DNA of 64,000 nt. Origin: Woeseiaceae bacterium. Lineage in GTDB: Bacteria; Pseudomonadota; Gammaproteobacteria; Steroidobacterales; Woeseiaceae. The stretch covers positions 3,350,881 through 3,414,880 of the forward strand of contig OZ245053.1 in assembly GCA_965224645.1 (NCBI GenBank), read 5' to 3'. The first letter of the stretch is position 1. The number at the start of each line of letters is the position of its first letter. The notes beneath the pieces were generated by a model. It did no database searches and had not been told where the DNA came from. It worked only from the letters and a program-made list of their open reading frames with translations. The position numbers and the translations under genes were made by a program. Below, in pieces: positions 1 through 64,000 of this stretch.

Positions 1-1698
1 GAACCAGCCATCCCAGAACCAGTCGAGCTCCTGGCCGGAAACATCCTCAAACGTATTAAAGAAATCCACGGGGGTTGGCTGTTTGAACGCCCACCGTCGC
101 GAGTACTCCCTGAGCGCTTCATCAAAAACCGGACGCCCGAGAACGTCCTCTCGAAGCAGAACCAATGCGCCGGCCGCCTTGAAATAGATCGTCGAGAAGA
201 AGTTCGGCATCTGGTCGACGGGCGTCATGAGCGATTTTCGGGGCTCGAGACCAAGCGACATCGGAAATAGCATGGCAGCAGGCTTGCCAAATAGGACGCC
301 GGGGCTGTCATGCCACTCGAGTACGGCAATGTGGTTGAGAAAAGTGTTCAGGCCCTCGTCCATCCACGCGTAGCGACGTTCATTGGTGTTTACGATCATC
401 GGGAAGTAGCTATGCCCGGACTCATGAATTACCAGTTCGACCAGGGCGTCGCGCTCCCGCCGGCCATATTGGTAGAGCCCATTGTCGCGATCGTAATGCG
501 GCCGCGGCCCTGTGAATCCCATCATCGGGTATTCGATACCAGTCGGGAAGCTGTACGAATTGACAGACTGCAGCGTCGGATAAGGGTAGTCGAACGCAAA
601 CCGTCGATACACGTCGAGCGTATGGCGCATCGCAGCGGTTGAGTATCGAGACCAGAGTCCGGCTGACTCGTACGGATAGAACGACATCAGCATGACGTTC
701 TCGATGTTCGCTCCCGGCTGACGGTAGCCGGCAGCATCCCAAACGAATTTCGGGCTGCTGCTCCAGGCGAAGTCGCGAACATTCGCGGCCTCGAAACGCC
801 ATGTTTTGGTGCCATCGGCTGCCACGTGCTCATTTCGTCGCGCTTCGTCCGGCGATACGATGAACATCCGGCCTTCGCTTGATCGCGCGTCCTTTAGCCG
901 GTCCACCTGGTCGGCGGATAACACCTCGCGTGGGTTCACCAACGCGCCTGTGGCGGCGACGACATGATTGCCCGGCACTGTGATGCGAACATCGTAATCG
1001 CCAAACTCACCACTGAACTCGCCTTCACCGAGGAACGGATCGCGAACCCAGCCGTCGCCGGGGCGGAAGATCAGTGCCCGCGGTAACCAGCGACCGACTG
1101 AGAACTGGTAGTTGTCTGTTGCCGGGAAGTACTCATAGCCGGCGCGTTCAGGAATATGCGCAAGATCGCCGAGTTTCAGATACCACCGAATCGCGATCCT
1201 CGCGTCCCGTCCAGGGGGAAGAGGCCGATCGAGCGTGACACCGAGCAAGCCGCGCTCATAACGAAAGGCGAGGTCCGCGCCGCGCGACGTCGTTACAGAA
1301 TCGACCTTGAAGCGGGCATCGGCTTTCTTCTTCGCATGACCCCATGCCACTTCCCAACTGGGTAACGCGACAGCTCCACCAGGGCCGGGCTTGATCATTT
1401 TCGATCGGTTTGCGAGTGACTCGGGCTCAAATCCGGTTTCTGTCGTCGAGAACCAGAGGCGCTCAAGGGTTGCCGGGGAGTTGTTCTTGTAGATGACAAC
1501 GGCAACCGCACTGATCGACTGCTCCTCCTCGAGAAGTTCGACGTCTATGTCGTAGTCGACCTGCTGTTGCCAGTAGCCGGAGGGCGGTTTGCCTTGTGCG
1601 GCGTTCACGTCTTCTGGGGTCGAATCAGCATTCGCCGCCGAGCCCATGGACCCGAGGGCAATCGCCAAGAGTGCAATGATCAATCTAGTCATTGTCAT
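1..1698 (-). CDS. M1-family zinc metallopeptidase (aminopeptidase N-like), secreted; 3' end runs off the window
   Basis: Absent from the ORF track because it has no stop inside the window. My minus-strand translation from the ATG at 1698 (or 1692) reads MTMTRLIIALLAIALGSMGSAANA, a signal peptide. It stays open in one frame to base 1. It contains VIHESGHSYF (HExxH) followed by x18 and WMDEGLNTF, which is the gluzincin HExxH-x18-E signature. Confidence 0.8.
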   Translation of the reverse strand, partial: MTMTRLIIALLAIALGSMGSAANADSTPEDVNAAQGKPPSGYWQQQVDYDIDVELLEEEQSISAVAVVIYKNNSPATLERLWFSTTETGFEPESLANRSKMIKPGPGGAVALPSWEVAWGHAKKKADARFKVDSVTTSRGADLAFRYERGLLGVTLDRPLPPGRDARIAIRWYLKLGDLAHIPERAGYEYFPATDNYQFSVGRWLPRALIFRPGDGWVRDPFLGEGEFSGEFGDYDVRITVPGNHVVAATGALVNPREVLSADQVDRLKDARSSEGRMFIVSPDEARRNEHVAADGTKTWRFEAANVRDFAWSSSPKFVWDAAGYRQPGANIENVMLMSFYPYESAGLWSRYSTAAMRHTLDVYRRFAFDYPYPTLQSVNSYSFPTGIEYPMMGFTGPRPHYDRDNGLYQYGRRERDALVELVIHESGHSYFPMIVNTNERRYAWMDEGLNTFLNHIAVLEWHDSPGVLFGKPAAMLFPMSLGLEPRKSLMTPVDQMPNFFSTIYFKAAGALVLLREDVLGRPVFDEALREYSRRWAFKQPTPVDFFNTFEDVSGQELDWFWDGWF

Positions 1699-2821
1699 CT
1701 TCCTGCATGATGTCGTCCGCCATATTCATGTAGGCGCCAAACAGGGCGCGGTCAACGACGTTGCACAGGGTGATGGCAGCGACATCCGCATCGGGGAAAT
1801 AGTAGGGAATCGTACCGTAGCCCGCCCAACCACCGGGATGCCCGATGAGGCGACTACCATTGCGGTCGAGCAATTGCACACCAAAACCGTAGTTGAGCGG
1901 CATGCCCAGGTACTCTGGCGCCGAGTCCGTATACTCACCGACGGTCAGCAAGAGCTCGACCAGTTCTTTCCCGCCTTCCAGCCTGGTCGGATCCTTGTAA
2001 ACGTTGTACCACTTCGCCAGGTCTTCGAGGGTTGAGTAGACGCCACCGTCACCCATGACGTCGAAATCGCTATGGCGCCATCGCCAGGTCCTACCGTCCT
2101 CTGCCAGGCTGTAGGCGCTTGCCCGATTTGGAACCAGTTCGCCGATGTCATCATGGAAGTGCGTGTTCGACATCTCCATGGGTTCGAAAAAGTTCTCATG
2201 GGCGAACTGACGAAGAGTCTGGCCGCTTACCTTTTCAACAATCTCGCCCAACAGGAGGTATCCGAGGTTGCTGTACTCATACTGACTTCCGGGCGCAAAC
2301 TCCAACTTGCTCATGCCACGCGCCATCTTCAGGGTTAGCTCGCTGCGAAACTTATTACCGTCGCGATTGCCAGAAATCCACTCCAGCGACTCGTAGACGT
2401 CGGGCAAGCCGCTCGAGTGATAGACAAGGTCCCGAACGCGAATCGGCTCGTCGAACACCGGCATGTCGTCAAGATATCGGCGAATGTCGGCGTCGAGATC
2501 AACCTGACCACGTTGAGACAGAAGAGCGATGCTCGCGGCCGTAAATTGCTTGGATGCAGAGCCGATGTCGAAAACCATATTGGTCTTCATGGCGACGCCC
2601 AGTTCGATGTTGGCCATTCCATACGCTCCGGCGGCCAGCAGCCTGCCGTCGCGTGCAATACCGGCGACGCAGCCGGGGTTGCCGGGCTCGAAAGCAGGCT
2701 CGATGTGACGGCTGAGCAGGACCTCCGCAGTTTCGGTATCCATGGCCTGAACACCGGCTACTGTTTGCAGCATAAGGAGGACGAAAAACAGGGTGCTGCG
2801 ACTGGCTCGGTGTGTTGACAT
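1685..2821 (-). CDS. Serine hydrolase of the class C beta-lactamase / S12 D-stereospecific peptidase fold, secreted
   Basis: ORF 1685..2875. An SxxK motif is present in DIGSASKQFTAAS. A signal-like MSTHRASRSTLFFVLLMLQTVAGVQA starts at the internal ATG 2821, which I prefer as the start. The stop overlaps the downstream peptidase start by 14 nt. Confidence 0.85.
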   Translation of the reverse strand: MSTHRASRSTLFFVLLMLQTVAGVQAMDTETAEVLLSRHIEPAFEPGNPGCVAGIARDGRLLAAGAYGMANIELGVAMKTNMVFDIGSASKQFTAASIALLSQRGQVDLDADIRRYLDDMPVFDEPIRVRDLVYHSSGLPDVYESLEWISGNRDGNKFRSELTLKMARGMSKLEFAPGSQYEYSNLGYLLLGEIVEKVSGQTLRQFAHENFFEPMEMSNTHFHDDIGELVPNRASAYSLAEDGRTWRWRHSDFDVMGDGGVYSTLEDLAKWYNVYKDPTRLEGGKELVELLLTVGEYTDSAPEYLGMPLNYGFGVQLLDRNGSRLIGHPGGWAGYGTIPYYFPDADVAAITLCNVVDRALFGAYMNMADDIMQEDDND

Positions 2822-3044
2822 AGTGGGCTCAGACCTCGAAATCGGCGCTTCGGCGGATTGTATGAAATAGGGCAATATACTAGACTATTTTTCGGCCGAC
2901 CATCCAGCGTCAATCCGAGCGTCCGCCATAGAAAATCACGATTTTCTAAGAAAAATAAGCCATTGAGGCGGGCAGCGCTACAGTGGTGCCGAAAGGCGCG
3001 GTCGCGACCTGTGGTTAAATAATTAAGCAAATAGAGGTGTTTCG

Positions 3045-4643
3045 TTGTCGAGCTATCTGGGCGCAGCAAAGGGCATAGTGCAGGCAGTCATTGTCAGCCT
3101 GGTGGCGGTAGTCGCGAGTCTGGGTGGATGCGCGAAACCGCAATACGACATCGTGATCAACGACGCGATCGTAGTCGATGGTAGCGGCGCACCGCGCCGA
3201 ACCGCGGATATCGCTATTGTGGCCGACAAGATCGTTGCGATCGAAGCGGAGATCGACATTGGCGCGGCTCGGCAGGTTATCGATGCTCAAGGATTGGTCG
3301 CTGCTCCAGGGTTTATCGAGCCGCACGCCCATATCACGAACATCGAAGAGCAACCGCTCGCGGCGAACTATCTCCACCAGGGCGTAACGACAATTGCCAA
3401 TACGCTGCACAGTGTCGATCAGCCCTACCCGATGGCGGAGTTTCTGGATCGAATCGAGGTGGCGCCCAACACGGTCTGGACGGCCGGACACACGTGGATA
3501 CGAAAACGCGTTATGGGCCTCGACAATCGCGCGCCAAGCGAAGCTGAGTTTGAGGCAATGCGCGAGCTCGCAGCCGAGGCGATGGACGCCGGTGCGATCG
3601 GATTGGGCACCGGCCTTGAGTATGTTCCGGCCAGCTTTGCGGAGCGAGAGGAAGTCGTCGAGTTGGCGCGATCCATCAGGACCGACAACGCACTGTATGT
3701 GACACACCTGCGAGACGAGGGGGCGCGGTTGATAGCGGCGCTCGAGGAGTCGCTCGACATCGGCAATGCGGCAGACCTGCCGGTCCATATCAGTCATATC
3801 AAGAACACAGGTGTCGATAACTGGCGGCAGACCGATGAAGCTCTGGCCGTGATCGATGCTGCCGCAGCTGCCGGGCAGCAGGTCAGTTTCGATGTCTATC
3901 CTTACACGGCGTTCAGCACCTATTCCGACGTACTGTTTCCAGCACGCGTGCTGGCGGGCGGGGTCGAGGCCTTTCGGGAACGTATCCGGGACCCTGCGAA
4001 TCGGCAGCGCCTGGCAGAAGAAATGCTGACCATCTACACGTCGCAGACGGCCGGTGAACTCAGCAGTGTGCAGTTTCGGGACGTGCCCGGATTCGAGGGC
4101 AAGACCCTCGCGGACTATGTCGAATCAATCGGTAGTGAACCAACCATGGAGGCGGGTATCGAGGCCATCATTGATTTGCAAGCGGCTGGTGGCTTCATCG
4201 CAATCTTTCATGCGATGGCCGAGGAAGACGTGGAGCGATTCATGCTGCATCCTCTGGCGTCGATCTCGGGCGACGGCAGCCTTGTGAAACCCGGGCAGGG
4301 ATTTCCGCATCCCCGAAGCTATGGCGCCTTTCCGAGAGTTCTGGGTCGCTACGTGCGGGAGCGTGGCTTGATGTCGCTTGAGCAAGCAGTGAGGAAGATG
4401 ACTTCGGTTACGGCAGACCATCTGAGAATCGAGGGGCGTGGCTTGCTGGCCAATGGTGCCTTTGCCGATATTGTTCTCTTCGATGCCGACGCCGTTGGGG
4501 ACTGTGCAACGTTCACGGCGCCACACTGCTACTCAACGGGAGTTGAGCATCTGTTGGTCAATGGTGTGCCGGTCCTGAGCAATGGTGAAGTGACGTTGGC
4601 GAAACCGGGTCGGCCGTTGCGACGGCAGGGGATGCAGGAATAG
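3045..4643 (+). CDS. N-acyl-D-amino-acid deacylase (D-aminoacylase) family amidohydrolase, lipoprotein-like N-terminus
   Basis: 532 aa. The N-terminal VASLGGC resembles a lipobox. The metal-binding start GFIEPHAHI, the YVTHLRDEG and HISHIK motifs, and the length are typical of the D-aminoacylase branch of amidohydrolases. Confidence 0.8.
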   Translation: MSSYLGAAKGIVQAVIVSLVAVVASLGGCAKPQYDIVINDAIVVDGSGAPRRTADIAIVADKIVAIEAEIDIGAARQVIDAQGLVAAPGFIEPHAHITNIEEQPLAANYLHQGVTTIANTLHSVDQPYPMAEFLDRIEVAPNTVWTAGHTWIRKRVMGLDNRAPSEAEFEAMRELAAEAMDAGAIGLGTGLEYVPASFAEREEVVELARSIRTDNALYVTHLRDEGARLIAALEESLDIGNAADLPVHISHIKNTGVDNWRQTDEALAVIDAAAAAGQQVSFDVYPYTAFSTYSDVLFPARVLAGGVEAFRERIRDPANRQRLAEEMLTIYTSQTAGELSSVQFRDVPGFEGKTLADYVESIGSEPTMEAGIEAIIDLQAAGGFIAIFHAMAEEDVERFMLHPLASISGDGSLVKPGQGFPHPRSYGAFPRVLGRYVRERGLMSLEQAVRKMTSVTADHLRIEGRGLLANGAFADIVLFDADAVGDCATFTAPHCYSTGVEHLLVNGVPVLSNGEVTLAKPGRPLRRQGMQE

Positions 4644-4677
4644 TGGCGAGCAGGACCGACCTGAGGTGCCTCGAACA

Positions 4678-5922
4678 ATGAGCCGATACTCGTTCGCGTC
4701 ACTTCTGAGAAATGCGATAAGTGGCCACAAGAAATGGCCACAGGCATGGCGATCGCCAGCCCCCAGGCCGAGCTATGACGTTGTGATTGTTGGTGCCGGA
4801 GGACATGGCTTAGCAACGGCATATCACCTGGCAAAAAAGCATGGCATCAGCAATGTCGCCGTCCTCGAGAAGGGTTGGCTCGGCGGAGGGAATTCAGGGC
4901 GAAACACGCAGGTGACTCGCTCCAACTATTTCTGGCCGCAGAGTGCTGCATTCTTTGATCATTCGCTGAAACTCTATGAGCAGCTCAGCCTGGAACTGAA
5001 CATGAATGTCATGCTCAGTCAGCGCGGTGTCCTGATACTGGCCCACAGCCACCATGAAATGGAAGGCATGAAACGCTGGTCGAACGCTATGCAAATCAAT
5101 GGCGTCGACTCTGAGATTCTCACGGCGTCGGACGTCGCGGCCCTCGAGCCAATGCTGAACATGGAATGCCGTTTTCCAGTACACGGTGCGATGCTGCAGC
5201 GTCGCGGCGGAATCTCACGCCACGATGCGGTGGCATGGGGTTATGCACGTGCTGCGGACTCACTTGGCGTCGATATCGTCCAGCAATGTGAGGTGACGGG
5301 CTTCGACATAGAGTCCGGCACGATTCGCGGCGTGGAGACGACGCGAGGAAATATCAAGGCTGATCGTGTGTGCTTGTGCGTGGCCGGGCATACCAGCGAA
5401 CTGGCATCGCTGGCGGGGTTCCCGGTGCCGATAACGAGCATGGCGCTGCAGGCAATGGTGACTGAGCCCGTGAAGCCCTGCCTCAATACGACAATGGTAT
5501 CCGGTGCGATTCACGCCTACATCAGCCAGTCTGATCGAGGCGAGATGGTTATCGGCGGCGGTGCCGACGTCTATACGAGCTATGCGCAGCGAGGCGGCAT
5601 ACCGGTGATGGAAGAGACCATTGCCGCGATTGTCGAAATGCTGCCTGCATTGAGTCGCCTACGGCTGATGCGGCAATGGGCGGGCATTGTTGACATCACT
5701 CCCGACACGACGCCCGTCATGGGGCTTACACCCGTGCGAAACCTCTACATAAGCGGTGGCTGGGGTACAGGTGGATATAAGGCGATTCCGGCCGGCGGCG
5801 ATACCATGGCGTACACAATTGCCAACGACAAGCCGCATCCTCTTATCCAGGACTTTGGCCTGGAGCGCTTCACCAGAGGCAAGCTCATTGACGAAGGTGC
5901 CGCCTCGGGGGTGGCCCACTGA
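4678..5922 (+). CDS. soxB: Heterotetrameric sarcosine oxidase beta subunit
   Basis: MSRYSFASLLRNAISGHKKWPQAWRSPAPRPSYDVVIVGAGGHGLATAYHLAK matches the classic SoxB N-terminus with a GxGxxG FAD fold. ATG 4678 is preferred over the track start 4666. The gene order B-D-A-G follows. Confidence 0.9.
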   Translation: MSRYSFASLLRNAISGHKKWPQAWRSPAPRPSYDVVIVGAGGHGLATAYHLAKKHGISNVAVLEKGWLGGGNSGRNTQVTRSNYFWPQSAAFFDHSLKLYEQLSLELNMNVMLSQRGVLILAHSHHEMEGMKRWSNAMQINGVDSEILTASDVAALEPMLNMECRFPVHGAMLQRRGGISRHDAVAWGYARAADSLGVDIVQQCEVTGFDIESGTIRGVETTRGNIKADRVCLCVAGHTSELASLAGFPVPITSMALQAMVTEPVKPCLNTTMVSGAIHAYISQSDRGEMVIGGGADVYTSYAQRGGIPVMEETIAAIVEMLPALSRLRLMRQWAGIVDITPDTTPVMGLTPVRNLYISGGWGTGGYKAIPAGGDTMAYTIANDKPHPLIQDFGLERFTRGKLIDEGAASGVAH

Positions 5923-6179
5923 TGCTGCAGATCAAGTGTCCTTACTGCGGTGTCCGCGACGAGAACGAATTCCGCAACGGCGGCGAGGGCGGCATTGAAC
6001 GACCTGCGACAACTGTCGGGGACGAGCGCTGGGCGCACTACCTGTTTTTCCGCAAGAACCGGAAGGGCGTGCACTCGGAGATATGGTGCCACGTACACGG
6101 ATGCAACAAATGGTTCGGCGTCGAGCGCGACACGGTTACCCATGAGATCGTCCGAACCCGCCGATTCGGTGCCCAATGA
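5922..6179 (+). CDS. soxD: Sarcosine oxidase delta subunit
   Basis: 85 aa starting MLQIKCPYCGVRDENEF, with later HVHGC (zinc-ribbon Cys/His). The start overlaps the soxB stop (ATGA type) and the position between soxB and soxA is as expected. Confidence 0.85.
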   Translation: MLQIKCPYCGVRDENEFRNGGEGGIERPATTVGDERWAHYLFFRKNRKGVHSEIWCHVHGCNKWFGVERDTVTHEIVRTRRFGAQ

Positions 6180-8971
6180 GCGCGCGGTTGGAGGGCCGGA
6201 TTCCGGAGACCTGCTCAGTCGACTTCGATCGACCGCTGACCTTCACATTTAATGGCAATCAATATCGTGGCTACGAAGGCGACACGCTGGCATCGGCACT
6301 GTTGGCCAACGGCGTCGATGTGGTTGGACGCAGCTTCAAGTTTCACCGGCCACGCGGGGTAATGTCGGCCGGGGTCGAGGAAAGTAATGCGCTGTTGGGA
6401 GTCGATGTCGGTTTCGGAGTGCTCCCCCTGGAGCGGGCGACCGCAATCCCGCTGCGCGATGGCATGCAGGCGCAAAGTATCAACTGTTTTCCGTCAGTCA
6501 ACTTTGATGTTGGGCGCGTAGTCGATTTCTGCCGATCACTGTTTCCTGCCGGCTTCTACAACAAGACGTTCATGTGGCCGAATTGGCACACGTACGAATG
6601 GGCGATCAGGCGTGCAGCGGGACTTGGGAAGGTCCCTCGGGATACTGACAAGATTAGGTATCGGCATGCAAATGCCCATTGCGATGTGCTCGTCGTTGGT
6701 GGCGGCCCGGCCGGGCTTCAGAGGGCGCTCGACGAGGCGCGCGCCGGGAGGCGAGTGATCGTTGCGGAACAGGATTTCGCATTTGGCGACCGGTCTCTTG
6801 TCGACGACCTCAAAGAACGAGAAAACGTCACTGTATTGTCGATGTCTGTCGTGAGCGGCTTCTATGACCACGGCGTACTTACGATTCATGATCGATCAAG
6901 GTTGTATCGCTCTAGCGACCCCGTTGAAACGTTCTGGAAAGTACGTGCAGGAGCCGTCGTGCTCGCAACAGGGGCGATCGAGCAGCCCATGATATTCGGC
7001 AACAACGATTTGCCCGGCATCATGCTGGCGTCTGCGGTGCAACAGTACGCAGGTCGATTCGGCGTCGCTTGCGGGCAAAAGATTGTCGGTGTCGTCAATA
7101 ACAACTTGGCGTGGAACTCGGTATTTGCGAGCCACAGGCTGGGGGCCTCGGTCACCGCCATCGTCGATGTCCGCGACGAGGTCGAGGACGAACTCCGAGA
7201 CATGGCAGAGAACCTCGGCATTGCCGTCCATGCCGGCTATGACGCGGTTGCCGCCAATGGAAACAAAAAAGTCCGATCTCTGGACATCCGGTCTGCGGGA
7301 GGTGAATCCAGGACCCTGGAGTGTGACTGCATCGCGATGGGCGGGGGATGGAATCCGACGCTACACCTGTATTCACAGGCCGGCGGGCGTCTCCGTTATG
7401 ATGAGAGTCGAGCCTGTTTCGCGGCTGAAGAGTGTCGGCAGAATGTAACTGCTGTCGGAGCGGCGAGCGGGGAATTCGGTGGGGATCGTAGTTACAGCAT
7501 TGCACGTCGCGAGCCATCTTCTGCACCGACTCGTTCGCAATGGGTCGATTTTCAGCACGACGCTACGGTGGCGGATGTTGAACTCGCGGTCCGTGAAAAC
7601 TTCGTATCTGTCGAGCATCTCAAGCGCTATACCACGATCGGCATGTCGGTCGATCAGGGTAAGACGAGCAACCTGAACGCTTTGTCGTTGTTGGGCGCGC
7701 TTACCGACCGGCAGCCTGGCGAGGTTGGCACCACGACCTATCGACCGCCTTATATGCCGGTGATACTTGGCGCGATCGCCGGTCAGCGCTCAGGCCAGTT
7801 CTACCAACCGACTCGATTGCTTCCGGCACATGATTGGCACCTGGAGCAAGGCGCAACTATGCAAGACTTCGGCGATTGGCAGCGCCCTGCTTTTTATGGC
7901 GCCGAGATGCAGACATCGATCGAATCAGAGGTCGATGCGGTGCGCCATCGTGTCGGCCTGTTCGACGGGTCGCCGCTGGGCAAGATTGAAGTCAAAGGCC
8001 CTGATGCTGCGGAATTCCTGAACAGGATCTATGTCAACAATATCCTGACGCTGAAGGTCGGTAAGGTCCGTTACGGCCTGATGCTGAACGATTCCGGCAC
8101 GATTATCGATGATGGCGTCGTTGTTCGCATGGCGGAAGGTCATTTCCTTGTCCAGACGACCAGCGCCGGTGCCGAGCGCATCGGGCAGTGGCTAGAGTCA
8201 TGGCACCAGCTTGAGTGGCCGCACCTGGATATCGTCATGCTTCCCGTAACGACGCAGTGGGGCGTCGCAACGCTCGCCGGGCCGCGCGCGCGTGATGTGC
8301 TGAGCCGGTTGGATCTGCGGTTGAAACGACCGATAGCCGAACTTGATCACATGGAATTCGAGACTGGAACACTTGGCGATGGCGTAGCGGTACGCATACA
8401 GCGCGTCAGCTATACGGGCGAGCTTAGCTTTGAGCTGAGTGTTCCCGCGTCCGCAAGTCGCGAGTTGTTTGAGAAGATCTGGAGCGCGGGCGAGGAATTC
8501 GGCATCGCCATGTTTGGTATTGAATCGCTAATGGTCCTGCGCACGGAGAAGGGCTACCTGCATGTGGGCGTGGACACCGACGGAACCACTAATGCCCGGG
8601 ACGTCGGATTCGGCGCCATCGTAGACAAGCAGACGGCCGACTTCATCGGCGCGAGGAGTATGCGCCGTCCGTCCGACCTGGCGCAGGATCGCCGCCAACT
8701 GGTCGGTCTTGAGCTGCAGAATCTTGTTGGAAGCAAGCTGATCGGAGGGCACTTCGTCGAGCGGTCGACTGCGGCTATGCGCAGTGAGGGCTTCGTCACG
8801 TCAGCCTGCTTCAGTGGCGCGCTTGAGAAGACGGTAGCGCTGGGCTTATTGGAACGTGGGTTCGAACGCTACGGGGAGGCCGTGGAAATATACGAGGATG
8901 GAGACTTCTACAAGGCAACGGTCGTGAAGCCCTGTTTCTTCGATCCCGACGGGAGCAGGCTGCGTGACTAG
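6176..8971 (+). CDS. soxA: Sarcosine oxidase alpha subunit
   Basis: 931 aa. It has the N-terminal 2Fe-2S-like fold region, a nucleotide-binding VLVVGGGPAGL, and a C-terminal aminomethyltransferase (GcvT-like) folate-binding domain (VGLFDGSPLGKIEVKGPDAAEFLNRIY). Confidence 0.9.
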   Translation: MSARLEGRIPETCSVDFDRPLTFTFNGNQYRGYEGDTLASALLANGVDVVGRSFKFHRPRGVMSAGVEESNALLGVDVGFGVLPLERATAIPLRDGMQAQSINCFPSVNFDVGRVVDFCRSLFPAGFYNKTFMWPNWHTYEWAIRRAAGLGKVPRDTDKIRYRHANAHCDVLVVGGGPAGLQRALDEARAGRRVIVAEQDFAFGDRSLVDDLKERENVTVLSMSVVSGFYDHGVLTIHDRSRLYRSSDPVETFWKVRAGAVVLATGAIEQPMIFGNNDLPGIMLASAVQQYAGRFGVACGQKIVGVVNNNLAWNSVFASHRLGASVTAIVDVRDEVEDELRDMAENLGIAVHAGYDAVAANGNKKVRSLDIRSAGGESRTLECDCIAMGGGWNPTLHLYSQAGGRLRYDESRACFAAEECRQNVTAVGAASGEFGGDRSYSIARREPSSAPTRSQWVDFQHDATVADVELAVRENFVSVEHLKRYTTIGMSVDQGKTSNLNALSLLGALTDRQPGEVGTTTYRPPYMPVILGAIAGQRSGQFYQPTRLLPAHDWHLEQGATMQDFGDWQRPAFYGAEMQTSIESEVDAVRHRVGLFDGSPLGKIEVKGPDAAEFLNRIYVNNILTLKVGKVRYGLMLNDSGTIIDDGVVVRMAEGHFLVQTTSAGAERIGQWLESWHQLEWPHLDIVMLPVTTQWGVATLAGPRARDVLSRLDLRLKRPIAELDHMEFETGTLGDGVAVRIQRVSYTGELSFELSVPASASRELFEKIWSAGEEFGIAMFGIESLMVLRTEKGYLHVGVDTDGTTNARDVGFGAIVDKQTADFIGARSMRRPSDLAQDRRQLVGLELQNLVGSKLIGGHFVERSTAAMRSEGFVTSACFSGALEKTVALGLLERGFERYGEAVEIYEDGDFYKATVVKPCFFDPDGSRLRD

Positions 8972-9476
8972 TCCTGCCCCCAGAATCGCTATCTCGCCAG
9001 TTCCTGATGAGCGCCGCATCATCCTGTTGAAGTCCCGCAATGCAATTGATGCGACACCCCCGGAGATCACAGAGGCGAATGCCATGTCCTTCCAGATCGC
9101 GCCGGACACGATCTACCTGAGCAGCGCCGAGCTTTCGTCCGATGAGTTGCTGTCTGTTGCAGCAACGGTGGCGCGCGACAACCTGCACCTTGCCGTCGAC
9201 TACTCCGCAGCGCTGACGGTTATTGCTGTTGCAGGTGAACGCTGTCGGGAAGTGTTGTCATCGGGGGCGACGGTCGACCTGAGTGCCGACCAGTTTGGCG
9301 TTGGGATGAGCTGCCGGACACGGTTTGCTGCTATTTCGACGTTACTCGCATGTGTGGGCGAGATGTCCTTCGAACTCTACTGCGACCGTAGTCATACCGG
9401 ATACCTTTTGGCGTGGTTACACGAGGCTGCAGAAACCGATCGGCTGACGGTTGAATCGGCGGGAGCGAACACGTGA
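8964..9476 (+). CDS. soxG: Sarcosine oxidase gamma subunit
   Basis: 170 aa ORF overlapping the soxA stop by 8 nt, in the canonical fourth position. The call rests mainly on size and synteny because sequence conservation of this subunit is weak. Confidence 0.65.
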   Translation: MTSPAPRIAISPVPDERRIILLKSRNAIDATPPEITEANAMSFQIAPDTIYLSSAELSSDELLSVAATVARDNLHLAVDYSAALTVIAVAGERCREVLSSGATVDLSADQFGVGMSCRTRFAAISTLLACVGEMSFELYCDRSHTGYLLAWLHEAAETDRLTVESAGANT

Positions 9477-9486
9477 TCGCGAGAAT

Positions 9487-10857
9487 ATGAGCGGGCTTCC
9501 ACAAGGTGAGAAGACATGGTCTTCCCCGACCTCATTCATTCTGGCCGCCGTGGGCGCGGCTGTTGGGCTCGGCAACATCTGGAAGTTCCCCTACGTCGTC
9601 GGTAGCAACGGCGGCGGCATCTTTGTCGCGGTTTATCTGCTCTGCATATTGTTCGTTGCATTGCCGGTCCTGATTGGTGAACTCATGGTGGGTCGCATGG
9701 GCCACCACAGTCCGCCGGTTGCGCTGAGACGTGTTGCGGTCGAGGTCGGCGCGTCGCCAAGGTGGTCTGCGCTAGGGTGGGTTGGCGTTGCCGGCAGTCT
9801 TCTGATCGCGACGTTTTATTCGGTCATTTCCGGTTGGACTATCGCCTACGTTCCGATTGCCGTTAAGAGCTTTGGTAGCCAGGAGGGCATTGCCGCCCCG
9901 GAGCTGTTTGCAGAGTTTCTCGCCGATCCGGCGCGCATGGTGGTCTGGTACACGGCCTTCCTTGTGATGACAATGGTGATCATCGCGCGCGGGCTGCATA
10001 AGGGGATCGAGTCGACAATCAGGTTTCTGATGCCCGCGTTGCTCATATTGCTGCTGGGCTTGACTACCTACGCTTGTGTAGCGGGCGATTTGGTCCAAAC
10101 CCTGAGTTACATGTTCAGTGCCCAGTTCTCTGCCGTTACCCCAAGTATCGTATCGGCTGCGGTAGGGCAGGCGTTCTTCTCTATTGGACTTGCGGCCGGA
10201 CTAATGATGACGTACGGGGCGTATCTGCCAAAGGATGTGTCAGTAGCACGTTCTGCAGTAATCATCGTTGTTGCCGACACGCTGATTGCGCTAATGGCAG
10301 GATTTCTGATCTTTCCGATCGTTTTTGCGAACGGGCTGGACCCGGCTGAGGGCCCTGGGCTAATTTTCGTGACATTGCCTACGGCGTTCGTGTCGATGCA
10401 GGGCGGGGCGTTTTTCGGCGTGCTGTTCTTCGCGCTGCTCGCCGTTGCGGCACTCACATCACTGATCGGCGCGATCGAGCCGACTATCTCTTACACGGAA
10501 GACCGGTGGGCAATGCCACGGGCCGTCAGTTGCTCTATCGTCGGGTTCCTGATCTGGCTTGTCGGCCTGCTCTCGGTCTTTTCCTTCAACCTGTTGAGTG
10601 ATTTCCACCCTCTAGCATGGTTCGCTGCATTCGAAGAGACCACGGTTTTTGGTCTGTTCGACTACCTGACAGCCAACGTGATGCTGCCAATCGGCGGTGT
10701 ACTTCTTGCCACCTTTGTGGGCTGGAGGATGCCGAAGTTGGTATTGTGGCGGGAGTTGGCGATCAGCGAAGGCGTGATGGCGCGTATCTGGCTCTTCTTG
10801 ATTCGGTATGTCGCGCCCATCGGAATCGCCATAATGTTCGTCAGCAACCTGGCCTAG
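9487..10857 (+). CDS. Sodium-dependent transporter, neurotransmitter:sodium symporter (NSS/SNF) family
   Basis: GLGNIWKFPYVVGSNGGGIFVAVYLLCILFVALPVLIGELMVGR is the NSS TM1-TM2 signature, and about 11-12 hydrophobic segments follow. The internal ATG 9487 (MSGLPQGEK) is preferred over 9451, which overlaps soxG. Confidence 0.85.
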   Translation: MSGLPQGEKTWSSPTSFILAAVGAAVGLGNIWKFPYVVGSNGGGIFVAVYLLCILFVALPVLIGELMVGRMGHHSPPVALRRVAVEVGASPRWSALGWVGVAGSLLIATFYSVISGWTIAYVPIAVKSFGSQEGIAAPELFAEFLADPARMVVWYTAFLVMTMVIIARGLHKGIESTIRFLMPALLILLLGLTTYACVAGDLVQTLSYMFSAQFSAVTPSIVSAAVGQAFFSIGLAAGLMMTYGAYLPKDVSVARSAVIIVVADTLIALMAGFLIFPIVFANGLDPAEGPGLIFVTLPTAFVSMQGGAFFGVLFFALLAVAALTSLIGAIEPTISYTEDRWAMPRAVSCSIVGFLIWLVGLLSVFSFNLLSDFHPLAWFAAFEETTVFGLFDYLTANVMLPIGGVLLATFVGWRMPKLVLWRELAISEGVMARIWLFLIRYVAPIGIAIMFVSNLA

Positions 10858-10903
10858 AACAGTGGGCCCATAATCGAAATTCGCGCGGTAACGGAGCAAT
10901 CTC

Positions 10904-11452
10904 TTGGATCATGGCGACATAGGTAAACGCATCAGGGAACTGAGAAAATCTTACGGCTATTCGCAACGGGAGTTGGCGGCACGAGCGGGCCTTACGCATG
11001 GCGCGATTTCGTTCATCGAGCGCGACAAGATAAGCCCCTCAGTAGGAAATCTTCGCAAGATCCTGGACGCGTTCTCGGTAACGTTGTCCGACTTCTTTTC
11101 CGGGGAGCCGATATCGCGTGGCAAAGTCTTCTTTCGCAAAGAGGACCTGGTTGAAGTCGGTGGCGGAGGAATCTCCCTCCTGCAGGTAGGTGAGGATCTG
11201 CATGATCGGCCATTGCAGATTCTGTCCGAACATTATGAGGTGGGGGCTGAAACGGCATCAGAGCCCTATAGCCACCAGGGGTATGAGGGAGGCATTGTCA
11301 TCAGCGGATCCATCGAAGTTACGGTTGGCGGCGAGACAGAAACGCTCGGACCCGGTGACGCCTATCTTTTTTCCAGCCGGATTCCGCACCGGTTCCACAA
11401 CCCTGGTCCCGACACGGCCGTCGTGGTGAGCGTCAATACGCCGCCAATCTAG
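10904..11452 (+). CDS. XRE-family HTH transcriptional regulator with C-terminal cupin sensor domain
   Basis: The N-terminal IGKRIRELRKSYGYSQRELAARAGLTHGAISFIERDK is an HTH_3 domain. The C-terminal GGIVISGSIEVTVGGETETLGPGDAYLFSSRIPHRFHN is a cupin fold. Confidence 0.85.
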   Translation: MDHGDIGKRIRELRKSYGYSQRELAARAGLTHGAISFIERDKISPSVGNLRKILDAFSVTLSDFFSGEPISRGKVFFRKEDLVEVGGGGISLLQVGEDLHDRPLQILSEHYEVGAETASEPYSHQGYEGGIVISGSIEVTVGGETETLGPGDAYLFSSRIPHRFHNPGPDTAVVVSVNTPPI

Positions 11453-12489
11453 ATCGAGGCAGAACTGACCTCACTACCCCCGAAACGATCGCAGATCGAG
11501 TCGACAATCAGCGACATGCCATTGCGTACCGGGTCTGCCGCTGGTACGCCAAGCTCGACGCTCGCCGCATCGAGGAGTCGGGCCGCTTCATCGGGTCCGA
11601 GTTGGCTGGTATTGATGCTGGCACCGACGATCGTTACCTCGGGATTCGTAAGTCGCGCTGCCGCCAGTGAAGATTGTGCTGTCTCAGTTAGCGTCGGGAG
11701 CGGCAGGTCTTCGAAATCCGAATTGCGTTCACGGCCTGCCTCGTGGCACAGCACCAGGGCGTCCGGCTGCGAACCGTGCAGAAGTCCCAGCGAGACGCCC
11801 GCGTATGCCGGGTGAAACAACGAGCCCTGTCCTTCGACAATATCCCAGTGATCCGGATCGTTGTCCGGTGAGAGCATCTCGGCCGAACTGGCGATAAAGT
11901 CCGAAACAACGGCATCGATTGGTATGCCCGACCCGGCGATCAGTATCCCCGTCTGACCCGTCGCTCGGAAGTCTGCGTTGATATCCCGGGAGCGCATTTC
12001 CTTCTCGATGGCGAGAGCCGTGTACATCTTGCCAACGCAGCAATCCGTACCTACTGTCAACAATCGCATTCCGCTACGCCTGCGATGCGTTGCCGCCTTG
12101 TATTTGTGTTGGATGCTGCGGAGCTCATGAATACGCCCGCCACCGACTACGGCCGCTTGCTGGAGGTCCGAGTCTTGCTGCAATGAGTCATGCAGGCCAT
12201 TGGCGATATCCATTCCACACTCCAGCGCGGAGACGAGGATTTCTTTCCAGTCAGCTGCAAGCTGTCCGCCTGCCGGGGCTACTCCGATGACCAGCGTTCG
12301 GATGCCGTTCGCGGCCGCTTCTTCAATTGAAAGATCCGGGAACCCCAGATCGACCTGGCAGCCGGGCAGGCGCAGCTGTGCAGCACACGAGTTCGGTCGC
12401 CAGTGCGCAATTCCGCAGGCCGTCTTGGCGTCGATCAGCGATTTCGCGTCGCCCAGGAATAGCAGGTAGGGTTGCTTCAGGTCGTGCAC
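11449..12489 (-). CDS. DUF1611-family protein (DgcN-like putative D-amino-acid N-acetyltransferase)
   Basis: 346 aa. The N-terminus MHDLKQPYLLFLGDAKSLIDAKTACGIAHWRP and the later CVGKMYTALA P-loop-like segment match my memory of DUF1611 (PF07755) proteins. It is divergent from an enolase-superfamily epimerase operon, as in the described dgcN-dgcA pairs. Confidence 0.7.
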   Translation of the reverse strand: MHDLKQPYLLFLGDAKSLIDAKTACGIAHWRPNSCAAQLRLPGCQVDLGFPDLSIEEAAANGIRTLVIGVAPAGGQLAADWKEILVSALECGMDIANGLHDSLQQDSDLQQAAVVGGGRIHELRSIQHKYKAATHRRRSGMRLLTVGTDCCVGKMYTALAIEKEMRSRDINADFRATGQTGILIAGSGIPIDAVVSDFIASSAEMLSPDNDPDHWDIVEGQGSLFHPAYAGVSLGLLHGSQPDALVLCHEAGRERNSDFEDLPLPTLTETAQSSLAAARLTNPEVTIVGASINTSQLGPDEAARLLDAASVELGVPAADPVRNGMSLIVDSICDRFGGSEVSSASI

Positions 12490-12739
12490 AGGTCGGGCCT
12501 TGGTGATCGGCGCTTCTGCATCGATGATGGCCAGAGCGCCGGGTTGAGACGTGGTTAAAAAAATAACCTAGGGGCTTCTGGAAGTAAAGGTGGAGCTCGC
12601 CGGCTCCCTTTGTATAGGGGTAATCTGTTCCCATAGGCCTTGCTGCGCAGGCTGTTTTCCGGTAAATAAAATATACATTCTGTTTCCACGGAAACGACCT
12701 TCTCAGCCAGCCCGATCCAGACGTCCCAAAGGCGAATGC

Positions 12740-13765
12740 ATGTCTGATATTTTCGACCACCCGAGCTTCGACGATCACGAAAACGTCTGCTTTGTCAGTG
12801 ACCCGAAGGCCGGCCTTCACGGAATCATTGCGATTCACCGTTACGGCGAATTTTCTGCTGGCGGAATTCGCATGCAGCCATACGCGGATACAGCTGCGGC
12901 ACTGACGGACGTCTTGCGCCTGAGTCGCGCAATGTCCTACAAGCTGGCTGTCGCAGGACTACCTGCCGGAGGAGCCAAGTCGGTAATCATTGGCGATCCC
13001 GCAACCGACAAATCGCCGGAGTTGCTCGCTGCATTTGCGCGAGCGGTCGAGAAGCTTGGCGGGACTTATCATTGCGGCGCAGATGTCGGGATTAATGCTG
13101 ATGACATGTCAGTAATCGGCCAGTACACCGAGTACACGCCGCCGGCAGAATTCGGAGACTTGTCCATTCCAACCGCACAGGGTGTATTCCATGGGATACG
13201 AGCCGGAGTCAAATGGGCATTGCAACGTGAATCTCTGAAAGACGTTTCTGTTGCGGTACAGGGGCTTGGTCAGGTCGGATCGCGGCTCTGCGAGATGCTG
13301 TCAGACGCCGGGTGCAAACTTACTATCACGGACGTCGATTCGACGCGCTGCAAGGCGGTTGCTGAGGCGACCGGCGCTATCGTTGTCGACGTGGACGAAA
13401 TCTTGTCTGCGAGTGTAGACGTACTGAGTCCCTGCGCTCTCGGCTCGGTACTGTCCGCCGAAACAATCTCTGCGGTAAACGCACGGGTCATTTGCGGCGC
13501 CGCCAACAACCAGCTGGCCACACCTGATGTTGCAAACCTGCTTGCCGAAAACAACATTGTGTATGTGCCGGATTTCGTTGCGAATGCCGGCGGAGTCATA
13601 GGCGGATTGGGCGTTGACCTCAATTACAGCCAGGCAGAGAAGGATGCCCGGATCGAGGGGATCTATGACAGCGCGCTCAAGATCCTTGACAGCGCCGCGA
13701 CGTCGGGAAGTACAACCAACGAAGCGGCTGAAGAATTGGCGCGCGAGGTCCTCGCCGACACGTGA
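12740..13765 (+). CDS. Leucine/phenylalanine/valine dehydrogenase (Glu/Leu/Phe/Val dehydrogenase family)
   Basis: The internal ATG 12740 gives MSDIFDHPSFDDHENVCFVSDPKAGLHGIIAIH. The catalytic-Lys block AGLPAGGAKSVIIGDP, the NAD fold VAVQGLGQVGSRL and the C-terminal YVPDFVANAGGVI align closely with LeuDH/PheDH. The upstream 50 codons of the track ORF are rejected as Cys/Pro-rich with no homology. Confidence 0.85.
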   Translation: MSDIFDHPSFDDHENVCFVSDPKAGLHGIIAIHRYGEFSAGGIRMQPYADTAAALTDVLRLSRAMSYKLAVAGLPAGGAKSVIIGDPATDKSPELLAAFARAVEKLGGTYHCGADVGINADDMSVIGQYTEYTPPAEFGDLSIPTAQGVFHGIRAGVKWALQRESLKDVSVAVQGLGQVGSRLCEMLSDAGCKLTITDVDSTRCKAVAEATGAIVVDVDEILSASVDVLSPCALGSVLSAETISAVNARVICGAANNQLATPDVANLLAENNIVYVPDFVANAGGVIGGLGVDLNYSQAEKDARIEGIYDSALKILDSAATSGSTTNEAAEELAREVLADT

Positions 13766-14775
13766 TGAACGCCAGGCATACTATAGGGTCCTGCCGGATG
13801 GGTCTTCGGATGGAGCGCTGGGCGGCGCGCAAACCGTTTCGAATCGCGGGGCAGAGCTACGACTACTTTGATGTATTGGTGGTAGAAATCGCCAGGGCCG
13901 GGCACGTTGGACGAGGTGAATCGCTGGGCGTGGACTACCTCGGGGAGTCGGTGGGTTCGATGACCGCGCAGCTCGAATCAATCTGGGCTGAACTCGAAGC
14001 AGGGATCAGCCGCGAGGAGTTGCAGGAAGTGTTGCCGTCCGGCGGCGCACGCTGTGCTGTCGACTGCGCGATGTGGGACCTTGAAGCGAAGGAGACCGGC
14101 GTATCGGTGTTTGAACGCGCTGGTGTAAGCGCCGAGGCGCTGGCGACGGTCTTCACTCTGGGTGTGGAGAACGAGGTGGCAGACGTTCGTGCGGCGGCCG
14201 TCAGCGATCCGGCGAGCCAGCATGCCGCTCTCAAGATTAAAGTCGATGCCGAAAACCCGGTCGCCGTAATCGAGGCAATACGAAGCGTGCGTCCAGATGC
14301 TGATCTTGTCGTTGATGCGAACCAGAGCTGGACGCCGGAGATGCTACGTGAGTTTGCGCCTCACCTTGGCAGGCTTAGCGTGTCAATGCTGGAGCAGCCC
14401 CTGCCCCGCGATGGCGACGAAGCGCTTGAAGACTTCGATTCGAATCTGCTGATATGCGCAGACGAATCCTGCCAGGACAGTTCAGAGATACCTGCGATCA
14501 TGAACCGGTACGGTGCTGTCAATATCAAGCTCGACAAGTCCGGAGGTTTGACTGAAGGGCTCAAAATGGTCAATGAGGCTCGGCGCGCGGGCCTCGGGCT
14601 CATGGTCGGCAATATGTGTGGTACCTCGCTGGCCATGGCACCAGCGTTCGTCATTGGCCAATATTGTGAGTTCATCGATCTCGACGGTCCATTGCTGAAT
14701 CGCTACGATCGCGAGCCGGCCATGCAATACCGTGCCGGACAGATTCACGCGCCTTCGGCGCAGCTCTGGGGTTAA
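13762..14775 (+). CDS. Enolase-superfamily racemase/epimerase, dipeptide-epimerase subgroup (DgcA-like)
   Basis: The catalytic pattern is ALKIKVD (KxK), VDANQSW (metal Asp), LEQP (Glu), ADES (Asp) and NIKLDKSGG (second Lys). The start overlaps the dehydrogenase stop (GTGATGA). Confidence 0.8.
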   Translation: MMNARHTIGSCRMGLRMERWAARKPFRIAGQSYDYFDVLVVEIARAGHVGRGESLGVDYLGESVGSMTAQLESIWAELEAGISREELQEVLPSGGARCAVDCAMWDLEAKETGVSVFERAGVSAEALATVFTLGVENEVADVRAAAVSDPASQHAALKIKVDAENPVAVIEAIRSVRPDADLVVDANQSWTPEMLREFAPHLGRLSVSMLEQPLPRDGDEALEDFDSNLLICADESCQDSSEIPAIMNRYGAVNIKLDKSGGLTEGLKMVNEARRAGLGLMVGNMCGTSLAMAPAFVIGQYCEFIDLDGPLLNRYDREPAMQYRAGQIHAPSAQLWG

Positions 14776-14785
14776 GGTCGATCGT

Positions 14786-17700
14786 ATGTCCGAAGCCTCT
14801 CCGAGCATTCGCGATGTCAAGCTGACCGATCGTTACGATGCGCAGGTCGGTACGGTTTTGTTGTCCGGCATGCAGGCACTGGTGAGGTTGCCACTGCTGC
14901 AAAAGCAGCGCGACCTGGCCGCCGGACTCAACACGGCAGGATTTATTTCCGGGTATCGCGGCTCGCCGGTCGGCAGCTATGACCTTCAGTTGAACGCGGC
15001 AAAAAAATGGCTTGATTCAAGTGATATCACGTTCCGGCCGGGCCTGAATGAGGACCTTGCGGCAACAGCGATCTGGGGTACTCAGCAGTCTACCTCATTG
15101 CCCGGAGCCAGGTACGACGGCGTGTTCTCAATTTGGTACGGCAAGGGTCCCGGCGTAGATCGATCCGGCGATGCGTTCCGTCATGGCAACCGATTCGGTG
15201 CCTCGGAGCATGGCGGTGTCGTTCTGGTCGTCGGCGACGATCATCCCGGAAAGTCGTCAACCGTTGCACATCAAAGTGATCAGGCACTGGCGGCTAACGA
15301 TATTCCGGTTCTTTATCCGGCGACTGTTCAGGAGTACATCGACTTCGGCCTGCACGGTTTCGGTCTTTCACGTTTCTCCGCGCTTTGGGTGGGGTTGAAG
15401 TGCGTCAATGAAACCGCGGATTGCACGGCGACTGTCGCTTTGCCAGAGGGCTTCAGTATCGAGCTCCCCGAGTTGGATGAGAGTACCAGCGAAAACCTTC
15501 GAGGGGCCATGTCGGTGGATGCACTGGGCGACGAGATTCGCGTGCAACAGCATCGGTTGGTCGCAGCAAAGGCCTATGCGAGAGCGAATGACCTCGACCG
15601 GGTGACGTTGGGGGGAGGGAAGAGCAAGGTAGGCATTGTAACGACGGGCAAGTCATGGTGCGACGTTGTATCGGCACTGAAGTTGCTCGGCATCGATTCA
15701 TCCCGAGCTGCCAAGCTGGGGCTCAGCGTCTACAAGGTCGGCCTGGTATGGCCGCTCGAGGAAACGGGGTTAGAGTCGTTTGCCGCGAACTGCGAGGAAC
15801 TGTTGTTCGTAGAGGAAAAGCGCGCCTTTATCGAACATCAGGCGGCACACATTCTGTTTAACAATCGCAGTGGTCGACGTCCGGCCCTCGTTGGCAAGCA
15901 AGATGAAGATGGGAATGCCTTGTTCTCGTCAGCAGAGCAACTTGCCATTGAACAGATCGCGATCGTGATTGGCGGTCGATTGCAGCGACGTGGAACGGTT
16001 GATGACGAACTGCGCGAAAGCATCGATCGATTGGAAAGTGACCGAAATCTGGCGAAGCCGTTGGGCGCTGGCTTGCCGATCCGGACGCCCTATTTCTGCT
16101 CTGGTTGTCCACACAACACGTCGACAAAAGTACCGGATGGCAGTGTCGCGATGTCAGGAATCGGCTGTCACACGATGGCGCTCTTCATGAATCGCGATAC
16201 GTTGCCGCCAACGCAGATGGGAGGCGAGGGAGCTAACTGGATCGGGATTGCCCCGCACACCAGCATGCATCACGTATTTCAGAATCTGGGTGATGGAACC
16301 TACAACCACTCGGGCCTGATGGCGATACGGGCATCGGTCGCCGCGGGCGTCAACATCACCTACAAGATCCTCTACAACGATGCCGTTGCGATGACCGGAG
16401 GGCAGCCTGTCGAGGGAGTGCTGACGGTTCCCGATATCGTTGCGCAGCTTAAGGCGGAGTCCGTAGAACGTGTCGCCGTCATCTATGCCGATGAGCCCGA
16501 TGATCGGGTTCGCCGGCTACGAGGAAAAGGCGTCACGATCGATGACCGCAGTGAGCTCGACCGGCTGCAGCGCGAATTGCGCGAAGTGGAAGGTGTGTCT
16601 GCGATAATTTTTGACCAGACCTGCGCGGCTGAGAAGCGCCGGCGGCGCAAACGCAAGCTGTATCCCGACCCACCCAAGCGGGCATTCATTAACTCGGCAG
16701 TTTGCGAGGGATGTGGTGATTGTTCGGCCAAGGCCAACTGCATCTCTATCGTCCCCGAGGAGACTCGGCTTGGTCGCAAGCGCAAGATCGACCAGTCAAG
16801 TTGCAACAAGGACTACAGCTGTGTGACGGGATTTTGCCCGTCATTCGTGACCGTTCATGGTGGCGACCTGCGCAAGCCCGATAAGGACACCGGCACCGTC
16901 GATGTAAGTCGGTTCGATATGCCTGAGCCGGTAAGCCTGTCCATAGACGATACTTACAATGTGCTCATCACGGGAATTGGCGGGACCGGTGTTACAACGA
17001 TCAGCGCCATTTTGGCGATGGCGGCGCACCTGGAGGGCAAGGCAGTTTCCGCATATGACATGACGGGGCTGGCGCAAAAAGGAGGGGCGGTCCAGAGTCA
17101 TCTGCGCATTAGCTGCGACTCATCGATCAAGGATGCGGCCAGGATTGGTGTTGGGCAGGCGGACCTCCTGATCGGTTGTGATCCGCTTGTCACCAGTAGC
17201 GATGACGCGGGCCGGACGATCTCAAGTACAAATACTTACGTGCTTCTGAATAACCATACGACACCGACCGGTGCGTTCCAGCTGAATCCCGATATTGATT
17301 TCGCGAATGCCGCCGTATTGTCTGCCGTGAGTGAGGCTACCGCACAGAACCGGCTCTTCACGGTCGAGGCAACGCAGATCGCGGAGCGCATACTGGGTAA
17401 CTCCATTGGCGCCAACATGATCATGTTGGGTTATGCACTGCAGAAAGGCGTGTTGCCCATTGGACGGGCAGCTGTCGGGAGGGCGGTCGAACTCAATGGC
17501 GTTGCTGTTGCGGCGAACAAGGCCGCCATCGAGATCGGCCGAGTTTTGGCGTGGGAGCCCGAGCACATAGCGTCAGAGCACCGTGCGCTGGTCGACACAG
17601 AGGAGTCTCTGCACGACATCGTCGAGTATCGGGTCAATTGGTTGACTGACTATCAAAATGCCGCGCTCGGAGAACACTATCGCGAGGTTATTGACTCGAC

Positions 17701-18256
17701 GTCGAAGCAAGTGGGCAAGAAGCTCCAGTCTACAGATGCTTTGTCGAAGGCGATCGCCAGGAACTATTTCAGACTATTGGCCTACAAAGACGAGTACGAG
17801 GTGGCACGACTTTATAGTACTCCTGAATATCGGCAGAGGTTGAGGTCAACGTTCGAGGGCAACTACAAGCTGCGGCTGCACTTCGCTGCACCCATTCTGT
17901 CCCGACGGGATAAGGAGTCTGGCGAGCTGCAGAAGATCAGTGTAGGTGGCTGGGTGTTTCCAATCTTGTCATTGCTATCGAAGCTGAAGTTCCTGCGTGG
18001 GACGCCGTTAGATGTTTTCGGCTACACGAGGGAACGTCGGGACGAACGGGCCCTGATCGGGATGTACCAGTCGGTTATCGACTCCATTTGCAGGAACGTA
18101 TCAGTTGCTAATGTGGAATTGGCGACACAAGTGGCCAGGGTACCGGAAACCATTCGAGGCTTTGGCCACGTCAAGGAACGTAATCGAGTTGCAGGCGTCG
18201 AGCGCATGGCTGCGTTGCTGGCGGAACTCGAAGAATCGGAGAGAAACATATGTTGA
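14786..18256 (+). CDS. Indolepyruvate:ferredoxin oxidoreductase family protein (fused IorA-IorB, 2-oxoacid:ferredoxin oxidoreductase)
   Basis: About 1156 aa. The N-terminus KLTDRYDAQVGTVLLSGMQALVRLPLLQKQRDLAAGLNTAGFISGYRGSPVG is typical of proteobacterial fused IOR. There is a TPP-binding region GDGTYNHSG and a 4Fe-4S Cys cluster CEGCGDCSAKANC...CNKDYSCVTGFCPSF. The internal ATG 14786 is preferred. Confidence 0.85.
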   Translation: MSEASPSIRDVKLTDRYDAQVGTVLLSGMQALVRLPLLQKQRDLAAGLNTAGFISGYRGSPVGSYDLQLNAAKKWLDSSDITFRPGLNEDLAATAIWGTQQSTSLPGARYDGVFSIWYGKGPGVDRSGDAFRHGNRFGASEHGGVVLVVGDDHPGKSSTVAHQSDQALAANDIPVLYPATVQEYIDFGLHGFGLSRFSALWVGLKCVNETADCTATVALPEGFSIELPELDESTSENLRGAMSVDALGDEIRVQQHRLVAAKAYARANDLDRVTLGGGKSKVGIVTTGKSWCDVVSALKLLGIDSSRAAKLGLSVYKVGLVWPLEETGLESFAANCEELLFVEEKRAFIEHQAAHILFNNRSGRRPALVGKQDEDGNALFSSAEQLAIEQIAIVIGGRLQRRGTVDDELRESIDRLESDRNLAKPLGAGLPIRTPYFCSGCPHNTSTKVPDGSVAMSGIGCHTMALFMNRDTLPPTQMGGEGANWIGIAPHTSMHHVFQNLGDGTYNHSGLMAIRASVAAGVNITYKILYNDAVAMTGGQPVEGVLTVPDIVAQLKAESVERVAVIYADEPDDRVRRLRGKGVTIDDRSELDRLQRELREVEGVSAIIFDQTCAAEKRRRRKRKLYPDPPKRAFINSAVCEGCGDCSAKANCISIVPEETRLGRKRKIDQSSCNKDYSCVTGFCPSFVTVHGGDLRKPDKDTGTVDVSRFDMPEPVSLSIDDTYNVLITGIGGTGVTTISAILAMAAHLEGKAVSAYDMTGLAQKGGAVQSHLRISCDSSIKDAARIGVGQADLLIGCDPLVTSSDDAGRTISSTNTYVLLNNHTTPTGAFQLNPDIDFANAAVLSAVSEATAQNRLFTVEATQIAERILGNSIGANMIMLGYALQKGVLPIGRAAVGRAVELNGVAVAANKAAIEIGRVLAWEPEHIASEHRALVDTEESLHDIVEYRVNWLTDYQNAALGEHYREVIDSTSKQVGKKLQSTDALSKAIARNYFRLLAYKDEYEVARLYSTPEYRQRLRSTFEGNYKLRLHFAAPILSRRDKESGELQKISVGGWVFPILSLLSKLKFLRGTPLDVFGYTRERRDERALIGMYQSVIDSICRNVSVANVELATQVARVPETIRGFGHVKERNRVAGVERMAALLAELEESERNIC

Positions 18257-20520
18257 ATCGAATTACAGGTATCGCGTGCATATTCACGGCCCTGTTCTGG
18301 CAGACGGGTGCCGCATTCGCGGAATTGCCATCCGCTTATCATGACCTGTTCAAGGCGGGCGAATTTCTGGACGGTCGGCCGGGCGAGTCGGCCTGGGCGG
18401 ATGATGGTAGCGGGCTTTGGCACAAGGCGGATGGCCGCCTTCAGCTGATCGATCCCAGGAATGGGAACATCATTGCAAATTACGATGCGCGACGCTTGCA
18501 ACAGTCGATGACGGACCAGTTCGGACCGATGTCCGCTGTGCCATTGCGCTTGCAGACCGTGCAAGCGATCGACGCCGATACCCTTGAATTCGAATGGCTC
18601 GAGGCGTCGATTACCTACAGCGAGGATGCTGGAGCGGTCAGTGTTGAGGAGGGCAAGGGCCCAATTCCTCCGGGCCGGTTTATCCGCAACCGCTTTCTCT
18701 TCGACGGTAATCCCGTACCCGATCTCGTGTCGGGATCAGGAGCGCAGGTAGCCACGATTATCGATGGGAATATCCACGTACGATCGCACGGTAGCCAGGA
18801 GTGGCGGCAAGTTACAGATGATGCAAGCGAGCGGCACGGTTGGGACCTTGCCAGCGGCAAAATGAACTTGCCGCATATTCGCAGTGTTGCGACCAATGCT
18901 TTTGCACGATCGGGTGCCTACCTGTTTGCGCAAAAGATCAACCGTACCGGAATGCCTGAGTTTCCGGCATTGAACATCATCACGGATGACGTGCCCACCG
19001 TGGTCTATCATGATGACTTCCGTGCAGGCGGTCCCTATTACATCTATCAGCCCGCCATTATCGATATCGCTGCCGGCAAAGCGGTGATGCTATCGGGTGT
19101 CGATGTGTCGAAAGAGCATGTGCTCTTCCTGGATTGGGACGAAGACTCCGAATTCGCGTGGTTCGCCGCGATCAACCGGGACTTCAGCGAAATCCGGGTC
19201 CTGCGTGCGATGGCGAAAGACGCAAAAGCGGAAGTTGTATTCACGGAGAAAGGCGGTCGTGGCCTGGTGCCCCCACATCAGGCCTATTACGTCGAAAGCG
19301 TTGGATTTACGCTTCTTCCGGGAAATCGCGGCTTCCTGTTCGAGTCCCAACGGGATGGTTGGAAGCATCTGTATCACTACGACCTTGACGGCGAGCTCGT
19401 GCGCCAGATTACGAGCGGCGAGTTTCCGGTTGCGAACGTCGAGTATTTCGATGCTGCTGAGGAACGCGTTTACTTCATGGCTCGTAGTGACCTCGAGCGG
19501 CCCTACGACCTGCATCTGCACAGCATGAAATTGGACGGCAGCGCTGCGCGGCAGCACACAGCCGAGCACGGGGTTCACGCTGTCGCATTCTCGCCTGACG
19601 GCGCCTACTTTTCCGATGCCTGGTCTTCGCCGACGTCGCCGCCGGCTTTGTCTATCTCGACCAGCGACGGCGAAACGCGGCATGTCGTCGCCCAATCTGG
19701 TATTGAGAGACTCAAGCCACTGGGTTGGACGCCGCCGGTCGAGTTCGTCGCCAAGGCAGCGGATGGAGAAACCGATGTCTACGGCACAATGTACCTGCCC
19801 CTGAATTTTGACGCATCCGGTTCCTATCCAATCATCGAAGAGATCTACGGCGGCCTGTTCCTGATTAAGGGCGATCATGAGTTTCTGGCATCACCTTACA
19901 CGTCACAAAACTACCCTCTAGCGTTGACTGCGTTGGGCTACATTGTGGTTCGGTTCGATACGCCCGGCACAATCGGCCGTTCTCGTGACTTCGCCAGAGC
20001 GGTCGACGACAAGTGGGGCCCGGGAGTTATTGCCGACCATGCTGCTGTGATTCGAGATCTTGGGAGACAATATGACTATGTCGACAGTTCCAGAGTCGGC
20101 ATCTTTGGCCACAGCTGGGGCGGATACTATGCACTCATGGCGCTGGCGCTCGAGGGCGATACCTACGATGCGGCGATATCTACCGCGCCTGGCGTTTACT
20201 CGGATTCGAGCAGGGGCGATGCATTCATGGAGGCGCATCTCGGCAGCCCGAATGACAACCCTGAAGCCTGGGACAGGGCGAACTTCTTCCGGTATGCGGA
20301 TGCAATCGAAAACCCGTTGCTGTTGGGCGTGGGCAACAGGGACTACGGCTTGTATGCGGCAGTGATCCGAATCACCGATGCGCTGATCAAGCGCGGGTTC
20401 CAACATGAGGTGATGATTGCGCCGACTATGGGGCATGGAATTTATGGACCTTATGAGTCCTACTTCTTCGAGAAGTCCACACAATTTTTGCTCAAGCACG
20501 TCCCGGTTAGTAAGGACTGA
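18250..20520 (+). CDS. S9-family serine peptidase (dipeptidyl-peptidase IV / prolyl oligopeptidase-like), secreted
   Basis: It has a signal-like N-terminus, a long beta-propeller-type N-terminal region and a C-terminal alpha/beta hydrolase domain with the nucleophile elbow GIFGHSWGGYYA. Confidence 0.85.
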   Translation: MLNRITGIACIFTALFWQTGAAFAELPSAYHDLFKAGEFLDGRPGESAWADDGSGLWHKADGRLQLIDPRNGNIIANYDARRLQQSMTDQFGPMSAVPLRLQTVQAIDADTLEFEWLEASITYSEDAGAVSVEEGKGPIPPGRFIRNRFLFDGNPVPDLVSGSGAQVATIIDGNIHVRSHGSQEWRQVTDDASERHGWDLASGKMNLPHIRSVATNAFARSGAYLFAQKINRTGMPEFPALNIITDDVPTVVYHDDFRAGGPYYIYQPAIIDIAAGKAVMLSGVDVSKEHVLFLDWDEDSEFAWFAAINRDFSEIRVLRAMAKDAKAEVVFTEKGGRGLVPPHQAYYVESVGFTLLPGNRGFLFESQRDGWKHLYHYDLDGELVRQITSGEFPVANVEYFDAAEERVYFMARSDLERPYDLHLHSMKLDGSAARQHTAEHGVHAVAFSPDGAYFSDAWSSPTSPPALSISTSDGETRHVVAQSGIERLKPLGWTPPVEFVAKAADGETDVYGTMYLPLNFDASGSYPIIEEIYGGLFLIKGDHEFLASPYTSQNYPLALTALGYIVVRFDTPGTIGRSRDFARAVDDKWGPGVIADHAAVIRDLGRQYDYVDSSRVGIFGHSWGGYYALMALALEGDTYDAAISTAPGVYSDSSRGDAFMEAHLGSPNDNPEAWDRANFFRYADAIENPLLLGVGNRDYGLYAAVIRITDALIKRGFQHEVMIAPTMGHGIYGPYESYFFEKSTQFLLKHVPVSKD

Positions 20521-20522
20521 CT

Positions 20523-21752
20523 GTGACTATGAAAAATAAACAGCTTCGTGCTCTTTCGCTAATGTGCGCGCTGGCAGCACTGCTCTTAGGTTGCGGTCCT
20601 GCGCAGGACGAAGCCGCCGAAGACTCGCTTGCGCAAGCGCGGGCGTTGTTGCGGTCGACACCCTTAATCGATGGGCACAATGATCTGCCGTGGCTGATTC
20701 GTGAGGAGACTGGCGGCGATGTTCGGGCGTTTCGCCTTGAGACTGTGACCGAGTTCGACACAGACATTCCCAAGCTGCGTGAAGGACTCGTGGGGGCGCA
20801 ATTCTGGTCGGTCTGGATTCCTGGTGAAACGCCTGTAGCTGAACGAAAGAGCCTACAGCTGAAACAAATTGAAACTGCTCTTCGAATCATCGATACGCAT
20901 GCCGATACATTTGAGCTGGCGCTGACCGCTGCGGATATCGAGCGTGTATATGGCAGCGGCAAGATCGCGTCCCTGTTGGGCATGGAAGGCGGCTATGGCA
21001 TCAACAACTCGTTGGATGCGCTGCGTGAATATCATCGAATGGGCGTTCGATATATGACATTGACGCATAACGTAACCCTGGACTGGGCCGATGCGGCCCT
21101 TGGTGAACATCGTCATGGTGGGTTAACAGATTTCGGACGGGAAACCGTTAGGGAAATGAACCGGATCGGTATGATCGTTGATATAGCGCATACGTCGCGC
21201 GAAACGATGCAGCAGGTCATGGACACGTCGTCGGCGCCCGTGATCTGGTCGCATGCGGCGGCCGCTGGTCTGGTCGATCACCCTCGGAATGTGCCGGACA
21301 TTGTGCTGTCAGCACTGCCGGAGAACGGCGGTGTTGTAATGGTGACATTCATTCCCTCGTTCTTGTCCAATGACGTCTGGCAAATGCAGGAGAAAATCTG
21401 GGCAACGGACAAGCCCATAACCTCCATCCGGGATCTACGCGAGGTGTGGTTGGCCTACGACGCCGAGCACGGAGCGATTCGGGCATCGATCAATGATGTT
21501 GCGGATCATATTGAATACATCAGGGACGTCGCGGGAGTCGATCACGTAGGAATAGGCAGTGACTTCTGGGGAATGCCCGACATGCCGATTGGTCTCGAGG
21601 ACACGTCGAAGTTCCCCCACCTGTTCGCGCTGCTGATTGAACGCGGCTGGAGTGACGAGGACCTGCGCAAGTTGGCGGGAGAAAATCTGCTGCGCGTCAT
21701 GCGAGACGTCGAGTCAGTTGCCGAGATGTTGCAGTCGGAGTCCGGAGGCTAG
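20523..21752 (+). CDS. Membrane (renal-type) dipeptidase, peptidase family M19, lipoprotein
   Basis: The lipobox is ALLLGC. The M19 motifs are [24 protein letters not shown] and GIGSDFWG. Confidence 0.9.
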
Positions 21753-22087
21753 TCGCCCGCGCCCGCCACCGCGGAGAAGAACTTTTCGAACTTGTCATCG
21801 ATCCCTGCGTAATCGTCAGCATCGGCGGGCGGCGTCTTGCGAACGGTAATCACTGGCCATTCTTCGCTGTAAGTCGAGTTTAGCTGAAGCCAGCGCTCAG
21901 CCTCTTCCAGTGAGTCAGGTAGTATTGCTTCCTCGGGGCACTCCGCCTCGCAGACTCCGCAATCGATGCACTCGTAGGGGTTGATGACGAGCATGTTCGC
22001 TCCTTCGTGAAAGCAGTCAACAGGACATACCTCCACACACTCCATGTACTTGCAGCGGATGCAATGTTCCGTAACAACGTACGTCAC
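21749..22087 (-). CDS. fdxA: 7Fe ferredoxin (3Fe-4S + 4Fe-4S), FdxA type
   Basis: [29 protein letters not shown]...[16 protein letters not shown] is the classic Azotobacter-type ferredoxin I Cys pattern. Confidence 0.9.
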
Positions 22088-22773
22088 GATTCGGCCTCAC
22101 AGATGAAGCTTGCGATTTCGTTCAGTGGCTTTTTGTACTTCGCATACTTTGGAACGACAGCATCGTCCGCCGGATGACCGACAACGAGCAGGATATAGGG
22201 CCGCTCGGTATCCGGTCTGCTCAGGATCTCACTGAGAAACTTCATCGGTTTCGGTGTGTGAGTCAACGTGGCAAGCCCGGCCGAGTGAAGCGCATTAATC
22301 AGGAATCCCGTGGCGATGCCTACCGATTCAGGGACGTAGTAATTCTTACGCCGTACTCCCGATTCATCGATGCTACGCCGCTGCGCGAATATGGCGATCA
22401 GCCAGGGAGCAACTTCAAGGTATGGCTTGCTTGCATGGGTACCCACTTTCTCCAGATGGCCCAGCCACTCTTCTCCGGCTCGGCCGCCGTAAAATGCTTG
22501 TTCTTCCTTTTCGGCCGCAAGGCGAATCTGCCGTTTTATATTCGACTCGTTTACAGCGACGAAATGCCATGGCTGGTGGTTGGCGCCATTGGGCGCTGTT
22601 CCGGCAGACCGTATCGCTGCCTCGATGACTTGGCGTGAAACCGGCTTGTCCGAAAATTCACGTACCGTATGGCGCTGCTTGATGTGCTGGTAGTAGTCCT
22701 CTGCGCGCTTGAGCATCTCCACGTCGTTGTAGGAGAAGCGATCTGGAAGGGGTATTGGTTCGTAGTTGGCCAT
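22084..22773 (-). CDS. Nitroreductase-superfamily flavoprotein (iodotyrosine-dehalogenase-like subgroup)
   Basis: 229 aa. [37 protein letters not shown] is the nitroreductase N-terminal FMN motif. It is translationally coupled to fdxA by a 4-nt overlap. Confidence 0.8.
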
Positions 22774-22930
22774 TTCTTTCCGCTACTTGTTGACTGATGA
22801 TTGCTGAGCAATCTATCCCGAATCGGGCGAGAAATGGTTGCAATATCCTCAGAAAATGACATAAATACGAGAAATACGCATCAATATTGATAAAAATAAG
22901 GGAAAAAGTTTCATCCCTCAGCGAGGCGAC

Positions 22931-23398
22931 ATGACCGACGTAGCACTGGACCAGATCGACGCGAAAATTCTCACGCTTCTGCAAGACGACGCCCGCGCGA
23001 CGTTGAACGAGATTTCCAGTCAAGTGCACATGTCCACGTCGCAAGTCCAACGACGGATTCGACGACTCGAGGAAGCTGCGGTAGTCCTTGGTTATACGGC
23101 TCGCATCGATGCGGCGGCGGTGGGCCTAGAAGTAGGGGCGTTCGTGGAGGTGACACTCGATGCACAGGACGCTCGCGCAGCTGATGCCTTTCACAAGGCG
23201 ATAAGGGCAATTCCGGAGGTGCTTGAGTGCCATCGGGTGAGCGGCGACGCTGATTACCTGTTGCGTATCGTCACCGAAGATCTCAAAGGGTATTCGTCGT
23301 TCGCACAGGAGACTATTCTTGCGATTCCCCAAGTAGGCCGTCTTCGATCTATGATCATTTTCGAATCGCCCAAAGACACGACAACCTTGCCACTTTGA
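22931..23398 (+). CDS. Lrp/AsnC-family transcriptional regulator
   Basis: 155 aa. LDQIDAKILTLLQDDARATLNEISSQVHMSTSQVQRRIRRLEE is an HTH_AsnC domain, followed by a C-terminal RAM domain (ECHRVSGDADYLLRI). Confidence 0.9.
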   Translation: MTDVALDQIDAKILTLLQDDARATLNEISSQVHMSTSQVQRRIRRLEEAAVVLGYTARIDAAAVGLEVGAFVEVTLDAQDARAADAFHKAIRAIPEVLECHRVSGDADYLLRIVTEDLKGYSSFAQETILAIPQVGRLRSMIIFESPKDTTTLPL

Positions 23399-23700
23399 TT
23401 CGTTCCTTTGGCACCACTGTCCCCCAGATTCTAACAATCGGATATGGCTAAACCATGTTGCCATCGAGTAGTTCCTCGTCAAACGAATCGACGAACGCCT
23501 CCATGCAGCTTCGCAACAAGCCGCTGTCGACTAATCTTTGGATGTTCGATAGCAGATATTGTCTGAAGCCAGCCGAGTAAAGCACTGCGGAAGTTTTGAG
23601 TGATTCAGCTCTGCGTAGCTGAGCAGAGTAGGGCATTTGGTGCAACGGGCGGCCCTGCGGTTCGTCAATGATTACAACTACTTACGAATTGGTGGGCTAA

Positions 23701-23779
23701 CTATGAACCAGGCGGTCGGGAGATTGCGCCGACGAGCGAAGCGAGGACAGGCCAAAGGCCCATCTCTCAGGGTGCGCCA
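23701..23779 (+). other. Decayed tRNA-Arg-like 3' fragment (att-scar candidate) with the T-loop replaced by 41 nt
   Basis: CTATGAACCAGGCGGTCGGGAG (23701-23722) matches 21/22 nt of 37828-37849. CTCTCAGGGTGCGCCA (23764-23779) matches 14/16 nt of the tRNA 3' end at 37857-37872. Between them lie 41 nt where TTCGAAT is expected. I could not find a 5' acceptor, D-arm or pairing anticodon stem. Confidence 0.4.
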
Positions 23780-24085
23780 ATTCTTGTCAGAAAAATAATG
23801 GCTTGTACGCGACCAAGTGTACGGGCCCTTTTCTTGCGTCGTCACTTTGCCGACAGTTGATAACGAAAAGCCACAATTCCGTTTCAGGGCCAAGCAAACC
23901 GGATTCGGTCGCAACCGGCAATCGAATACCTGCGTCGGTTTTCGACCGATTATTCGCTACCTGAACAGAGATCACATGGTTGAGCACCAGGTATTTGGGT
24001 GACACTCGACGGCCAATTTGAACTGCATTATCGGCTGTCACTCAAAGAAATGAGCCTCCGGGAAACTCTGGGAGTTTCAGTCGGT

Positions 24086-24294
24086 CTATCTAACCAAGGG
24101 ATCTTTTGGCGTCATTGGAGTGTCAATCTCGATAGCCAGGTACTTTTCGAGCCGTTCTTCAGGTTGTAGGCAGGTAATGCCAGGCTTCTTCCACACGCTT
24201 CCACCAAAGTTTGATTTGCAGCTGAAACCATCCCAGGGTTCTATGCAAACGAATCGACCCTCGCCTTTTGACCAGAACGCCATCTGAGCGTAGT
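24086..24294 (-). pseudogene. C-terminal fragment of an aldose 1-epimerase-family gene, cut by IS3 insertion
   Basis: The C-terminal about 70 aa of ORF 24086..24427 (YAQMAFWSKGEGRFVCIEPWDGFSCKS...LQPEERLEKYLAIEI) resemble the end of galactose-mutarotase-like proteins (CIEPW motif). The upstream part of the ORF is the antisense of the IS3 end. Confidence 0.4.
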
Positions 24295-25229
24295 TGCCGC
24301 GGTAGACTCGAAGACCTGGGTTAGGTCCCGCTACACCGGACGGTTTGGTATAGCCTAGTTTCGTTTTTCTTTTCCTGTTCGAGTCTACTGCGCATCCGCG
24401 GATTGTAGAAGCTCTCGATGTAGTCAAAGATATCTGCTCGAGCTTCCGCTCGTGTTCGGTACTGACGTCGATTTACGCGCTCTCGTTTGAGCATGCCAAA
24501 GAACCCTTCGACGAGTGCGTTATCGGCGCAGCTGCCAACACCGCTCATGCTGCAGGTTACGTTGTGGCCTTGCAGGAAGCGTTGATACTCGACACTCGTG
24601 AACTGGCAGCCGCGATCGGAGTGCAGCACCAACGGCGACCGATCTTGTCGCTGCCAGAGCGCCATAAGCACCGCCTGAAGCACAAGCTGGCGATCCTGGA
24701 CAGCGCTCATCGACCAGCCGACGACCAATCGTGAGTACAGGTCGATGACCACGCACAGATACAACCAGTCCTCGGCGGTGCGAACGTAGGTGATGTCAGT
24801 CGCCCACTTTGTGTTCGCTTCCGAGGCTTCAAAGTCGCGATCCAGGTGGTTCTGTACGTGCGATGGTCGTGGCTGGCTGGCCTTCTTGCGCCAGCGTCGC
24901 TTCTGCGGGATGCCGTACAGACCGTCCAGCTTCATCAACCGACCGACGCGGTTAACGCTGGCTGTCTCGCCTTCATAGCGCAGATCCTCGTGGATGCGGC
25001 GCCGACCCAGGACACCGTCACTGGCCGCGTGGAGCTCGCGTATGCGAACCAGCAGCCTCTGGTTATCCAGGGCGCGCGCACTCGGTTCACGAGTGCGCCA
25101 CTCATAAAACCCACTGGCCGACACACCAAGACGCCGGCACATCATGCGAACTGGGAACGCGTCGCGGCACCGCTCGATCATGCGGTACTTCACTTCTGTT
25201 CTTTGGCGAAGAACGCAGCTGTAGATTCA
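24295..25229 (-). mobile_element. IS3-family element, 5'-truncated (orfA almost entirely lost); the left boundary is approximate
   Basis: It contains an intact orfB. Only the last 9 codons of orfA (AAFFAKEQK stop, minus strand 25227-25198) remain. They abut the IS30-type inverted repeat at 25230. Confidence 0.7.
24321..25193 (-). CDS. IS3-family transposase OrfB (DDE integrase core)
   Basis: 290 aa with WATDITYV, HSDRGCQFTS, DNALVEGFFGMLKRE and IFDYIESFYNPRMR, all hallmarks of the IS3 OrfB rve domain. Confidence 0.9.
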   Translation of the reverse strand: MKYRMIERCRDAFPVRMMCRRLGVSASGFYEWRTREPSARALDNQRLLVRIRELHAASDGVLGRRRIHEDLRYEGETASVNRVGRLMKLDGLYGIPQKRRWRKKASQPRPSHVQNHLDRDFEASEANTKWATDITYVRTAEDWLYLCVVIDLYSRLVVGWSMSAVQDRQLVLQAVLMALWQRQDRSPLVLHSDRGCQFTSVEYQRFLQGHNVTCSMSGVGSCADNALVEGFFGMLKRERVNRRQYRTRAEARADIFDYIESFYNPRMRSRLEQEKKNETRLYQTVRCSGT

Positions 25230-26254
25230 ATGGGTCAACGCAACACAAGATACTCAGATGCATACAACAGGAGATCTTGTAATGGCGAGACTAGGAAGGC
25301 CTGGTCTAACTGATGACCAGAAAGCTGAGCTTTGGGAACGCTGGCACAATGGCGAGGGTTACAGTGATATCGGACGAGCGATCGGCAAGTTCCCAGCGTC
25401 AGTCTTTGGGGTACTCAGGCTGTTCGGCGGATACGAGCCAGCGGCCCGAACCCGTTCAACCTCGCACCTCTCGCTCGCAGAGCGCGAGGAGATATCTCGA
25501 GGCCTAAGTGCCGGATACTCGATGAGAGAAATCGCTCAACAACTTAGGCGCTCGCCGTCGACGATCAGCCGCGAGATTGCGCGCAATGGAGGCTCTCGGC
25601 GGTACCGAGCGAACATCGCCGACGAGAAGGCTTGGGACCGCGCCCGGCGACCAAAGCTATGCCATCTAGCGCTGAACGGCTTCCTGCGGCGTATAGTCTC
25701 TTTGAAGCTGGCACAAGACTGGTCTCCAGAGCAGATCGCCGGCTGGCTCAAGCGCGGCTATCCTGATGACGAGACGATGCATGTGTCGTACGAAACGATC
25801 TACAAGAGCCTGTTCGTTCAGTCACGTGGCGTGCTGAAAAAGGAGCTCCAGAAGCATTTGAGGACCAAGCGACCGTTCCGACAGTCAAAGAAGCACAATA
25901 ACCGAGGTGCTCGTCGCGGTCAGATCATCGATGGTGTGCCGATCAGCGAACGGCCGGCGAGCATCGAGGATCGCGCAGTTCCCGGGCACTGGGAAGGCGA
26001 CCTTATAGCGGGGTCCGGCAACACCCACATCGCTACGCTTGTCGAACGGCAGTCGAGGTTCACGATGCTGGTGAAAGTAGATGGCAAGGACACCAAGACT
26101 GTCGTGGCCGCGCTATCTCGGCAAGTAAAGAAGCTGCCCAGTCAACTCCGCCAATCACTGACCTGGGATCGAGGAATGGAACTCGCCAACCATAAAGACT
26201 TCACGCTAGCGACCGACCTGCAGGTCTATTTTTGCGATCCTCAGAGTCCTTGGC
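25230..26254 (+). mobile_element. IS30-family element, 3'-truncated by IS21 insertion
   Basis: It starts with TGTAGATTCAATGGGTCAACGCAACAC, nearly identical to the IS30 left inverted repeat as I remember it. The transposase reading frame is broken at 26254, where the IS21 terminal repeat begins. No IS30 continuation follows the IS21 right end. Confidence 0.75.
25282..26254 (+). pseudogene. IS30-family transposase, C-terminally truncated
   Basis: MARLGRPGLTDDQKAELWERW..., then RSPSTISREIARN (HTH) and GHWEGDLI. The sequence ends at VYFCDPQSPW, where IS30 transposases normally continue. The last 7 codons of track ORF 25258..26277 are IS21 terminal-repeat sequence. Confidence 0.8.
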
Positions 26255-26359
26255 TGTTGATTTGCATCCAAAGTTGAGCCACTAAAGCGGATATTTGCAT
26301 CTAAAAATGACCCACGTGTAACCCTTCCCCTGCCGATGGACGGCGGGAGAGATTAAGGA

Positions 26360-27886
26360 GTGATAGACGTGGATTTATTGAGCGTAATTCGACGCTGGCA
26401 CGGCCGTGACAAGCTGTCGATACGAGAGATTGCGAGAAGAACGGGGCTGTCCCGCAACACCATCAGGAAGTACCTCGCCAACGGCGAGGTGACACCGAAG
26501 TACCCGGCGCGGAAGAGCGTCAGCAAGCGGGATCCGTACGCGGAGACCCTAGCGAGCTGGCTTAAGCGTGAGTCCAAGCGCAACAGGAAGCGCCGCCGTA
26601 ACCTGAAGCAGCTGCACCGGGATCTTGTGGCGCTGGGCTTTGACGGCTCCTACGACCGGGTCGCCGCCTTTGCCCGCGACCGGCGGCAACGCGAGCGCGA
26701 GCAAGCCAACCGGGCCAGTCGTGGCGCTTACGTGCCGCTGGCCTTCGAGCCGGGCGAGGCCTTTCAGTTCGACTGGAGCGAGGACTGGCTTCGCATCGGC
26801 AAGAAGAAGATTAAGCTGCAGATCGCCCACTTCAAGCTCTGCCACAGCAGGGCTTTCTTTCTGCGGGCCTACCTTACGCAGACGCACGAGATGCTGTTCG
26901 ATGCCCACAACCACGCGTTCCGCGTGTTGGGCGGCATTCCCGAGCGCGGCATCTACGACAACATGAAGACGGCGGTCGACAAGGTAGGCCGCGGCAAGAA
27001 GCGCCTAGTGAACGCGCGCTTCCGGGCCATGGTGAGCCACTACCTGTTCGAGTCGGAGTTCTGTAACCCGGCCGCCGGCTGGGAGAAGGGCCAGGTGGAG
27101 AAGAACGTCAGAGATGCTCGCCACCGCCTGCTGCAGGATGCTCCGGACTTTGCCGACCTTGCTGAGTGCAACGCCTGGCTGGAAGAGCGTTGCGTAGCGT
27201 TATGGTCAGAGACAGCCCACCCGGAACAGGGCAACCGCATGGTCGCCGAGGTCTACGAGGACGAACACAGCGCCCTGATGGCGATGCCGCCGGCCTTTGA
27301 CGGCTTTGTCGAGTGCAACAAGCGTGTCTCGCCGACCTGCCTCGTGGTGTTCGAGCGTAATCGCTACAGCGTGCCGGCGGCGTTCGCCAACCGGGTCGTT
27401 AGCCTGCGAGCCTATGCCAGCAAGATCGTGCTGGTCGCCGAGGCCGAGGTCATTGCCGAGCACGAGCGGGTCTTTAACCGCGACCACAACAGCAAGGGCA
27501 CCACGGTCTACGACTGGCGCCATTATCTGGCTGTCGTACAACGCAAGCCCGGAGCCCTGAGGAACGGCGCGCCGTTCGCCGAGTTGCCGAAGAGCTTCAA
27601 GCGCCTGCAGGCAGTGCTGATGAAGCGCGAAGGTGGCGATCGCGAGATGGCCGATATCCTGGCACTGGTGCTGCATCACGATGAGAAGCTCGTGGAGAAG
27701 GCGGTACGCGAGGCCATCCAGAGCGATGTCGTCTCCAAGACGCACATCATCAACCGGCTGAGCCGCTTACTCGATGCGCCGCCACCGGCGGCGCTTGAGC
27801 CACCGCCGGCACTCACCCTACGGGAAGATCCCGTTGCCAACACCGAGCGCTACGACAGCCTTAGGGGGATGAGCCATGTCTGCTGA
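26360..27886 (+). CDS. istA: IS21-family transposase IstA
   Basis: 508 aa with an N-terminal HTH ([21 protein letters not shown]) and an rve/DDE core. GTG start after AAGGAG. It overlaps istB by 11 nt. Confidence 0.9.
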
Positions 27887-28649
27887 AGCCGTTGTCACCA
27901 CGCTCAAGTCGATGAAGCTGCACGGCATGGCGAGCGCCGTGGCAGAGCTTGCCGAGCAGGGATCCCCTGCGTTCAAGCAGTCCGGCGAGCTCCTCGACAA
28001 GCTCATCAAGGCCGAGGTCGCCGAGCGTGAAGTGCGTTCCATCAACTACCAGATGAAGATCGCTAAGTTCCCGGCCCATCGGGACCTTGCAGGGTTCGAG
28101 TTCAAGGAAAGCACCGTCTCAGAAGGCCAGATCAAGGCGCTACATCGCTGCGAGTTCCTCGACGACACCGAGAACATCGTCCTGGTTGGCGGCCCCGGCA
28201 CTGGCAAGACGCACATCGCAACAGCGATCGGCGTCCAGGCCATCATCCATCACCACCGGCGAGTACGGTTCCTGTCGACCATCGAGCTGGTCAATGCCCT
28301 CGAGCAGGAGAAGCTCAACGGCAAGCAAGGCAGGCTCGCCAACCGCATGACGCACGTCGATCTTGTCATCCTCGATGAGCTCGGCTACCTGCCGTTCAGT
28401 CAGACAGGCGGCGCCTTGCTGTTCCACTTCCTCTCAAAGCTTTACGAGAAGACCAGCCTGGTCATCACCACCAACCTGAGCTTCGCGGAATGGCCAACGG
28501 TCTTTGGTGATGCCAAGCTGACGACTGCCTTGCTTGACCGACTGTCGCACCACTGCCACATCCTAGAGACCGGTAACGACAGTTACCGACTCAAGAACTC
28601 AACCAGCAATCAGAAGGAGACAAAAGCTAAGAAAAAGGGCAAAACCTGA
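27876..28649 (+). CDS. istB: IS21-family helper ATPase IstB
   Basis: 257 aa with Walker [10 protein letters not shown] and Walker [10 protein letters not shown] (AAA+ IstB/DnaC-like). Confidence 0.9.
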
Positions 28650-28984
28650 GCCATAATCAGGCCATCCGTGTGGGTCAATTTTCAGTGCAAATCCCGGGTC
28701 AATATTGGGTGCAAATCAACAGGCAGCCATTGATCTTCTACCTGCTTTGGAATGTCGTTGCCCCGAATTCTTTCGGGCTGGACAATCTGGGACTCTTTGA
28801 ATCAGTGGCAGTTTACGCGCTGATACGCGTCATCATCGATCCACCAAAGCTGCAAATTTCAATAGAGTGACAACGTGTGGAATCTCCGACCAGGGAACCG
28901 TGCAGATGACCATGCGTAGTTTTCAATAGGTGGATGCGTGCGCTAGCGTGAAATTCGGCGAAGTGCACCAATTCTGTTCTAGAT

Positions 28985-29014
28985 TGTTGATTTTCACCCA
29001 ATGTTGACCGGGGG
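28985..29014 (+). repeat. Solo, decayed IS21 right-end terminal repeat
   Basis: TGTTGATTTTCACCCAATGTTGACCGGGGG differs at about 4 of 30 positions from the reverse complement of the IS21 right end (TGTTGATTTGCACCCAATATTGACCCGGGA). Similarity fades after about 45 nt. Confidence 0.6.
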
Positions 29015-29157
29015 CGTGCAGGGCGCAGGAAACACTATGATCCGATGCTTCGAGCATTCCGAGCTTCAAGTACTATGAGAACTAGTCACCGATGCCCGTT
29101 CTTCGAAAACTTGTTTAGTGGACGATATGAAAGGGGCTAAAGATTGGAGAGGGAAAA

Positions 29158-29427
29158 GTGAACAAGAAATATGAAACGGAACGTGCGCGCCTGATCGAAA
29201 TATTGCGAGACGAATTTATTTTGTCTCGAGTCCAAGGTGGGTCTATACCTTGCGGACCAGATGACGTCGGACAATGCGAAATGTTCGACCAATCATGCCC
29301 AGCTGGAGAGGTGGAGTGTGGTAGCGGAAGCGCCGATTGCGTGATCACACGACCGATCGATGGGGGGACTGAAACAACACAAGGAATATGCTGCGTGGAG
29401 GGTTTCACTGCGCCAGAGGGTTGCTGA
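29158..29427 (+). CDS. Double-glycine-leader precursor peptide with an acidic 61-aa, 8-Cys core
   Basis: GGAGAGGG lies a few nt upstream of the GTG start. The leader VNKKYETERARLIEILRDEFILSRVQGG ends in GG, with V at -4 and L at -7. The core is SIPCGPDDVGQCEMFDQSCPAGEVECGSGSADCVITRPIDGGTETTQGICCVEGFTAPEGC. A C39-peptidase ABC exporter lies 1.6 kb downstream on the same strand. Confidence 0.7.
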   Translation: MNKKYETERARLIEILRDEFILSRVQGGSIPCGPDDVGQCEMFDQSCPAGEVECGSGSADCVITRPIDGGTETTQGICCVEGFTAPEGC

Positions 29428-29450
29428 TCTTAATTCAAAGTTGAGATGAT

Positions 29451-30479
29451 GTGGACCCTTTCGTTCCCGATGTGACTATTGATCTTCCCGCCGATTCGTT
29501 TCAAGAATCGGATGCATCGATATCACAAATCATAGGTGCTCTCGCGAGGCCGATTTCATTTGACACGCGCCGAAAAGTGTATTCTTTTCTTTCAAGGCAC
29601 CACGCCGACGACCCGATTGTCAACCTAGCATTACCGACAAGTACCTCGTATCCATGTTATGACCGCGAGATAGACGCCTACCTCAAAAGAGTGATTCGAA
29701 GTAACCGCTCGCGCAATGCCAGAGCGCATGCAACGTACTTAATGGCGGGCAACTACCTCGAATTGAGCGACTGTTTACTAATGGCCAACAATCTCGGCTC
29801 CAGTCCAGTCGAATTTGTTAAAGCTACAGTGCCTTCAAAGCAATTCGAAATTACAGGGCACATTGTAATGGAATCGTTAAGCTATTGGGCCCAAGTGGGT
29901 GCTACCAAACTGCGATCTGAGGCACGTAGGCTCGCGGAAGTATGCGTAAAAGAGTACCCGCGGTGTAAGAGATACAACTTGCGAAGCAATTACCCAGCAG
30001 ATCCAGATCGCTTGGAAACTCAGCTCCTGGGGACTGTAGCCTTGGAGGCAAGGTCTATTTTGGAGCGATTGGAGTCGTTTTCTGTTGGAGCTAGATTGAC
30101 CAAAATACTTGGATTGCTTGATGGCGAATTACAGATTGAATCAAAATTAGCTTCTCAATCGAACACCGTCATTGAATTTTGGCGAAGCGACTGCGGGCCT
30201 TGCACAAAGAAATTGCAAGATCTAGAAGATCTCGTGGTCAACTATGGCAATTTCGACGCTGAGATCAAAGCATTGAACATCGACCCAACAAGTGAACACT
30301 GGCGAAAATCGATGGCCAAACATGCACCGTCGATTAATGGAAGTTACTTTGGCGATAATGCGAGATTGATTCGGCTTTGGGGCATAACGGCGGTGCCGAA
30401 GATTGTCGTTTTAAAGCCCGACCTCACGATTCTTGCGATAGGTGCGCTTACGATTGATCAAATCAAACTCCTATCGTAG
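29451..30479 (+). CDS. Two-domain protein: unknown helical N-domain plus C-terminal TlpA/thioredoxin-like domain (CGPC)
   Basis: 342 aa. The C-terminal about 110 aa read NTVIEFWRSDCGPCTKKLQDLEDL...WGITAVPKIVVLKPD, a thioredoxin fold with a CxxC active site and cis-Pro region. No signal peptide is evident at the annotated GTG start. Confidence 0.7.
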   Translation: MDPFVPDVTIDLPADSFQESDASISQIIGALARPISFDTRRKVYSFLSRHHADDPIVNLALPTSTSYPCYDREIDAYLKRVIRSNRSRNARAHATYLMAGNYLELSDCLLMANNLGSSPVEFVKATVPSKQFEITGHIVMESLSYWAQVGATKLRSEARRLAEVCVKEYPRCKRYNLRSNYPADPDRLETQLLGTVALEARSILERLESFSVGARLTKILGLLDGELQIESKLASQSNTVIEFWRSDCGPCTKKLQDLEDLVVNYGNFDAEIKALNIDPTSEHWRKSMAKHAPSINGSYFGDNARLIRLWGITAVPKIVVLKPDLTILAIGALTIDQIKLLS

Positions 30480-30552
30480 TGGCAAGAGCCACGCAACATT
30501 CGTTATGACTAGTACTGCAATGGGCTGCCGCGAATTGTCGACCACATTTCAA

Positions 30553-31047
30553 ATGCATGACAAACCGACCTTCGATTTGGCGCCTCGGACAGCACCGTAT
30601 GTTGTCTTTTTCGTGCTCCTGTCTGGGTTCCTCTTTTCTTTCGGTGCCTCGAAGAGCATTAATGAAACATCTCGAATCGATCTCAAAACCATTGATAGCG
30701 GACCAAAGGCAGGCGAGCATCGTACCTTACGGGTATCCTATTTAGCCTGTTCTACACCGTCTATCAAAATCTGGTCTTCCGAGATTGATGAAATGTATAT
30801 TGAGGTTGATCAATGGCGAGCTCGAATTATCTTTTACGACCTAAAGTCCGCCAATGTGGTGAATGATGGACAGATTGAAGTAGATTTGGAATTGCTTATT
30901 GAGGGCCCGATTTCATCCGCCCAGGATTACCGACTGGCCGAGACCGGTACGTCGAGTGCCAGTCTTGTCTTCGCGTCCAAAGAAAAGTCGCTATTAAACA
31001 CCATCTTTGCAGGCTCGATGCGTTTCGCCAAACACAAAAACAAGTGA
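30553..31047 (+). CDS. Hypothetical single-pass membrane protein (start uncertain: 30442, 30505 or 30553)
   Basis: It has a hydrophobic helix APYVVFFVLLSGFLFSFGA followed by about 130 aa of beta-rich sequence with no motif I recognise. Its stop lies 1 nt before the exporter ATG, suggesting co-translation. Confidence 0.5.
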   Translation: MHDKPTFDLAPRTAPYVVFFVLLSGFLFSFGASKSINETSRIDLKTIDSGPKAGEHRTLRVSYLACSTPSIKIWSSEIDEMYIEVDQWRARIIFYDLKSANVVNDGQIEVDLELLIEGPISSAQDYRLAETGTSSASLVFASKEKSLLNTIFAGSMRFAKHKNK

Positions 31048-31048
31048 A

Positions 31049-33145
31049 ATGCCTTGGCAGTTTCGTAACATTGATTTCAAGAGACTACGCCTTTCAATTA
31101 GCGAGCAAAAAGGCGAATGCGGTCTTGCATGTTTAGAAATGATTGCAAACTATCACGGGCGCCGGATAGACAAACACGCTGCGAGAGCAAGCACCGATTG
31201 GAAGACACCATTATCTAGTTTTCTTGTGCTTGAAAAATGGGCGAGGAAGGCCGGTCTCGAACCAACCGCGTTGCGTTTCAGTGCTGGTGGTTTACGCTTT
31301 CTCCGTACGCCCTGCATTTTACATTGGTCTGGGGATCATTTTGTCGTCTTAAAGAAGGCGGGCCGATTTCAATCGACGATATACAATCCCAGCGGAAATA
31401 TACAAAGAGTAACTTCGTCAAGATTGGAGAGAATTTGCAGCGGGTTTGCAATGGAGTTCAGTTGCTGCATTGAATCGACGATCCCGGACGTAGTACGCCC
31501 GGCGAAGGTTCGCCTATTGGACCTTCTTCGGCAGACTGATGGAATCGGTTCAGCAATGTGGCAGACAACTGCTCTAGCATTACCGGTCCAAGTATGCGCG
31601 CTGCTGGCCCCTCTTTACCTGAAAATAGTGATCGATCGGGTCTTGCCCAACAAAGATACGGATCTGCTGTTTGTTGCTGCGATCGGCTTTGCAACAATTG
31701 CGGCGTTTCAAGTTATCACCTCAGTGTTTCGGACTTTGCTTATGCACGGGCTGAGCACTCAACTTAGTTATCGTCTTAATGCCGCTTTGTTTGGTCACGC
31801 ATTAAAGCTACCACTTGAATTTTTTCAGAAACGGCATCTGGGAGATATATTAAATCGGTTCGGGTCTCTTGAGCATGTAAAGGCATTTCTAACAGGAAAC
31901 TTTATTGTACTAGTGATCGATACAGTAATGTCCATTATCCTCATATGGTTCCTCTTCTATTACAGTGCGCAACTTGCATTTATTGTGGTTGCATTCATGA
32001 TCGCCGATGCTGGTGTACGTATGATGGTCTTCAGACCAATCCGACGAAGCACAGAGGAGTCTCTGGACGCAGCGGCGGTAGCAAGAACAAACATGATGGA
32101 GAGTATCCGCGCGATCAGTTGCATCAAGGTTTTCGGCCGTGAAACCGACCGCCATAACAGGTGGAAAGAGTTGAGTCACAAGCAGTATTCGTGCGATCTG
32201 CGCGTCACACAATTACAGACAATCACAAACGGCGCCAGGCATCTATTATCAAGTGTTGAGACCATTATTTTGGTGTTCGTCGGAGCCACGCTTACCATCG
32301 ATTCAACATTTTCAGCGGGCATGTTGTTGGCGTTCATTGCGTATAAGTCTCAGCTGACGTCCAGCGTGACTAGCGTCGTTGGAAAGATTGGGCAGTTCGC
32401 TTTTCTTCAGGTGCACCTGGCAAGGTTATCTGACATCTACTGCGCTCTTCCGGATCGAGCAGTCAACCATTCCCATCCCATTCAGGAAACCAATAAGCAG
32501 AGCCAATTGGATCTGTCGCAAGTTTCATACCGATATATTAATGGTGGCAATTGGGTCATACGGGACTTTTCAATGTCCGTGCGCAAAGGCGAAACCATAG
32601 CTTTGGTTGGCCCATCCGGTGCCGGAAAATCTACGATCATCGCAATCGCGCTCGGACTCATCCATCCGCAAGAAGGTCAAGTCTTGCTTGATGGTACGAG
32701 TCTATCAGACATTCCGCAGAGTACATTCCGAAAAACTGTCTCAGCTGTAAGTCAGGGAGATCCATTGCTAGTCGGGACTATCGCCGAAAATATCTCGTTC
32801 TTCGACAACCTTGTTGATCCGGAGATTGTTCGAACATGTGCGTCAGCTGCTGCGGTTCATGATGAAATCATGGCCTTACCAGATCAATACGATACACCGA
32901 TTAGTGATCTTGGAGACGGGTTATCTGGTGGACAGAAACAAAGAATATTGATCGCTCGAGCATTATATGCAAAACCGAAGATTCTGGTGTTTGATGAAGC
33001 GACCAACTCTGTAGATGCTGAAAATGAAATCCGTATCTTCAGTGAAATTTCAAATCTTGGTATTTCGGTTCTGTTTACTACTCATAGCGAGAGGTTATTG
33101 GCCTTCGCCGATCGGACCATAGTCATCCCATCAGTCGCAGCGTAG
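31049..33145 (+). CDS. Peptidase-containing ABC transporter (PCAT): C39 peptidase + 6-TM + ABC ATPase
   Basis: C39 catalytic Cys context QKGECGLACLEMIANYHG, with His in SGDHFVVL. The transmembrane domain is followed by Walker A GPSGAGKST, signature LSGGQKQR and Walker B ILVFDEAT. ATG 31049 is preferred over 31007. Confidence 0.9.
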   Translation: MPWQFRNIDFKRLRLSISEQKGECGLACLEMIANYHGRRIDKHAARASTDWKTPLSSFLVLEKWARKAGLEPTALRFSAGGLRFLRTPCILHWSGDHFVVLKKAGRFQSTIYNPSGNIQRVTSSRLERICSGFAMEFSCCIESTIPDVVRPAKVRLLDLLRQTDGIGSAMWQTTALALPVQVCALLAPLYLKIVIDRVLPNKDTDLLFVAAIGFATIAAFQVITSVFRTLLMHGLSTQLSYRLNAALFGHALKLPLEFFQKRHLGDILNRFGSLEHVKAFLTGNFIVLVIDTVMSIILIWFLFYYSAQLAFIVVAFMIADAGVRMMVFRPIRRSTEESLDAAAVARTNMMESIRAISCIKVFGRETDRHNRWKELSHKQYSCDLRVTQLQTITNGARHLLSSVETIILVFVGATLTIDSTFSAGMLLAFIAYKSQLTSSVTSVVGKIGQFAFLQVHLARLSDIYCALPDRAVNHSHPIQETNKQSQLDLSQVSYRYINGGNWVIRDFSMSVRKGETIALVGPSGAGKSTIIAIALGLIHPQEGQVLLDGTSLSDIPQSTFRKTVSAVSQGDPLLVGTIAENISFFDNLVDPEIVRTCASAAAVHDEIMALPDQYDTPISDLGDGLSGGQKQRILIARALYAKPKILVFDEATNSVDAENEIRIFSEISNLGISVLFTTHSERLLAFADRTIVIPSVAA

Positions 33146-33366
33146 AAGAAGTGGATCGGTTACACAGCTAAGTCGGCAGAGCAGAAGCACGATACGGCTA
33201 GAATGCCGAGTTTTCACCAGCGATGCTACACGAACAATGTTGGTCAAATGCGGTTTCTCGGAACGAAATGTTTGGATTCGTTTCCCGCTGAAGGATAAGA
33301 GGCAAGAAGTTATTAATGTAACTTCATTTCCAAACTAAATAGGTTGGATTAACAAGGGGTCTTGGT

Positions 33367-34293
33367 TTGCTAACACAAAAAACTGCACGCATTTTGCTCT
33401 CGAAATCAATTGCAATTGCAGTAGTTTTCGTAGTCATCGCTGGCCTGCTGCTAAGGAGCTTATCGGACAATGGAGACAGTCGAGAAAAATTCAAAAAAGT
33501 GCCGGCACTGTCAGCGCCAAATGACATCACGGCGCCGCAAACTGTGGAAGCAATAGAGCCGCCGTTGTCGGAGCGTGTTGCTGAATCAGAGGTTGAGAGA
33601 TTTCAAATTGAATTGCCCGAATATTCGGAGGGCTGTCTCCCAATTGAGGGGGCGATTACCGATGAGCGCCTACGTTTATATCAAGAGTTGCTGAGCGAAT
33701 CGATTCCAAAGGGATTTGAATACTCAGCGTACAGGAAAATGGAGACAAACGATCTTCGGGCATTCGTCATGCAGTCAGACTCGGCTGCCATGTACACTCT
33801 TGCCGCTAGATTATTGAACGAATCGGCGTGGTTAGAGGAAAGCCAAGAAGAAGTGGCGACACAAATGTCGGAGGCGTCTGAGTTAGCGTACGAAGCGGCA
33901 CTAAGGGGTAGGCTATTCGCTTTGTTCGGGTACGGCCGGGCTCTGACTCTCCAGGGGATTGGGCCAGTTAGCCTGGGATGGATCGATCAATCGACCTATG
34001 ATCAGCTTTCAGACGAAGATCGACGGGCACTGCGACCCGACAACATATACGGATATCTGGTATTTGATATTCTTCCCGAGCTTGTAATTCTAAATGACGG
34101 ACGTGCGTTACTAGACCGGCTAAATGACACCTCTGATCTCCAGATGGAGATTCGTCGAATGCTTAAACTCAGGTTCGAAAAAGACCTGTTGGCGCGGGAT
34201 CTCGCGTCACCAGTTGATAGGTATAGAGCACAAGACCCCGAAACCCAAAACACAATAGGTAATTATTGCGCGCACCCGAAATTGAAATCTTGA
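33367..34293 (+). CDS. Hypothetical membrane-anchored protein with helical-repeat ectodomain
   Basis: 308 aa with an N-terminal anchor IAIAVVFVVIAGLLL and an alpha-helical remainder (possibly Sel1/TPR-like, AAMYTLAARLL...AYEAALRG). It shares the AT-rich composition and strand of the exporter. It has no HlyD-like coiled-coil/lipoyl signature that I can see. Confidence 0.5.
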   Translation: MLTQKTARILLSKSIAIAVVFVVIAGLLLRSLSDNGDSREKFKKVPALSAPNDITAPQTVEAIEPPLSERVAESEVERFQIELPEYSEGCLPIEGAITDERLRLYQELLSESIPKGFEYSAYRKMETNDLRAFVMQSDSAAMYTLAARLLNESAWLEESQEEVATQMSEASELAYEAALRGRLFALFGYGRALTLQGIGPVSLGWIDQSTYDQLSDEDRRALRPDNIYGYLVFDILPELVILNDGRALLDRLNDTSDLQMEIRRMLKLRFEKDLLARDLASPVDRYRAQDPETQNTIGNYCAHPKLKS

Positions 34294-34544
34294 CTTGCCG
34301 AGCTTGCACGACGTGGGAAGCATTGAAAATGGCGTATCATCAGTGGCTTGGGGTACGAAAAACTAATCACTCCGCCCCGCGTCCCTGCTAGTTTTTCATC
34401 CGCGTTGATTGCATTGAGTTCTTGTCCGGTGCCTTTTAGCGTGATGGTATGATGTGGCTAGTGATTTACTTCTTTCCCGGTTTTCGAAGTTACGGGCTCT
34501 CCGCAACCTTGATCTTCTCCCAAAATTGGTGGTTAGCTGACACT

Positions 34545-34760
34545 GAGATGCCGACGCGGAAATCGCTGGGACAATGCGGTTGCTGATCCTTCTTTGGCGG
34601 CCTTCAAGAATGAACGATTCTAATAGCACAACTGCGAGAACCGCGATCTCGCGACGGACGATGTCTCAGATTATATCGAATCGTTCTACATCGAAAACGA
34701 AGGTATCTGCATCTTGGAGGTATTCGTCCGCAGGAGTTCGAGGCTACGGTTCCGAGTTTG
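34545..34760 (+). pseudogene. Remnant of an IS3-family OrfB 3' end (frameshifted)
   Basis: In shifting frames it reads RCRRGNRWDNAVADPSLAAFKNERF-stop, then DYIESFY, then RKRRYLHLGGIRPQEFEA. These correspond to the conserved GNCWDNAxAESFF and DYIExFYNxxRxHSxLGxxSPxxFE blocks. Confidence 0.55.
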
Positions 34761-34830
34761 CATTCGGGAATTTGGGTAAGAACGTCAGGCTACGCTATCC
34801 GAGCATCGATGCTAGTGTCAGAGCATGCTG

Positions 34831-35764
34831 TGTTGATTTGCACCCAATATTGACCCGGGATTTGCACTGAAAATTGACCCACACGGATGGCCTGATTATG
34901 GCTCAGGTTTTGCCCTTTTTCTTAGCTTTTGTCTCCTTCTGATTGCTGGTTGAGTTCTTGAGTCGGTAACTGTCGTTACCGGTCTCTAGGATGTGGCAGT
35001 GGTGCGACAGTCGGTCAAGCAAGGCAGTCGTCGGCTTGGCATCACCAAAGACCGTTGGCCATTCCGCGAAGCTCAGGTTGGTGGTGATGACCAGGCTGGT
35101 CTTCTCGTAAAGCTTTGAGAGGAAGTGGAACAGCAAGGCGCCGCCTGTCTGACTGAACGGCAGGTAGCCGAGCTCATCGAGGATGACAAGATCGACGTGC
35201 GTCATGCGGTTGGCGAGCCTGCCTTGCTTGCCGTTGAGCTTCTCCTGCTCGAGGGCATTGACCAGCTCGATGGTCGACAGGAACCGTACTCGCCGGTGGT
35301 GATGGATGATGGCCTGCTCACGCTCGCGTTGCCGCCAGTCGCGAGCAAAGGCCGCGACCCGACCGTAGGAGCCGTCAAAGCCCAGAGCAACAAGATCCCG
35401 GTGCAACTGCTTCAGGTTACGGCGGCGCTTCCTGTTGCGCTTCGACTCTCGCTTGAGCCGGCTCGCCAGCGTCTCCGCGTACGGATCCAGCTTGCTGACA
35501 CTCTTCCTGGCCGGGTACTTCGGTGTCACCTCGCCGTTGGCGAGGTACTTCCTGATGGTGTTGCGGGACAGCCCCGTTCTTCTCGCAATCTCTCGTATCG
35601 ACAGCTTGTCACGGCCGTGCCAGCGTCGAATTACGCTCAATAAATCCACGTCTATCACTCCTTAATCGCTCCTGCGGTCCATCAGCAGGAGGAAGGGTTA
35701 CGCGTGGGTCATTTTTAGATGCAAATATCCGCTTTAGTGGCCCAACTTTGGATGCAAATCAACA
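34831..35764 (-). mobile_element. Internally deleted IS21 derivative (934 bp) with both terminal repeats intact, inverted relative to the full copy
   Basis: It starts TGTTGATTTGCACCCAATATTGACCCGGG (the right-end repeat, reversed) and ends GGATGCAAATCAACA at 35764 (the left end, reversed). It is near-identical to 26255-28721 except for a roughly 1.53 kb internal deletion and scattered substitutions. Confidence 0.9.
34903..35658 (-). CDS. In-frame IstA(1-116)::IstB(C-terminal half) fusion ORF
   Basis: The first 116 aa equal the IstA N-terminus (HTH) with 4-5 substitutions. From [17 protein letters not shown] onward it equals the IstB C-terminal half. The junction lies at a shared Gln-Ala (EQA / VQA). 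Walker A is lost and Walker B is retained. Confidence 0.85.
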
Positions 35765-35845
35765 CAATAGCTCGCTGATGATTGCAGAACACTGCTTGCC
35801 TAGAATTGGCCACAACTAACTAGGCTCGATCGAGCACAAACTTCC

Positions 35846-36940
35846 TGTCCCTCCCATAAACTCGTCAGCCTTGATTTTTCTGGACTTTTTGCGATGAGCT
35901 ACTAGCTTTGGAGAATGAGCAAATGGCTATCGATTTTCTACAAGTACATTCTTTCAACCTTCAAAACGCATCGGGACTTGGCGTTTGAGAACCTGCTGCT
36001 TCGCCAGCAAGTCGCCGTTTATAAGCAAAGTACTTCTCGGCCCAAGCTGACTCCGGGAGATCGGTCGTTTTGGGCATTAGCATCGAGACTCTGGGCAGGC
36101 TGGCGAGACGTCGTACAAATTGTGAGCCCCGAAACGGTCGTACGATGGCATCGTGAGGGGTTTCGTCGACATTGGGCGCGCAAGTGCCGAAAGCAAGGCC
36201 GACCGCAGATAGATAAAAGGATCCGGTTGCTCATTCGGCAAATGTGCATGGCGAATCCGCTTTGGGGAGCACCCCGAATTCATGGGGAGCTCTTGAAGCT
36301 GGGCATCGAGGTGTCCGAGTCGGTGGTTTCCAAGTACATGATTCGACAGCCGAAGCCGCCATCTCAAGGTTGGCGCACTTTCCTCGACAATCATGCGAGG
36401 GACATCATCGCCACAGACTTCTTCCCCGTCCCGACGGCGACCTTTCGGGTGCTGTTCGTACTGGTAGTTCTCAGCCACGATCGGCGGAAGATTTTGCACA
36501 CGAACGTAACCGAGCACCCGAATGAAGAATGGACAGCCAGACAGATCATCGAGGCATTCGGAGTAGATAGCACGCCGAGATTTCTCGTTCGCGATCGCGA
36601 TCGGAAATTCAGCGCATTCGTAAGTCGACGATTGGCGTCGGCGGGGTTGACGGAAGTTGTAACGGCGCCGGCCTCGCCCTGGCAGAATGCCTACGCGGAG
36701 CGTGTCATTGGTACGATCGGGCGGGATTGTTTGGACCACATGATCATTCTGGGTGAGCAGCACCTGCGAAGAACGGTCAAGCGATATGCCAACTATTACA
36801 ACAATGTACGCACGCACCTGTCATTGGAAAAGAACTCGCCGAACGGGCGGCTCATTCATTTCCCGAAGCAGGGCAGTATTCGCTCGCGCGAGCATTGTGG
36901 CGGATTACATCACGAGTACTTCCGGCAGGCCGCGTAGACA
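35846..36940 (+). mobile_element. IS481-like element copy 1 (left IR present, right IR missing)
   Basis: The left end TGTCCCTCCCATAAACTC is homologous to the left end of copy 2 at 59598. Sequence diverges from the other copies immediately after the transposase stop, so no right inverted repeat is present. Confidence 0.65.
35915..36937 (+). CDS. DDE transposase, integrase-core (rve) type, IS481-like
   Basis: 340 aa. It contains PLWGAPRIHGELLKLG (HTH), DIIATDFF, LVRDRDRKF, SPWQNAYAERVIGT and YYNNVRTHLSL. It is roughly three-quarters identical, by eye, to ORF 59668..60690. Confidence 0.85.
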   Translation: MSKWLSIFYKYILSTFKTHRDLAFENLLLRQQVAVYKQSTSRPKLTPGDRSFWALASRLWAGWRDVVQIVSPETVVRWHREGFRRHWARKCRKQGRPQIDKRIRLLIRQMCMANPLWGAPRIHGELLKLGIEVSESVVSKYMIRQPKPPSQGWRTFLDNHARDIIATDFFPVPTATFRVLFVLVVLSHDRRKILHTNVTEHPNEEWTARQIIEAFGVDSTPRFLVRDRDRKFSAFVSRRLASAGLTEVVTAPASPWQNAYAERVIGTIGRDCLDHMIILGEQHLRRTVKRYANYYNNVRTHLSLEKNSPNGRLIHFPKQGSIRSREHCGGLHHEYFRQAA

Positions 36941-37000
36941 AGGGTTCGGAAAGAGAAATATGACCTTGAATACATATGCATTCTATGGCATATTCTGGCG

Positions 37001-37354
37001 ATGACTTGGGAAGTGGAGTTCGAGGGCGAGTTTGAGGCTGAGTTCGACGAATTCACAGACCCGGTTAAGACAGAGCTTTTGGCAAGGGCGAAAGTCTTGG
37101 CGCAGTTTGGGCCGATGCTTGGCAGACCCAATGTCGATACTCTGAATGGTTCGGAGCATGCGAACATGAAGGAGCTTCGGTTCACTGCGGATGGTGGCGT
37201 TTGGCGGGTCGCATTTGCATTCGATCCTGAGCGTAAAGCCATTCTGCTTTGCGGTGGGGATAAGGAGGGTAAGGATCAGAAGCGGTTCTACAAGGACCTG
37301 ATCCGTCTCGCCGACGGGCGTTTCAAGAGTCACCTGGAACGCCTAAAGAAATAG
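37001..37354 (+). CDS. RelE/ParE-superfamily toxin, Gp49/DUF891 (HigB-like) type
   Basis: 117 aa. LRFTADGGVWRVAFAFDPERKAILLCGGDKEGKDQKRFYKDLIRLADGRF is typical of Gp49-like addiction-module killers. An HTH antitoxin ORF follows 12 nt downstream. Confidence 0.75.
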   Translation: MTWEVEFEGEFEAEFDEFTDPVKTELLARAKVLAQFGPMLGRPNVDTLNGSEHANMKELRFTADGGVWRVAFAFDPERKAILLCGGDKEGKDQKRFYKDLIRLADGRFKSHLERLKK

Positions 37355-37366
37355 AGAGGTATTGTT

Positions 37367-37702
37367 ATGGGAACTTCACTACAGCAGAAGATTGAGCAAC
37401 TGCCACCGAAGCAGAAGGCAGAGGTTGAAGCTCGCGCCGATGAGTTGATTCTCGAGGAGCTGTCATTGCGTGCCCTCAGGAAGGGGCTCAAGCGAACACA
37501 AGTTGAAGTCGCGAAAGCGTTGGGGACTGGTCAGGACACGGTGTCTCGCCTGGAGAGTCGCTGCAATATGATGGTGTCGACGCTTGATCGGTACGTCAAG
37601 GCGATTGGTGGTGAAGTTTCTATTGTCGCCGAGTTCCCAGATCGACCACCGGTCAAGTTGACGTTTGAAGGCATGTCAAAGGATCTCGAAACAGCAAAAT
37701 AG
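37367..37702 (+). CDS. XRE-family HTH antitoxin (HigA-like)
   Basis: 111 aa with LRKGLKRTQVEVAKALGTGQDTVSRLES (HTH_3). Toxin-first order is typical of higBA modules. Confidence 0.75.
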   Translation: MGTSLQQKIEQLPPKQKAEVEARADELILEELSLRALRKGLKRTQVEVAKALGTGQDTVSRLESRCNMMVSTLDRYVKAIGGEVSIVAEFPDRPPVKLTFEGMSKDLETAK

Positions 37703-37822
37703 CCTCTAGACTGTTGCCGACAAAATTCCGACACAAGCTGTGCATTGTTGTGCAACGTACTGAAAGTTGGTCAACGAGCGCCGTCTTTTAGGCCTTATTT
37801 TTCAGTAAGTTACAGCGCGCTG

Positions 37823-37872
37823 ACTGGCTACGAACCAGGCGGTCGGGAGTTCGAATCTCTCCGGGCGCGCCA
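37823..37872 (+). tRNA. 3' fragment (about 50 nt) of tRNA-Arg(ACG); not a functional tRNA gene
   Basis: ACTGG-CTACGAA-CCAGG-CGGTC-GGGAG-TTCGAAT-CTCTC-CGGGCGC-G-CCA. These parts are the anticodon arm with ACG, the variable loop, the T arm, the 3' acceptor strand, the discriminator and CCA. It closely parallels E. coli tRNA-Arg(ACG) from memory. No D-arm or GCGCCCG 5' acceptor strand lies upstream. Confidence 0.75.
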
Positions 37873-37916
37873 ATCCGATCAAGGGTTTACAGTTTTTCTG
37901 TAGACCCTTTTTCTTT

Positions 37917-38960
37917 CTAGCGTAGAGAAATCGTAGAGTTGTTCTCTACGATTTCCAGCTCCCGCTCGATTCGAGACGCCGCATCCGACAAATGCTCCGG
38001 TGCCAAGTGCGCATACCGAAGTACCATCTCGTACGACTTCCAACCACCTAACTCCATGAGCTCCTGCAAACCGGTGCCGGCCATCACATGCCAGCTTGCC
38101 CAGGTGTGCCTAAGATCGTGGAACCGAAACTTCTCGATCCCGGCACGTAAGAGCGCCCGTTTCCAGGCAGAGCCCACCGCTTCCATGCGTCTCCCCTGAT
38201 ACGTGAAACACCATTGTTCGTGTTGGCCGTAAGTGGCTTTCAACGCCAGTAGTGCATCCCGGTTCAGGGGAATGCCGCGGCTGTCTCCGGTCTTGGTGGT
38301 GCCCGCATCCAGCCAGGCCACACGCCGATCGAAGTCGACACGACTCCATTCCATCTGCAGGATTTCTCGCATCCTGCAGCCGGTCGCCAGGGCAAATCGC
38401 ACCACCGGTACGAGGTGCCCGGGCAGTTCCTCCAGCAGTCGATCCGCTTCCTCTTTCTTGAGAAAACGGACGCGACGTTTGGGTTCTTTGAGCATGCGTA
38501 TCTTGGGGATACGCGTGACCCATTCCCACTCGTCGCGCGCCATGTGGAGAATACGCCGGACGATCTCGAGAGCGCGGTTGACGGTGGCGTTCTTGACACC
38601 ATCCACCTTCTTTCGATCCTGGATGAACGGCCTCAGGACATTCATATTGATGTCCTTCAGCCGGCATCCACGAAGATACGGATCGAGCTTGGCTAGGTGA
38701 TCCTTGTCGTCTCTCAGACTTCGCTTCTCGGCGTTGTCTTCGAGATAACGCAGGACTGCCTGCTGCCAGTTGTGCTCGGCCGGTATCCCGGTCCGGGCCG
38801 CCTCCACGGCGTCCGCTTTGAGGCGTATCAGATACTCTTCAGCGTCCTTCAGGATCGTAAGTCGAGTGCTCTTGCATACTCGGCGTCCGTCCGGGAGGAC
38901 AACGTCGATCCACCAATACGGCGAATCTTTCCTTCTGTAGAGTCCTTTTTCTCGGGCCAT
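37917..38960 (-). CDS. Tyrosine-type site-specific integrase (phage/island integrase)
   Basis: 347 aa. The N-terminus MAREKGLYRRKDSPYWWIDV is typical. The catalytic residues are ATGCRMREIL (Arg), HDLRHTWAS (HxxR) and GGWKSYEMVLRYAHL (Tyr). It sits 45 nt from the tRNA-Arg fragment. Confidence 0.9.
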   Translation of the reverse strand: MAREKGLYRRKDSPYWWIDVVLPDGRRVCKSTRLTILKDAEEYLIRLKADAVEAARTGIPAEHNWQQAVLRYLEDNAEKRSLRDDKDHLAKLDPYLRGCRLKDINMNVLRPFIQDRKKVDGVKNATVNRALEIVRRILHMARDEWEWVTRIPKIRMLKEPKRRVRFLKKEEADRLLEELPGHLVPVVRFALATGCRMREILQMEWSRVDFDRRVAWLDAGTTKTGDSRGIPLNRDALLALKATYGQHEQWCFTYQGRRMEAVGSAWKRALLRAGIEKFRFHDLRHTWASWHVMAGTGLQELMELGGWKSYEMVLRYAHLAPEHLSDAASRIERELEIVENNSTISLR

Positions 38961-39178
38961 AAATCCTCCTTTATGGCCCGCCCTCGGGACTTAGTCTCAT
39001 CGAGCCAGCGGTCGAGGTCAACCCGGTCGTAGACGAGCCGGCGTCCCAGTCGAACCGGTGGTGGACCGATGCGCCTGAGCAGGGTCCTACCGATACCGAG
39101 ATAGCGCGCGGCTTGCTCGCGGGAGAGGCAGCGTGGCTGGATGCCGGGGAGGGAAGTGGGGTCATCAAATTCGGCCAT
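38849..39178 (-). CDS. Excisionase/AlpA-like HTH DNA-binding protein (start and end uncertain)
   Basis: From the internal Met it reads MAEFDDPTSLPGIQPRCLSREQAARYLGIGRTLLRRIGPPPVRLGRRLVYDRVDLDRWL, the MerR-like excisionase HTH pattern. The ORF tail overlaps the integrase start by about 110 nt in another frame. Confidence 0.55.
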   Translation of the reverse strand: MAEFDDPTSLPGIQPRCLSREQAARYLGIGRTLLRRIGPPPVRLGRRLVYDRVDLDRWLDETKSRGRAIKEDLWPEKKDSTEGKIRRIGGSTLSSRTDAEYARALDLRS

Positions 39179-39258
39179 GATGACCGGAGATTGGTACATG
39201 GACTGCGGTGTTGCCACAGAAAACCCTGTCAGGTGTCGTTCGAAAATTCATGTATCTC

Positions 39259-40101
39259 CTATCCAAGGTAATCTCCAGTGATCAGTATGCGGTCGTGGCC
39301 CAGCTCTCGAGAAATCGTCATGCGCGCGCCCTTATCACGCGCGCGTTGATCGTTGGTAAGGGATTTCGATGCTGGGCCGCCGGCGACCGGTGCCTTCCAG
39401 CCGGTCAGCTCCTCGTAACGCTTTTGGGCGTATCTGTGGCGAAGCCCATGAGGGTTCTTGATGCCGGCTGTACGGATTTGACGGTCGTAGCGATTCTGCT
39501 GCTCAATGTAATTCTGGTCGGGCGGAATCAATGCGCCGCCTTTGGCGAGCGCCCTAACCTCTTCGAGCAGTTGCCGTTGCTCGTCCTTCAGTATCGGTAC
39601 GGTTCTCGCTCGGCCACCCTTGGTCCAGTTGGCCTTCAACTTGATGTGACCGTCCTTGATCGCGTAGTTGGGTGAAAACTTGATCGCTTCCTCGCGCCGT
39701 AGACCAAAGGCCGCCTGTAATCGAAGACTCAGACGGACGTATTCATTTGAGACCTTGGCCAGATGTGCCTCTTTGAGCTCCCAGGCCTTCGATTCCTCGG
39801 CGACCTGGCTGCGCTTGCCGATGTCGAAAGCGGCATTGTTCTTAGGAACTATGTCTGGCTTACCGATCTTCGTGGCCCACCGGCGAAGTGCGGCCATGTA
39901 GTTCTTGAGCGTGCCGACGCTGAGGCCCTGGTCTTTCCATAAGGAGACCAGGGCCTCAACGTGTTTCGGCTTTAAGGATTTCGCCTTCATGCGCCTGTAA
40001 CCCAGCTCGTGCAACTGGTTGGCGATGCGGTCGAGTATTCGTCGTCGTGTCGCCTGGGTGGAAAAGCTTCCATCCCGGTTTGCTTTGCAGAGTTCCTTCA
40101 A
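39259..40101 (-). CDS. Second tyrosine recombinase (integrase domain protein, plasmid/phage Integrase_1-like)
   Basis: 280 aa. It contains AFGLRREEAIKF (Arg), HGLRHRYAQ (HxxR) and LGHDRILITGDYLG (His, Tyr). Confidence 0.75.
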   Translation of the reverse strand: MKELCKANRDGSFSTQATRRRILDRIANQLHELGYRRMKAKSLKPKHVEALVSLWKDQGLSVGTLKNYMAALRRWATKIGKPDIVPKNNAAFDIGKRSQVAEESKAWELKEAHLAKVSNEYVRLSLRLQAAFGLRREEAIKFSPNYAIKDGHIKLKANWTKGGRARTVPILKDEQRQLLEEVRALAKGGALIPPDQNYIEQQNRYDRQIRTAGIKNPHGLRHRYAQKRYEELTGWKAPVAGGPASKSLTNDQRARDKGARMTISRELGHDRILITGDYLG

Positions 40102-41113
40102 TTCGTAATTCAGGTCCTTAATGGTGCATACCTCGATTGGTTAGTTTTGATGACCACCTCGCCGCCTGTTAAGCAAACGAGGTCCGATTCTTAAATCGGA
40201 GATGGTCCAGGGACACCAGTCCCATACGGCCTGAGGCCGTGATCCGGTTCGCCGGGGCCCTCTGTTGAGCGCCGTCGGCGGCTACCAATTGTCGGCCTCT
40301 GCGGCCAGTTGCCTTTCTTGAGTGGATATCTACCTCCTTTATTGCTGGGTGAATGAAACGCCTACGGGCGTACCGACCTGGATTGCCAGACAACGTGTCC
40401 GGTCCAGGTGTGTCTGCGGGGCCCGAAACCCCGCTATCTTGGGAACGGGTGACTCCGACGTAGCCGGATGAACAACCCGTTTGAGAATGCTGAACTTGAG
40501 AGATTCAGCTAGGTGTGAAAATGGATCCTTCGATCAACGATCGCGACTCCAGTCTGCCAGGACCCTTCGGAGCCTTTTTTGCCACACTTGTCGCAGTGGC
40601 CCGCGTTACATGCGGAAAACCCTAGTACAGACCCATCACCCTGTAAAGCGATAAGCCCGACAGTTAGCTGACGGAGTTTTGCCGTACTGATCCTGACAGT
40701 GCTGGACCGATCCCAGAAGGTCCGGTGATTTTTTCACAGCGGTATCGCCAGGCGCTACGTTTGTTGTCCGAAATGCGCAAGACGGCACAAAGCACCCGGA
40801 AATTCACTTGCCTAATCTGGGCATCTGTAGGCATCCTGGCGCAGCATTTTGCCTGGTCGAACAATCCTGCCGGATGCGGCCCGTAGACCGTATCACTCGT
40901 GCGGCACTTCCAGATTGGCCTGCCCAGACTGCATGGCTGTGCGGTTTTCCGGCCGCGTCACTACAGCGCTACGCTCTGGTAGTGACGCGGCCAGCGATCA
41001 TCCTCAAGCCCTGGCTGAGCGTTGCATGCGCATTCGACGCTCCTCCACCGGAGCGTCGAACGCTTCTCAGAAGATATTGCGCAGATCGGCCAGGGTGATC
41101 TCTCTTTCGGGCT

Positions 41114-41303
41114 TTTTAGTTCAATAATGGGCTTCTACGTCGGCCCGTTAGTGTCGTATCGGACATCATATTGTTTAGTTTTGTCACGTTTTGACGAGCT
41201 TCGGCTCGCTGAGATTTGAGGAGACAAGCGATGAGACGATGGGATGCTCTGGCAGATGCCTATATAGAGGAGTACAAGGCCCGAGGCGTCAGCGAGGACT
41301 ACG
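41114..41303 (+). repeat. Direct repeat copy A (190 bp) of the recombinase upstream region plus its first 24 codons
   Basis: Identical to 55710-55895 by my alignment, except for a 4-nt TCGG indel after CTTCTACG. Confidence 0.9.
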
Positions 41304-41356
41304 ACGATACAGCGAGATTGGCCGCATTGTACTTGTCCCATTCGAGGTCAGGGTGA
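41231..41356 (+). pseudogene. 5' fragment of a tyrosine recombinase gene (24 shared codons, then unrelated tail)
   Basis: MRRWDALADAYIEEYKARGVSEDY equals the start of the ORF at 55823. It then diverges (DDTARLAALYLSHSRSG-stop). Confidence 0.8.
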
Positions 41357-41416
41357 TTTTGCTGATTCGCCATGTTGGGCTTTGTCGCTATTCGGCGCAA
41401 TCGCGTTGCACATGCG

Positions 41417-42457
41417 CTACTTTTGGATACCGGCGATATCGGACGGGCTATGCCCGAACAGCCGCTTGAAGCTCGACGAGAAATGGCTGGGGCTCGAAAA
41501 ACCCGCCTTCCCAGCGATGAGTGTCAGCGATTCGACCTCGTCACCAGCGCTCTCAATGTAATCTCGAATGCGCTGCAGTTGGAATAGCCTCGACAATTGT
41601 TTGGGCGTTACTCCGGCTACGTCCTTGATAGCGACTTGTAGTGTGCGCTCCTTCACTCCCGCTGTTTTCGCGATGTCGGCCGTGCTCGGCGACAGCCAAT
41701 GCCGCGTGGCCTTAAGGAAGTTGTGCGCGTCGATGTACACGCGTACTTTGCGATGCGACACATTGGGATGAAGTTCGTCGACGCTCGAGTGCTCCAGCGC
41801 ATTGACCAACGCGCCGGCAATCGAATTGCCTATTCCGGCCGTCATCTGCGTCGACCATTCGTTATGGTCGTCTCCGCTGCAGGCCAGAACGCGATCAATG
41901 ATTGTTCGTAGGGCTGCATCGTTGTGCGCCACACGCGCGTGGCCAAGCCCTACGGTCTCCGGTGCACTGTCGCGATTGGTTCGCAGGTAGTAGGCCGAAG
42001 GGATCGGCGAGGTGGCAGACGGCCAGGTGAGCAAATGCAAGGTCAACGTACCCGTGCCGCGCACCATCAGTGTGTTGCCACCCTGACCATGCCAGAGCAG
42101 AGCACAATCCGATGTGTAGCCCGACAACGAGGTTCCCTGCGGAACCTCTCCCACCAATACGATACCGGTGCGCCCCGACTCCGGCGCGAGCAGTGCCACG
42201 GTGTCGCCGTTGGTGATCAACTGGCTCACGGTCAATCCTCCGAAACTGCTGGCAACGATGTCGCCGGAGAACGCCCGCGGTGACGTAGACAGCATGCTCA
42301 CCGTCCATCCACTGAGGTTCCTCGCCAACTCTTCGCACCGGCGTGAATTGATCGAACAGAAGGAGATGTCGGGATTGATCGACATGGGCCCGGGATCCAT
42401 CGCTCTTGTTCTTCTTGTTAACGACTGATATGACGGTCCCCCCCGGCAAAAAGTCAC
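41417..42457 (-). CDS. AraC/XylS-family transcriptional regulator (start uncertain; 42400 or 42385 also possible)
   Basis: The C-terminal double HTH includes IAKTAGVKERTLQVAIKDVAGVTPKQLSRLFQLQRIRDYI and GFSSPSHFSSSFKRLFGHSPSDI. Confidence 0.85.
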   Translation of the reverse strand: MTFCRGGPSYQSLTRRTRAMDPGPMSINPDISFCSINSRRCEELARNLSGWTVSMLSTSPRAFSGDIVASSFGGLTVSQLITNGDTVALLAPESGRTGIVLVGEVPQGTSLSGYTSDCALLWHGQGGNTLMVRGTGTLTLHLLTWPSATSPIPSAYYLRTNRDSAPETVGLGHARVAHNDAALRTIIDRVLACSGDDHNEWSTQMTAGIGNSIAGALVNALEHSSVDELHPNVSHRKVRVYIDAHNFLKATRHWLSPSTADIAKTAGVKERTLQVAIKDVAGVTPKQLSRLFQLQRIRDYIESAGDEVESLTLIAGKAGFSSPSHFSSSFKRLFGHSPSDIAGIQK

Positions 42458-42473
42458 CCGCCCGGAGGAAACT

Positions 42474-42956
42474 GTGTTTCCGTACGTCGGAAATATGCCT
42501 ATGACGTATGTCGATCCTTTGGGTCTGGATCGACTACCTCCGTCTTATCCTGTTCAGAATCCTGATTACTACCATGGGCCGAAAGGTGACTTTTACGATA
42601 CGACTGGGCGTCCGCGGCCACTTCCAGTGCCTTCGGGACCACAAGCATGCAACTATTACGCAGAGCAGTGCGGCGAAAGTTGTGGGGAGGATGAGTATGC
42701 ATGTAACGCGCAAAAATGTTGCGAGTCGTTTGGCGACAACGTCCTATCCAACTGTACGAGGATGTGCTTGATCAAATCGGATATTTCGCATTGCGCGGGG
42801 TTAGCGGGAGAGGCACGAAGTAACTGTCGTAGAATGGCACATTACAAATGCTATGCCGCTTGCGGAAATATTGTCGATGCAATCGGTACCGGCTTTGGTC
42901 TCGTTCCACCAAGAGAATGTAGAAAGGCTGCGGATGCGATCGGCGGAATGTGGTAG
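42474..42956 (+). CDS. Orphan Rhs/YD-repeat C-terminal tip: core-end motif plus Cys-rich unknown toxin domain
   Basis: It begins VFPYVGNMPMTYVDPLGL, the PxxxxDPxGL demarcation motif that ends Rhs cores. About 140 aa follow with about 14 Cys and no motif I recognise. No YD repeats lie upstream, where the AraC gene start is 16 nt away. Confidence 0.7.
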   Translation: MFPYVGNMPMTYVDPLGLDRLPPSYPVQNPDYYHGPKGDFYDTTGRPRPLPVPSGPQACNYYAEQCGESCGEDEYACNAQKCCESFGDNVLSNCTRMCLIKSDISHCAGLAGEARSNCRRMAHYKCYAACGNIVDAIGTGFGLVPPRECRKAADAIGGMW

Positions 42957-43009
42957 TAGGTGGGCTCGTACGATTGGAATCGTCGACGTCCGTCCCGAGT
43001 ACACGAAAC

Positions 43010-43432
43010 ATGTCTGATATAAGTGTCTCTAGAATAGCGTTTGGGTGCCTTCTAAGTGGCCTAGTGCCTGCTGTACTTGCGCCCGCCCTGTGGCCGGCCG
43101 TCGTGGCAATGACAACGGGTCAGACTTTCTTCGACGCATATCATGTCCCTGTGGCCGAATTTCTGGCGATTGCGGCGATTGCTGGCATTGGTGGTCTTTC
43201 CGGGTGCTTGCTTGTCGGCATACCTGTTCTTTCCGTTCTGCAACGAATCAACGCAAATCGGCCCCACATTGCAGCTATTCTTGGGGCGATAATCGCTTGG
43301 TCTAGCTGGTCTTTCATGGGGCCTGATCATCAAGGCTCAACAGGAATCGCCGTCTGGTTAGTGCCGCTGTTTCTTACTTTACTGGGTGCGGTATGTGGTG
43401 GTTTGGCAAGTTTCCTGGCAACTCGCCGGTAA
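43010..43432 (+). CDS. Small polytopic membrane protein (candidate cognate immunity protein)
   Basis: The internal ATG 43010 gives 140 aa with four hydrophobic helices. It lies immediately downstream of the Rhs tip ORF, where cognate immunity genes normally sit. Confidence 0.55.
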   Translation: MSDISVSRIAFGCLLSGLVPAVLAPALWPAVVAMTTGQTFFDAYHVPVAEFLAIAAIAGIGGLSGCLLVGIPVLSVLQRINANRPHIAAILGAIIAWSSWSFMGPDHQGSTGIAVWLVPLFLTLLGAVCGGLASFLATRR

Positions 43433-43739
43433 ACGACTCGCTCAAGACACTACAACTACTACCGCACCTACGGCTCTGCGACTGGATAGTTGAACTGCTC
43501 CGATTCTTTACGATCCTGCCAGTAGCTACTCTCGTAAAGGTCTGCACGGCAATCATGAATGGTGGATCAAATGACGAAAACAGATAGGTCGCTAGCAGGT
43601 CCTACATTGGTTTTCTCGCTGCTAGTTTGGATTACCGTAGCCTGTGCTGGGGATACATCAGACTCAGAAAGTGTCAATGCGTCCGATTGCAAGCGTATCA
43701 AAGAAGAAGTTTCGTACTTCGTCCAATCTGAGATTGTCC

Positions 43740-43900
43740 TGTTGAGTTGCAGCCAATATTGACCCGGGAATTGCATTGACTTTTCACCCGGGCGATCGAC
43801 GATAGCCCTTTGTAGCCGAACTTTATTCCACGCTTGGACCGGGTCTGCCATTCATGCAAAAAGGTGACGAAATTGGTTCAATCTTCGGTGCAAATCAACA
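43740..43900. mobile_element. 161-bp MITE derived from the IS21-family element (both ends, no genes)
   Basis: The left side TGTTGAGTTGCAGCCAATATTGACCCGGGAATTGCATTGAC resembles the IS21 right end. The right side GGTTCAATCTTCGGTGCAAATCAACA resembles the reverse complement of the IS21 left end (GGCTCAACTTTGGATGCAAATCAACA). Confidence 0.7.
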
Positions 43901-44084
43901 ACTCGGGCCTATGACGATGCTATCTTGCGATAGCATGCGCGAATTAGAGTTTTTCTCGGACTTTCAATACTGATTCTAGTCCAAGCTTGCAGCTGCAAAC
44001 AGCACACAGTGACCGAAGATAAGAATATCCGGTTGTCAACTGGTGTTGAGAGATAGCGGGTCGAAAGGAACGCAGGAACTCTCG

Positions 44085-44816
44085 ATGAGCAACATTTTAT
44101 CTTCGGCTGTTCATTCTCTATTGAAAGGGATGCGTCGTTTCGCATTCTTGATTGTTTTGTTTGGCAGCCTGCCTGCGGGTGCGGTGGAGTGGGGCGGTTA
44201 CGCGACCGTAACGTCCGACTACGTCAAGCGTGGCGTCAGCCAGAGCGACTCCAGTCCCGCCGTACAGCTGGGTCTCGATATTTCCTGGGAGTCGGGTTTC
44301 TTCGCTGGCGCGTGGGCATCAACAGTCGATATCTGGAACGGACCCGGCCGACAGCGCGATGCAGAAACCAACCTGTACCTGGGCTTCCAGCAATCGCTGG
44401 GCGACGCTTGGCTGGGGTCAGTCAGCGTCGTCTCCTACGACTATCCGCGCCAGACCGGTGACGTGGACTACGCCTATATCGAGTACAAGGTTGCGGCCAG
44501 CTATAAGGATTTCATCTGGATCGAGTACGCCCACTCACCGGATCTGTATAACAGCGGGCAGCACTCGCACAACATCGAATTGCTGGCCGAGATCGATATT
44601 GCTCATGCGTGGACGGCAAGCGGCGGTGTAGGGCACTACGATGTTAGTGACCTGACCGGCGAGGACTACGCCTACTGGCAACTCGGCGCTACGTGGCACG
44701 CGCGCTATGCCGACATCGACATCCGGTATCACGATACGAGTAAGCCGGTATTTATCATCAGCACACCCGATCGTGCCCGCGCCCGTATCGCCGTAAGCAT
44801 AAGCGTTCCGTTCTAA
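44085..44816 (+). CDS. TorF-family (TIGR02001-type) putative outer-membrane porin
   Basis: It has a signal peptide MRRFAFLIVLFGSLPAGA. GGYATVTSDYVKRGVSQSDSSPAVQLGLDISWESGFFAGAWAS matches the family N-terminal signature. The sequence ends in Phe. Start is uncertain (44043, 44085 or 44130). Confidence 0.75.
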   Translation: MSNILSSAVHSLLKGMRRFAFLIVLFGSLPAGAVEWGGYATVTSDYVKRGVSQSDSSPAVQLGLDISWESGFFAGAWASTVDIWNGPGRQRDAETNLYLGFQQSLGDAWLGSVSVVSYDYPRQTGDVDYAYIEYKVAASYKDFIWIEYAHSPDLYNSGQHSHNIELLAEIDIAHAWTASGGVGHYDVSDLTGEDYAYWQLGATWHARYADIDIRYHDTSKPVFIISTPDRARARIAVSISVPF

Positions 44817-46024
44817 TCCTCGCAGCGAATCTCGTTGTCGACTGCAGCCAGTGCCTCGCACGCGCTGATCGACAGCGGCGACGTACGTTGCGACGCTGAC
44901 AAGGTTTGTCGAATCGATTCTTGCGGCTGCTCTGGAAACACTGATCGCAATAGTGCCACCACGCCGCTGACGTGTGCAGCAGACAACGAACTGCCCGACC
45001 GGAACGCATACTGGTCCTCCGGAATCGCCACCATGATTTCGTCGCCGGGCGCGAACAGTGCGTCGCCGTCTTGTGCGAGCTGCTCGTCATTGCCCAGGAT
45101 GCGCCCGATGCCGATGACCTCATCCATATTCGCCGGAAAGTCGCTGTCCTCGTTTCTTGCCGAAACGACGACGATACCCGCGTCGACGGCTTTCCCAATC
45201 AATCGGCCAAGCAGCCGGTCCCGCGGTCCGACAAGGCTCAAATTTATCACGTCGGGTGGGTCAGCGAGGACTCGGTCGAGGGCCTTTGACAACGAAAAGC
45301 TGTCGCACACAACACGGTCGTCATCACGCCAGCAAGACACGTAAATCTCAAGCGCCGCTTCGGGTGCCACGCCGACAATACCAAGGGCGTTGTTCGATCG
45401 CGCCCCAATAACGCTGGCCACTGCCGTCCCATGATCGGCGTCGACGGACTTGCCGGCACTCGCAAAATTTTCCTGCAACGCGATACGGCCGGTGAGGTCT
45501 TCGTGCGTGTCGTCGGCGAAACTGTCAATAATGGCAACGCGCACGCCAGCGCCGCGGGTGTAACGATGCGCCGCGTCAATGCCAAGCATGCGCAGCGGGT
45601 ACTGCATTCCGGCATACGGATCGTTGTAGCCATCATCAAGACGCGTTTCAAACTCCTGCAGCCGTTGCGCCGACTCGACACGCTTGTCTGATGCCAGAGC
45701 CGCAATCAACGCATCCCTGTCGATGCCGTCCGGCACCCGGTAGACGAAACAGTAAATCGACAGCGAACGAATCGGCCAGTGATCGATTTCATTGAGGCCG
45801 TGTTCGGCGGCGACCGCTTTGGACAATCGCCGAACTTCGCGGCTGATTGCGTAACGCTTGCGGAACCGATATGGCGAGCCGCCACCCGCATGTGCGACTC
45901 GTGCGCCGTCGTTATCGAACGTCACGAGGATGTCACGCTCAGGATCCGGGAGCTCGGACTGCGCATGCGCCGGAGCCACGCCACAAAGCGCCGCGAACAA
46001 CAGCAGGCACGCGAGTGTCTTCAC
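44813..46024 (-). CDS. Secreted S8-family (subtilisin-like) serine peptidase with N-terminal pro-domain-like region
   Basis: It has a signal peptide MKTLACLLLFAALCGVAPAHA. The catalytic triad contexts are VAIIDSFAD (Asp), DHGTAVASVIG (His) and SGSSLSAAHVSGVVALL (Ser). It is last in the sigma / anti-sigma operon. Confidence 0.9.
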   Translation of the reverse strand: MKTLACLLLFAALCGVAPAHAQSELPDPERDILVTFDNDGARVAHAGGGSPYRFRKRYAISREVRRLSKAVAAEHGLNEIDHWPIRSLSIYCFVYRVPDGIDRDALIAALASDKRVESAQRLQEFETRLDDGYNDPYAGMQYPLRMLGIDAAHRYTRGAGVRVAIIDSFADDTHEDLTGRIALQENFASAGKSVDADHGTAVASVIGARSNNALGIVGVAPEAALEIYVSCWRDDDRVVCDSFSLSKALDRVLADPPDVINLSLVGPRDRLLGRLIGKAVDAGIVVVSARNEDSDFPANMDEVIGIGRILGNDEQLAQDGDALFAPGDEIMVAIPEDQYAFRSGSSLSAAHVSGVVALLRSVFPEQPQESIRQTLSASQRTSPLSISACEALAAVDNEIRCED

Positions 46025-46659
46025 CGGACAGGCACCTGAACCGCAACGAATTCCGCTTCGGCGATTTCATCATTCTTGCTGAGTCGGTCGGCAAATGCTG
46101 CCAAGTCGTCCAATGATCGCGGGGGCAACTCGACGACGACACGTGCTGAGTCATCATCGCTACCGGACGAGATCCGCTGGCCTATGCCCTGCAACACGGT
46201 CGACCGGCGCTCCTCAGAGACACCCGGTTCGAACGTAATTTCCACGACGTACTGCACTGCGCCAGCCTGGCTATCAGATGTCGCGGCCTCGAACGTCTCA
46301 TTGGGTTGTTCGTCGTCAAGAATTACAGAAACCAGCCAGAGTGCCGGCAACACCAAAACAATTGCTGCAGCAACTCGCCAGTTGGACCGTGATGTTCGAG
46401 GCTGCGATTCACTGGCCCTGGCGATGACGTCGGCCGCCGTCAGCTTGCTTGAAATGGGTGACGGTGCATCCGCAGTTACGGCCGAGCGCATTTTCTCAAA
46501 CGCGCGAACGTCCGACTGGCAGGTTTCGCAGGACTCGATATGGTCGCGCACAGCACGATGCTCCGCAGGACTCAGGGTCCCGTTCGCGTACCACGGCAAC
46601 AATTCGTTGCATCGCTTGTGTTCGTCAATGGCGAGGGGTTCATTCATCGTCATTGCCAA
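46021..46659 (-). CDS. Anti-sigma factor (zf-HC2 type, single-pass membrane)
   Basis: The N-terminal HKRCNELLPWYANGTLSPAEHRAVRDHIESCETC is a zf-HC2 motif. It has a central TM helix VAAAIVLVLPALWLVSVIL and overlaps both neighbouring genes. Confidence 0.8.
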   Translation of the reverse strand: MAMTMNEPLAIDEHKRCNELLPWYANGTLSPAEHRAVRDHIESCETCQSDVRAFEKMRSAVTADAPSPISSKLTAADVIARASESQPRTSRSNWRVAAAIVLVLPALWLVSVILDDEQPNETFEAATSDSQAGAVQYVVEITFEPGVSEERRSTVLQGIGQRISSGSDDDSARVVVELPPRSLDDLAAFADRLSKNDEIAEAEFVAVQVPVR

Positions 46660-47194
46660 GATACTCCTTAAGGGCGCGTCGCGCGTGAAACATGCGTGTC
46701 TTTACCGTATTGAGCGGCGTGTCCGTTGCCTTCGCCGTCTCTTGGTATGTGAGGCCTGCGTAGAAAACGAGCATTACCGTTAACTGGTGGCTGGGCGACA
46801 GCTTGCCGATGCTGTGCTGCACCCAGTCTTCCCGCTCAAGGTTCGGCGCATCGGTCGCTTCCAGGGAGGCCGCCGATAAAGGCAGCCAACGCGGCCGGCG
46901 TTTGCGCATGCGATCGAGCGACTTCCGATACGCAATGCCGTAAATCCACGTCGAGACGCGCGAATCGCCTCGAAAGGTATGCGCCTTGGTCCAAACCACA
47001 AGCAGGATGTCGCTAACGACCTCCTCGGACGTCCGGTACGAGCCCGTCAGCCGGTAAACAAAGCGGAACAGTCTGGGTTGGTACGTCTCGAACAGGCGCT
47101 CGAAGGCAGCCGCGTCGCCGTCCGCAACAAGTTCCATCAATCGGCGCTCGCGAACGTCGTCGCTGCCTGGCATGGCCTGCGATTTCGCGTTCAT
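46640..47194 (-). CDS. ECF (group IV) RNA polymerase sigma-70 factor
   Basis: It has region 2 (FERLFETYQPRLFRFVYRLTGS...DILLVVW) and a region 4 HTH (LTYQETAKATDTPLNTVKTRMFHARRALK). The internal ATG 47194 is preferred. Confidence 0.9.
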   Translation of the reverse strand: MNAKSQAMPGSDDVRERRLMELVADGDAAAFERLFETYQPRLFRFVYRLTGSYRTSEEVVSDILLVVWTKAHTFRGDSRVSTWIYGIAYRKSLDRMRKRRPRWLPLSAASLEATDAPNLEREDWVQHSIGKLSPSHQLTVMLVFYAGLTYQETAKATDTPLNTVKTRMFHARRALKEYLGNDDE

Positions 47195-47217
47195 ACCTGT
47201 TAGTGGGCCATTACACC

Positions 47218-47248
47218 CCAAAAGGTTCATTCGATTTGAACCTTTTGG
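47218..47248. promoter_or_regulatory. Perfect 12-bp inverted repeat in the divergent intergenic region; possible back-to-back ECF -35 elements or operator
   Basis: The sequence is CCAAAAGGTTCA-ttcgatt-TGAACCTTTTGG. Each arm reads TGAACC outward, like the GAAC core of ECF -35 boxes. A CGAC follows the rightward arm after about 17 nt. Confidence 0.4.
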
Positions 47249-47298
47249 GCGCGATTCGGCGACTTACCACGAAACAGTCAAAACAACAGGTGCCTGCC

Positions 47299-48501
47299 AT
47301 GCCCCGATCGACGCTGATACGTAACCAGCCCCCCCATCTCGTCGCTGCCTTCATTGTCGCCGCCTGCGGTGGCGGTGGTGGTGGTGATGGAGGTGGCGGC
47401 GGCAACCCACCGCCCCCGTCAACGTTCAACCCGGTATTTTCGGAGATCCAGACAAACGTATTCACACCAACCTGCGCTGTTTCGGGTTGCCACCAGGGCG
47501 CCGGCGCCCCGCAGGGGTTGCGGCTCGACGAAGCCAACAGCTACGGGTTGCTCGTAGACCAACCAAGTTCGCAAGTGCCGTCGCTCGACAGAGTAGAACC
47601 GGGCGATCCGAACAACAGCTACCTGGTGCAAAAACTCGAGGGTACAGCGTCGGTTGGCCAGCGGATGCCACTAAACGCCAGCGCTCTGCCGCAGTCCACG
47701 ATCAATATTGTTCGTCAGTGGATTACGGACGGCGCGACTGACGATCGTGCGCCGTCACCCGACCCGATCCGGGTAACATCACTCGTGCCGGATCCGGACA
47801 GCGACCTGACTGCGGCACCGACCGAGATCGTCGCGTCGTTCGACCGCGAGCTGAACACCACCTCGGTCGACATCAATACATTCCTGCTCGAGGCGAGCGG
47901 TGGCGATGGCACGTTCGGCGACGGTAATGAAACGTCAATCGCGGCGACGTCCATCATGACGTCCGGTACGCCGCCGATGACTGCGACGTTTGACCTGTCG
48001 GGCGCCAGCCTTTCCGATGACACATATCGTGTTCGACTGCTCGGTGACGGCGGAACCGTTATCCAGGACATCGACGGTAACGCGCTGGATGGTGAGTTCA
48101 GTGGCACATTCCCGTCGGGCGACGGCGCGGCTGGTGGCGATTTCGAAGCGATGTTCACACTGACCACGGCCACCTCCGGTGCGACGCTGGACGAAATCCA
48201 GTCGGCTGTTTTCACGTCAACTTGTGCAGGATGTCACTCCGGCCCGACGAGCACTACGTTGCCCGCCGGAATGGACCTGTCCGACGCTGACGCAAGTTTC
48301 AACGCCTTGGTCGGCGTTGCCAGCGTTCAGGAGCCCGCGATAGTGCGCGTAGCGGCCAACGATCCGGACAACAGTTACCTGATCCAGAAACTCGAAGGTA
48401 CCGCGAGTACCGGACAGCGCATGCCAGTGGGCGGGCCGTTTCTCGATCAGGCCACGATGGATGATATTCGTCAGTGGATCAGCGATGGGGCGAACCGCTG
48501 A
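47299..48501 (+). CDS. Lipoprotein with two PSCyt1-like (planctomycete cytochrome c-like) modules flanking an Ig-like domain
   Basis: The lipobox is FIVAAC, followed by a Gly/Pro linker. Module 1 is VFTPTCAVSGCHQG...DPNNSYLVQKLEGTASVGQRMP...RQWITDGA. Module 2 is VFTSTCAGCHSG...DPDNSYLIQKLEGTASTGQRMP...RQWISDGA. The middle segment GNALDGEFSGTFPSGDGAAGGDF is typical of bacterial Ig-like domains. Confidence 0.75.
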   Translation: MPRSTLIRNQPPHLVAAFIVAACGGGGGGDGGGGGNPPPPSTFNPVFSEIQTNVFTPTCAVSGCHQGAGAPQGLRLDEANSYGLLVDQPSSQVPSLDRVEPGDPNNSYLVQKLEGTASVGQRMPLNASALPQSTINIVRQWITDGATDDRAPSPDPIRVTSLVPDPDSDLTAAPTEIVASFDRELNTTSVDINTFLLEASGGDGTFGDGNETSIAATSIMTSGTPPMTATFDLSGASLSDDTYRVRLLGDGGTVIQDIDGNALDGEFSGTFPSGDGAAGGDFEAMFTLTTATSGATLDEIQSAVFTSTCAGCHSGPTSTTLPAGMDLSDADASFNALVGVASVQEPAIVRVAANDPDNSYLIQKLEGTASTGQRMPVGGPFLDQATMDDIRQWISDGANR

Positions 48502-49613
48502 TGGCCCGGCGTAGCCGGGTGAGTACCGGGTTCGTCGCGGCGATGTTTGCCTGGGCGATGATTCTGCTGGTGCCAGGGAAGGCGTTTGCGGAACCCTATA
48601 TCGCTGTTGACAAGGGCATGCAGTGTTCAGCCTGCCACGTCCATCCTGGCGGTGGCGGCAAGCGCAATGTTTACGGAAACGTCTACAGCCAGTCGGAGTT
48701 CGCAGCGACTCGTGTTGGAAACGACGAAGCGGCCCTCTGGACCGGCGAGCTTGCCAAGTGGTTTGCGGTCGGCGGCAATGTGCGCGGCGGTTACGAGTAC
48801 GTTGATGTTCCCGGCCAGGACGCGAGTTCGGAGTTCGACATTTCCCGGGCGACGATCTTCCTCGAAGCCAGCATCATTCCGGGTCGCCTTACGATCTATG
48901 TCGACCAGCAAGTTGCACCGTCGGCGAGCATCAACCGGGAAGCCTATGTTCGTGTCAATTCCACATCCGGTAAATGGTGGCTGGCCGTGGGCCAATTCTT
49001 TCAGACGTATGGCCTGCGCCTGCAGGACGACACGGCTTTCGTGCGCCGCGCAACGGGCGTGACCTTCGACAACCCGGATCGCGGTGTGCAGGTTGGCTTC
49101 GAGTCCGGTGCGTGGTCGACGATGGCATCAATTACGAACGGCTCGGGTGGTGGCAGTGAAACTGATACCGGTAAGCAGTTCGCTGTTACTTCAAGCTACG
49201 TGCAGCCCGGATGGCGTGCGGGACTGAGTGCGAGCCTCAATGATGCTTTGGGAGGTGATAGGGAGATGGTCGGAGCGTTTGCCGGCATTCGTACCGGGCC
49301 GATTGCTTGGCTGGGTGAGATTGACCGCGTGTCGGACGACTTGTCCCCAGGTGTCACGCGTACGGCACTGGCCGGGTTGATCGAAGCCAACTGGAAGTTC
49401 AGGCGCGGCCATAACCTGAAGGTTTCGTATGACGTGCTTGACCCGGACGATGATGCGGGTGGCGATCGCGAGGTGCGATACAGCCTTGTCTGGGAGTACT
49501 CGCCGATCCAATTCTTGCAAGGTCGGATCGGTGCGAGGTTGTATGACGGCCCGGGTGAATCCGGATTTGCAAACCGCGAATCATTGTTTGCGGAACTGCA
49601 CGGTTTTTTCTGA
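48501..49613 (+). CDS. Outer-membrane beta-barrel protein with an N-terminal CxxCH heme-binding motif (fused cytochrome-porin candidate)
   Basis: Its ATG overlaps the upstream stop (TGATG). The signal peptide ends KAFA-EP. The mature N-terminus is EPYIAVDKGMQCSACHVHPGGGGKRNVYG. The remaining about 320 aa show alternating beta-strand patterns and a C-terminal ELHGFF (terminal aromatic). Confidence 0.7.
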   Translation: MARRSRVSTGFVAAMFAWAMILLVPGKAFAEPYIAVDKGMQCSACHVHPGGGGKRNVYGNVYSQSEFAATRVGNDEAALWTGELAKWFAVGGNVRGGYEYVDVPGQDASSEFDISRATIFLEASIIPGRLTIYVDQQVAPSASINREAYVRVNSTSGKWWLAVGQFFQTYGLRLQDDTAFVRRATGVTFDNPDRGVQVGFESGAWSTMASITNGSGGGSETDTGKQFAVTSSYVQPGWRAGLSASLNDALGGDREMVGAFAGIRTGPIAWLGEIDRVSDDLSPGVTRTALAGLIEANWKFRRGHNLKVSYDVLDPDDDAGGDREVRYSLVWEYSPIQFLQGRIGARLYDGPGESGFANRESLFAELHGFF

Positions 49614-49648
49614 AGACTGCAATCGGCGACAGCCCGTCGTCGAAAGGC

Positions 49649-49915
49649 CAAGGTCAACCCTACGTGGTAGCCGTTGTGCTTGCGGATGTTCGGGACACGG
49701 TTGTCGTCGAAGATCAGGTATTGGCCCTTGATACCAGCGAGGATGCCCTCGAATACCGGACACTTGTCGAAGTCCACAATCCTCACCTTATCGGGGTAGT
49801 GTTCGACGGGATACTCGATCGAGCAGACGGTGTTGTCCGAGTCGATGTACTGCTGCGGCTCGGCGTCGACTGACGCGTTCGCAGAAGTGCAGGCGACCCA
49901 GATCCCGACGGCCAT
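49649..49915 (-). pseudogene. 3' fragment of a DUF2797-family gene
   Basis: IEYPVEHYPDKVRIVDFDKCPVFEGILAGIKGQYLIFDDNRVPNIRKHNGYHV matches my memory of the DUF2797 C-terminus (GIKGQYL...NIRK..GY). The N-terminal zinc-ribbon part is absent. The track ORF 49196..49975 simply reads on through the antisense of the porin gene. Confidence 0.4.
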
Positions 49916-50105
49916 CAATCCATCTTTTCGCAATCTTGCTGATCGACCGACTACCGGGGCCCTGTCTCCCATCACGCCATCTGCAGTAAATCAATCTTCC
50001 GGGCTATTTCACACCAGCTAATCCGAGGGCCAGCGACGCAAGAGCGATATGGCCTGCTCCGTTTTCTGGAGCACATGAGCACACACTTGCATCGGTGGAC
50101 CATAC

Positions 50106-50924
50106 GTGAGAGAATTTATCTCAATTATGGGTACAACCAAACAACTGGTCCTGACAGCTTTTCGTGTCATTTTTCGTCCATTGGCGGGCATTCTGCTACG
50201 GGCGGGCGTGACATGGCGCGAAGTTGTGGATCTTGGCAAGGCCACGTACGTGGACGTCGCAACGCGTGAGTTCGGGATACGGGGACGTCCGACGAATATC
50301 TCGAGAGTCTCAATCATGACTGGGCTGACGCGCCGCGAAGTTTCCCGACTGCGCAAGCTGGTGCATGACGCCGATTTGAGCGTCATTGACAGCATGAACC
50401 ACGCCACCAGGGTGCTCAGTGGGTGGCATTCGGATCCGGATTTTTCGGACGCGATGGGGTCGCCGTCGCCGCTCACAATAAAAGGATCGACTGTTTCGTT
50501 CGAGTCTTTGTGCAGGCGATACGTAGGCGACGTACCGCCAACGACAATGTTGAAAGAGCTGATGCATGTGGGCGCTGTCGAGGCCAACAAGGATGGCATG
50601 GTGGAAGCGAAAATGCGTACCTACATGCCTCGGCAACTCGACGCCGCGCAGATCCTGAGTTCGGGTAGCGTCCTGGAGGACATAGGCAATACGGTTGCCT
50701 ACAACTTATACCGTTCAGGGGACGATATGCCCAAGTTTGAACGGCGTGCGACGAATACGAGGGTGAAGGCTGATGCGGTCCCCCAGTTTCAGCTGTTTCT
50801 CGAAAAAGAGGGCCAAGAATTCCTGGAACGGGTTGATGCCTGGCTCACAGAGCATGAAGCAGATGACCACGACGACAAAGATACGGTTCGTCTGGGTCTC
50901 GGTGCTTATTGGATTGAAGGATGA
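50106..50924 (+). CDS. Hypothetical cytoplasmic protein, possible wHTH (resembles proteins annotated DUF6502; unverified)
   Basis: 272 aa ORF with coding-like composition, translationally coupled to the next gene by a 4-nt overlap. SRVSIMTGLTRREVSRLRK looks like an HTH. No catalytic motifs were seen. Confidence 0.5.
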   Translation: MREFISIMGTTKQLVLTAFRVIFRPLAGILLRAGVTWREVVDLGKATYVDVATREFGIRGRPTNISRVSIMTGLTRREVSRLRKLVHDADLSVIDSMNHATRVLSGWHSDPDFSDAMGSPSPLTIKGSTVSFESLCRRYVGDVPPTTMLKELMHVGAVEANKDGMVEAKMRTYMPRQLDAAQILSSGSVLEDIGNTVAYNLYRSGDDMPKFERRATNTRVKADAVPQFQLFLEKEGQEFLERVDAWLTEHEADDHDDKDTVRLGLGAYWIEG

Positions 50925-50944
50925 ATTTTGTGGAGGAAATCGGA

Positions 50945-52399
50945 ATGAAGAAATTTGCTACAGCAGTCATGATCGTACTGCTCTTTGTATCAGGTTGCGG
51001 CGGGTCCGGTGGTGGGGATGGCGAAACCACGGCACCGCCTCCCACGGGAGGTATCGACGCCCGAGGGGTCGCTGTCGGTCCGGTATCGACGTTCGGCAGC
51101 GTCGTCGTAAACGGAGTGACCTACAACACCGATTCGGCAACTTTCACCGTAAATGACCAGTCTGGCACCCAGTCAGACCTCGCCGTCGGCGATATTGTGA
51201 CAGTCGTAGGAACTATAGACAGTAATGGCTCAACCGGTACTGCGGAAACCGTGTCTTACGACGATGTTGCGAAAGGACCGGTTCAAAGTATCGACTTAGT
51301 TGGTCGCACCCTGGTTGTGCTGGGCCAAGACGTACTCGTTAGTCCGGACACATCATTTGACGACGGGTTCAATCCTGCCTCGCTCGAGGGGGTCAGCGTC
51401 GGACAGATCGTCGAAGTAAGCGGTCAGTTCAACGCATCAGGCGATATTGTCGCGACGCGCATCGAACCTAAACCCGCGGGAACGCAATTCGAAGTTCACG
51501 GCACGGTAAGCAATCTCGATACGGTCAACTTGAAGTTCAACCTGAGCAACCTGGTTGTCGACTACTCGTCGGCGACCCTCGATGACTTCAACGGCGGGCA
51601 GATTAGCGACGGAGATTTCGTCGAAGCAAAAGGCACGTCGGTTGGCGCTGCGGACGAACTTGTCGCCGCGTCAGTCGAGTTGGAGTCCCTGACGCCTGAT
51701 ACGGAAGATGGCGACCACGTGGAAGTTGAAGGCTTTATTGATCGGCTCGCATCCAGTACGGACTTCGACGTCGCCGGTTTCACCGTTACTACGAATGCAA
51801 GCACTGTTTTCGAAGGCGGCACTGAGGCGGACCTTGGGCTGAATATCAAAGTTGAAGTCGAAGGAGACGTTGATGCCAATGGCTTTGTCGTTGCTACGAA
51901 AGTGGATATTCGGCGTGCCAAAGCTGTACGAGCGATAGCGCTGGTCGATTCGGTTGACGCTGCCAATAATTCAGTTGTGCTGCTCGGTATCACTGTCAAT
52001 ACCGACGAGCTTACTCGATTCGAGGACAAGAGTTCCGCAGACGTTGACCCGATGTCCGTAAACGACATAAACGCTGGCGACTATGTGGAAGTACGTGGCG
52101 ATGAGTTCCCGGCTGGCAGCGGCAGCATCCTTGCAACGATTTTTGAACGCGAGGATCCGGATACCGAGGCGATCCTACAGGGTTTCGTTGAATCAAGCAC
52201 CGACCCGGAATTCTCGATCCTCGGTGTCACGATTCGGACCGACGGTTCCACAGTCTTCAGAGACGAGAACGACGTCGTGATTTCGAGTACGGACTTCTTT
52301 ACCCGACTCGCTGTGAACGACCTGGTGAAAGCCGAAGGAACAGAAGTGTCGGACAAGACGATCACTGCAACGGAAGTGGAGTTTGAGCTGGAGTTCTAA
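50945..52399 (+). CDS. Lipoprotein built of repeated DUF5666-like beta domains
   Basis: MKKFATAVMIVLLFVSGC is a lipobox, followed by a Gly-rich linker. Repeated units of the type GxVxxxxxxxxxxVxGxxVxxxxxTxF (for example FGSVVVNGVTYNTDSATF, LVVLGQDVLVSPDTSF, VVLLGITVNTDELTRF, FSILGVTIRTDGSTVF) follow. Confidence 0.7.
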   Translation: MKKFATAVMIVLLFVSGCGGSGGGDGETTAPPPTGGIDARGVAVGPVSTFGSVVVNGVTYNTDSATFTVNDQSGTQSDLAVGDIVTVVGTIDSNGSTGTAETVSYDDVAKGPVQSIDLVGRTLVVLGQDVLVSPDTSFDDGFNPASLEGVSVGQIVEVSGQFNASGDIVATRIEPKPAGTQFEVHGTVSNLDTVNLKFNLSNLVVDYSSATLDDFNGGQISDGDFVEAKGTSVGAADELVAASVELESLTPDTEDGDHVEVEGFIDRLASSTDFDVAGFTVTTNASTVFEGGTEADLGLNIKVEVEGDVDANGFVVATKVDIRRAKAVRAIALVDSVDAANNSVVLLGITVNTDELTRFEDKSSADVDPMSVNDINAGDYVEVRGDEFPAGSGSILATIFEREDPDTEAILQGFVESSTDPEFSILGVTIRTDGSTVFRDENDVVISSTDFFTRLAVNDLVKAEGTEVSDKTITATEVEFELEF

Positions 52400-52536
52400 C
52401 AAGTAGGAGAAGCTTCGGGCCGGGATGACAGGACCGTCATCCCAGCTTCGCAGCCACCGCGGCATCAGATCGACCATGTGTCGGCATCGGGCAGGCGCCG
52501 CGATCCAAATTCGACATAGAGCGAGGTGGACTGGTA

Positions 52537-53907
52537 ATGCCTGTCAAATACAACAATCAATGCGCGCAACTCGCGCTGCGGCCAATAGTCTTCTTATTGT
52601 TTACGGCAATTTGCCTAACCAGCATAGCTGCGCAGGCCCACGAACGGCTGTTTCAAGCAGCAGACCAGGCGGCGTCCGAAGGTCGCCTGGCGGAAATGCT
52701 GCAAATTCATGAGCAGATACTTGCCGATGATCCCAGCAATGTGAGAGCTTTGGCCGGAAAAGCGGCTTCGCTTGCGTGGCAGCGGCGATTTCATGAGGCG
52801 CAAGCCGAATACCAGAAGTTGCTTAACCTGGAACCGAACAATGTCGATGCTCGCATAGGCCTCGGATATGCCTATGCCTGGGACGGGCAGTATTCGCTGG
52901 CGCACACAGCGTTCAATCAAGCTCTTGCTATCGACCCTATAAATATTAGTGCACGTAAAGGTGTAGCACTGAGTTACCTGTGGTCGGGTGAATACGAACT
53001 TGCGCTGAATGCATTGGAACTCGCGTCCAACATCGCACCGGATGATGTGGAGATTTGGCAAGTCACTGGGTATGCGCATTTGGAGCAGCAGAACAACCGG
53101 AGTGCAATAAAAGCATTCGACCACGCCCTTCAGCTTGACCCTAACCAGCAAGCAGTCCAGACAGCACGCATGGAGGCACATCGCGCTGCGCCTGCGATCG
53201 AGGTTTTCGCGCTGGCAGGTTCAACTAGCGACGCCGAGAGTGGCCCGCGCAAAGTGGAGATATCCCATTGGCCGGCGCGTTCGACGCGTGTATTCGCGCG
53301 CTACGACGACACTGTCGGCTTGGACAATCCTTCAATTTCAGAACGTGGATCCAGTGTACACAGCTACTTCGCCGGAGCGTCGCATCGCATAAACGACAAA
53401 TACCAGCTTCAAGTGGAAGGCGGTGTACGTCAATTGACCGACGGAGACCTCAATTCGGCTTCAGTGACCGGCGCTTTCTTGACGTCCCTTGGATCGCTCA
53501 CGATCGGGACACAGTTTGGCAACCACGAGCTCGGCCACAACGATGTGCTGGCGTTTAGCAGCCTACGCTTTGCCGTAAACGATCGATGGCAACTGGAGCC
53601 TGCGCTTTACTTGTCAGAGTCAGGCGTGGATGACGACAGGGAATGGCGCGCCGTACTTGGTGCGGAGTATGCATACTCGGATCGCCTAGTATTTGGTGGA
53701 CATCTCGGTGCAGGCCAAGTCGATGCTGCGCAGCCAGCGTTCTCTGGCAACACAGGCGTTGTGGGTGCTTGGGCTCGACAAGAGTTTGGTGGCCCGTTCG
53801 CACTGACGCTCTCGGCTCGATATGAACAATCTCCTACAAGGGACTTCAATATCGTCGAGCTCGGATTTCACTATCGCCTGCCGGGAAATGTTGGAGGTTC
53901 GCGATGA
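52537..53907 (+). CDS. TPR-repeat protein fused to a C-terminal outer-membrane beta-barrel (YaiO-like)
   Basis: It has a signal peptide and 5-6 TPR units (LNLEPNNVDARIGLGYAYAWDGQY, ALAIDPINISARKGVALSYLW and others). The C-terminal about 230 aa are beta-barrel-like, ending in an FHYRL-type strand. The stop overlaps the GT2 start. Confidence 0.7.
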   Translation: MPVKYNNQCAQLALRPIVFLLFTAICLTSIAAQAHERLFQAADQAASEGRLAEMLQIHEQILADDPSNVRALAGKAASLAWQRRFHEAQAEYQKLLNLEPNNVDARIGLGYAYAWDGQYSLAHTAFNQALAIDPINISARKGVALSYLWSGEYELALNALELASNIAPDDVEIWQVTGYAHLEQQNNRSAIKAFDHALQLDPNQQAVQTARMEAHRAAPAIEVFALAGSTSDAESGPRKVEISHWPARSTRVFARYDDTVGLDNPSISERGSSVHSYFAGASHRINDKYQLQVEGGVRQLTDGDLNSASVTGAFLTSLGSLTIGTQFGNHELGHNDVLAFSSLRFAVNDRWQLEPALYLSESGVDDDREWRAVLGAEYAYSDRLVFGGHLGAGQVDAAQPAFSGNTGVVGAWARQEFGGPFALTLSARYEQSPTRDFNIVELGFHYRLPGNVGGSR

Positions 53908-55655
53908 GTTCGTCAGTCGTTCGCGCCCTCGACGCACCATCGCGTCGCCGCTCTCTAAGGAACATCGCCGGCCGCTCACCGGCCATGTTCGTTTTCCTGT
54001 TCACGGCCTGGATAAGCGCCATTATTTGGTTCGGACCGCGGTTGATCACATCTATGGCCGCGACGAATGGTCCCGTGTCACAGATTGCTCAAGGCTACTT
54101 CGTCCTATTCGTCTGCGTCGCTTGGCTCTATGGGCTCTACAACATTTCAGTGGTTATTTTCGCGATCGTCAGCCGGTTCAAGCCTCAGGTATCGGCGAAG
54201 GTCGAGATAGATTCGACGCCGCCAGTCGCCGTTCTCTACACAACCTGCAACGACTTTGTTGAAGCGGGTGCAGAATCTTGCGCTCGGCTCAACTACCCGA
54301 ACTACACTGTTTATATTCTCGACGATAGCTCTGATGAGTCGTTCCAGCGACGAGTCGATCGATTCGCAAACAAATTTGATCACGTTGAAGTTGTGCGGAG
54401 ATCAAATCGGGAGGGATTCAAAGCAGGAAACCTCAACAACGCGCTTCGTAACCGAGTGTCAGAACCCTACTTTGTTGTCGCCGACTCCGACGAAATTCTG
54501 CCACGTGACTTCTTGGAAGTTCTTGTACCGCGCATTAACGCGGACCCCGATTGTGGCTTCATTCAGGCAAATCATAAGTGCATTAAGCATGGCACAAAGT
54601 TGCAGCGCGACATGTGTAGAGGCATCGATATTCATTGGAAGTGGTATCAGCCGCTTAGAAACCACTTCGGATTTGTCATCTTTCTCGGTCACGGCGCGAT
54701 TCTCCGTACGAGCTGCTGGCAAGAAGTCGGTGGGTTTCCCGAATTGGTAAGTGAAGACTTGGCCTATGCCATCGCGATTCGCCAAAAAGGCTGTTACGGA
54801 ACCTTTGCAGGTGATGTGACGTGTCTGGAGGAGTTTCCGGAGTCTGTTCGAGCGTTCAGGGTACGACATGCCAAGTGGACACGAGGAACTTGCGAATTTC
54901 TCCACAAGATGAGTTGGCCACTGATCCGATCGAAGAACATTTCGGTGTCGGAAAAGCTGGACATCCTCTTTCCAACGGCGAACTTACCGCTGACCTTGTT
55001 CTTTTTCGTGTTCATGATAATGACCGCGATCGTGTTGCCGTTGTCGATTGGCGAGCGCGCTACCGTGACTTTCGAGCTCGGAAACTCGACATTGAATCTG
55101 CCGGTCATCCGAATGCCGGCGGCGATGAACGTGCTGTATACATGGGACTTCTACGCCATGACAGTGGTCGCCCTGGTTTCGCCGCTGGTTTGCTTCGTAA
55201 TCGAAATGTGGCGGACCCCACTAAAGCTCCTACGATTCCTGGTTCATTCGACGTCACTGTACGCGGCTCTGGCGCCGCTCTCGACGATATGCGTACTCGG
55301 TTATCTGAAAACCCGAAGTGCACGATTTCTGGTGACTGGTGATCACTCGGCAGCGCCCGTGAAGTCGAGGTTTTGGGAGGACACGCACCCGGATGACCAA
55401 ACAACGCAACGACTTGAGTGGGCAGCAGCCTGGCTTTTCGCAATCGGCTCTGTTGCCAGTTTTCAAGTTGCACTGTTTGGACTGGCGATTGGATACGCGC
55501 TCCTCGCAATCATGCACAGCGCCGACTGGGGTCGGCCAGGTTTGCAAACACTGGCCTGGATACCGTTCACGTTCATAGCCATCGGTATTTCGCTAGGAGG
55601 AATGAGCTTGTTCGGGGTTCAGCCGGTTTTCTTCGGCTTTGGGTTTCATTTCTGA
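53904..55655 (+). CDS. Membrane-embedded family 2 glycosyltransferase (processive synthase type)
   Basis: It has N- and C-terminal TM helices. The motifs are VAVLYTTCNDF, YILDDSSD, VVADSDEIL (DxD), GHGAILR, VSEDLAYA (ED) and RVRHAKWTRG (QxxRW-like). Confidence 0.85.
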   Translation: MSSSVVRALDAPSRRRSLRNIAGRSPAMFVFLFTAWISAIIWFGPRLITSMAATNGPVSQIAQGYFVLFVCVAWLYGLYNISVVIFAIVSRFKPQVSAKVEIDSTPPVAVLYTTCNDFVEAGAESCARLNYPNYTVYILDDSSDESFQRRVDRFANKFDHVEVVRRSNREGFKAGNLNNALRNRVSEPYFVVADSDEILPRDFLEVLVPRINADPDCGFIQANHKCIKHGTKLQRDMCRGIDIHWKWYQPLRNHFGFVIFLGHGAILRTSCWQEVGGFPELVSEDLAYAIAIRQKGCYGTFAGDVTCLEEFPESVRAFRVRHAKWTRGTCEFLHKMSWPLIRSKNISVSEKLDILFPTANLPLTLFFFVFMIMTAIVLPLSIGERATVTFELGNSTLNLPVIRMPAAMNVLYTWDFYAMTVVALVSPLVCFVIEMWRTPLKLLRFLVHSTSLYAALAPLSTICVLGYLKTRSARFLVTGDHSAAPVKSRFWEDTHPDDQTTQRLEWAAAWLFAIGSVASFQVALFGLAIGYALLAIMHSADWGRPGLQTLAWIPFTFIAIGISLGGMSLFGVQPVFFGFGFHF

Positions 55656-55709
55656 GGGAGGACGATGATTAGCAAGTTCCCGAAGAAATTATTTACGGAC
55701 ATTCGGTCA

Positions 55710-55895
55710 TTTTAGTTCAATAATGGGCTTCTACGCCCGTTAGTGTCGTATCGGACATCATATTGTTTAGTTTTGTCACGTTTTGACGAGCTTCGGCTCG
55801 CTGAGATTTGAGGAGACAAGCGATGAGACGATGGGATGCTCTGGCAGATGCCTATATAGAGGAGTACAAGGCCCGAGGCGTCAGCGAGGACTACG
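55710..55895 (+). repeat. Direct repeat copy B (186 bp), partner of 41114-41303
   Basis: See copy A. Here the repeat continues into a long recombinase ORF. Confidence 0.9.
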
Positions 55896-56662
55896 TAACG
55901 CACGTAGAACGGGAGATTGAGCGCTGGGGTGCTTGGCTGAGGCGACGCCGACCCAAGCCCCGCCTCGAGGAGATTTCACCGGATCTGCATGTCCGATTCG
56001 TGCAGGATCGGACCGCGTTCAAGGCCAAGTCCACGGTCTACGGCGTCATCAGCAAGATGCGCGGCTTCGGCGACTTCCTGGTCGCTCAGGGTGTCTGGGC
56101 TGACAACCCACTCAAGTGGATGCAAGGACCCAAGCTGACGCCGTACCACCGTATGCCGAAGCGCATCAGTGCAGCGGACATGAAGGCTCTCTGGTCGGCA
56201 GCGGCGACCAGTCGCGGCCACTTCCAGCGCCATCTTGGCATCACGATCCTGTCGATTCTGTACGGCACCGGGCTGCGCCGCGGCGAGCTAGAACGTCTCA
56301 ACGTTGCCGACTGGAACCGCGAGGACGGGACACTTCGCATCGACGGTCAGAAGACGGGTCAGGAACGCAGCGTTCCGGTGCCACGCATCGTGTATCGCTT
56401 CATCGAGACGTACCTGCCTCACCGACAGAACCACCTGATCAAGAAGGAGCGGTTCGATCAGCCCGCGCTGTTCCTCAACCGCCAGGCCGGACGGGTGCGC
56501 GCCAACATGATCAGCAAGATGGTCAGGACCATTGCGAAGCGCGCCGCAGTGAAGCTGCACAGCCTGCACCAGTTTCGGCATACCTGTGCCTCGGACTTGC
56601 TGGCATCGGGTGCTTCGCTCGCCGAGCTGCGCGATCGAATATCGCCGCACTCTGGGAACTGA
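55823..56662 (+). pseudogene. XerC/D-like tyrosine recombinase lacking the C-terminal catalytic His/Tyr segment
   Basis: It has the SAM-like N-domain, GTGLRRGEL (Arg) and HQFRHTCAS (HxxR). After LLASGASLAEL the sequence becomes RDRISPHSGN-stop instead of the expected LGH...Y block. An IS481-like remnant lies 150 nt downstream. Confidence 0.65.
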
Positions 56663-56811
56663 ACAACTCTTCCTGTCGGTGAGGTAGAGGCTTCGTTTGT
56701 TTCACCGCTTGAATCTGAACTCTATTCTTCTACGATTACGAACGACCTCTTGATTCGGTCATATATCGGTGCCGATCAGCAAACTGTCGAACGGCAGGCT
56801 AGACAAGGTGA

Positions 56812-56945
56812 GTTTAAAGACTCACCGAAGGAGAGGGTCGTTCAGTTTCCAGATCGCGGCACCATCCAATCACGCCAACATTGCGGTGGATTGCATCATG
56901 AGTACTACCGACAGGCTGCATTAGGATGAATAAACGGGAAGGACA
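56812..56945 (+). mobile_element. 3' remnant of a third IS481-like copy (last about 35 codons plus right IR)
   Basis: It reads KDSPKERVVQFPDRGTIQSRQHCGGLHHEYYRQAALG-stop, then GATGAATAAACGGGAAGGACA. These parallel the C-terminus and right inverted repeat of the copy at 59598-60711. Confidence 0.65.
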
Positions 56946-57081
56946 AACGGGTACACTTTAACGTCGGATTTGAATGACATTTGGGTTTTCGCGGCCCTAT
57001 AATCCGGGTGTGCTAAACAGCGGACGAGATGTCGTTCGTTGCTCTGCATAATTCTTTATTGCCGCAATTCTAGGAGAGATC

Positions 57082-57555
57082 ATGAACAAACTTCGAAACG
57101 CAGCTCTGGTCCTGAGCGCTATCGCCCTGTTTCAGACAGCGCCGGCGAATGCCAGGGAGTTTGCCGACATTTATACCGATTGCGGTTTGGGTGCGTTGAT
57201 CGCTCCCCGTAACGATGCCGTTGCCGCTGTGACCAACGTAACCTGGGACCTCGGCACGACGGCTATTCTGTCCAACGCCTCTTCGCCGGAATCCTGCGAG
57301 GGCGGCAAGGGCGAATCTGCAGCCTTTATTTACGATGCGTATCCCAGCATCGAGAAGGACCTGGCTGTCGGCCGCGGTGAGCATCTGACAGCACTGCTGG
57401 CTATTGCCGGTGTCGATGAAGCGGCGCACGATGAGCTGTCGGCAAAGCTGCGCGTAGAATTCGCAGAGCTGGTTGCCGTCGAAGGTTATTCGGAGCAATC
57501 ACGCTACCAGAAAGCAGAGAACTTCTACAATCTGCTGCATACACAGATCGGCTAG
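57082..57555 (+). CDS. Secreted hypothetical protein (possibly DUF3015-like; unverified)
   Basis: 157 aa with a signal peptide MNKLRNAALVLSAIALFQTAPANA and a GGAGAG ribosome-binding site 5 nt upstream. A strong terminator follows. Confidence 0.6.
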   Translation: MNKLRNAALVLSAIALFQTAPANAREFADIYTDCGLGALIAPRNDAVAAVTNVTWDLGTTAILSNASSPESCEGGKGESAAFIYDAYPSIEKDLAVGRGEHLTALLAIAGVDEAAHDELSAKLRVEFAELVAVEGYSEQSRYQKAENFYNLLHTQIG

Positions 57556-57607
57556 CCGACTGGTGGTGCTTTCCATCGCCGATCTCGCGCGATAGAAATA
57601 CGTTGCA

Positions 57608-57635
57608 AGCCCGGCCTCGTGCCGGGCTCTTCGTT
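57608..57635 (+). terminator. Rho-independent terminator
   Basis: AGCCCGGC-ctcgt-GCCGGGCT followed by CTTCGTT. It lies inside the 5' extension of track ORF 57603, which supports the downstream ATG 57636 as the real start. Confidence 0.7.
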
Positions 57636-59510
57636 ATGCGTCACAACGTTTTACGTCTGATTGCACTGCTTTTGATTGGCGATGTGGTGGCAGGCGCGCC
57701 TCTGCCGCTGGCCGATGCCCTCGCTGAGGCCGAGCGCACCGGTCTTGCCACGCACCCCGTCTGGCTGCGCTTGCTGCACTACAAAGACGGTGATGCGGCG
57801 GCGGCCAGCGAAGTTCTCGACGACGACTTTTTCTTGGCGTCGAACGGAAGCCACTCGCCCGGCGACGAACTACGGGCGACGCTGTCGGCCCTGCTGAACG
57901 ACGGCGGCGCGGACGGTGACGACAGAGCCAGCTGCCGCTTTCCGGCGCGACGCCAGTTCCTGAACCGGACGCTCGCCCTCGGCCTGCCCGAGACCGGCTG
58001 CCCGCGGCTTGAACAGTGGGTGAATGCCGAGCAGCTGGATTCGATCAGCCTGATGATGATCAGCGGTTACTTCGGCAACCCGGCGTCGACCTTCGGTCAC
58101 ATCCTGATAAAAATCAACAACGGTTCGGTTCCGGACGGTTATACGCTGCTCGATCTCGGCATCAACTTCGGCGCGCTGGTGCCGGAAAACGAAAATACAC
58201 TCGTCTACATCGTCAGGGGTCTGACCGGCAAATACCAGGCCGGCTTTTCGGACCAGGACTACTACCGCGCCGATCTCACCTATAGCCGCACCGAGTTCCG
58301 TGATATGTGGGAGTACAAGCTGAACCTGAGTGCCTACCAGACCCGGCTGATGCTGAATCATCTGTGGGAGATTGCGGGGCGAAAATTTCGCTACTACTTC
58401 CTGAAGGGCAACTGCGCGTATCGCATTGCCGAGTTGCTCGAGCTCGTGACCGAGGCGCCGTTCGTCGCCGACATTAATCTCTGGTATGCGCCAATTACGA
58501 CGTTTCACCGTTTGGACGCGGTCGACGCCAGCCTCGAAAGCCAGGGTGGGCTGATCACTTCGGTGACCTACCGGCCGTCCGCGCAGCGGCTCTTCTATGC
58601 GCAGGTCGAAAAGCTCTCGACCGACGAGAATGCGCTGCTGAATACGCTGATCGTATCGGGCGGCGATCTCGGTGCACTGGACAACATCGACGCGGCGGGG
58701 CGGGCGAACGTGCTCGACGTTCTGCTGGCGTACTACCAGTACCGCCTGGCTGGTGTGCTGGACGAAGAAGCTGACGCGAACGTTCGCAATGCAAAGGACG
58801 ACGCACTGCGGGCGCGGCTGGCATTACCCGCAGTATCGCAAGCGCCTCAGGTCGCAATTCCGCCGCGCCGCGCACCGTCCAGTGCGGCGCCGCCGTCGCG
58901 GTTTGCAGTCGGCGGCGGGTACAACGACGCATCCGATACCTACGGGTATGCGTCCTACGCCGCATTCTCGTACGAAACCGTCGGCAACAACTTGCTCGAC
59001 TATTCAAGCCTCGTAATGGCCGATCTCTCAGTGGGATTCGATCGGGACGGTCTGCGTCTCGAAAAATTCGACTTCGTCCGCGCACGCAAGGTCAACCTCG
59101 TGCGATCCGGAATTCATGACGAGTCGACATCGTCCTGGGAGGTTGGGTTCGGGAGTCGCCGTGAACATCTCGGCTGCAGCGATTGTCGCGAGGCCTTCTT
59201 TGAAGGTGCCGTCGGCAAGTCGACCGGGTTCGGTGATGCTGCGGCGGTCTCCGCTTTCGTCGGTTTCGACGTCGCGACGGGCACGCTCGGGTCGAGCGCA
59301 TTCACTCGCGTCGTGCTCAATGTCGGCACCGCGGAACGCTGGGGTTCCGAGCTCGGCGCAACCTACGCGTTTTTTCCGCGAGAGCGCGACGACCGCGTGA
59401 CCCTGCGCTGGCGGAGCCGGTTGTCGTTGGCACAGCGGCATGAAGTCAACTTCGACCTGGCGCATGACGACGTTCTCGATGGACGTGTCTACTATGCCTA
59501 TCGCTGGTGA
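57636..59510 (+). CDS. DUF4105 (Lnb N-terminal periplasmic domain) family protein, with C-terminal beta-rich domain
   Basis: The signal is MRHNVLRLIALLLIGDVVAG. WLRLLHYKDG, FFLASNGSHSPGDELRATLSAL, CRFPARRQFL and STFGHILIKIN match my memory of the DUF4105 family pattern. Confidence 0.75.
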   Translation: MRHNVLRLIALLLIGDVVAGAPLPLADALAEAERTGLATHPVWLRLLHYKDGDAAAASEVLDDDFFLASNGSHSPGDELRATLSALLNDGGADGDDRASCRFPARRQFLNRTLALGLPETGCPRLEQWVNAEQLDSISLMMISGYFGNPASTFGHILIKINNGSVPDGYTLLDLGINFGALVPENENTLVYIVRGLTGKYQAGFSDQDYYRADLTYSRTEFRDMWEYKLNLSAYQTRLMLNHLWEIAGRKFRYYFLKGNCAYRIAELLELVTEAPFVADINLWYAPITTFHRLDAVDASLESQGGLITSVTYRPSAQRLFYAQVEKLSTDENALLNTLIVSGGDLGALDNIDAAGRANVLDVLLAYYQYRLAGVLDEEADANVRNAKDDALRARLALPAVSQAPQVAIPPRRAPSSAAPPSRFAVGGGYNDASDTYGYASYAAFSYETVGNNLLDYSSLVMADLSVGFDRDGLRLEKFDFVRARKVNLVRSGIHDESTSSWEVGFGSRREHLGCSDCREAFFEGAVGKSTGFGDAAAVSAFVGFDVATGTLGSSAFTRVVLNVGTAERWGSELGATYAFFPRERDDRVTLRWRSRLSLAQRHEVNFDLAHDDVLDGRVYYAYRW

Positions 59511-59597
59511 GCGCGCATCAAGCAAGGCGCCCGCCTGCCGGTCCGCGGACCGGTGGGTTGTGCGCCACAAAAAATTACTAAACACCGCAGATCCGAG

Positions 59598-60711
59598 TGT
59601 GCCTCCTATAAAATCGTCCGCATTGATTTTTCTGGAGTTTTTCTCGGCTGCCGTTTAGCGTCGACGAATGACTAAATGGCTCTCAATTCTTCCGCATGTC
59701 TTTGTTTCGCTGATCCGGACTTGCCGAGATCTGGCATTTGAAAACCTCCTTCTGCGACAGCAACTGGCGGTGCTGAAGGAGACGGGTATTCGCCCGCAGC
59801 TTTCGCGGACCGACCGTTTTTTCTGGGTGCTCGTCTCGAGGATTTGGCCTCGATGGCGAGATGTCCTGCATATCGTTCGGCCGGAAACGGTAATCCGATG
59901 GCATCGCGAAGGGTTTTGTCGCCATTGGACAGTGAAGTGCCGGAAACGAAGACGGCCACCAATCGACTCGCAGATCCGCGCATTGATCCGGCGCATGTGC
60001 GAGGCGAATCCCCTGTGGGGCGCGCCAAGAATCCATGGCGAAATCTTGAATCTCGGTATTAACGTGTCCGAGGCCGTGGTGTCCAAATACATGATCAGGA
60101 CCAGAAAGCCGCCGGCTCAAAGTTGGCGGACTTTCCTGGAGAATCGCGCCAAGGACATCATCGCAACAGATTTCTTCACGGTGCCAACGGCAACGTTCCG
60201 AGTGCTATTCGTTCTTGTGATTCTCAGCCACGATCGCCGAGAAATCCTTCACACCAATGTGACTGAATCACCGACTGCGGAGTGGGCGGCTCGTCAAGTT
60301 ATTGAAGCTGTCGGCCTCGACGAGGTGCCGAGATACCTGATCCGCGACCGGGACCAGAATTTCAGCGCGAGCTCTAGCCGCAAAGTCGCATCCGCCGGTT
60401 TGAGGGAAGTCCTGACAGCACCAGCATCACCGTGGCAAAACGCGTACGCGGAGCGTGTTATCGGTACGTTTCGTCGAGAATGCCTGGATCACACGATCAT
60501 CTTAGGTGAGAGGCATCTCCGGAGGACGGTTAAACGGTACGCCGACTATTACAACAGGGTGCGCACGCATCTTTCGTTGGAAAAGGACTCGCCGAAGGGT
60601 CGGCTCATCCAGTTCCCAGACCAAGGCTGTATCCTTGCGCGCCGACATTGTGGTGGATTACATCACGAGTACTTCCGACAGGCCGCGTAGGATGAATTTA
60701 TAGGAGGCACA
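59598..60711 (+). mobile_element. IS481-like element copy 2, complete (1114 bp, 15-bp perfect terminal IRs)
   Basis: TGTGCCTCCTATAAA at 59598 and TTTATAGGAGGCACA ending at 60711 flank a single 340-aa transposase ORF. Confidence 0.85.
59668..60690 (+). CDS. DDE transposase, integrase-core type, IS481-like (paralog of 35915..36937)
   Basis: It has the same motif set (PLWGAPRIHGEILNLG, DIIATDFF, LIRDRDQNF, SPWQNAYAERVIGT, YYNRVRTHLSL). Confidence 0.85.
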   Translation: MTKWLSILPHVFVSLIRTCRDLAFENLLLRQQLAVLKETGIRPQLSRTDRFFWVLVSRIWPRWRDVLHIVRPETVIRWHREGFCRHWTVKCRKRRRPPIDSQIRALIRRMCEANPLWGAPRIHGEILNLGINVSEAVVSKYMIRTRKPPAQSWRTFLENRAKDIIATDFFTVPTATFRVLFVLVILSHDRREILHTNVTESPTAEWAARQVIEAVGLDEVPRYLIRDRDQNFSASSSRKVASAGLREVLTAPASPWQNAYAERVIGTFRRECLDHTIILGERHLRRTVKRYADYYNRVRTHLSLEKDSPKGRLIQFPDQGCILARRHCGGLHHEYFRQAA

Positions 60712-60928
60712 GACAGTCCAAGCTACAACTATCGGGCAGACTGGATCGCTTAAATTGCCGATGTCCCCGGAGCATGCGCTTCAGTTATTCACAGCTCGAG
60801 GTGAAGAGCTTTGGTCGCCCGAATGGAAACCCTACGTTCTCACTGGAAATGGACAGAGCGAAGGCACTATTTGGATTTCCGTCGACGATGACCACGTTGG
60901 CGTTGGGCATTTGTATGTCGCTCGTTAA
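60712..60928 (+). pseudogene. Possible fragment of an SRPBCC-like gene interrupted by the IS481-like copy
   Basis: The frame is open from the IS end and reads TVQATTIGQTGSLKLPMSPEHALQLFTARGEELWSPEWKPYVLTGNGQSEGTIW...-stop. The GE..W.P.W.P pattern recalls SRPBCC/polyketide-cyclase-like proteins. It is too short to be sure. Confidence 0.25.
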
Positions 60929-61090
60929 GATCAACTAGAATCGCGAGTGGAGTACGAATGAAAATATCGTAGAAGGAATCGGCGGAAAACCACGACTTGT
61001 CTTTATTGTTGATGTTGATCGTAGTCGGGGTTTGGTCGAGCGATGAATCTCCGGATAAAATTGCACATGTAATCGCCGCGGAGCATGCGT

Positions 61091-61126
61091 AAGAAAATAC
61101 CCGCGGCGAACTGCGGGTATTTTCTT
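61091..61126. terminator. Bidirectional rho-independent terminator hairpin
   Basis: AAGAAAATACCCGC-ggcgaact-GCGGGTATTTTCTT has an 11-bp stem flanked by an A-run and a T-run. It lies 67 nt downstream of the TonB-dependent receptor stop. Confidence 0.75.
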
Positions 61127-61192
61127 AAAGGACCCATACTGTTTATACAGCATTCATAGGGAGCGGCCCCTATTTTCTGCTGAACAGAAACG

Positions 61193-64000
61193 TCATTCGA
61201 AGTCGAGCTCGGCTCCGATGCGGATGTAACGGCCCATGATATTCGGACCGGCCCACGACGGGTTGAATCCGTATAGGCCGTAGGCCGCCGAAGGGTCGAA
61301 CTCGGGATCGATGTCGAACACGTTCAGGATGTCTGCAAACACCCGGATGTTGTCGTTCCACTGGTGCGAGACGACCAGGTCGACGTTTAGCTGATCCTCG
61401 GAGTTACACACCGACGGCGTTCCATCGACATACGGTATCGTCGAGGCAAAGTTGCTCGCATTACCCTCACAGTCGCCGGCGACGCCGCCAAAGTCGATCG
61501 AGGCAGTGTCCAGGCCGCTGGTGTAGTACAGCGTCAGTGACGCCATGGTCTTGTCGGTAAACTGGAACGTGTTCTGCCAGCTGCCGCGTATTTCCGGCGC
61601 ACCCGAGCAGGACGTGACGTTGCACGGACTCAGCGTGCCGTCGTACTTGAGCACCTGGCCGGCATCGGTCGTCAATTCGTACTTCTCAAGGAACGAAACG
61701 TCGAGCGATGTCGTCCAGTCCACGTTGCCGAGCTCGATGTCACTCAGGGTGACGTTGATATCGAGACCGGCCACTTCCTGCGAGTCCTGGTTCTGGAATG
61801 AAGACTCGATGAAGCCTAGTAGCGGCAACGCATTGGGAAACGCCGTGTCGATGTTGCCCGGGATGACCGTTATACCGGGAAGATTCACGACGCCGTTATT
61901 GGCGTAGTACTGAGTCTCCGCCTCCGTCGTGTTGGTAACGCCGGTGATCAGGCCATCCACCTCGACCTGCCAGTAGTCGAGCGTCACAGTAAGGTTGTCT
62001 GTCGCGTTCCAGATGATGCCGGCCGTGAAGGACTCCGATTCCTCGGGATCGAGGCCGGGCTCACCCGTATTAGTCAGGCCGAGGGAGTAACTGGTCGTCG
62101 CATAGGCATTGTTGCCATGAGCGTTACAGAAATCCGCAAAAGTTGCGCAGTCCACCTGGCGAGTGACGAAGCCCGTCGTTGGCAAGCCGAAGGCTTCATT
62201 GAAGCTCGGAATGCGGAAGCCTTGTGACCAGGTGCCTCGAAAGGCAAAGCTGTCGGTCGGCTTCAGCTTGAAGCCCACCTTAGGTGAGAAGTTGCTCTGA
62301 CCGGACGAGTAGTCGTCGTAACGGCCCGAGGCAATCAGATCGAGCATCTCGGCAACGGGCGCGTCAACTTCGAAGAACACTGATGACACGCTGCGACTAC
62401 CTGCGGTGCCGACGGCGTTAATTGAATAATAGCGCTCGTAAGGTGCGGAATTGTTGGCCGGGTTGGCGCTCGGCGCATCGATCGATTCCTCGCGATAGGA
62501 CGCACCGACCGCAACCTGCATCGAACCACCGGACAGCTCCATTAGTTCCTTGGCGATGTTGCCCTGGACCTGCCACAGCCGCGACGGAGAGGTGACGGTT
62601 TTGCTCGGAGAAATAAAATCCCAGATCTCCTGCGAATTGCCGGCGGGATCGATGAAGTCAAAGGTACCCTGCGCGGCAACGTCCATGATTCTCTGCGGGA
62701 TCAGGTAGTTGCTCGACGTGCGCGTCAGGCTGACCTCAGACTGCGTGAAGTTGGTCGTGTAATGCCAGTCGTCACCGAAGCTGCCATCGAGACCGAACGC
62801 GACGCGCTGTACGCGCGACGTCGTGTCCACAGCGCGACCATGGGGTGAGCGCAATTCGACTTGCGCGCGGAGACCCTGCGCCGCGTACGGATTGTTCGGG
62901 TTCAGTTGTCCGTTGCTTGCATCGCAGCCGGTGTTCTCGCCACTGAACGTGCCAATACCCGTCGAGCAAGTATAGACTGGAAGAAGAACCCGGTACTGGG
63001 CGAGGCCTGCCGGCCGTGGCGACGCGGGTGTGCCGCGAAAGCCCAGCGGCGTATAGGACGCAGCCGTATCGGTCCTGTAGAAGTTGGCCATGGCGTAGAA
63101 CTGGCTGGCCTCGCCGATGTTGGCCGTGTAACGAAGCGTGAGTCCGGTACGCTCGATTTCGGGCTGCAGCTGAAAGTAAGCCTTCCTGAAATCCACTTCG
63201 CAGTTGGTCGCCGGCGACGTGCCTGACTGCGCCGGCGTGACGGAGACTTCGGGCCACTCACGACATCCTGCGGCGGGATTTAGAAACTCGAACTGGCCCG
63301 CGCCCGAGGTGGCGCCGGCCTCGACAGGGCGGACCATCGTGACGCCGGGGACGCTGATGAAGCCATTGAAGGTCCCATCCTCGGCCGTGATGCCGTTCCA
63401 GTTGCCGTTGGTCAGGCAGCTGCCGGACGGACCGCAGATATTGCTCCAGTCGGCGGTACCGAACGGGCCGCCGCGTTCTCTAGAATTCAGGTTCTCCATG
63501 AGCTGGTATTCAGCGCTGATATAGAAGTTCTGCCCATCGACGGCGAGATCGCCATGGCCCCAGGTCACGTCAATGCGCTGTTCCGCACCGCCGCCGTGCT
63601 CCGAAAATCCGCCCGAACCTCCGAGGTGAAATCCCTGTACTTCCTTCTTGGTGATAACGTTGACGACTCCGGCAATCGCGTCGGCGCCGTAAGTCGATGA
63701 GGCCCCATCGCGCAACACTTCGATGCGGTCGACGATGGCACTGGGAATCGTGTTGAGGTCGACGAAGTTGCGCTGGCCATCGTCGGCCAGTGGATACGGA
63801 GCGAGACGCAGGCCGTCGGCCATCGACAATGTCGACTGTACCGTCAGGCCGCGCAGCGCCGGTGCGGTGGCACCGGTGGCGAAGTTAAAACCGACATTCC
63901 AGTTGTTCACGATCGTACCGGCGTTGTTGGCCGATGCGCGTTGCACCGCTTCCGAAATCGTATTCAGGCCGCGCTGTTCCATATACTCATCGGACATGAT
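61193..64000 (-). CDS. TonB-dependent outer-membrane receptor (N-terminus beyond the window end)
   Basis: The track ORF 61193..63997 begins inside the plug domain (NTIPSAIVDRIEVLRDGASSTYGADAIAGVVNVITKK), so the true start and signal peptide lie past 64000. A long beta-barrel region follows. Confidence 0.9.
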   Translation of the reverse strand: MMSDEYMEQRGLNTISEAVQRASANNAGTIVNNWNVGFNFATGATAPALRGLTVQSTLSMADGLRLAPYPLADDGQRNFVDLNTIPSAIVDRIEVLRDGASSTYGADAIAGVVNVITKKEVQGFHLGGSGGFSEHGGGAEQRIDVTWGHGDLAVDGQNFYISAEYQLMENLNSRERGGPFGTADWSNICGPSGSCLTNGNWNGITAEDGTFNGFISVPGVTMVRPVEAGATSGAGQFEFLNPAAGCREWPEVSVTPAQSGTSPATNCEVDFRKAYFQLQPEIERTGLTLRYTANIGEASQFYAMANFYRTDTAASYTPLGFRGTPASPRPAGLAQYRVLLPVYTCSTGIGTFSGENTGCDASNGQLNPNNPYAAQGLRAQVELRSPHGRAVDTTSRVQRVAFGLDGSFGDDWHYTTNFTQSEVSLTRTSSNYLIPQRIMDVAAQGTFDFIDPAGNSQEIWDFISPSKTVTSPSRLWQVQGNIAKELMELSGGSMQVAVGASYREESIDAPSANPANNSAPYERYYSINAVGTAGSRSVSSVFFEVDAPVAEMLDLIASGRYDDYSSGQSNFSPKVGFKLKPTDSFAFRGTWSQGFRIPSFNEAFGLPTTGFVTRQVDCATFADFCNAHGNNAYATTSYSLGLTNTGEPGLDPEESESFTAGIIWNATDNLTVTLDYWQVEVDGLITGVTNTTEAETQYYANNGVVNLPGITVIPGNIDTAFPNALPLLGFIESSFQNQDSQEVAGLDINVTLSDIELGNVDWTTSLDVSFLEKYELTTDAGQVLKYDGTLSPCNVTSCSGAPEIRGSWQNTFQFTDKTMASLTLYYTSGLDTASIDFGGVAGDCEGNASNFASTIPYVDGTPSVCNSEDQLNVDLVVSHQWNDNIRVFADILNVFDIDPEFDPSAAYGLYGFNPSWAGPNIMGRYIRIGAELDFE

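What the first reader, a model, noticed from the sequence alone, without database searches (positions are those of the whole stretch)
11449..18256. DgcN-like / DgcA-like pair rewired with a Leu/Phe/Val dehydrogenase and a fused indolepyruvate:ferredoxin oxidoreductase
Seen: a DUF1611 gene is divergent from an operon of amino-acid dehydrogenase, enolase-superfamily epimerase (coupled GTGATGA) and a 1156-aa IOR.

Established, from my memory of the literature:
- DUF1611 DgcN N-acetylates D-glutamate, and the enolase-type DgcA racemises N-acetyl-D-Glu in a marine D-Glu catabolic route.
- LeuDH/PheDH deaminate branched-chain or aromatic L-amino acids to 2-oxo acids.
- IOR-family enzymes convert aryl or branched 2-oxo acids to acyl-CoA using ferredoxin.

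Inference:
- The same acetylate, racemise, deacylate logic may be applied here to hydrophobic D-amino acids (D-Leu, D-Phe, D-Val) rather than D-Glu.
- Deamination and oxidative decarboxylation would follow.
- A D-aminoacylase (3045..4643) and a ferredoxin (21749..22087) are nearby.
- If correct, this would be a new substrate branch of that pathway.
Basis: partly seen in the sequence, partly recalled or inferred. Interest (0 to 1): 0.65.

Follow-up and report, generated by a model that had tools for sequence, protein, structure and literature searches.

The report
DgcN/DgcA pair wired to LeuDH-like/IOR
A bacterial gene island for eating peptides that contain D-amino acids carries the known D-glutamate "acetylate-then-flip" enzyme pair (DgcN/DgcA) in an unusual operon with a leucine-dehydrogenase-like enzyme and a 2-oxoacid:ferredoxin oxidoreductase; the layout is real and rare, but the sequences do not show that the pair has switched to hydrophobic D-amino acids.

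Summary
A DUF1611/DgcN-like gene (11449-12489, -) is divergent from an operon of a LeuDH-like dehydrogenase (12737-13765), a DgcA-like enolase epimerase (13765-14775, start overlapping the dehydrogenase stop), a fused 1156-aa IOR-family oxidoreductase (14786-18256), an exported S9 peptidase and an M19 lipoprotein dipeptidase.

The order recurs in only one other place among the roughly 175 related places examined, ENA contig L001, at 66-90% amino-acid identity. Typical loci are a plain dgcN-dgcA pair.

The hydrophobic-D-amino-acid idea is only partly supported.
- For: the only transporter is MhsT-like (hydrophobic amino acids). The dehydrogenase pocket excludes glutamate. DgcA-like epimerases lie near LeuDH-like genes in two further, distant layouts (L170/L171, L119).
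- Against: both enzymes nest inside the canonical families and keep every highly conserved charged residue. The epimerase keeps the 20s-loop arginine. No cytoplasmic N-acetyl-L-amino-acid deacylase is in the locus.

My preferred reading (about 0.45) is a peptide and D-amino-acid scavenging island with two parallel cytoplasmic modules: D-Glu conversion, and hydrophobic L-amino acid to acyl-CoA. I class it as a new variant of a known kind, of moderate interest.

The parts
1685..2875 (-). Exported beta-lactamase-fold hydrolase (D-aminopeptidase-like), divergent from the amidohydrolase operon
   Evidence: Pfam Beta-lactamase 4.5e-61. NCBIfam D-aminopeptidase PRK13128 scores 121.6 bits, below its cut-off. 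Signal peptide ...TVAGVQA/M. A 58%-identical homologue has the same divergent pairing in L170.
3045..4643 (+). D-aminoacylase-family amidohydrolase, a lipoprotein (exported)
   Evidence: Pfam Amidohydro_3. PDB D-aminoacylase 1M7J/1RJP at about E 6e-71 and N-acyl-D-Glu deacylase 3GIP at 7e-65. Lipobox SLGGC. Homologues lie directly upstream of dgcN in 16 of 80 metagenome loci.
4666..9476 (+). SoxB / (SoxD?) / SoxA / SoxG-like heterotetrameric oxidase genes. Their link to the finding is uncertain.
   Evidence: TIGR01373 soxB scores 624.7, above its cut-off of 529. The SoxA family model scores 1063.6, below its cut-off of 1164. A SoxG Pfam hit is present.
9451..10857 (+). Na+-coupled NSS/SNF amino-acid transporter, MhsT-like
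   Evidence: Pfam SNF. PDB MhsT 4US3 at E 1.5e-81 over the full length, against LeuT at about 1e-26. Homologues lie in L119 (52%) and L170 (38%) next to epimerase and dehydrogenase genes.
10904..11452 (+). HTH_3 + cupin (PuuR-like) transcription regulator, convergent with dgcN
   Evidence: Pfam. NCBIfam PuuR scores 145.6, below its cut-off of 211. Its C-terminal piece is 90% identical on L001. The same type of regulator sits directly upstream of dgcN-dgcA in L116, L117, L138 and L139.
11449..12489 (-). DgcN-like DUF1611 protein (putative acetyl-CoA:D-amino-acid N-acetyltransferase)
   Evidence: NF041892 scores 471.3 against a cut-off of 480. It is about 50% identical to 7XRJ. All conserved charged residues are kept. 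The unique change G201S sits at a glycine that is invariant in 118 relatives.
12490..12736 (.). Divergent promoter/operator region. It holds a perfect palindrome GGTTAAAAAAATAACC (12553-12568) and an AT-rich block GGTAAATAAAATATACA (about 12658-12677).
   Evidence: These blocks are conserved in L001 although the flanking sequence has diverged. A one-mismatch copy lies at 3013-3028, just upstream of the amidohydrolase operon. There are 3 matches in the window against 0.54 expected.
12737..13765 (+). LeuDH/PheDH/TrpDH-like NAD(P)-dependent L-amino-acid dehydrogenase
   Evidence: The K68/K80/D115 equivalents are present. The pocket is A40/G113/A114/V/G, which is not a glutamate pocket.
13765..14775 (+). 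DgcA-like enolase-superfamily racemase/epimerase, translationally coupled to the dehydrogenase
   Evidence: NF042940 scores 384 against a cut-off of 400. The KxK, D, E, D, K catalytic set and the DxD motif are present. The 20s loop reads PFRIAGQ.
14786..18256 (+). Fused indolepyruvate/2-oxoacid:ferredoxin oxidoreductase family protein (TPP, POR and DUF6537 domains), 1156 aa
   Evidence: NF009589 scores 1499 bits, above its cut-off of 816. Pfam TPP_enzyme_C, POR and DUF6537. The N-terminal 320 aa are 79% identical on L001. No PDB relative is detectable by sequence.
18250..20520 (+). Exported S9 / DPP-IV-like serine peptidase
   Evidence: Pfam DPPIV_N + Peptidase_S9. Signal peptide and GHSWGG nucleophile motif are visible in the translation.
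20523..21752 (+). M19 dipeptidase, a lipoprotein
   Evidence: Pfam Peptidase_M19 1.5e-110. Best PDB match is 3ID7 (Streptomyces Sco3058) at E 2e-100. Lipobox LLLGC.
21749..22773 (-). 7Fe-type ferredoxin (21749-22087) and nitroreductase-family protein (22084-22773). The ferredoxin is a possible electron acceptor for the IOR-family enzyme.
   Evidence: Pfam Fer4 + DUF3470, and Nitroreductase. A 53%-identical nitroreductase lies directly upstream of a 59%-identical dehydrogenase in L005/L006.
22931..23398 (+). Lrp/AsnC-family regulator at the edge of the island
   Evidence: Pfam. NCBIfam Lrp scores 104.8, below its cut-off. An Lrp homologue (45%) also lies next to the dehydrogenase in L174.

Best explanation
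The stretch from about 1.7 to 23 kb is a scavenging island for peptides that contain D-amino acids.

Step 1 (inferred from homology and signal sequences). Four exported hydrolases release free D- and L-amino acids outside the cytoplasm. They are an S9 DPP-IV-like peptidase, an M19 Sco3058-like lipoprotein dipeptidase, a D-aminoacylase-family lipoprotein and a beta-lactamase-fold D-aminopeptidase-like protein.

Step 2 (inferred). An MhsT-like Na+ symporter imports neutral and hydrophobic amino acids.

Step 3 (inferred). Two cytoplasmic modules share one divergent promoter.
- (a) DgcN-like plus DgcA-like perform the known irreversible D-to-L conversion. The D-amino acid is N-acetylated with acetyl-CoA, and the N-acetyl-D form is then racemised to N-acetyl-L. 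Judging from the sequences, the substrate is most probably still D-glutamate or another acidic D-amino acid. The product N-acetyl-L-Glu needs no dedicated deacylase, because it is an arginine-pathway intermediate.
- (b) The LeuDH-like dehydrogenase deaminates neutral or hydrophobic L-amino acids to 2-oxo acids. The fused IOR-family enzyme converts these to acyl-CoA and reduces a ferredoxin, possibly the adjacent 7Fe ferredoxin. This is the functional analogue of an ldh-bkd operon.

On this reading the two modules are co-transcribed because they share a feedstock (peptides), not because they form one linear pathway. A PuuR-like HTH-cupin regulator, an Lrp-type regulator, or both, probably act on the conserved palindrome in the divergent promoter. 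No step has been shown experimentally.
For: - Family assignments.
- Export signals on all four hydrolases.
- Canonical dgcN-dgcA loci also sit among peptidase, beta-lactamase-like, amidohydrolase and HTH-cupin genes: amidohydrolase in 16 of 80 loci, beta-lactamase-like in 9 of 80, and L138 with an M32 carboxypeptidase.
- The window pair nests within the DgcN-linked clade, next to the HTH-cupin-dgcN-dgcA loci. It is as far from the solved DgcN as many canonical members: 49.8% identity against a median of 53.2%, range 46.8-61.4.
- Window against L001 gives DgcN 74.6% and DgcA 66.5%. This is typical of canonical pairs, where DgcA has a median of 65.6% when DgcN is 70-75%.
- All charged residues conserved at 90% or more are retained.
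- The 20s loop keeps an arginine (PFRIAG). Across the family the arginine sits at either of two positions, nearly always one or the other: no locus of 88, and 2 of the 120 closest proteins, has it at both. This suggests a single conserved role. In YcjG/YkfB, from my memory of the literature, that arginine binds the Glu gamma-carboxylate.
- The dehydrogenase pocket lacks the GDH Lys/Ser pair.
- A dehydrogenase of the same clade sits in an ldh-bkdA1A2B operon in L119.
- Fused IOR-family enzymes act as 2-oxoacid-to-acyl-CoA enzymes in aerobic Proteobacteria (EdcC, PMC7793797).
- Promoter blocks are conserved with L001.
Against: - The dehydrogenase and the epimerase are translationally coupled, and this is conserved in L001.
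- An independent epimerase-NSS-dehydrogenase operon exists in a distant lineage (L170/L171). Another DgcA-like gene lies near ldh-bkd and an NSS gene in L119. A purely feedstock-level link predicts such tight and repeated pairing less well than a direct metabolic link does.
- No acidic-amino-acid transporter lies in the locus.
- Both proteins, and their L001 counterparts, score just below the NCBIfam equivalog cut-offs. So does one canonical-context epimerase, P0006.
- DgcN has Ser at a Gly that is invariant in 118 relatives.
Confidence: 0.45

Rival explanations
1. One reading: one linear pathway for hydrophobic D-amino acids. D-Leu, D-Phe, D-Val or D-Met is imported by the MhsT-like carrier. 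DgcN-like N-acetylates it and DgcA-like racemises it. An unlinked aminoacylase deacetylates the product. The LeuDH-like enzyme deaminates the L-amino acid, and the IOR-family enzyme converts the 2-oxo acid to acyl-CoA.
For: - The dehydrogenase stop and the epimerase start overlap, as in L001.
- The epimerase lies between the dehydrogenase and the IOR gene in one operon.
- The transporter is MhsT-like.
- The dehydrogenase pocket excludes Glu.
- DgcA-like, NSS and LeuDH-like genes are associated again in L170/L171. There the 20s loop has no arginine (FVITGH). They are also associated in L119.
- DgcN/DgcA scores fall just under the equivalog cut-offs in the window, L001, L170 and L119.
- G201S in DgcN.
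- Precedent, from my memory of the literature: the Geobacillus N-succinyl-amino-acid racemase route for the irreversible D-to-L conversion of hydrophobic amino acids (Sakai et al. 2006).
Against: - No conserved basic residue is lost in either enzyme.
- The 20s-loop arginine is retained in the window and in L001.
- Both proteins are nested in the canonical clades, with ordinary divergence.
- The dehydrogenase-linked epimerases are polyphyletic and share no convergent specificity changes.
- No cytoplasmic N-acetyl-L-amino-acid deacylase lies in the locus, because both amidohydrolase-type candidates are exported.
- A later paper describes the DgcN route as one for acidic D-amino acids and their amides (PMC12363236).
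Confidence: 0.3
2. The enolase enzyme works here as a dipeptide epimerase. It would convert L-Xaa-D-Yaa to L-Xaa-L-Yaa on dipeptides produced by the S9 dipeptidyl peptidase. The L,L-dipeptides are then hydrolysed and the amino acids burned by the dehydrogenase and the IOR-family enzyme. DgcN-like would have a separate or accessory role.
For: - Closest solved structures are dipeptide epimerases (4GFI, YcjG 1JPD).
- The DxD motif (DLDGP) is retained. In dipeptide epimerases, from my memory of the literature, this motif binds the N-terminal ammonium group.
- A dipeptidyl peptidase and a dipeptidase lie in the same operon.
- L170 and L119 have the epimerase without an adjacent DgcN.
Against: - The NCBIfam YcjG model scores 257 against a cut-off of 343, far below the DgcA model at 384.
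- The protein lies in the DgcN-linked clade, not in the YcjG-like clade.
- DgcN is conserved beside it in L001.
- The S9 and M19 enzymes are exported, whereas the epimerase has no signal peptide. No peptide transporter is present, and the only carrier is an amino-acid-type NSS.
Confidence: 0.1
3. The juxtaposition has no functional meaning. A lineage-specific rearrangement, namely inversion of dgcN and insertion of a dehydrogenase-IOR cassette, took place next to a region rich in mobile elements and happens to persist in two related genomes.
For: - Only the window and L001 show this exact order, among 160 epimerase loci returned by two collection scans and about a dozen dehydrogenase contexts.
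- The island borders a region rich in IS elements and integrases, from about 24 kb.
Against: - Order, overlaps and promoter blocks are conserved at 66-79% amino-acid identity for the complete genes.
- Epimerase-dehydrogenase-NSS association recurs independently in distant lineages.
- GC content is uniform (0.56-0.59) across 1-22 kb, unlike the neighbouring islands.
Confidence: 0.08

Closest known systems
DgcN-DgcA D-glutamate catabolic pathway (Yu et al. 2023, ISME J 17:537; EC 2.3.1.312 and EC 5.1.1.25; DgcN structure PDB 7XRJ)
   Same: - Same two protein families. DgcN is full-length homologous to 7XRJ (E 3e-108). The epimerase sits in the DgcN-linked clade and has the same PFRIxG 20s loop as epimerases that pass the DgcA model.
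- The two genes are linked.
- The same kinds of neighbours occur: HTH-cupin regulator, Amidohydro_3, beta-lactamase-fold and peptidase genes.
   Different: - dgcN is inverted and separated from dgcA by a LeuDH-like gene.
- dgcA is translationally coupled to that dehydrogenase and followed by a fused IOR-family gene.
- Both proteins score just below the NCBIfam equivalog cut-offs (471/480 and 384/400).
- DgcN has G201S.
- This order was seen in only 2 of the roughly 175 related places examined (161 with a full-length epimerase gene).
ldh-bkd type operons (leucine dehydrogenase + branched-chain 2-oxoacid dehydrogenase), as in L119 and, from memory, in Pseudomonas and Bacillus
   Same: An ELFV-family LeuDH-like dehydrogenase is followed by an enzyme that turns the 2-oxo acid into acyl-CoA. 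An Lrp-type regulator lies nearby.
   Different: - The decarboxylating enzyme is a fused ferredoxin-dependent IOR-family protein rather than the E1/E2/E3 complex.
- An epimerase gene is inserted between the two.
- The dehydrogenase pocket (A/G/V/G) differs from the Bacillus LeuDH pocket (L40/A113/V291/V294).
N-succinylamino-acid racemase pathway of Geobacillus kaustophilus (Sakai et al. 2006, from memory): acylate, racemise, deacylate for hydrophobic D-amino acids
   Same: It also uses an enolase-superfamily racemase acting on N-acyl amino acids.
   Different: - That pathway uses a GNAT succinyltransferase, an OSBS/NSAR-subgroup racemase and an M20 desuccinylase.
- None of these is in this locus, and the deacylase step is missing here.
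L-Ala-D/L-Glu epimerase YcjG/YkfB (murein peptide recycling)
   Same: Closest solved fold and sequence (1JPD, E 1.5e-66). The catalytic KxK/D/E/D/K set and the DxD motif are shared.
   Different: The R24 position holds Gly, and the arginine has moved three residues upstream. The YcjG model scores well below its cut-off. The gene is linked to DgcN rather than to murein-recycling genes.
EdcC-type fused IOR-family 2-oxoacid oxidoreductases of aerobic Alphaproteobacteria (PMC7793797)
   Same: Single-polypeptide IOR-family enzyme in an aerobic-type Proteobacterium. It is used catabolically to turn a 2-oxo acid into an acyl-CoA.
   Different: EdcC acts on a steroid ring-cleavage product. The substrate here is unknown and is presumably an amino-acid-derived 2-oxo acid.

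Membership tests
DgcN (D-glutamate N-acetyltransferase, NCBIfam NF041892, EC 2.3.1.312) | DUF1611_N + DUF1611 two-domain architecture and full-length homology to the solved enzyme 7XRJ | tested here: met
   Pfam 8.9e-21 and 4.6e-70. 7XRJ at E 3e-108 over residues 5-333, 49.8% identity.
DgcN (D-glutamate N-acetyltransferase, NCBIfam NF041892, EC 2.3.1.312) | Score at or above the curated equivalog cut-off (480 bits) | tested here: not met
   Window 471.3 bits and L001 457.0. Canonical relatives score 495-575. A near miss.
DgcN (D-glutamate N-acetyltransferase, NCBIfam NF041892, EC 2.3.1.312) | Family-invariant residues retained | tested here: inconclusive
   All 26 charged positions conserved at 90% or more are kept. 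Gly201, invariant in 118 relatives, is Ser in both the window and L001. The structural role of this residue is unknown to me.
DgcN (D-glutamate N-acetyltransferase, NCBIfam NF041892, EC 2.3.1.312) | Acetyl-CoA-dependent N-acetylation of D-Glu | not testable with these tools
   Needs an enzyme assay.
DgcA (N-acetyl-D-Glu racemase, NCBIfam NF042940, EC 5.1.1.25) | Enolase-superfamily MLE-subgroup catalytic set (KxK, Asp/Glu/Asp metal ligands, second Lys) | tested here: met
   LKIKVD, VVDANQ, LEQPLP, CADES and NIKLDK align with the YcjG and 4GFI catalytic positions.
DgcA (N-acetyl-D-Glu racemase, NCBIfam NF042940, EC 5.1.1.25) | Score at or above the curated equivalog cut-off (400 bits) | tested here: not met
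   Window 384 and L001 386.5. Canonical relatives score 411-424, but P0006, which has a canonical context, scores 386.9.
DgcA (N-acetyl-D-Glu racemase, NCBIfam NF042940, EC 5.1.1.25) | Membership of the DgcN-linked clade, and the PFRIxG-type 20s loop seen in epimerases that pass the model | tested here: met
   The NJ tree places window + L001 among DgcN-adjacent epimerases, apart from the YcjG-like clade. The loop PFRIAGQ compares with PFRISGN, PFRITGQ and PFRIAGS in P0014, P0033 and P0096.
DgcA (N-acetyl-D-Glu racemase, NCBIfam NF042940, EC 5.1.1.25) | Adjacent, co-directional dgcN-dgcA gene pair | tested here: not met
   In the window, dgcN is divergent and a dehydrogenase gene lies between the two. 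60 of 80 metagenome loci have the co-directional adjacent pair.
L-Ala-D/L-Glu epimerase (YcjG type, NF011708) | Model cut-off (343 bits) and Arg24 in the 20s loop | tested here: not met
   257 bits. The R24 position holds Gly.
Leucine dehydrogenase (EC 1.4.1.9), Bacillus type | Catalytic Lys68/Lys80/Asp115 and a GxGxxG nucleotide fold | tested here: met
   K68, K80 and D115 are invariant in the alignment. GLGQVG is present.
Leucine dehydrogenase (EC 1.4.1.9), Bacillus type | Side-chain pocket L40/A113/V291/V294 | tested here: not met
   The pocket here is A/G/V/G. This is typical of a large and mostly uncharacterised clade. One member of that clade sits in an ldh-bkd operon (L119). No NCBIfam equivalog is reached; the best is TrpDH ScyB at 297 against a cut-off of 600.
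Fused indolepyruvate/2-oxoacid:ferredoxin oxidoreductase family (NF009589/PRK13030) | Subfamily model cut-off and the TPP, POR and DUF6537 domains | tested here: met
   1499 bits against 816. Pfam domains. Substrate specificity is not testable.
Geobacillus-type NSAR D-to-L conversion pathway | GNAT N-succinyltransferase, OSBS/NSAR-subgroup racemase and M20 L-desuccinylase in one cluster | tested here: not met
   No GNAT or M20 domain appeared among the tested ORFs of 1-26 kb. The racemase is AEE/DgcA-like; the OSBS models score 72 bits or less.

The most novel reading that the evidence does not exclude
The DgcN/DgcA 'acetylate-then-racemise' system is not confined to D-glutamate. In this lineage, and independently in L170-type epimerase-NSS-dehydrogenase operons whose 20s loop has lost its arginine, it would be the entry step of a dedicated route for hydrophobic D-amino acids (D-Leu, D-Met, D-Phe). 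That route would continue through a LeuDH-like dehydrogenase and an oxygen-tolerant fused 2-oxoacid:ferredoxin oxidoreductase to acyl-CoA.
Probability: 0.3. Interest if true: 0.6.

Novelty: new variant of a known kind. Interest (0 to 1): 0.42.

Why it matters
D-amino acids are a sizeable part of refractory marine and soil organic nitrogen. So far the DgcN-DgcA route has been tied to D-glutamate, and in a later paper to other acidic D-amino acids and their amides.

If this rearranged operon feeds hydrophobic D-amino acids into a LeuDH/OFOR module, it would do three things:
- extend the substrate range of the family;
- give the large fused IOR family of aerobic Proteobacteria, which is mostly uncharacterised, a physiological substrate class;
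- explain why DgcA-like epimerases recur next to LeuDH-like and NSS-transporter genes.

If it does not, the locus is still a compact example of a complete periplasm-to-CoA island for peptides that contain D-amino acids. It also cautions against reading a pathway from gene order alone.

Tried and rejected
1. Specificity switch in the epimerase 20s loop. At first the R24-to-Gly change relative to YcjG and 4GFI looked like a loss of Glu recognition. I rejected this. The PFRIxG loop is shared by epimerases that pass the DgcA model. The family carries its arginine at either of two positions, almost never both.
2. Accelerated evolution. Window-L001 identities (DgcN 74.6%, DgcA 66.5%) match canonical pairs. 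Median identities to the family are at the low end but inside the range. There is no signal.
3. Positions that determine specificity. Only a few, mostly conservative, differences appeared: DgcA W105F, L107R, M130V/L, P216N/D and M240A; DgcN R118G (followed by R119) and G201S. The dehydrogenase-linked epimerases share no convergent changes.
4. Co-variation between DgcN columns and the arginine state of the partner epimerase. This was confounded by phylogeny and uninformative for the window-type subfamily.
5. Collection scans. The scans of species-representative genomes and of JGI metagenomes, run to find more copies of the arrangement, returned 160 loci and none had it. The source genome itself is hidden.
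6. Expression evidence. The only public runs that hold the locus have the uniform depth of DNA libraries, so they give no transcript information.
7. Dehydrogenase as a glutamate dehydrogenase with the IOR enzyme as a 2-oxoglutarate oxidoreductase. This would make a tidy D-Glu-to-succinyl-CoA route. I rejected it for the dehydrogenase, because the GDH K89 and S380 equivalents are Ala and Gly.
8. Literature. The primary DgcN/DgcA paper and the dipeptide-epimerase specificity paper are not held in the library. Residue roles in those enzymes therefore rest on my memory and are marked as such.
9. Consensus promoter and terminator scan. It gave nothing above the shuffled expectation.

Full report
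**What is there.**
- 11449-12489 (-) encodes a 346-aa DUF1611_N + DUF1611 protein. It scores 471.3 bits on the NCBIfam DgcN equivalog model, whose cut-off is 480. It aligns end to end with PDB 7XRJ at E 3e-108. A preprint that cites Yu et al. 2023 identifies 7XRJ as the D-glutamate acetyltransferase.
- A 247-bp gap separates it from the divergent operon.
- The first operon gene is an ELFV dehydrogenase. Its best start is ATG 12737 (342 codons; the called product is 341 aa, as on L001).
- The second is an MR_MLE enolase. Its start overlaps the dehydrogenase stop: ACGTGATGA, with GTG 13762 and ATG 13765 over TGA 13763-13765.
- The third is a fused IOR-family protein starting at ATG 14786, 10 nt after the epimerase stop. 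It scores 1499 bits on NF009589.
- The operon continues with an S9 DPP-IV-like peptidase (18250-20520) and an M19 dipeptidase (20523-21752).
- A 7Fe-type ferredoxin gene and a nitroreductase gene converge on the end of the operon.
- Upstream, all on the + strand and tightly packed, lie a D-aminoacylase-family amidohydrolase, SoxB/(D)/A/G-like genes, an NSS transporter and an HTH-cupin regulator. The amidohydrolase is divergent from a beta-lactamase-fold gene.
- Contigs from four independent public runs match 3001-23000 without a single difference, and one contig spans the whole stretch. The order is therefore not an assembly artefact.

**How rare is the arrangement.**
Each of the three central proteins has exactly one close relative among 5.8 billion protein clusters. 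All three relatives lie on one 4.5-kb ENA contig, L001. Identities there are DgcN-like 75%, dehydrogenase 75% and epimerase 66%. L001 has the same order and orientation, the same 1-nt stop/start overlap, the HTH-cupin C-terminus (90%) and the IOR N-terminus (79%). The next relatives drop to at most 61%, 64% and 57%.

A scan of 185,579 species-representative genomes and a scan of JGI metagenome contigs returned 160 epimerase loci. None had a LeuDH-like or IOR gene directly beside the epimerase. L119 alone has a dehydrogenase about 9 kb away. The typical layout is an adjacent, co-directional dgcN-dgcA pair (60 of 80 metagenome loci). It often has an Amidohydro_3 gene directly upstream (16 of 80) or an HTH-cupin regulator upstream (L116, L117, L138, L139). 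Beta-lactamase-fold and peptidase genes lie nearby; L138 has an M32 carboxypeptidase.

The recurrence is nonetheless limited to one related lineage.

**Are the DgcN-like and DgcA-like proteins ordinary members of their families?**
Mostly yes.
- They fall just below the NCBIfam equivalog cut-offs, as do the L001 proteins (457/480 and 386.5/400). Canonical relatives score 495-575 and 411-424. One epimerase in a fully canonical context (P0006) also scores 386.9.
- Median identity to 118 relatives is 56.0% for DgcN, against a family median of 58.9%. It is 49.5% for DgcA, against 55.6%. Both are at the low end but inside the range of per-sequence medians.
- The window DgcN is 49.8% identical to 7XRJ. 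The other 118 relatives span 46.8-61.4%.
- In an NJ tree, window + L001 sit inside the DgcN-linked epimerase clade, next to the HTH-cupin-dgcN-dgcA loci. They are well apart from a YcjG-like clade of Hyphomonadaceae that lacks DgcN.
- The window-L001 identities (74.6% and 66.5%) match what canonical pairs show at that distance.
- Every charged position conserved at 90% or more in either family is retained in the window proteins.
- The few clade-specific differences are mostly conservative. The exception is DgcN G201S, in the motif DFxxGAxE, where 118 of 118 relatives have Gly.

**The 20s loop.**
Compared with YcjG and 4GFI, the window epimerase has Gly where those enzymes have Arg24. From my memory of the YkfB and YcjG structural literature, Arg24 binds the gamma-carboxylate of the substrate Glu. 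This looked like a specificity switch, but it is a family trait.

Epimerases that pass the DgcA model have the same PFRIxG loop. Across 88 DgcA-family loci, most of them with an adjacent dgcN, the arginine sits at the R24 position in 58 (xIAR type) and three residues earlier in 9 (FRIxG type). It is at both positions in none and at neither in about 15. Among the 120 closest proteins, 82 are FRIxG and 2 carry arginine at both positions.

The near-exclusive alternation argues for one conserved role that can be filled from either position. The window and L001 keep the arginine. By the logic used for dipeptide epimerases, this favours an acidic side chain. The inference rests on remembered structural data and was not tested here.

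**The dehydrogenase and the IOR-family enzyme.**
The dehydrogenase keeps the K68, K80 and D115 equivalents. At the LeuDH pocket positions L40/A113/V291/V294 it has A/G/V/G. From memory, two of these positions correspond to GDH K89 and S380, so glutamate is excluded as a substrate. This pocket is typical of a large clade. One member of that clade (46% identical) heads a classical ldh-bkdA1-bkdA2-bkdB operon in L119.

The enzyme is thus best described as a LeuDH-like dehydrogenase for neutral or hydrophobic L-amino acids, of unresolved preference.

The fused IOR family has no solved relative detectable by sequence. It does have a genetic precedent in aerobic Alphaproteobacteria as a 2-oxoacid-to-acyl-CoA enzyme: EdcC, PMC7793797. 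The dehydrogenase + IOR pair is therefore a coherent deaminate-then-decarboxylate module, analogous to ldh-bkd.

**The surroundings.**
All four hydrolases are exported:
- the S9 peptidase has a signal peptide;
- the M19 dipeptidase has a lipobox, LLLGC. Its best PDB match is Streptomyces Sco3058 (3ID7, E 2e-100), which I recall prefers L-Xaa-D-Xaa dipeptides;
- the D-aminoacylase-family protein has a lipobox, SLGGC, and matches 1M7J, 1RJP and 3GIP;
- the beta-lactamase-fold protein has a signal peptide.

The only transporter is much closer to MhsT than to LeuT (4US3 at E 1.5e-81, against about 1e-26 for LeuT). MhsT is the hydrophobic-amino-acid NSS carrier.

The divergent promoter contains blocks conserved with L001, including a perfect palindrome GGTTAAAAAAATAACC. 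A one-mismatch copy lies just upstream of the amidohydrolase operon. The window has 3 matches against 0.54 expected. This hints at a common regulon.

**Independent associations.**
Of ten distinct genomic contexts of dehydrogenase relatives, two include a DgcA-like epimerase within 3 kb.
- L001 is one.
- L170/L171 is the other, from a distant organism. It has an epimerase-NSS-dehydrogenase operon (47%, 38% and 54% identity to the window proteins). Beside it lies the same divergent beta-lactamase-fold | amidohydrolase pair as in the window (58% and 53%). It has no DgcN, and an IS fragment lies upstream. Its 20s loop (FVITGH) has no arginine.
- L119 combines ldh-bkd, an NSS transporter (52%), two amidohydrolases and a DgcA-like gene (49%) within 11 kb.

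These three epimerases are polyphyletic within the family and share no convergent substitutions. The repeated association is more than chance. It is the strongest argument for a functional link between this epimerase family and the catabolism of neutral amino acids.

Other contexts of the dehydrogenase are peptidase-rich (L009, L173, L174) or unrelated.

**Weighing.**
The relevant points are the translational coupling, the MhsT-like carrier, the non-Glu dehydrogenase and the repeated epimerase-NSS-dehydrogenase association.
- Protein sequence favours an unchanged acidic substrate. The relevant points are nesting within the families, ordinary divergence, retained basic residues and the retained 20s-loop arginine. 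In addition, a later paper describes the route as one for acidic D-amino acids and their amides.
- The missing cytoplasmic deacylase fits D-Glu better, because N-acetyl-L-Glu is itself a metabolite, than it fits hydrophobic substrates.

I therefore prefer a two-module island, with D-Glu conversion alongside hydrophobic L-amino-acid oxidation and a shared peptide feedstock, at about 0.45. No step has been shown biochemically.

**Novelty and verdict.**
All the families are known. The architecture is a rare, lineage-restricted variant of the dgc locus: dgcN inverted, and dgcA embedded between a LeuDH-like gene and a fused IOR gene. I class it as a new variant of a known kind, of moderate interest. 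It is a good and cheap target for the substrate-panel assays listed under next steps.

Noticed in passing
window 12553-12568 and 3013-3028; L001 about 1310-1326: A perfect palindrome GGTTAAAAAAATAACC lies in the dgcN/dehydrogenase divergent promoter and is conserved base for base in L001. A one-mismatch copy (GGTTAAATAATTAAGC) lies 17 nt upstream of the amidohydrolase-sox-NSS-regulator operon. It may be a shared operator for the HTH-cupin or Lrp regulator.
   Followed up: partly
DgcA family alignment (window epimerase residues 'PFRIAGQ', about 13837-13857); loci L002-L169: In DgcN-linked epimerases the 20s-loop arginine sits either at the YcjG R24 position (xIAR) or three residues earlier (FRIxG). 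It was at both in no locus and in 2 of the 120 closest proteins. About 15 of 88 loci have neither, for example FEIAGQ and FVITGH. These may be the true non-Glu variants.
   Followed up: partly
L170 436-7616 (and L171): A distant organism has an operon of DgcA-like epimerase, NSS transporter and LeuDH-like dehydrogenase. Next to it lies the same divergent beta-lactamase-fold | D-aminoacylase-family pair as in the window. There is no DUF1611 gene, and a transposase fragment lies at the contig end.
   Followed up: partly
window 4666-9476: A SoxB/(SoxD?)/SoxA/SoxG-like heterotetrameric oxidase set is packed between the exported D-aminoacylase-family gene and the NSS transporter. SoxB passes its family cut-off and SoxA falls just below. 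Its substrate, and its relation to D-amino-acid metabolism, are unclear. L138 also has SoxB/SoxA-like genes near a canonical dgcN-dgcA pair.
   Followed up: no
window 26322-35696: Inverted IS21-type repeats bracket a 6.1-kb low-GC segment (0.46-0.52). The arms are 28236-28721 and 34831-35316 (486 nt, 100% complementary), plus 26322-26708 and 35310-35696 (93%). The segment carries a C39-peptidase ABC exporter (31007-33145) and ORFs with no family match. It looks like a composite transposon or an invertible segment.
   Followed up: partly
window 24321-26277, 35915-40101, 55808-56662, 59668-60690: The region right of the island is dense in mobile-element genes: IS3-type and IS30-type transposases, two rve_3 transposase genes (about 69% identical over 300 nt) and three tyrosine-integrase-type genes. 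The catabolic island therefore borders a recombination-prone region.
   Followed up: no
window 16346-16398 (inside the IOR gene): In three of four public runs the assembled contigs break at 16351-16375, and several 31-48-nt contigs of 2-3 times higher depth lie there. The fourth run reads straight through. This suggests a short repeated or strain-variable word at this point.
   Followed up: no
window 22084-22773; L005 9324-11050: The nitroreductase-family gene next to the ferredoxin has a 53%-identical homologue. In a Xanthomonadales MAG, that homologue lies immediately upstream of a 59%-identical LeuDH-like dehydrogenase, after hydantoinase A/B genes. This is a second recurring neighbour of this dehydrogenase clade.
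   Followed up: no

Follow-up and report, generated by a model that had tools for sequence, protein, structure and literature searches.

Gene content of the cassette

The window (the whole 64-kb stretch of DNA that was analysed) contained a 6.1-kb cassette at 28722-34830 with five genes, encoding a Cys-rich peptide, a thioredoxin-fold protein, a small membrane protein, a PCAT exporter and a membrane-anchored protein (Table 1). The GC content of the cassette was 46-49%, against 55-60% for the genome, and inverted IS21-family copies bracketed it, the left one complete and the right one internally deleted. A 486-nt arm of the right-hand IS21 copy was 100% complementary to 28236-28721, and the Pfam IstB_IS21 match of this copy covered profile positions 116-236 only. 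Further IS elements, a Gp49/HTH pair and a tyrosine integrase were found beyond the cassette. On sequence grounds, the 6.1-kb cassette is proposed to be mobile cargo. Promoter and terminator scans gave background levels, and there were no Rfam or PADLOC matches.

Table 1. Features of the cassette, its flanks and one L001 counterpart. Positions are those of the window except in the last row.
Feature	Position	Strand	Description
IS21-family element (istA + istB), left bracket	26230..28721	+	Pfam IstB_IS21 5.8e-82, Mu-transpos_C_2; inverted-repeat arms I1-I3
Shine-Dalgarno-like sequence GGAGAGGG	29146..29153	+	Read from sequence; followed by AAAA, GTG start 4 nt on
Peptide ORF	29158..29427	+	GTG start 29158, stop codon 29425-29427, 89 codons
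Leader, residues 1-28 (MNKKYETERARLIEILRDEFILSRVQGG)	29158..29241	+	Predicted cleavage after Gly28
Core, 61 aa + stop codon	29242..29427	+	8 Cys, mass 6.13 kDa, no Pfam/NCBIfam/PDB match
342-aa two-domain protein	29451..30479	+	N-terminal ~210 aa helical; C-terminal ResA/DsbE/TlpA-type thioredoxin fold, CGPC
Small membrane protein, <=201 aa (start uncertain)	30442..31047	+	One TM helix, residues 50-73
PCAT exporter, 698 aa	31049..33145	+	C39 peptidase, ABC transmembrane domain, ATPase
308-aa protein	33367..34293	+	N-terminal TM anchor (segment 5-35), predicted periplasmic domain
Internally deleted, inverted IS21 copy, right bracket	34831..35789	-	istA N-terminus fused to istB C-terminus
L001 counterpart of the small membrane protein, 179 aa	L001 7185-7724	-	Overlaps PCAT start

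Homologue and sister locus

Exhaustive searching of 1.84e9 representative proteins with phmmer yielded a single real relative, the 84-aa P0002 (E 3.5e-6; pairwise E 5e-17). The other matches (P0001, P0003 and P0004) were repetitive unrelated proteins and were discarded. A word-indexed search of 5.8e9 protein clusters with the peptide gave no match, and no contig record came up when the exact sequences of the peptide, the thioredoxin-like protein and the PCAT were looked up. No further relative was found when back-translated DNA scans were made with the peptide alignment against genome_contigs, metagenome_contigs and viral_contigs. Scans of genome_contigs and viral_contigs with the thioredoxin-like protein, and tblastn against PLSDB plasmids, likewise found none. 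The peptide family comprises two members, with correspondingly thin conservation statistics.

P0002 is encoded on a 139.8-kb metagenome contig (L001), which held the same five-gene set. All five ORFs were intact at both loci. The genes were divergently arranged in L001 and all in one direction in the window; the set was therefore kept while order and orientation were not, a pattern that points to linked functions and not to inherited synteny. The L001 cassette, too, was lower in GC than its surroundings (45-50% against 53-60%), and it adjoined an IS3-type transposase.

Coding evidence for the peptide gene

The 89-codon ORF with a ribosome-binding site before its GTG start, as described in the first-pass annotation, was present at the locus, and in L001 TGGGGGGT was found upstream of the ATG start of the homologous gene. 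Nucleotide identity between the two peptide genes was 0.61, 0.59 and 0.38 at codon positions 1, 2 and 3, and different codons were used at 20 of the 35 identical residues. The third-position bias of the differences, together with the codon changes, indicates purifying selection in the + frame and speaks decisively against the antisense ORF. The 64-kb window contains 538 stop-free stretches of 60 aa or more, and among these the density of Cys and acidic residues in the peptide was matched only by a genuine 4Fe-4S ferredoxin.

The exact peptide sequence was not found in a collection of 15 billion proteins. Two neighbours on the same 3.70-Mb NCBI/ENA contig (P0006 and P0007) were present in this collection, so the peptide was evidently never called as a gene in its own genome. 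The absence could also be read as a sign of a chance open frame, or of an antisense ORF (29115-29408, 97 aa, which does exist) as the real gene. That explanation is considered extremely improbable, as the homologue keeps the Cys residues, the leader and the synteny, the divergence at third codon positions falls in the + frame, and a strong RBS-like sequence lies upstream at both loci. By the evidence of the two sequences, the peptide ORF is a real, previously un-called gene. It is more solid than a lone ORF because the second locus confirms the system.

Core peptide

The composition of the 61-aa core was as the first-pass annotation had counted it (8 Cys, 11 Asp/Glu, one Arg and no Lys). The calculated net charge was approximately -10.6, the pI 4.05 and the mass 6131.7. 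The Cys residues were spaced C-x7-C-x6-C-x6-C-x6-C-x16-CC-x9-C. This spacing is not that of a ferredoxin-like or metallothionein-like peptide, and both readings were rejected. The core matched nothing in Pfam, NCBIfam or PDB sequences, also when the peptide was searched as a profile against the PDB sequences; the AlphaFold model of the whole peptide had a pLDDT of 54, too low for folds to be compared. The 8 Cys would allow four disulfides at most.

P0002 contains 10 Cys, which matched all 8 Cys of the window peptide. The two proteins also had in common a C-terminal AP(E/D)GC, CGP and CP.GEV.CGSG. The core of P0002 carried a charge of approximately -10 and had no Lys or Arg. Conservation of the Gly-Gly site and the Cys pattern at a homologous locus, by which the first-pass annotation proposed to judge its reading, was thus observed, with GG aligned to GA and 8/8 Cys kept.

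Leader

Residues 1-28 had been described as a canonical double-glycine leader, forming an amphipathic helix that ends in Gly-Gly, with V at -4 and L at -7. The Gly-Gly and these two residues were borne out; residues 3-26 were modelled as a helix by AlphaFold at low confidence. The Gly-Gly (residues 27-28) aligned with GA in P0002. PCAT cleavage follows GG, GA or GS (PMC12457901). Leader positions -4, -7, -9, -11, -13, -16, -17, -20, -23 and -24 were alike in the peptide and P0002; position -4 was V or I and position -7 was L in both, which fits the PCAT rule (PMC12457901). Leader length was 28-29 aa in the two members, and an N-terminal NK.YE..R..L was kept.

Position -12, normally hydrophobic, was Arg in the window peptide and Glu in P0002, and the hydrophobic residues were instead at -9, -13, -16 and -17. 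The cargo leaders beside the closest PCAT relatives were 15-18 aa long and of the form ...ELxxVxGG. No leader model in Pfam or NCBIfam matched the peptide leader. Given the charged -12, the length of 28 aa and the missing leader-model match, the term canonical is too strong for this leader. A PCAT group reading positions -9 and -14 was recently described (PMC12457901), so there is precedent for shifts of leader position.

PCAT exporter and C39 domain

Pfam assigned Peptidase_C39 (4.6e-19), ABC_membrane (1.7e-38) and ABC_tran (3.3e-31) domains to the PCAT. It was 43% identical to the L001 PCAT, and all other PCATs recovered were at most 38% identical. The two nearest of these were inspected and had an ordinary layout, with a membrane-fusion protein of 399-419 aa and a short cargo carrying a textbook leader (MNEIRELSVEELELVGGG..., MRELTSSELEAVSGG...). 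The peptide had been taken for the cargo of the PCAT at 31049. Its sole homologue adjoins a PCAT of its own, the relative at 43% identity, and it is very probable that the window peptide is carried by the exporter next to it.

The C39 domain aligned to LahT150 (PDB 6mpz). The catalytic Cys and His were present, in ECGLAC and DHFVVL, when aligned with LahT150 and 11 relatives. At the sixth residue before the catalytic Cys, 107 of the 109 nearest PCATs in which the motif could be recognised have Gln, taken here to be the oxyanion-hole residue of papain-like/C39 peptidases; this position was Ser in both the window and the L001 PCATs. The triad Asp was present in 100/102 relatives and in the L001 PCAT, and was Asn in the window PCAT. 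Judged from these residues, proteolysis by the window C39 domain could be weak or atypical, and for that reason cleavage after the Gly-Gly is given as a prediction only.

Accessory proteins

The 342-aa protein matched Pfam AhpC-TSA and Thioredoxin_8 in its C-terminal ~130 residues. PDB profile matches to ResA (4nmu, E 1.4e-11) and DsbE (3gl3) covered profile positions 213-334. Its L001 orthologue (349 aa, E 3e-19) has CRPC in place of CGPC, and the active-site stretches read FWRSDCGPC in the window and FWATNCRPC in L001. A 19-residue Kyte-Doolittle scan found no N-terminal hydrophobic segment in either orthologue, and no signal peptide or TM helix was detected in the window protein. Unlike typical ResA/TlpA/DsbE-type members, the 342-aa protein therefore appears from its sequence to be cytoplasmic. 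As it has no export signal, it would be unable to oxidise the peptide in the periplasm, as known bacteriocin accessory oxidoreductases supposedly do. The N-terminal ~210 residues matched no Pfam, NCBIfam or PDB profile. With the model of the protein (pLDDT 48), Foldseek gave no match with E <= 0.001, and the N-domain gave only generic helical-repeat matches.

The small TM ORF directly precedes the PCAT gene, where a membrane-fusion protein gene would usually lie. In the window it had no family match and no HlyD match (Pfam, NCBIfam). The 179-aa ORF at the same place in L001 matched TIGR01843 at positions 323-408 of 422 (E 3e-6) and aligned to residues 5-63 and 367-409 of a 419-aa membrane-fusion protein. 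It has in common with HlyD/CvaA-type proteins the cytoplasmic N-terminus, the TM helix and the C-terminal beta-barrel/membrane-proximal segment; it differs from them in that ~230-300 central residues (lipoyl domain and coiled-coil hairpin) are missing. By this alignment, the L001 ORF is a membrane-fusion protein lacking the lipoyl domain and the hairpin. Direct similarity between the two small ORFs was undetectable, only position and topology being alike, and the window counterpart would have diverged beyond detection. A full-length membrane-fusion protein was absent from both cassettes, in which only single-TM ORFs of 160-200 aa were found. The export proposal thus offers no route across the outer membrane, which counts against it.

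The 308-aa protein had an orthologue in the L001 cassette (E 2e-18), and two Cys (C90 and C301) were invariant in the family alignment. A scan with this protein gave 7 metagenome loci, which were chromosomal paralogues without the cassette, in unrelated contexts in marine metagenomes. A resemblance of the family to Sel1 repeats was insignificant (E 1.4), and that identity was rejected. No small multi-TM immunity ORF was adjacent to the peptide gene. The single-TM ORFs at 30442-31047 and 33367-34293 could be putative immunity proteins.

Comparison with known systems

The peptide showed no similarity to described families in Pfam, NCBIfam, the 5.8e9-cluster search or phmmer against 1.84e9 proteins, and known systems were compared by gene content and peptide properties. 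Class IIa microcins have a mature peptide of 5-10 kDa, a GG leader, a PCAT and disulfides only (PMC10233263; PMC12219008). Class IIa microcins (MccV/colicin V, MccL and MccN) and the class II microcin-like peptides that are widespread among Gram-negative bacteria likewise have a double-glycine leader and an adjacent proteobacterial CvaB/RaxB-type PCAT, and class IIa microcins are also often anionic and often on mobile DNA (PMC10233263; PMC12219008). The predicted core of 6.13 kDa is within the class IIa range of 5-10 kDa (PMC10233263), and no modifying-enzyme domain was found. The peptide differs from class IIa microcins in having 8 Cys and a charge of approximately -10, where the microcins have 0-4 Cys and a modest charge. 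The cassette also lacks a full-length CvaA/HlyD-type membrane-fusion protein and an adjacent small multi-TM immunity gene, and adds the thioredoxin-fold and 308-aa proteins. The 28-aa leader with a charged -12 and the C39 domain without the conserved Gln are further differences.

Because most microcins are neutral or anionic (PMC10233263), the first-pass annotation went too far in holding that charge and Cys content do not match known bacteriocins and microcins; the combination of 8 Cys with a charge near -10 is nevertheless extreme.

The bacteroidetocin unit (proposed class IIf, Bacteroidetes) brings together a GG Cys peptide, a membrane protein, a PCAT and a thiol oxidoreductase on which activity depends; a membrane-fusion protein gene is not among its four genes (PMC6671954). 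All four kinds of gene are present here and are kept at two loci. Bacteroidetocins as described are set apart by a 15-aa leader, a 42-aa core and 4 Cys, compared with 28 aa, 61 aa and 8 Cys. The membrane partner has five TM helices in bacteroidetocins and one here, and the oxidoreductase of the cassette consists of a helical domain joined to a ResA/TlpA-type domain, with no signal peptide. The window host is also not a member of the Bacteroidetes, judging by its TonB-dependent receptors, ~58% GC and Proteobacteria as the closest named relatives of the PCAT.

Glycocin clusters encode a PCAT, one or two thioredoxin-like proteins and precursors with up to 7-8 Cys and nested disulfides (PMC12457901). 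The redox part of the Firmicutes glycocin/sublancin clusters (sunA-sunT-bdbA-sunS-bdbB, gcc, thg and org) resembles that of the cassette. The differences from glycocins are the Gram-negative host, the lack of sequence similarity and an acidic core rather than the helix-loop-helix glycocin fold. A glycocin was ruled out, as no cassette ORF of the window or L001 was a SunS/GccA-type glycosyltransferase. A lanthipeptide was set aside in the same way; no LanB/LanC/LanM, radical SAM, YcaO or similar maturase, as expected of a lanthipeptide or other enzyme-modified RiPP, was found in 28722-34830 or in the L001 cassette.

The peptide is best read as a secreted, disulfide-rich product of PCAT processing, probably served by its own thiol-disulfide helper, and similar to class IIa microcins, to bacteroidetocins and to the redox part of glycocin clusters. 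The first-pass annotation had suggested that the product could be a new class. The sequence family is new and its accessory set unusual; novelty of class is undemonstrated, and there are precedents for a Cys-rich GG peptide with a PCAT and a thiol oxidoreductase (PMC6671954, PMC12457901). The finding is a very rare new peptide family with an unusual accessory set, within a known kind of secretion system, and not a demonstrated new class. A toxin, a metal binder and a signal, the three products that had been suggested, cannot be told apart from sequence.

Proposed mechanism and alternatives

In the proposed mechanism, the peptide gene would give rise to the precursor of a disulfide-rich mini-protein. 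The 342-aa CxxC protein, presumably co-transcribed, would be its dedicated thiol-disulfide helper; since this protein appears to be cytoplasmic, it would most likely keep the Cys-rich precursor reduced and export-competent, and its helical N-domain possibly holds the long leader. The C39 domain would cut after Gly27-Gly28, and the ABC part would pump the 61-residue acidic core over the inner membrane. Once the core is outside the cytoplasm, its 8 Cys would pair into as many as four disulfides. A candidate for a reduced membrane-fusion protein is the small TM protein encoded just before the PCAT, and the 308-aa anchored periplasmic protein may serve in immunity or as an accessory. If class IIa microcins and bacteroidetocins are a guide, the role would most likely be antagonism against competitors. 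That the precursor is held reduced, cleaved by the PCAT, exported and oxidised, and acts as a bacteriocin- or microcin-like antagonist encoded on a mobile cassette, is considered moderately probable.

The C39 domain of a PCAT reads roughly 15 leader residues. In the peptide, the conserved leader N-terminus (NK.YE..R..L) extends past this length, and the 28-aa leader exceeds the 15-18 aa of unmodified-cargo leaders. The peptide might thus be a true RiPP precursor, with the leader bound by the N-domain of the 342-aa protein, which would act as a modifying enzyme on the Cys residues in the cytoplasm before export by the PCAT. Thioether or other crosslinks, or defined disulfides, would be the candidate modifications, and the apparently cytoplasmic thioredoxin-fold protein with its conserved ~210-aa domain would suit such a role. 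This is judged unlikely, as LanB/C/M, radical SAM, YcaO, MNIO and glycosyltransferase domains are found in no cassette protein, the N-domain model is of low confidence and resembles only generic helical repeats, and thiol-disulfide exchange is the simplest role for a CxxC thioredoxin fold. Low probability is also given to a function other than that of a toxin, in which the peptide would bind metal, buffer redox state or serve as a signal, either in the periplasm or beyond the producer cell. The hairpin of membrane-fusion proteins is thought to dock the outer-membrane channel, and a hairpin-less protein would agree with the peptide being released to the periplasm instead of the medium. The conserved extreme acidity with 8-10 Cys, an anchored periplasmic partner with two invariant Cys and the lack of an obvious immunity gene in the cassette are consistent with this function. 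It is opposed by the x6-x7 Cys spacing, which lacks the CxC/CxxC clusters typical of metallothioneins, and by the lack of His-rich motifs. The cassette also has no sensor kinase or regulator, which a quorum peptide would need, and carriage on a mobile cassette is typical of bacteriocins.

The changes from Gln to Ser at -6 and from Asp to Asn in the window C39 domain, a membrane-fusion protein reduced to 160-200 aa and the IS-dense surroundings could instead mark a decaying remnant, with a truncated membrane-fusion protein, a damaged C39 site and flanking IS elements, from which the peptide is no longer processed or exported. The Ser at -6, the mini-membrane-fusion protein and the signal-less thioredoxin-fold protein recur, however, in L001, where the proteins are 20-43% identical to those of the window. 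Oddities common to two loci so far diverged are taken to be old and maintained. With five intact ORFs at each locus and a peptide under purifying selection, decay is considered very unlikely. A further proposal, given a low probability, is that the cassette represents a distinct type of PCAT system, and not one more microcin, for a four-disulfide mini-protein with a charge of about -10. The cytoplasmic 342-aa partner would read the leader and set the redox or crosslink state, the Gln-less C39 domain would process the precursor, and the hairpin-less mini-membrane-fusion protein would deliver the product to the periplasm and not via TolC. The product would there work with the 308-aa protein, for example in metal/redox handling or envelope signalling.

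Significance

If the peptide is made and exported in line with the favoured reading of a PCAT-processed secreted peptide, it would found a new family of PCAT cargo, extreme in charge and Cys density. Two copies were found in approximately 15 billion proteins, and gene callers missed the peptide in its own genome. The C39 domain without Gln, the membrane-fusion protein without a hairpin and the signal-less TlpA-like fusion would test the rules by which Gram-negative PCAT cargo is recognised, cut and delivered. The compact 6-kb mobile cassette is a possible source of a disulfide-stabilised antibacterial or metal-binding scaffold.

Peptide gene annotation and composition control

The acidic, eight-cysteine peptide encoded at 29158-29427 was absent from a collection of 15 billion proteins that does include the products of genes flanking it on its 3.70-Mb genome contig. 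The peptide gene is therefore uncalled in public annotation. Elsewhere in the window, the sole stretch that is likewise Cys-rich and acidic is the 4Fe-4S ferredoxin, which was used as the internal control in the composition test.

Exporter components

The C39 domains of the peptidase-containing ABC exporters (PCATs) were delimited in the window and in the sister locus on metagenome contig L001 (see table). Of 109 close relatives, 107 carry Gln six residues ahead of the catalytic Cys; in both cassette PCATs this position is Ser. The triad Asp is replaced by Asn in the window PCAT.

The mini membrane-fusion protein (mini-MFP) ORF of L001, called at 125 aa, has a true size of 179 aa. Its product comprises an HlyD/CvaA-type N-terminal transmembrane part and a C-terminal segment only, and differs from HlyD/CvaA-type MFPs in lacking the central ~230 to 300 residues. 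An ORF occupies the same position in the window, yet MFP identity could not be recognized from its sequence.

The 308-aa protein family

The anchored protein of 308 aa is a member of an uncharacterized family with two invariant Cys residues and a (Q)GD(S/T)AAM motif; its likeness to Sel1 was not significant (E 1.4). Outside the cassette, family members lie in core-genome contexts, either adjoining homocysteine S-methyltransferase and MttB-like genes or flanked by gpsA on one side and a tRNA methyltransferase-like gene on the other.

Mobile elements and IS21 brackets

The surroundings of the cassette (24321-26277 and 35915-38960) form a mobile-element graveyard. No tRNA genes were found within the 64-kb window. 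Near the sister locus, L001 carries ParB, RecA/Rad51-like, ThiF-like E1, Prok-E2 and Prok_Ub genes (12701-20255), which may be part of a mobile element.

The cassette is bracketed by two IS21-family copies in inverted orientation. The right copy carries an internal deletion, by which the N-terminal part of istA has become joined to the C-terminal part of istB. Because the terminal 486 nt of both copies are 100% identical, the arrangement is suggestive of a recent composite-transposon-like structure.

Coordinates of features in the window and in metagenome loci (L001, sister locus; L002, L004, L006 and L008, loci with paralogues of the 308-aa protein)
Feature	Location	Strand
4Fe-4S ferredoxin, 112 aa, DUF3470 C-terminus	window 21749-22087	minus
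IS3-type transposase	window 24321-25193	minus
IS30-type transposase	window 25258-26277	
IS21-family copy, left bracket	window 26230-28721	
Positional counterpart of mini-MFP	window 30442-31047	
C39 domain, window PCAT	window 31049-31540	
308-aa anchored protein	window 33367-34293	
IS21-family copy, right bracket	window 34831-35789	
rve_3 transposase	window 35915-36937	
Gp49-like/HTH pair, toxin-antitoxin-like	window 37001-37702	
Tyrosine integrase	window 37917-38960	minus
C39 domain, L001 PCAT	L001 6700-7188	
Mini-MFP ORF	L001 7185-7724	minus
308-aa family member	L002 7983-8921	
308-aa family member	L004 7743-8654	
308-aa family member	L006 6566-7528	
308-aa family member	L008 1715-2680

Follow-up and report, generated by a model that had tools for sequence, protein, structure and literature searches.

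A candidate peptide export cassette with a thioredoxin-fold partner and no HlyD-family gene, bracketed by inverted IS21 ends

Introduction

Gram-positive operons with a dedicated thiol-disulfide oxidoreductase, such as those for sublancin (sunA-sunT-bdbA-sunS-bdbB) and pediocin (PedC, TIGR01295), combine a PCAT with a thioredoxin-fold accessory for a disulfide-containing double-glycine (GG) leader peptide, and they contain no membrane fusion protein (MFP). Their hosts are monoderm, and the oxidoreductases carry a membrane anchor or are secreted. Cleavage sites accepted by PCATs are GG, GA and GS, and TlpA-like domains normally work outside the cytoplasm. In the Gram-negative Bacteroidetes, the bacteroidetocins (class IIf) are encoded by a four-gene region that specifies, besides a PCAT and a thiol oxidoreductase, a TM protein and a Cys-containing peptide with a GG leader, and this region is reported to yield toxin from E. 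coli (PMC6671954). Deletions covered the genes for the TM protein, the peptide and the thiol oxidoreductase, but not the PCAT gene, and each of the three proved necessary for full activity (PMC6671954). Coyne et al. (2019), in their account of the bacteroidetocins, never mention HlyD or a membrane fusion protein (PMC6671954). Disulfide bonds also occur in some microcins (PMC12219008).

Here we analyse a block of five genes in a 64-kb window, the whole stretch of DNA under study. An earlier note on this DNA could name no described family that combines the components of the block; bacteroidetocin loci do combine components of these types (PMC6671954). We propose, and give an even chance to, the reading that the cassette is a horizontally acquired, IS21-bracketed locus for a ribosomal Cys-rich secreted peptide of the class II microcin/bacteroidetocin type.

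Results

The ORF listing bears out five co-directional + strand ORFs at 29158..34293. Most of the spacings given in the earlier note also stand, with 23 nt between the precursor and thioredoxin-like (Trx) genes, 1 nt between the membrane ORF and the PCAT, and 221 nt between the PCAT and the gene for a 308-aa protein. However, the overlap that it described for the Trx gene and the membrane ORF depends on a GTG start at 30442; the start at 30553 that it used leaves a 73-nt gap. All five ORFs are uninterrupted by frameshifts or internal stops, and a recognisable SD is missing from three of them. The block is AT-richer than its surroundings, as had been noticed (GC 46-49% at 29-35 kb vs 54-64% in the adjoining kilobases), and GC3 of the cassette genes is 0.47-0.53, compared with 0.63-0.82 in host and IS genes. 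By codon log-odds and GC3, codon usage is alike across all cassette ORFs and unlike that of the flanks. The genes are preceded by a non-coding leader region of 436 nt (28722..29157, + strand) in which every frame scores negative by codon log-odds. A consensus sigma-70 promoter was not recognised in the block; promoter, terminator and Rfam scans of it were uninformative, and the plasmid collection gave no nucleotide match to the cassette. The host is diderm, as indicated by a TonB-dependent receptor at 61193..63997. The window's housekeeping proteins are singletons at 90% identity, whereas its integrase falls in a cluster with marine gammaproteobacterial MAG sequences.

The fourth gene (31049..33145, + strand) encodes a PCAT of 698 aa with a C39 peptidase domain (~31103..31462), a six-helix TMD and an NBD. 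Matches to Peptidase_C39 (PF03412, 4.6e-19), ABC_membrane (PF00664, 1.7e-38) and ABC_tran (PF00005, 3.3e-31) place it in the PCAT family, and it aligns over its full length with the structures of PCAT1, ComA and HlyB; it scores below all NCBIfam equivalog cutoffs. The Walker A, signature, Walker B and H-loop motifs of the NBD are intact. The catalytic Cys (GECGLAC) and His (DHFVVL) of the C39 domain are present as previously read, and the Cys aligns with the Tyr of the inactive C39-like domain of HlyB. However, the Gln upstream of the Cys, found in 11/11 relatives, is a Ser in this domain, with a Gln two residues later, and an Asp that is equally conserved (11/11) is an Asn (NPS for DPA). The expectation that the domain should be proteolytically active thus keeps the Cys and His in its favour and has the two replacements against it; because the Gln and Asp positions are replaced, activity is plausible but not assured. 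The closest relatives of the PCAT, at 36-38% identity, are RaxB-labelled proteobacterial PCATs, and the best 120 relatives carry proteobacterial names where they are named.

No HlyD-family gene lies in the cassette, as previously stated, nor in the whole 64-kb window: an HlyD HMM built from six neighbours found no match (E<=10) among window ORFs of at least 50 aa, and these ORFs gave no TolC/OEP match. It also holds that HlyD normally partners a PCAT, since it is present in 6/6 of the closest-relative neighbourhoods examined and, by this HMM, in 69 of 80 genome loci. HlyD is directly upstream of the PCAT in five of those six neighbourhoods and ~4.6 kb away on the other strand in the sixth, and a directly upstream MFP gene is likewise seen in the majority of the 80 genome loci. 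An MFP is missing beside the PCAT in 3 of ~73 diderm loci sampled, and one such MFP-less diderm locus has an obvious GG-leader ORF upstream. The cassette lacks the HlyD-family MFP that stands beside the PCAT in canonical PCAT type I secretion, and its absence is atypical for this proteobacterial RaxB/CvaB-like clade. None of the four partner genes has relatives in the six-frame ORFs of 88 PCAT loci. Conserved synteny is therefore not seen, because the four non-PCAT genes lack any relatives, and without alignments of the partner genes no covariation or synteny comparison is possible. Since the partner genes are all singletons, their function and functional linkage have no evolutionary support.

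The earlier note overlooked that IS21 ends, inverted and 100% identical to each other, flank the block 28722..34830 exactly. To its left lies a complete IS21-family element (26322..28721, + strand; istA 26360..27886, istB 27876..28649), whose ends were placed from two inverted repeats, one of 486 nt at 100% and the other of 387 nt at 93% identity, and whose istB-proximal end points at the cassette. To its right lies an internally deleted, inverted copy (34831..35696, - strand) with a fused IstA-N/IstB-C ORF (34903..35658), the inner 486 nt of which copy are 100% identical to 28236..28721. The arms of the longer repeat, 28236-28721 and 34831-35316, are 100% complementary and have 6109 nt between them. 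The IstA/IstB identity of the ORFs of the complete element was read by eye, and JGI gives the label 'DnaC' to the proteins that cluster with istB at 90%. A passenger between two copies of the same IS has the form of a composite transposon, as judged on the flanking copies alone. Moreover, the inverted IS21 copies are themselves embedded in IS30 fragments. The right edge of the low-GC block is marked by a remnant of an IS3-family transposase (OrfB C-terminus, 34570..34689, + strand) with two in-frame stops and 40% identity over 40 aa to the window's own IS3 OrfB (tblastn, E 1.7e-5). Foreign composition, gene content, domain identities, the lack of HlyD/TolC in the window and IS bracketing are the parts that we count as established.

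The IS context allows a trivial reading in which the locus is simply broken, and in view of the bracketing, loss of an MFP gene is an alternative to be reckoned with. The block would then be what is left, by truncation or decay, of a canonical MFP-dependent type I locus for a microcin, no longer a working secretion system; insertion and recombination of IS3, IS21 or IS30 elements would have removed a HlyD-family gene and possibly further genes. We consider this unlikely. The block does end in an IS3 pseudogene, one copy of its inverted IS21 bracket within the IS30 fragments is internally deleted, and in five sampled loci the MFP gene is downstream of the PCAT, on the side that is cut in the cassette. 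The loss of the conserved C39 Gln and Asp, the three genes without a recognisable SD and the orphan status of all partner genes point the same way. Nevertheless, five intact ORFs and perfect ABC motifs argue against decay, as does the usual upstream MFP slot, which is occupied, with no scar, by an open frame whose codon usage resembles that of coding sequence. Moreover, papain-like proteases can use Asn as the third residue of the triad.

The open frame in this slot is a single-pass membrane ORF (30553..31047, + strand), which encodes 164 aa from the ATG at 30553 and has alternative starts at 30442 (GTG) and 30505. It ends at 31047, just ahead of the PCAT ATG at 31049, in the position that HlyD occupies in the relatives. 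Although the public gene call covers only the C-terminal 84 aa (30793..31047), codon-usage log-odds support the same frame through the TM segment, and a predicted N-in TM helix at residues ~13-36 is followed by a periplasmic tail of ~130 aa. An open frame of 201 codons arises in 9% of simulated regions; by our own rough estimate, which takes a stop frequency of about 0.04 per codon from simulation and applies it to 190 codons in three frames, the probability of the Trx-PCAT gap being open on the coding strand is about 1e-3. The ORF has no Pfam (E<=10), NCBIfam or PDB sequence match, and in an exhaustive HMMER search of 1.84 billion representatives it matched itself alone. The last gene (33367..34293, + strand; TTG start, SD AAGGGG) encodes a 308-aa protein of pI 4.75 with an N-in TM anchor (residues ~5-35), an acidic Pro-containing linker and a predicted all-helical domain. 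It matched only itself in 5.8 billion proteins, and its ectodomain has no Pfam (E<=10), NCBIfam or PDB sequence match.

We tried the membrane ORF as a diverged HlyD by BLASTP, hmmsearch and hhalign against full-length HlyD and as a short HlyD by hhalign against naturally short HlyD-like proteins, and rejected it on both counts; a likeness of its C-terminus, GTSSASLVFASKEKSLLNTIF, to the HlyD C-terminal motif was seen by eye and has no statistical support. BLASTP, hmmsearch and hhalign were likewise negative for 33367..34293, which agrees, at the sequence and profile level, with the earlier view that it is not HlyD-like. Single-sequence AlphaFold2 models reached pLDDT 39.1 for the 164-aa ORF and 39.3 for the 308-aa protein, and Foldseek against the PDB returned no match with E<1 for the former and only E>=1 for the latter. 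The top match of the 308-aa model, lipase foldase LipB, is non-significant (E 1.1, TM 0.13) and was discounted.

Could one or both of these proteins, following an idea raised in the earlier note, be novel periplasmic adaptors that replace HlyD and link the PCAT to an outer-membrane channel, and so form a new kind of apparatus for Gram-negative peptide secretion? Both have the topology of an MFP, in that a short N-in tail leads into one TM helix and then a periplasmic domain, and the 164-aa ORF sits in the MFP slot immediately before the PCAT start. Very small proteins do exist in this slot, namely HlyD-like proteins of 191-279 aa in four Acidobacteria and Chlamydiales loci. However, neither cassette protein resembles full-length or short HlyD profiles (hhalign probability <1% against HlyD alignments; hmmsearch nothing at E<=10) and with ~130 aa a periplasmic domain would probably be too short to bridge the periplasm. 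Homologues that could lend support by co-occurrence are lacking, and structure models at pLDDT 39 are unusable. We regard the adaptor role as highly improbable.

The first gene (29158..29427, + strand) encodes a candidate precursor of 89 aa, with a putative 28-aa leader, MNKKYETERARLIEILRDEFILSRVQGG (29158..29241), and a 61-aa core of 6.1 kDa that holds 8 Cys and has a pI of 4.05 and a net charge of about -10.6. Its strong SD, GGAGAGGG, lies 4 nt ahead of the GTG at 29158 and is the best in the cassette. The probability of at least 8 Cys in 61 aa is about 1e-3. The length of 89 aa is within chance, with about 11 such ORFs expected per 6.1 kb by simulation; therefore, the precursor call rests on context, that is on SD, GG motif, Cys enrichment and position. 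The leader has GG at residues 27-28, V at -4 and L at -7. Set against the PCAT-substrate pattern (hydrophobic at -4/-7/-12/-15, usually acidic at -8), it has E, R and I at -15, -12 and -8, respectively, and no relatives are available for comparison; it agrees only partly with the consensus LSxxELxxIxGG (R at -12, no E at -8). The codon-usage score of the core is neutral. The precursor has no entry in the public protein collection and is thus unannotated. DNA-level scans of GTDB genomes and JGI metagenomes found no relatives, and Pfam (E<=10), NCBIfam and PDB sequence searches gave nothing. A second GG site, IDGG|TETT, was rejected as a cleavage site because of Pro at -5 and the lack of a helical leader.

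The second gene (29451..30479, + strand) encodes the 342-aa thioredoxin-fold protein, assigned from Pfam and PDB matches. Its first ~230 aa form an orphan domain, and a TlpA/ResA-like Trx domain (residues ~230-340) comes after it. The fold recognised earlier is borne out by AhpC-TSA (PF00578, 28.9 bits) and Thioredoxin_8 (PF13905, 28.0 bits), both over cutoff and located at residues 235-327 with the motif WRSDCGPC; no match to PedC_BrcD or another NCBIfam model is above cutoff. The best PDB matches are the TlpA-like structures 4k9z and 2lja, whose annotation reads no more than 'putative thiol-disulfide oxidoreductase'; their conserved cis-Pro position aligns with the Pro of '...TAVPKIVV'. The N-terminal domain gave nothing in Pfam (E<=10), NCBIfam or PDB sequence searches; the whole protein matched only itself in 5.8 billion proteins and has no relatives in metagenomes. 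It has no signal peptide or Tat/RR motif and, by hydropathy scan, no TM helix, and its N-terminus is acidic and without a hydrophobic segment; the one flagged window, residues 317-336, falls inside the Trx domain. The ORF cannot extend upstream, because no other start codon lies between 29451 and the stop before it. Thus, it has the fold, CxxC and cis-Pro of TlpA/ResA-like proteins and lacks their extracytoplasmic signal, lipobox or anchor, which leaves a periplasmic disulfide-forming role unexplained.

Export of this protein by the PCAT would explain how a TlpA-like oxidoreductase reaches the periplasm. Near its N-terminus is a GA site, '...SISQIIGA|LARP', with Ile at -4 and -7, and its TlpA-like domain comes without a signal peptide or TM helix. 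The 89-aa ORF would then not be the cargo, or not the sole one: the 342-aa protein would be cleaved and exported by the PCAT, or the true cargo would be encoded elsewhere, for which the chance-level length and neutral core codon score of the 89-aa ORF also speak. We think this very unlikely. The putative leader of the Trx-like protein lacks a hydrophobic residue at -12 or -15, a cargo of ~310 aa is far above typical PCAT substrate size, and the 89-aa ORF stands out by its SD, the best of the cassette, its GG site and its striking Cys enrichment.

Discussion

The reading of the block as a locus for a secreted Cys-rich peptide draws on the PCAT domains with their ATPase motifs and catalytic Cys and His, and on the SD, GG motif and Cys enrichment of the first gene, followed 23 nt on by a Trx gene. 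Tight spacing, coherent codon usage, the diderm nature of the host, the bacteroidetocin analogue and the existence of MFP-less diderm loci also count for it. Counted against it are the orphan partners, the signal-less Trx-like protein, the partial leader fit and the Ser and Asn of the C39 domain, together with an MFP-paired PCAT clade, IS cuts on both sides and the failure to recognise a promoter. Cargo identity, cleavage site, the roles of the Trx-like and membrane proteins and the activity of the system are points that we infer.

Under this secreted-peptide reading, the C39 domain of the dedicated PCAT would recognise the 89-aa precursor through its N-terminal double-glycine leader and cleave it after Gly28. 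The strongly anionic 61-aa core with its eight Cys would be exported over the inner membrane at the expense of ATP. The TlpA-like Trx protein (CGPC) may serve these Cys, either as an oxidase or isomerase acting outside the cytoplasm or by holding them in the reduced state until export. Accessory and/or immunity functions may fall to the two single-pass proteins, which are N-in and have periplasmic domains. Because the cassette has no MFP or outer-membrane component, the peptide may be delivered to the periplasm, as bacteroidetocin loci may do, or a host MFP/TolC outside the window may be borrowed.

If active, the locus would extend a design of PCAT plus dedicated thiol oxidoreductase without an MFP from Bacteroidetes to a HlyD-paired lineage, and it would sharpen the question of how such peptides cross the outer membrane. 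An unusual cargo of 61 aa, 8 Cys and a charge of about -10.6 would moreover join a class made up mostly of small, often cationic or hydrophobic toxins. A fuller claim is that a HlyD-free PCAT of RaxB/CvaB type works in a proteobacterium-like diderm with cassette-specific single-pass periplasmic proteins and a Trx-fold enzyme, bearing a new N-terminal domain, that is PCAT-delivered or acts before export, on an unusually anionic peptide with four disulfides. This combination seems to us quite improbable; if true, the HlyD-free reading would represent a genuinely MFP-independent module for peptide secretion and maturation outside Bacteroidetes. The locus is a one-off with four of five genes lacking relatives, and so allows neither generalisation nor comparative testing.

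Among known systems, the Gram-positive operons of sublancin/pediocin type differ from the cassette in that its host is diderm. Class II microcin systems (CvaA/CvaB/TolC for MccV; RaxA/RaxB/RaxC) are the type to which the closest relatives of the cassette PCAT belong, and they share with the cassette a GG-leader precursor under 10 kDa encoded beside the exporter. However, they have a HlyD-family MFP beside the PCAT, whereas the cassette has none, and they use host DsbAB instead of a dedicated thioredoxin-fold gene, which the cassette does have. Moreover, the conserved C39 Gln and Asp of their exporters are replaced in the cassette PCAT.

The bacteroidetocin loci and the cassette have in common a compact co-directional block in a Gram-negative host, a dedicated thiol oxidoreductase, a PCAT, a GG-leader multi-Cys peptide and a membrane protein of unassigned role, with no MFP/HlyD or TolC described. 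This likeness is one of architecture only, as the partner genes have no demonstrated sequence relationship. The bacteroidetocin TM protein has five TM segments, compared with two single-pass proteins in the cassette; the leader is 15 aa instead of 28 aa; and the mature peptide has 42 aa and 4 Cys, compared with 61 aa, 8 Cys and the strongly negative charge of the cassette core. Unlike its bacteroidetocin counterpart, the cassette oxidoreductase carries an extra orphan N-terminal domain of ~230 aa and no export signal, and the cassette PCAT is of the proteobacterial RaxB/CvaB-like type, unlike that of the bacteroidetocin loci. The layout of the cassette is thus unusual for such pumps, yet by analogy it appears to be one already described for the bacteroidetocins of gut Bacteroides.

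Gene content and composition of the cassette

The low-GC block at 28722..34830 carries five co-directional ORFs on the + strand between 29158 and 34293, according to the ORF listing of the window. First is an 89-aa ORF, the putative precursor (hereafter the precursor), which starts with GTG at 29158, ends at 29427 and is preceded by GGAGAGGG. It is followed by the 342-aa thioredoxin-like (Trx-like) ORF at 29451..30479 (+) and by an open frame (+) that occupies the entire space up to 31047, within which we place the 164-aa membrane ORF (30553..31047). Next come the 698-aa ORF, from an ATG at 31049 to 33145 (+), and a 308-aa ORF on the same strand (33367..34293) with a TTG start 221 nt past the preceding gene and AAGGGG ahead of it. 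The intergenic spacings of 23, 1 and 221 nt reported in the earlier note are borne out by these coordinates. The overlap that it gives for the Trx-like gene and the membrane ORF requires a GTG start at 30442; with the start it used, at 30553, a 73-nt gap separates the two. The GC content of the cassette is 46-49%, compared with 54-64% in the adjoining kilobases, and its GC3 is 0.47-0.53 against 0.63-0.82 for host and IS genes. The cassette is therefore compositionally foreign.

Frames of 342, 308 and 698 codons arose in none of 500 Markov simulations of the 6.1-kb block; a 201-codon frame was present somewhere in 9% of them. By our own rough estimate, the gap between the Trx-like and transporter genes would be open on the coding strand by chance with a probability of ~1e-3, taking a stop frequency of ~0.04 per codon (from simulated ORF lengths), 190 codons and three frames. 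With the three long cassette genes as training set, codon-usage log-odds favour the frame of the membrane ORF in both its TM-containing half (+0.09) and its C-terminal half (+0.19), and non-coding stretches score negatively in every frame without exception. Public annotation calls just the last 84 codons of this gene; we consider the 164-aa form, with its predicted start, more likely. By length the 89-aa ORF does not stand out from chance, as ~11 such ORFs are expected from simulation. The case for it is built on a Shine-Dalgarno sequence better than any other in the block, on two Gly at residues 27-28 preceded by Val at -4 and Leu at -7, on eight Cys within the 61 residues past the GG (P ~1e-3) and on its position immediately ahead of the thioredoxin-fold and transporter genes. 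It was not found in the public protein collection.

Insertion sequences and the surrounding island

Inverted IS21 ends, 100% identical across 486 nt, exactly bound the block. To its left lies a complete IS21 (istA/istB, 26360..28649) and to its right an internally deleted copy on the - strand, whose 251-aa fused IstA-N/IstB-C ORF (34903..35658) is the in-frame product of a ~1.5 kb internal deletion. Both copies lie inside fragments of an IS30-like element (inverted repeat I3). Outside them is a 99-nt inverted repeat, 88% identical (26230-26328 / 35691-35789), which corresponds to the 3′ portion of the gene for an IS30-family transposase (25258-26277), cut at '...DPQSPW' by IS21 insertion. Since this repeat lies outside both IS21 copies, two IS30::IS21 composites seem to lie on either side of the cassette. 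What is left of an IS3 OrfB, interrupted by in-frame stops, lies within the final 500 nt of the block.

Beyond the block there are more transposases and three integrases. A 340-aa rve_3/HTH_32 transposase gene occurs in two + strand copies in direct orientation, 24 kb apart (35915-36937 and 59668-60690), and the three tyrosine recombinase/integrase genes are situated between them (37917-38960, 39259-40101 and 55808-56662). The region between ~24 and 60 kb resembles a mosaic genomic island. Beside an integrase gene, two small adjacent + strand ORFs of 117 and 111 aa (37001-37354 and 37367-37702) resemble, on visual inspection, a HigB/HigA-type toxin-antitoxin pair, with an Xre-like HTH in the second.

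The transporter and its thioredoxin-fold partner

[quoted passage not shown] NCBIfam concurs for this and the Trx-like protein, with every equivalog cutoff missed. The earlier note had expected an active peptidase from the retained catalytic Cys and His. Both are indeed kept, the Cys aligning with a Tyr of the inactive C39-like domain of HlyB, but the Gln and Asp that are invariant in 11/11 aligned relatives are Ser and Asn here.

Residues 235-327 of the Trx-like protein match AhpC-TSA / Thioredoxin_8 (Pfam). The domain contains CGPC, carries Pro where the cis-Pro is conserved, and is most similar to the TlpA/ResA-type 'putative thiol-disulfide oxidoreductases' 4k9z and 2lja. Sequence search gave no match to the first 230 residues. 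A sequence and hydropathy scan found no signal peptide, lipobox, TM helix or Tat motif, and no upstream extension of the ORF is possible. Lacking an export signal, the protein would be cytoplasmic, or periplasmic by some other route; its location is the weakest link of our reading of the cassette. One speculative route is that it reaches the periplasm via the PCAT itself, as its N-terminus holds the sequence '...SISQIIGA|LARP'.

Absence of a membrane fusion protein

None of the window ORFs of at least 50 aa is matched, even at E<=10, by an HMM made from six HlyD-family proteins encoded near related PCATs, in agreement with the earlier note that no HlyD-like membrane fusion protein (MFP) gene is present here. 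A TolC/OEP query likewise had no match among these ORFs, and Pfam scans of 30 larger window ORFs returned neither HlyD nor TolC. The host is a diderm, since a TonB-dependent receptor is encoded at 61193..63997.

The closest relatives of the PCAT are just 36-38% identical, and the named ones are proteobacterial 'RaxB'-type transporters. A HlyD-family gene is found in 6/6 of their neighbourhoods examined, five times directly upstream and once ~4.6 kb off on the opposite strand. Among 80 further loci from GTDB genomes, the HlyD HMM matches 69. The remaining 11 comprise five from monoderms (Actinobacteria, Lachnospiraceae), two on truncated contigs, one (L075) with an upstream 191-aa ORF resembling a short MFP, and three diderm loci with full flanks (L017, L029 and L053). 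Thus, an MFP-less locus is uncommon in this PCAT clade, at roughly 4%, yet not unique. Directly 5′ of the PCAT in L053, from a Rubrivivax MAG, is a small ORF (L053:7551-7838) with a textbook double-glycine leader (...DPSLLKHVSGG|EDEG...), and therefore MFP-less PCAT loci with plausible cargo exist in Betaproteobacteria. Short HlyD-like proteins of 191-279 aa are also encoded directly upstream of PCATs (L061:7332-7949, L072:7248-7952, L075:7338-7910 and L080:7134-7970), in the Acidobacteria Ca. Angelobacter and Pyrinomonadaceae and in a Chlamydiales MAG. Each combines a TM helix with a small beta-rich domain that carries the C-terminal motif of HlyD; the long helical hairpin is apparently missing. 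They score only 41-59 bits against a standard HlyD HMM, except L075, which gives no score. These may be 'mini-MFPs'.

The membrane ORF and the 308-aa protein are both predicted from hydropathy to be N-in single-pass proteins with periplasmic C-terminal domains, and the earlier note had suggested that they might act as adaptors and/or immunity factors. Against the HlyD neighbours BLASTP gave E>1 for both, hmmsearch with the HlyD HMM gave zero matches, and hhalign against the six-member HlyD alignment gave probabilities of 0.8% and 0.4% with the TM helix alone aligned. The 164-aa ORF scored 0.1% in hhalign against an alignment of the naturally short HlyD-like proteins. At the sequence and profile level, neither protein is thus a diverged HlyD, and we consider a role as novel adaptor improbable. 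Single-sequence AlphaFold2 models reached a pLDDT of 39 and Foldseek returned nothing usable, this route failing because there are no homologues. In these low-confidence models the 308-aa protein is all-helical and the 164-aa protein mostly unstructured. The layout of the former, an N-terminal anchor joined by an acidic linker with Pro to an all-helical periplasmic domain, recalls the lipase-specific foldases (Lif/LipB); LipB is its top Foldseek match, without statistical support (E 1.1, TM 0.13, from the pLDDT-39 model), and it has no match to the Pfam lipase chaperone family.

The main alternative to a working cassette is that IS activity deleted an MFP gene and left the block as a relic. 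The scars left by IS elements support it, as do the changed residues of C39. However, all five ORFs are intact, the ATPase motifs are perfect and the usual MFP slot is filled without a scar; on the evidence of the window alone we regard such a loss as unlikely yet plausible.

Conservation

The Trx-like and 308-aa proteins retrieved self matches alone among 5.8 billion proteins, as did the membrane ORF when 1.84 billion representatives were searched exhaustively with HMMER. Genome and metagenome scans found no relative of the precursor, and the metagenome scan none of the Trx-like protein. None of the four partner proteins has a relative within any of 88 PCAT loci, and the cassette has no nucleotide match in the plasmid collection. 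The earlier note held that a lack of conserved synteny would argue against a link between the exporter and its neighbours; conserved synteny is indeed lacking, but only because no relatives exist to compare.

The source genome is a closed one of 3.7 Mb from a very sparsely sampled lineage. Host housekeeping-type proteins at 6176-8971, 18250-20520 and 52537-55655, namely a glycosyltransferase, a TPR protein, an S9 peptidase and the alpha subunit of sarcosine oxidase, are each alone in their 90%-identity cluster among 15 billion proteins. Close relatives are limited to mobile-element proteins (from marine and gammaproteobacterial MAGs), and the integrase clusters with marine gammaproteobacterial MAG sequences.

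Proposed function and comparison with known systems

We put at about even the chance that the block is a foreign cassette serving a peptide that resembles class II microcins or bacteroidetocins. While the protein domains and the lack of an MFP are established by the analysis, the nature of the cargo, the point at which it is cut and the functions of the accessory proteins are inferred. The C39 domain would recognise the 89-aa precursor and cut after Gly28, and the PCAT would then export a 61-aa core across the inner membrane. This core has eight Cys, a predicted mass of 6.1 kDa, a pI of 4.05 and a charge of ~-10.6. The thioredoxin-fold protein would handle the eight thiols, and the two single-pass proteins may be accessory or immunity factors.

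A PCAT is paired with a thiol-disulfide oxidoreductase in the Gram-positive sublancin (sunT with bdbA/bdbB) and pediocin (PedC) systems. The earlier note could not name a family combining the parts seen here, but the bacteroidetocin loci of Bacteroidetes do so, encoding a multi-TM protein, a four-Cys GG-leader peptide, a thiol oxidoreductase and a PCAT (PMC6671954). There, activity is attenuated when the gene for the peptide, the TM protein or the oxidoreductase is deleted. HlyD or a membrane fusion protein is never mentioned, and the authors do not decide by what route the peptide would cross the outer membrane, if it does so at all (PMC6671954). By PCAT sequence the class II microcin systems are closest, although theirs employ an MFP and TolC (PMC12219008), whereas the cassette has no MFP. 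The cassette would work like all three kinds of system but cannot be filed as a member of any; any homology of its partner genes to theirs is hypothetical. Compared with these systems, its membrane proteins have another topology, its oxidoreductase has another architecture and no export signal, and its peptide is larger, richer in Cys and strongly anionic. Nothing in it is categorically new; its unusual features are a RaxB-type PCAT with no MFP, a two-domain oxidoreductase with no export signal and an anionic putative cargo with eight Cys. Taken together, the block is a real yet singleton PCAT-based cassette for a Cys-rich peptide; it has its own thioredoxin-fold partner, lacks an MFP and lies within an IS21 composite structure.
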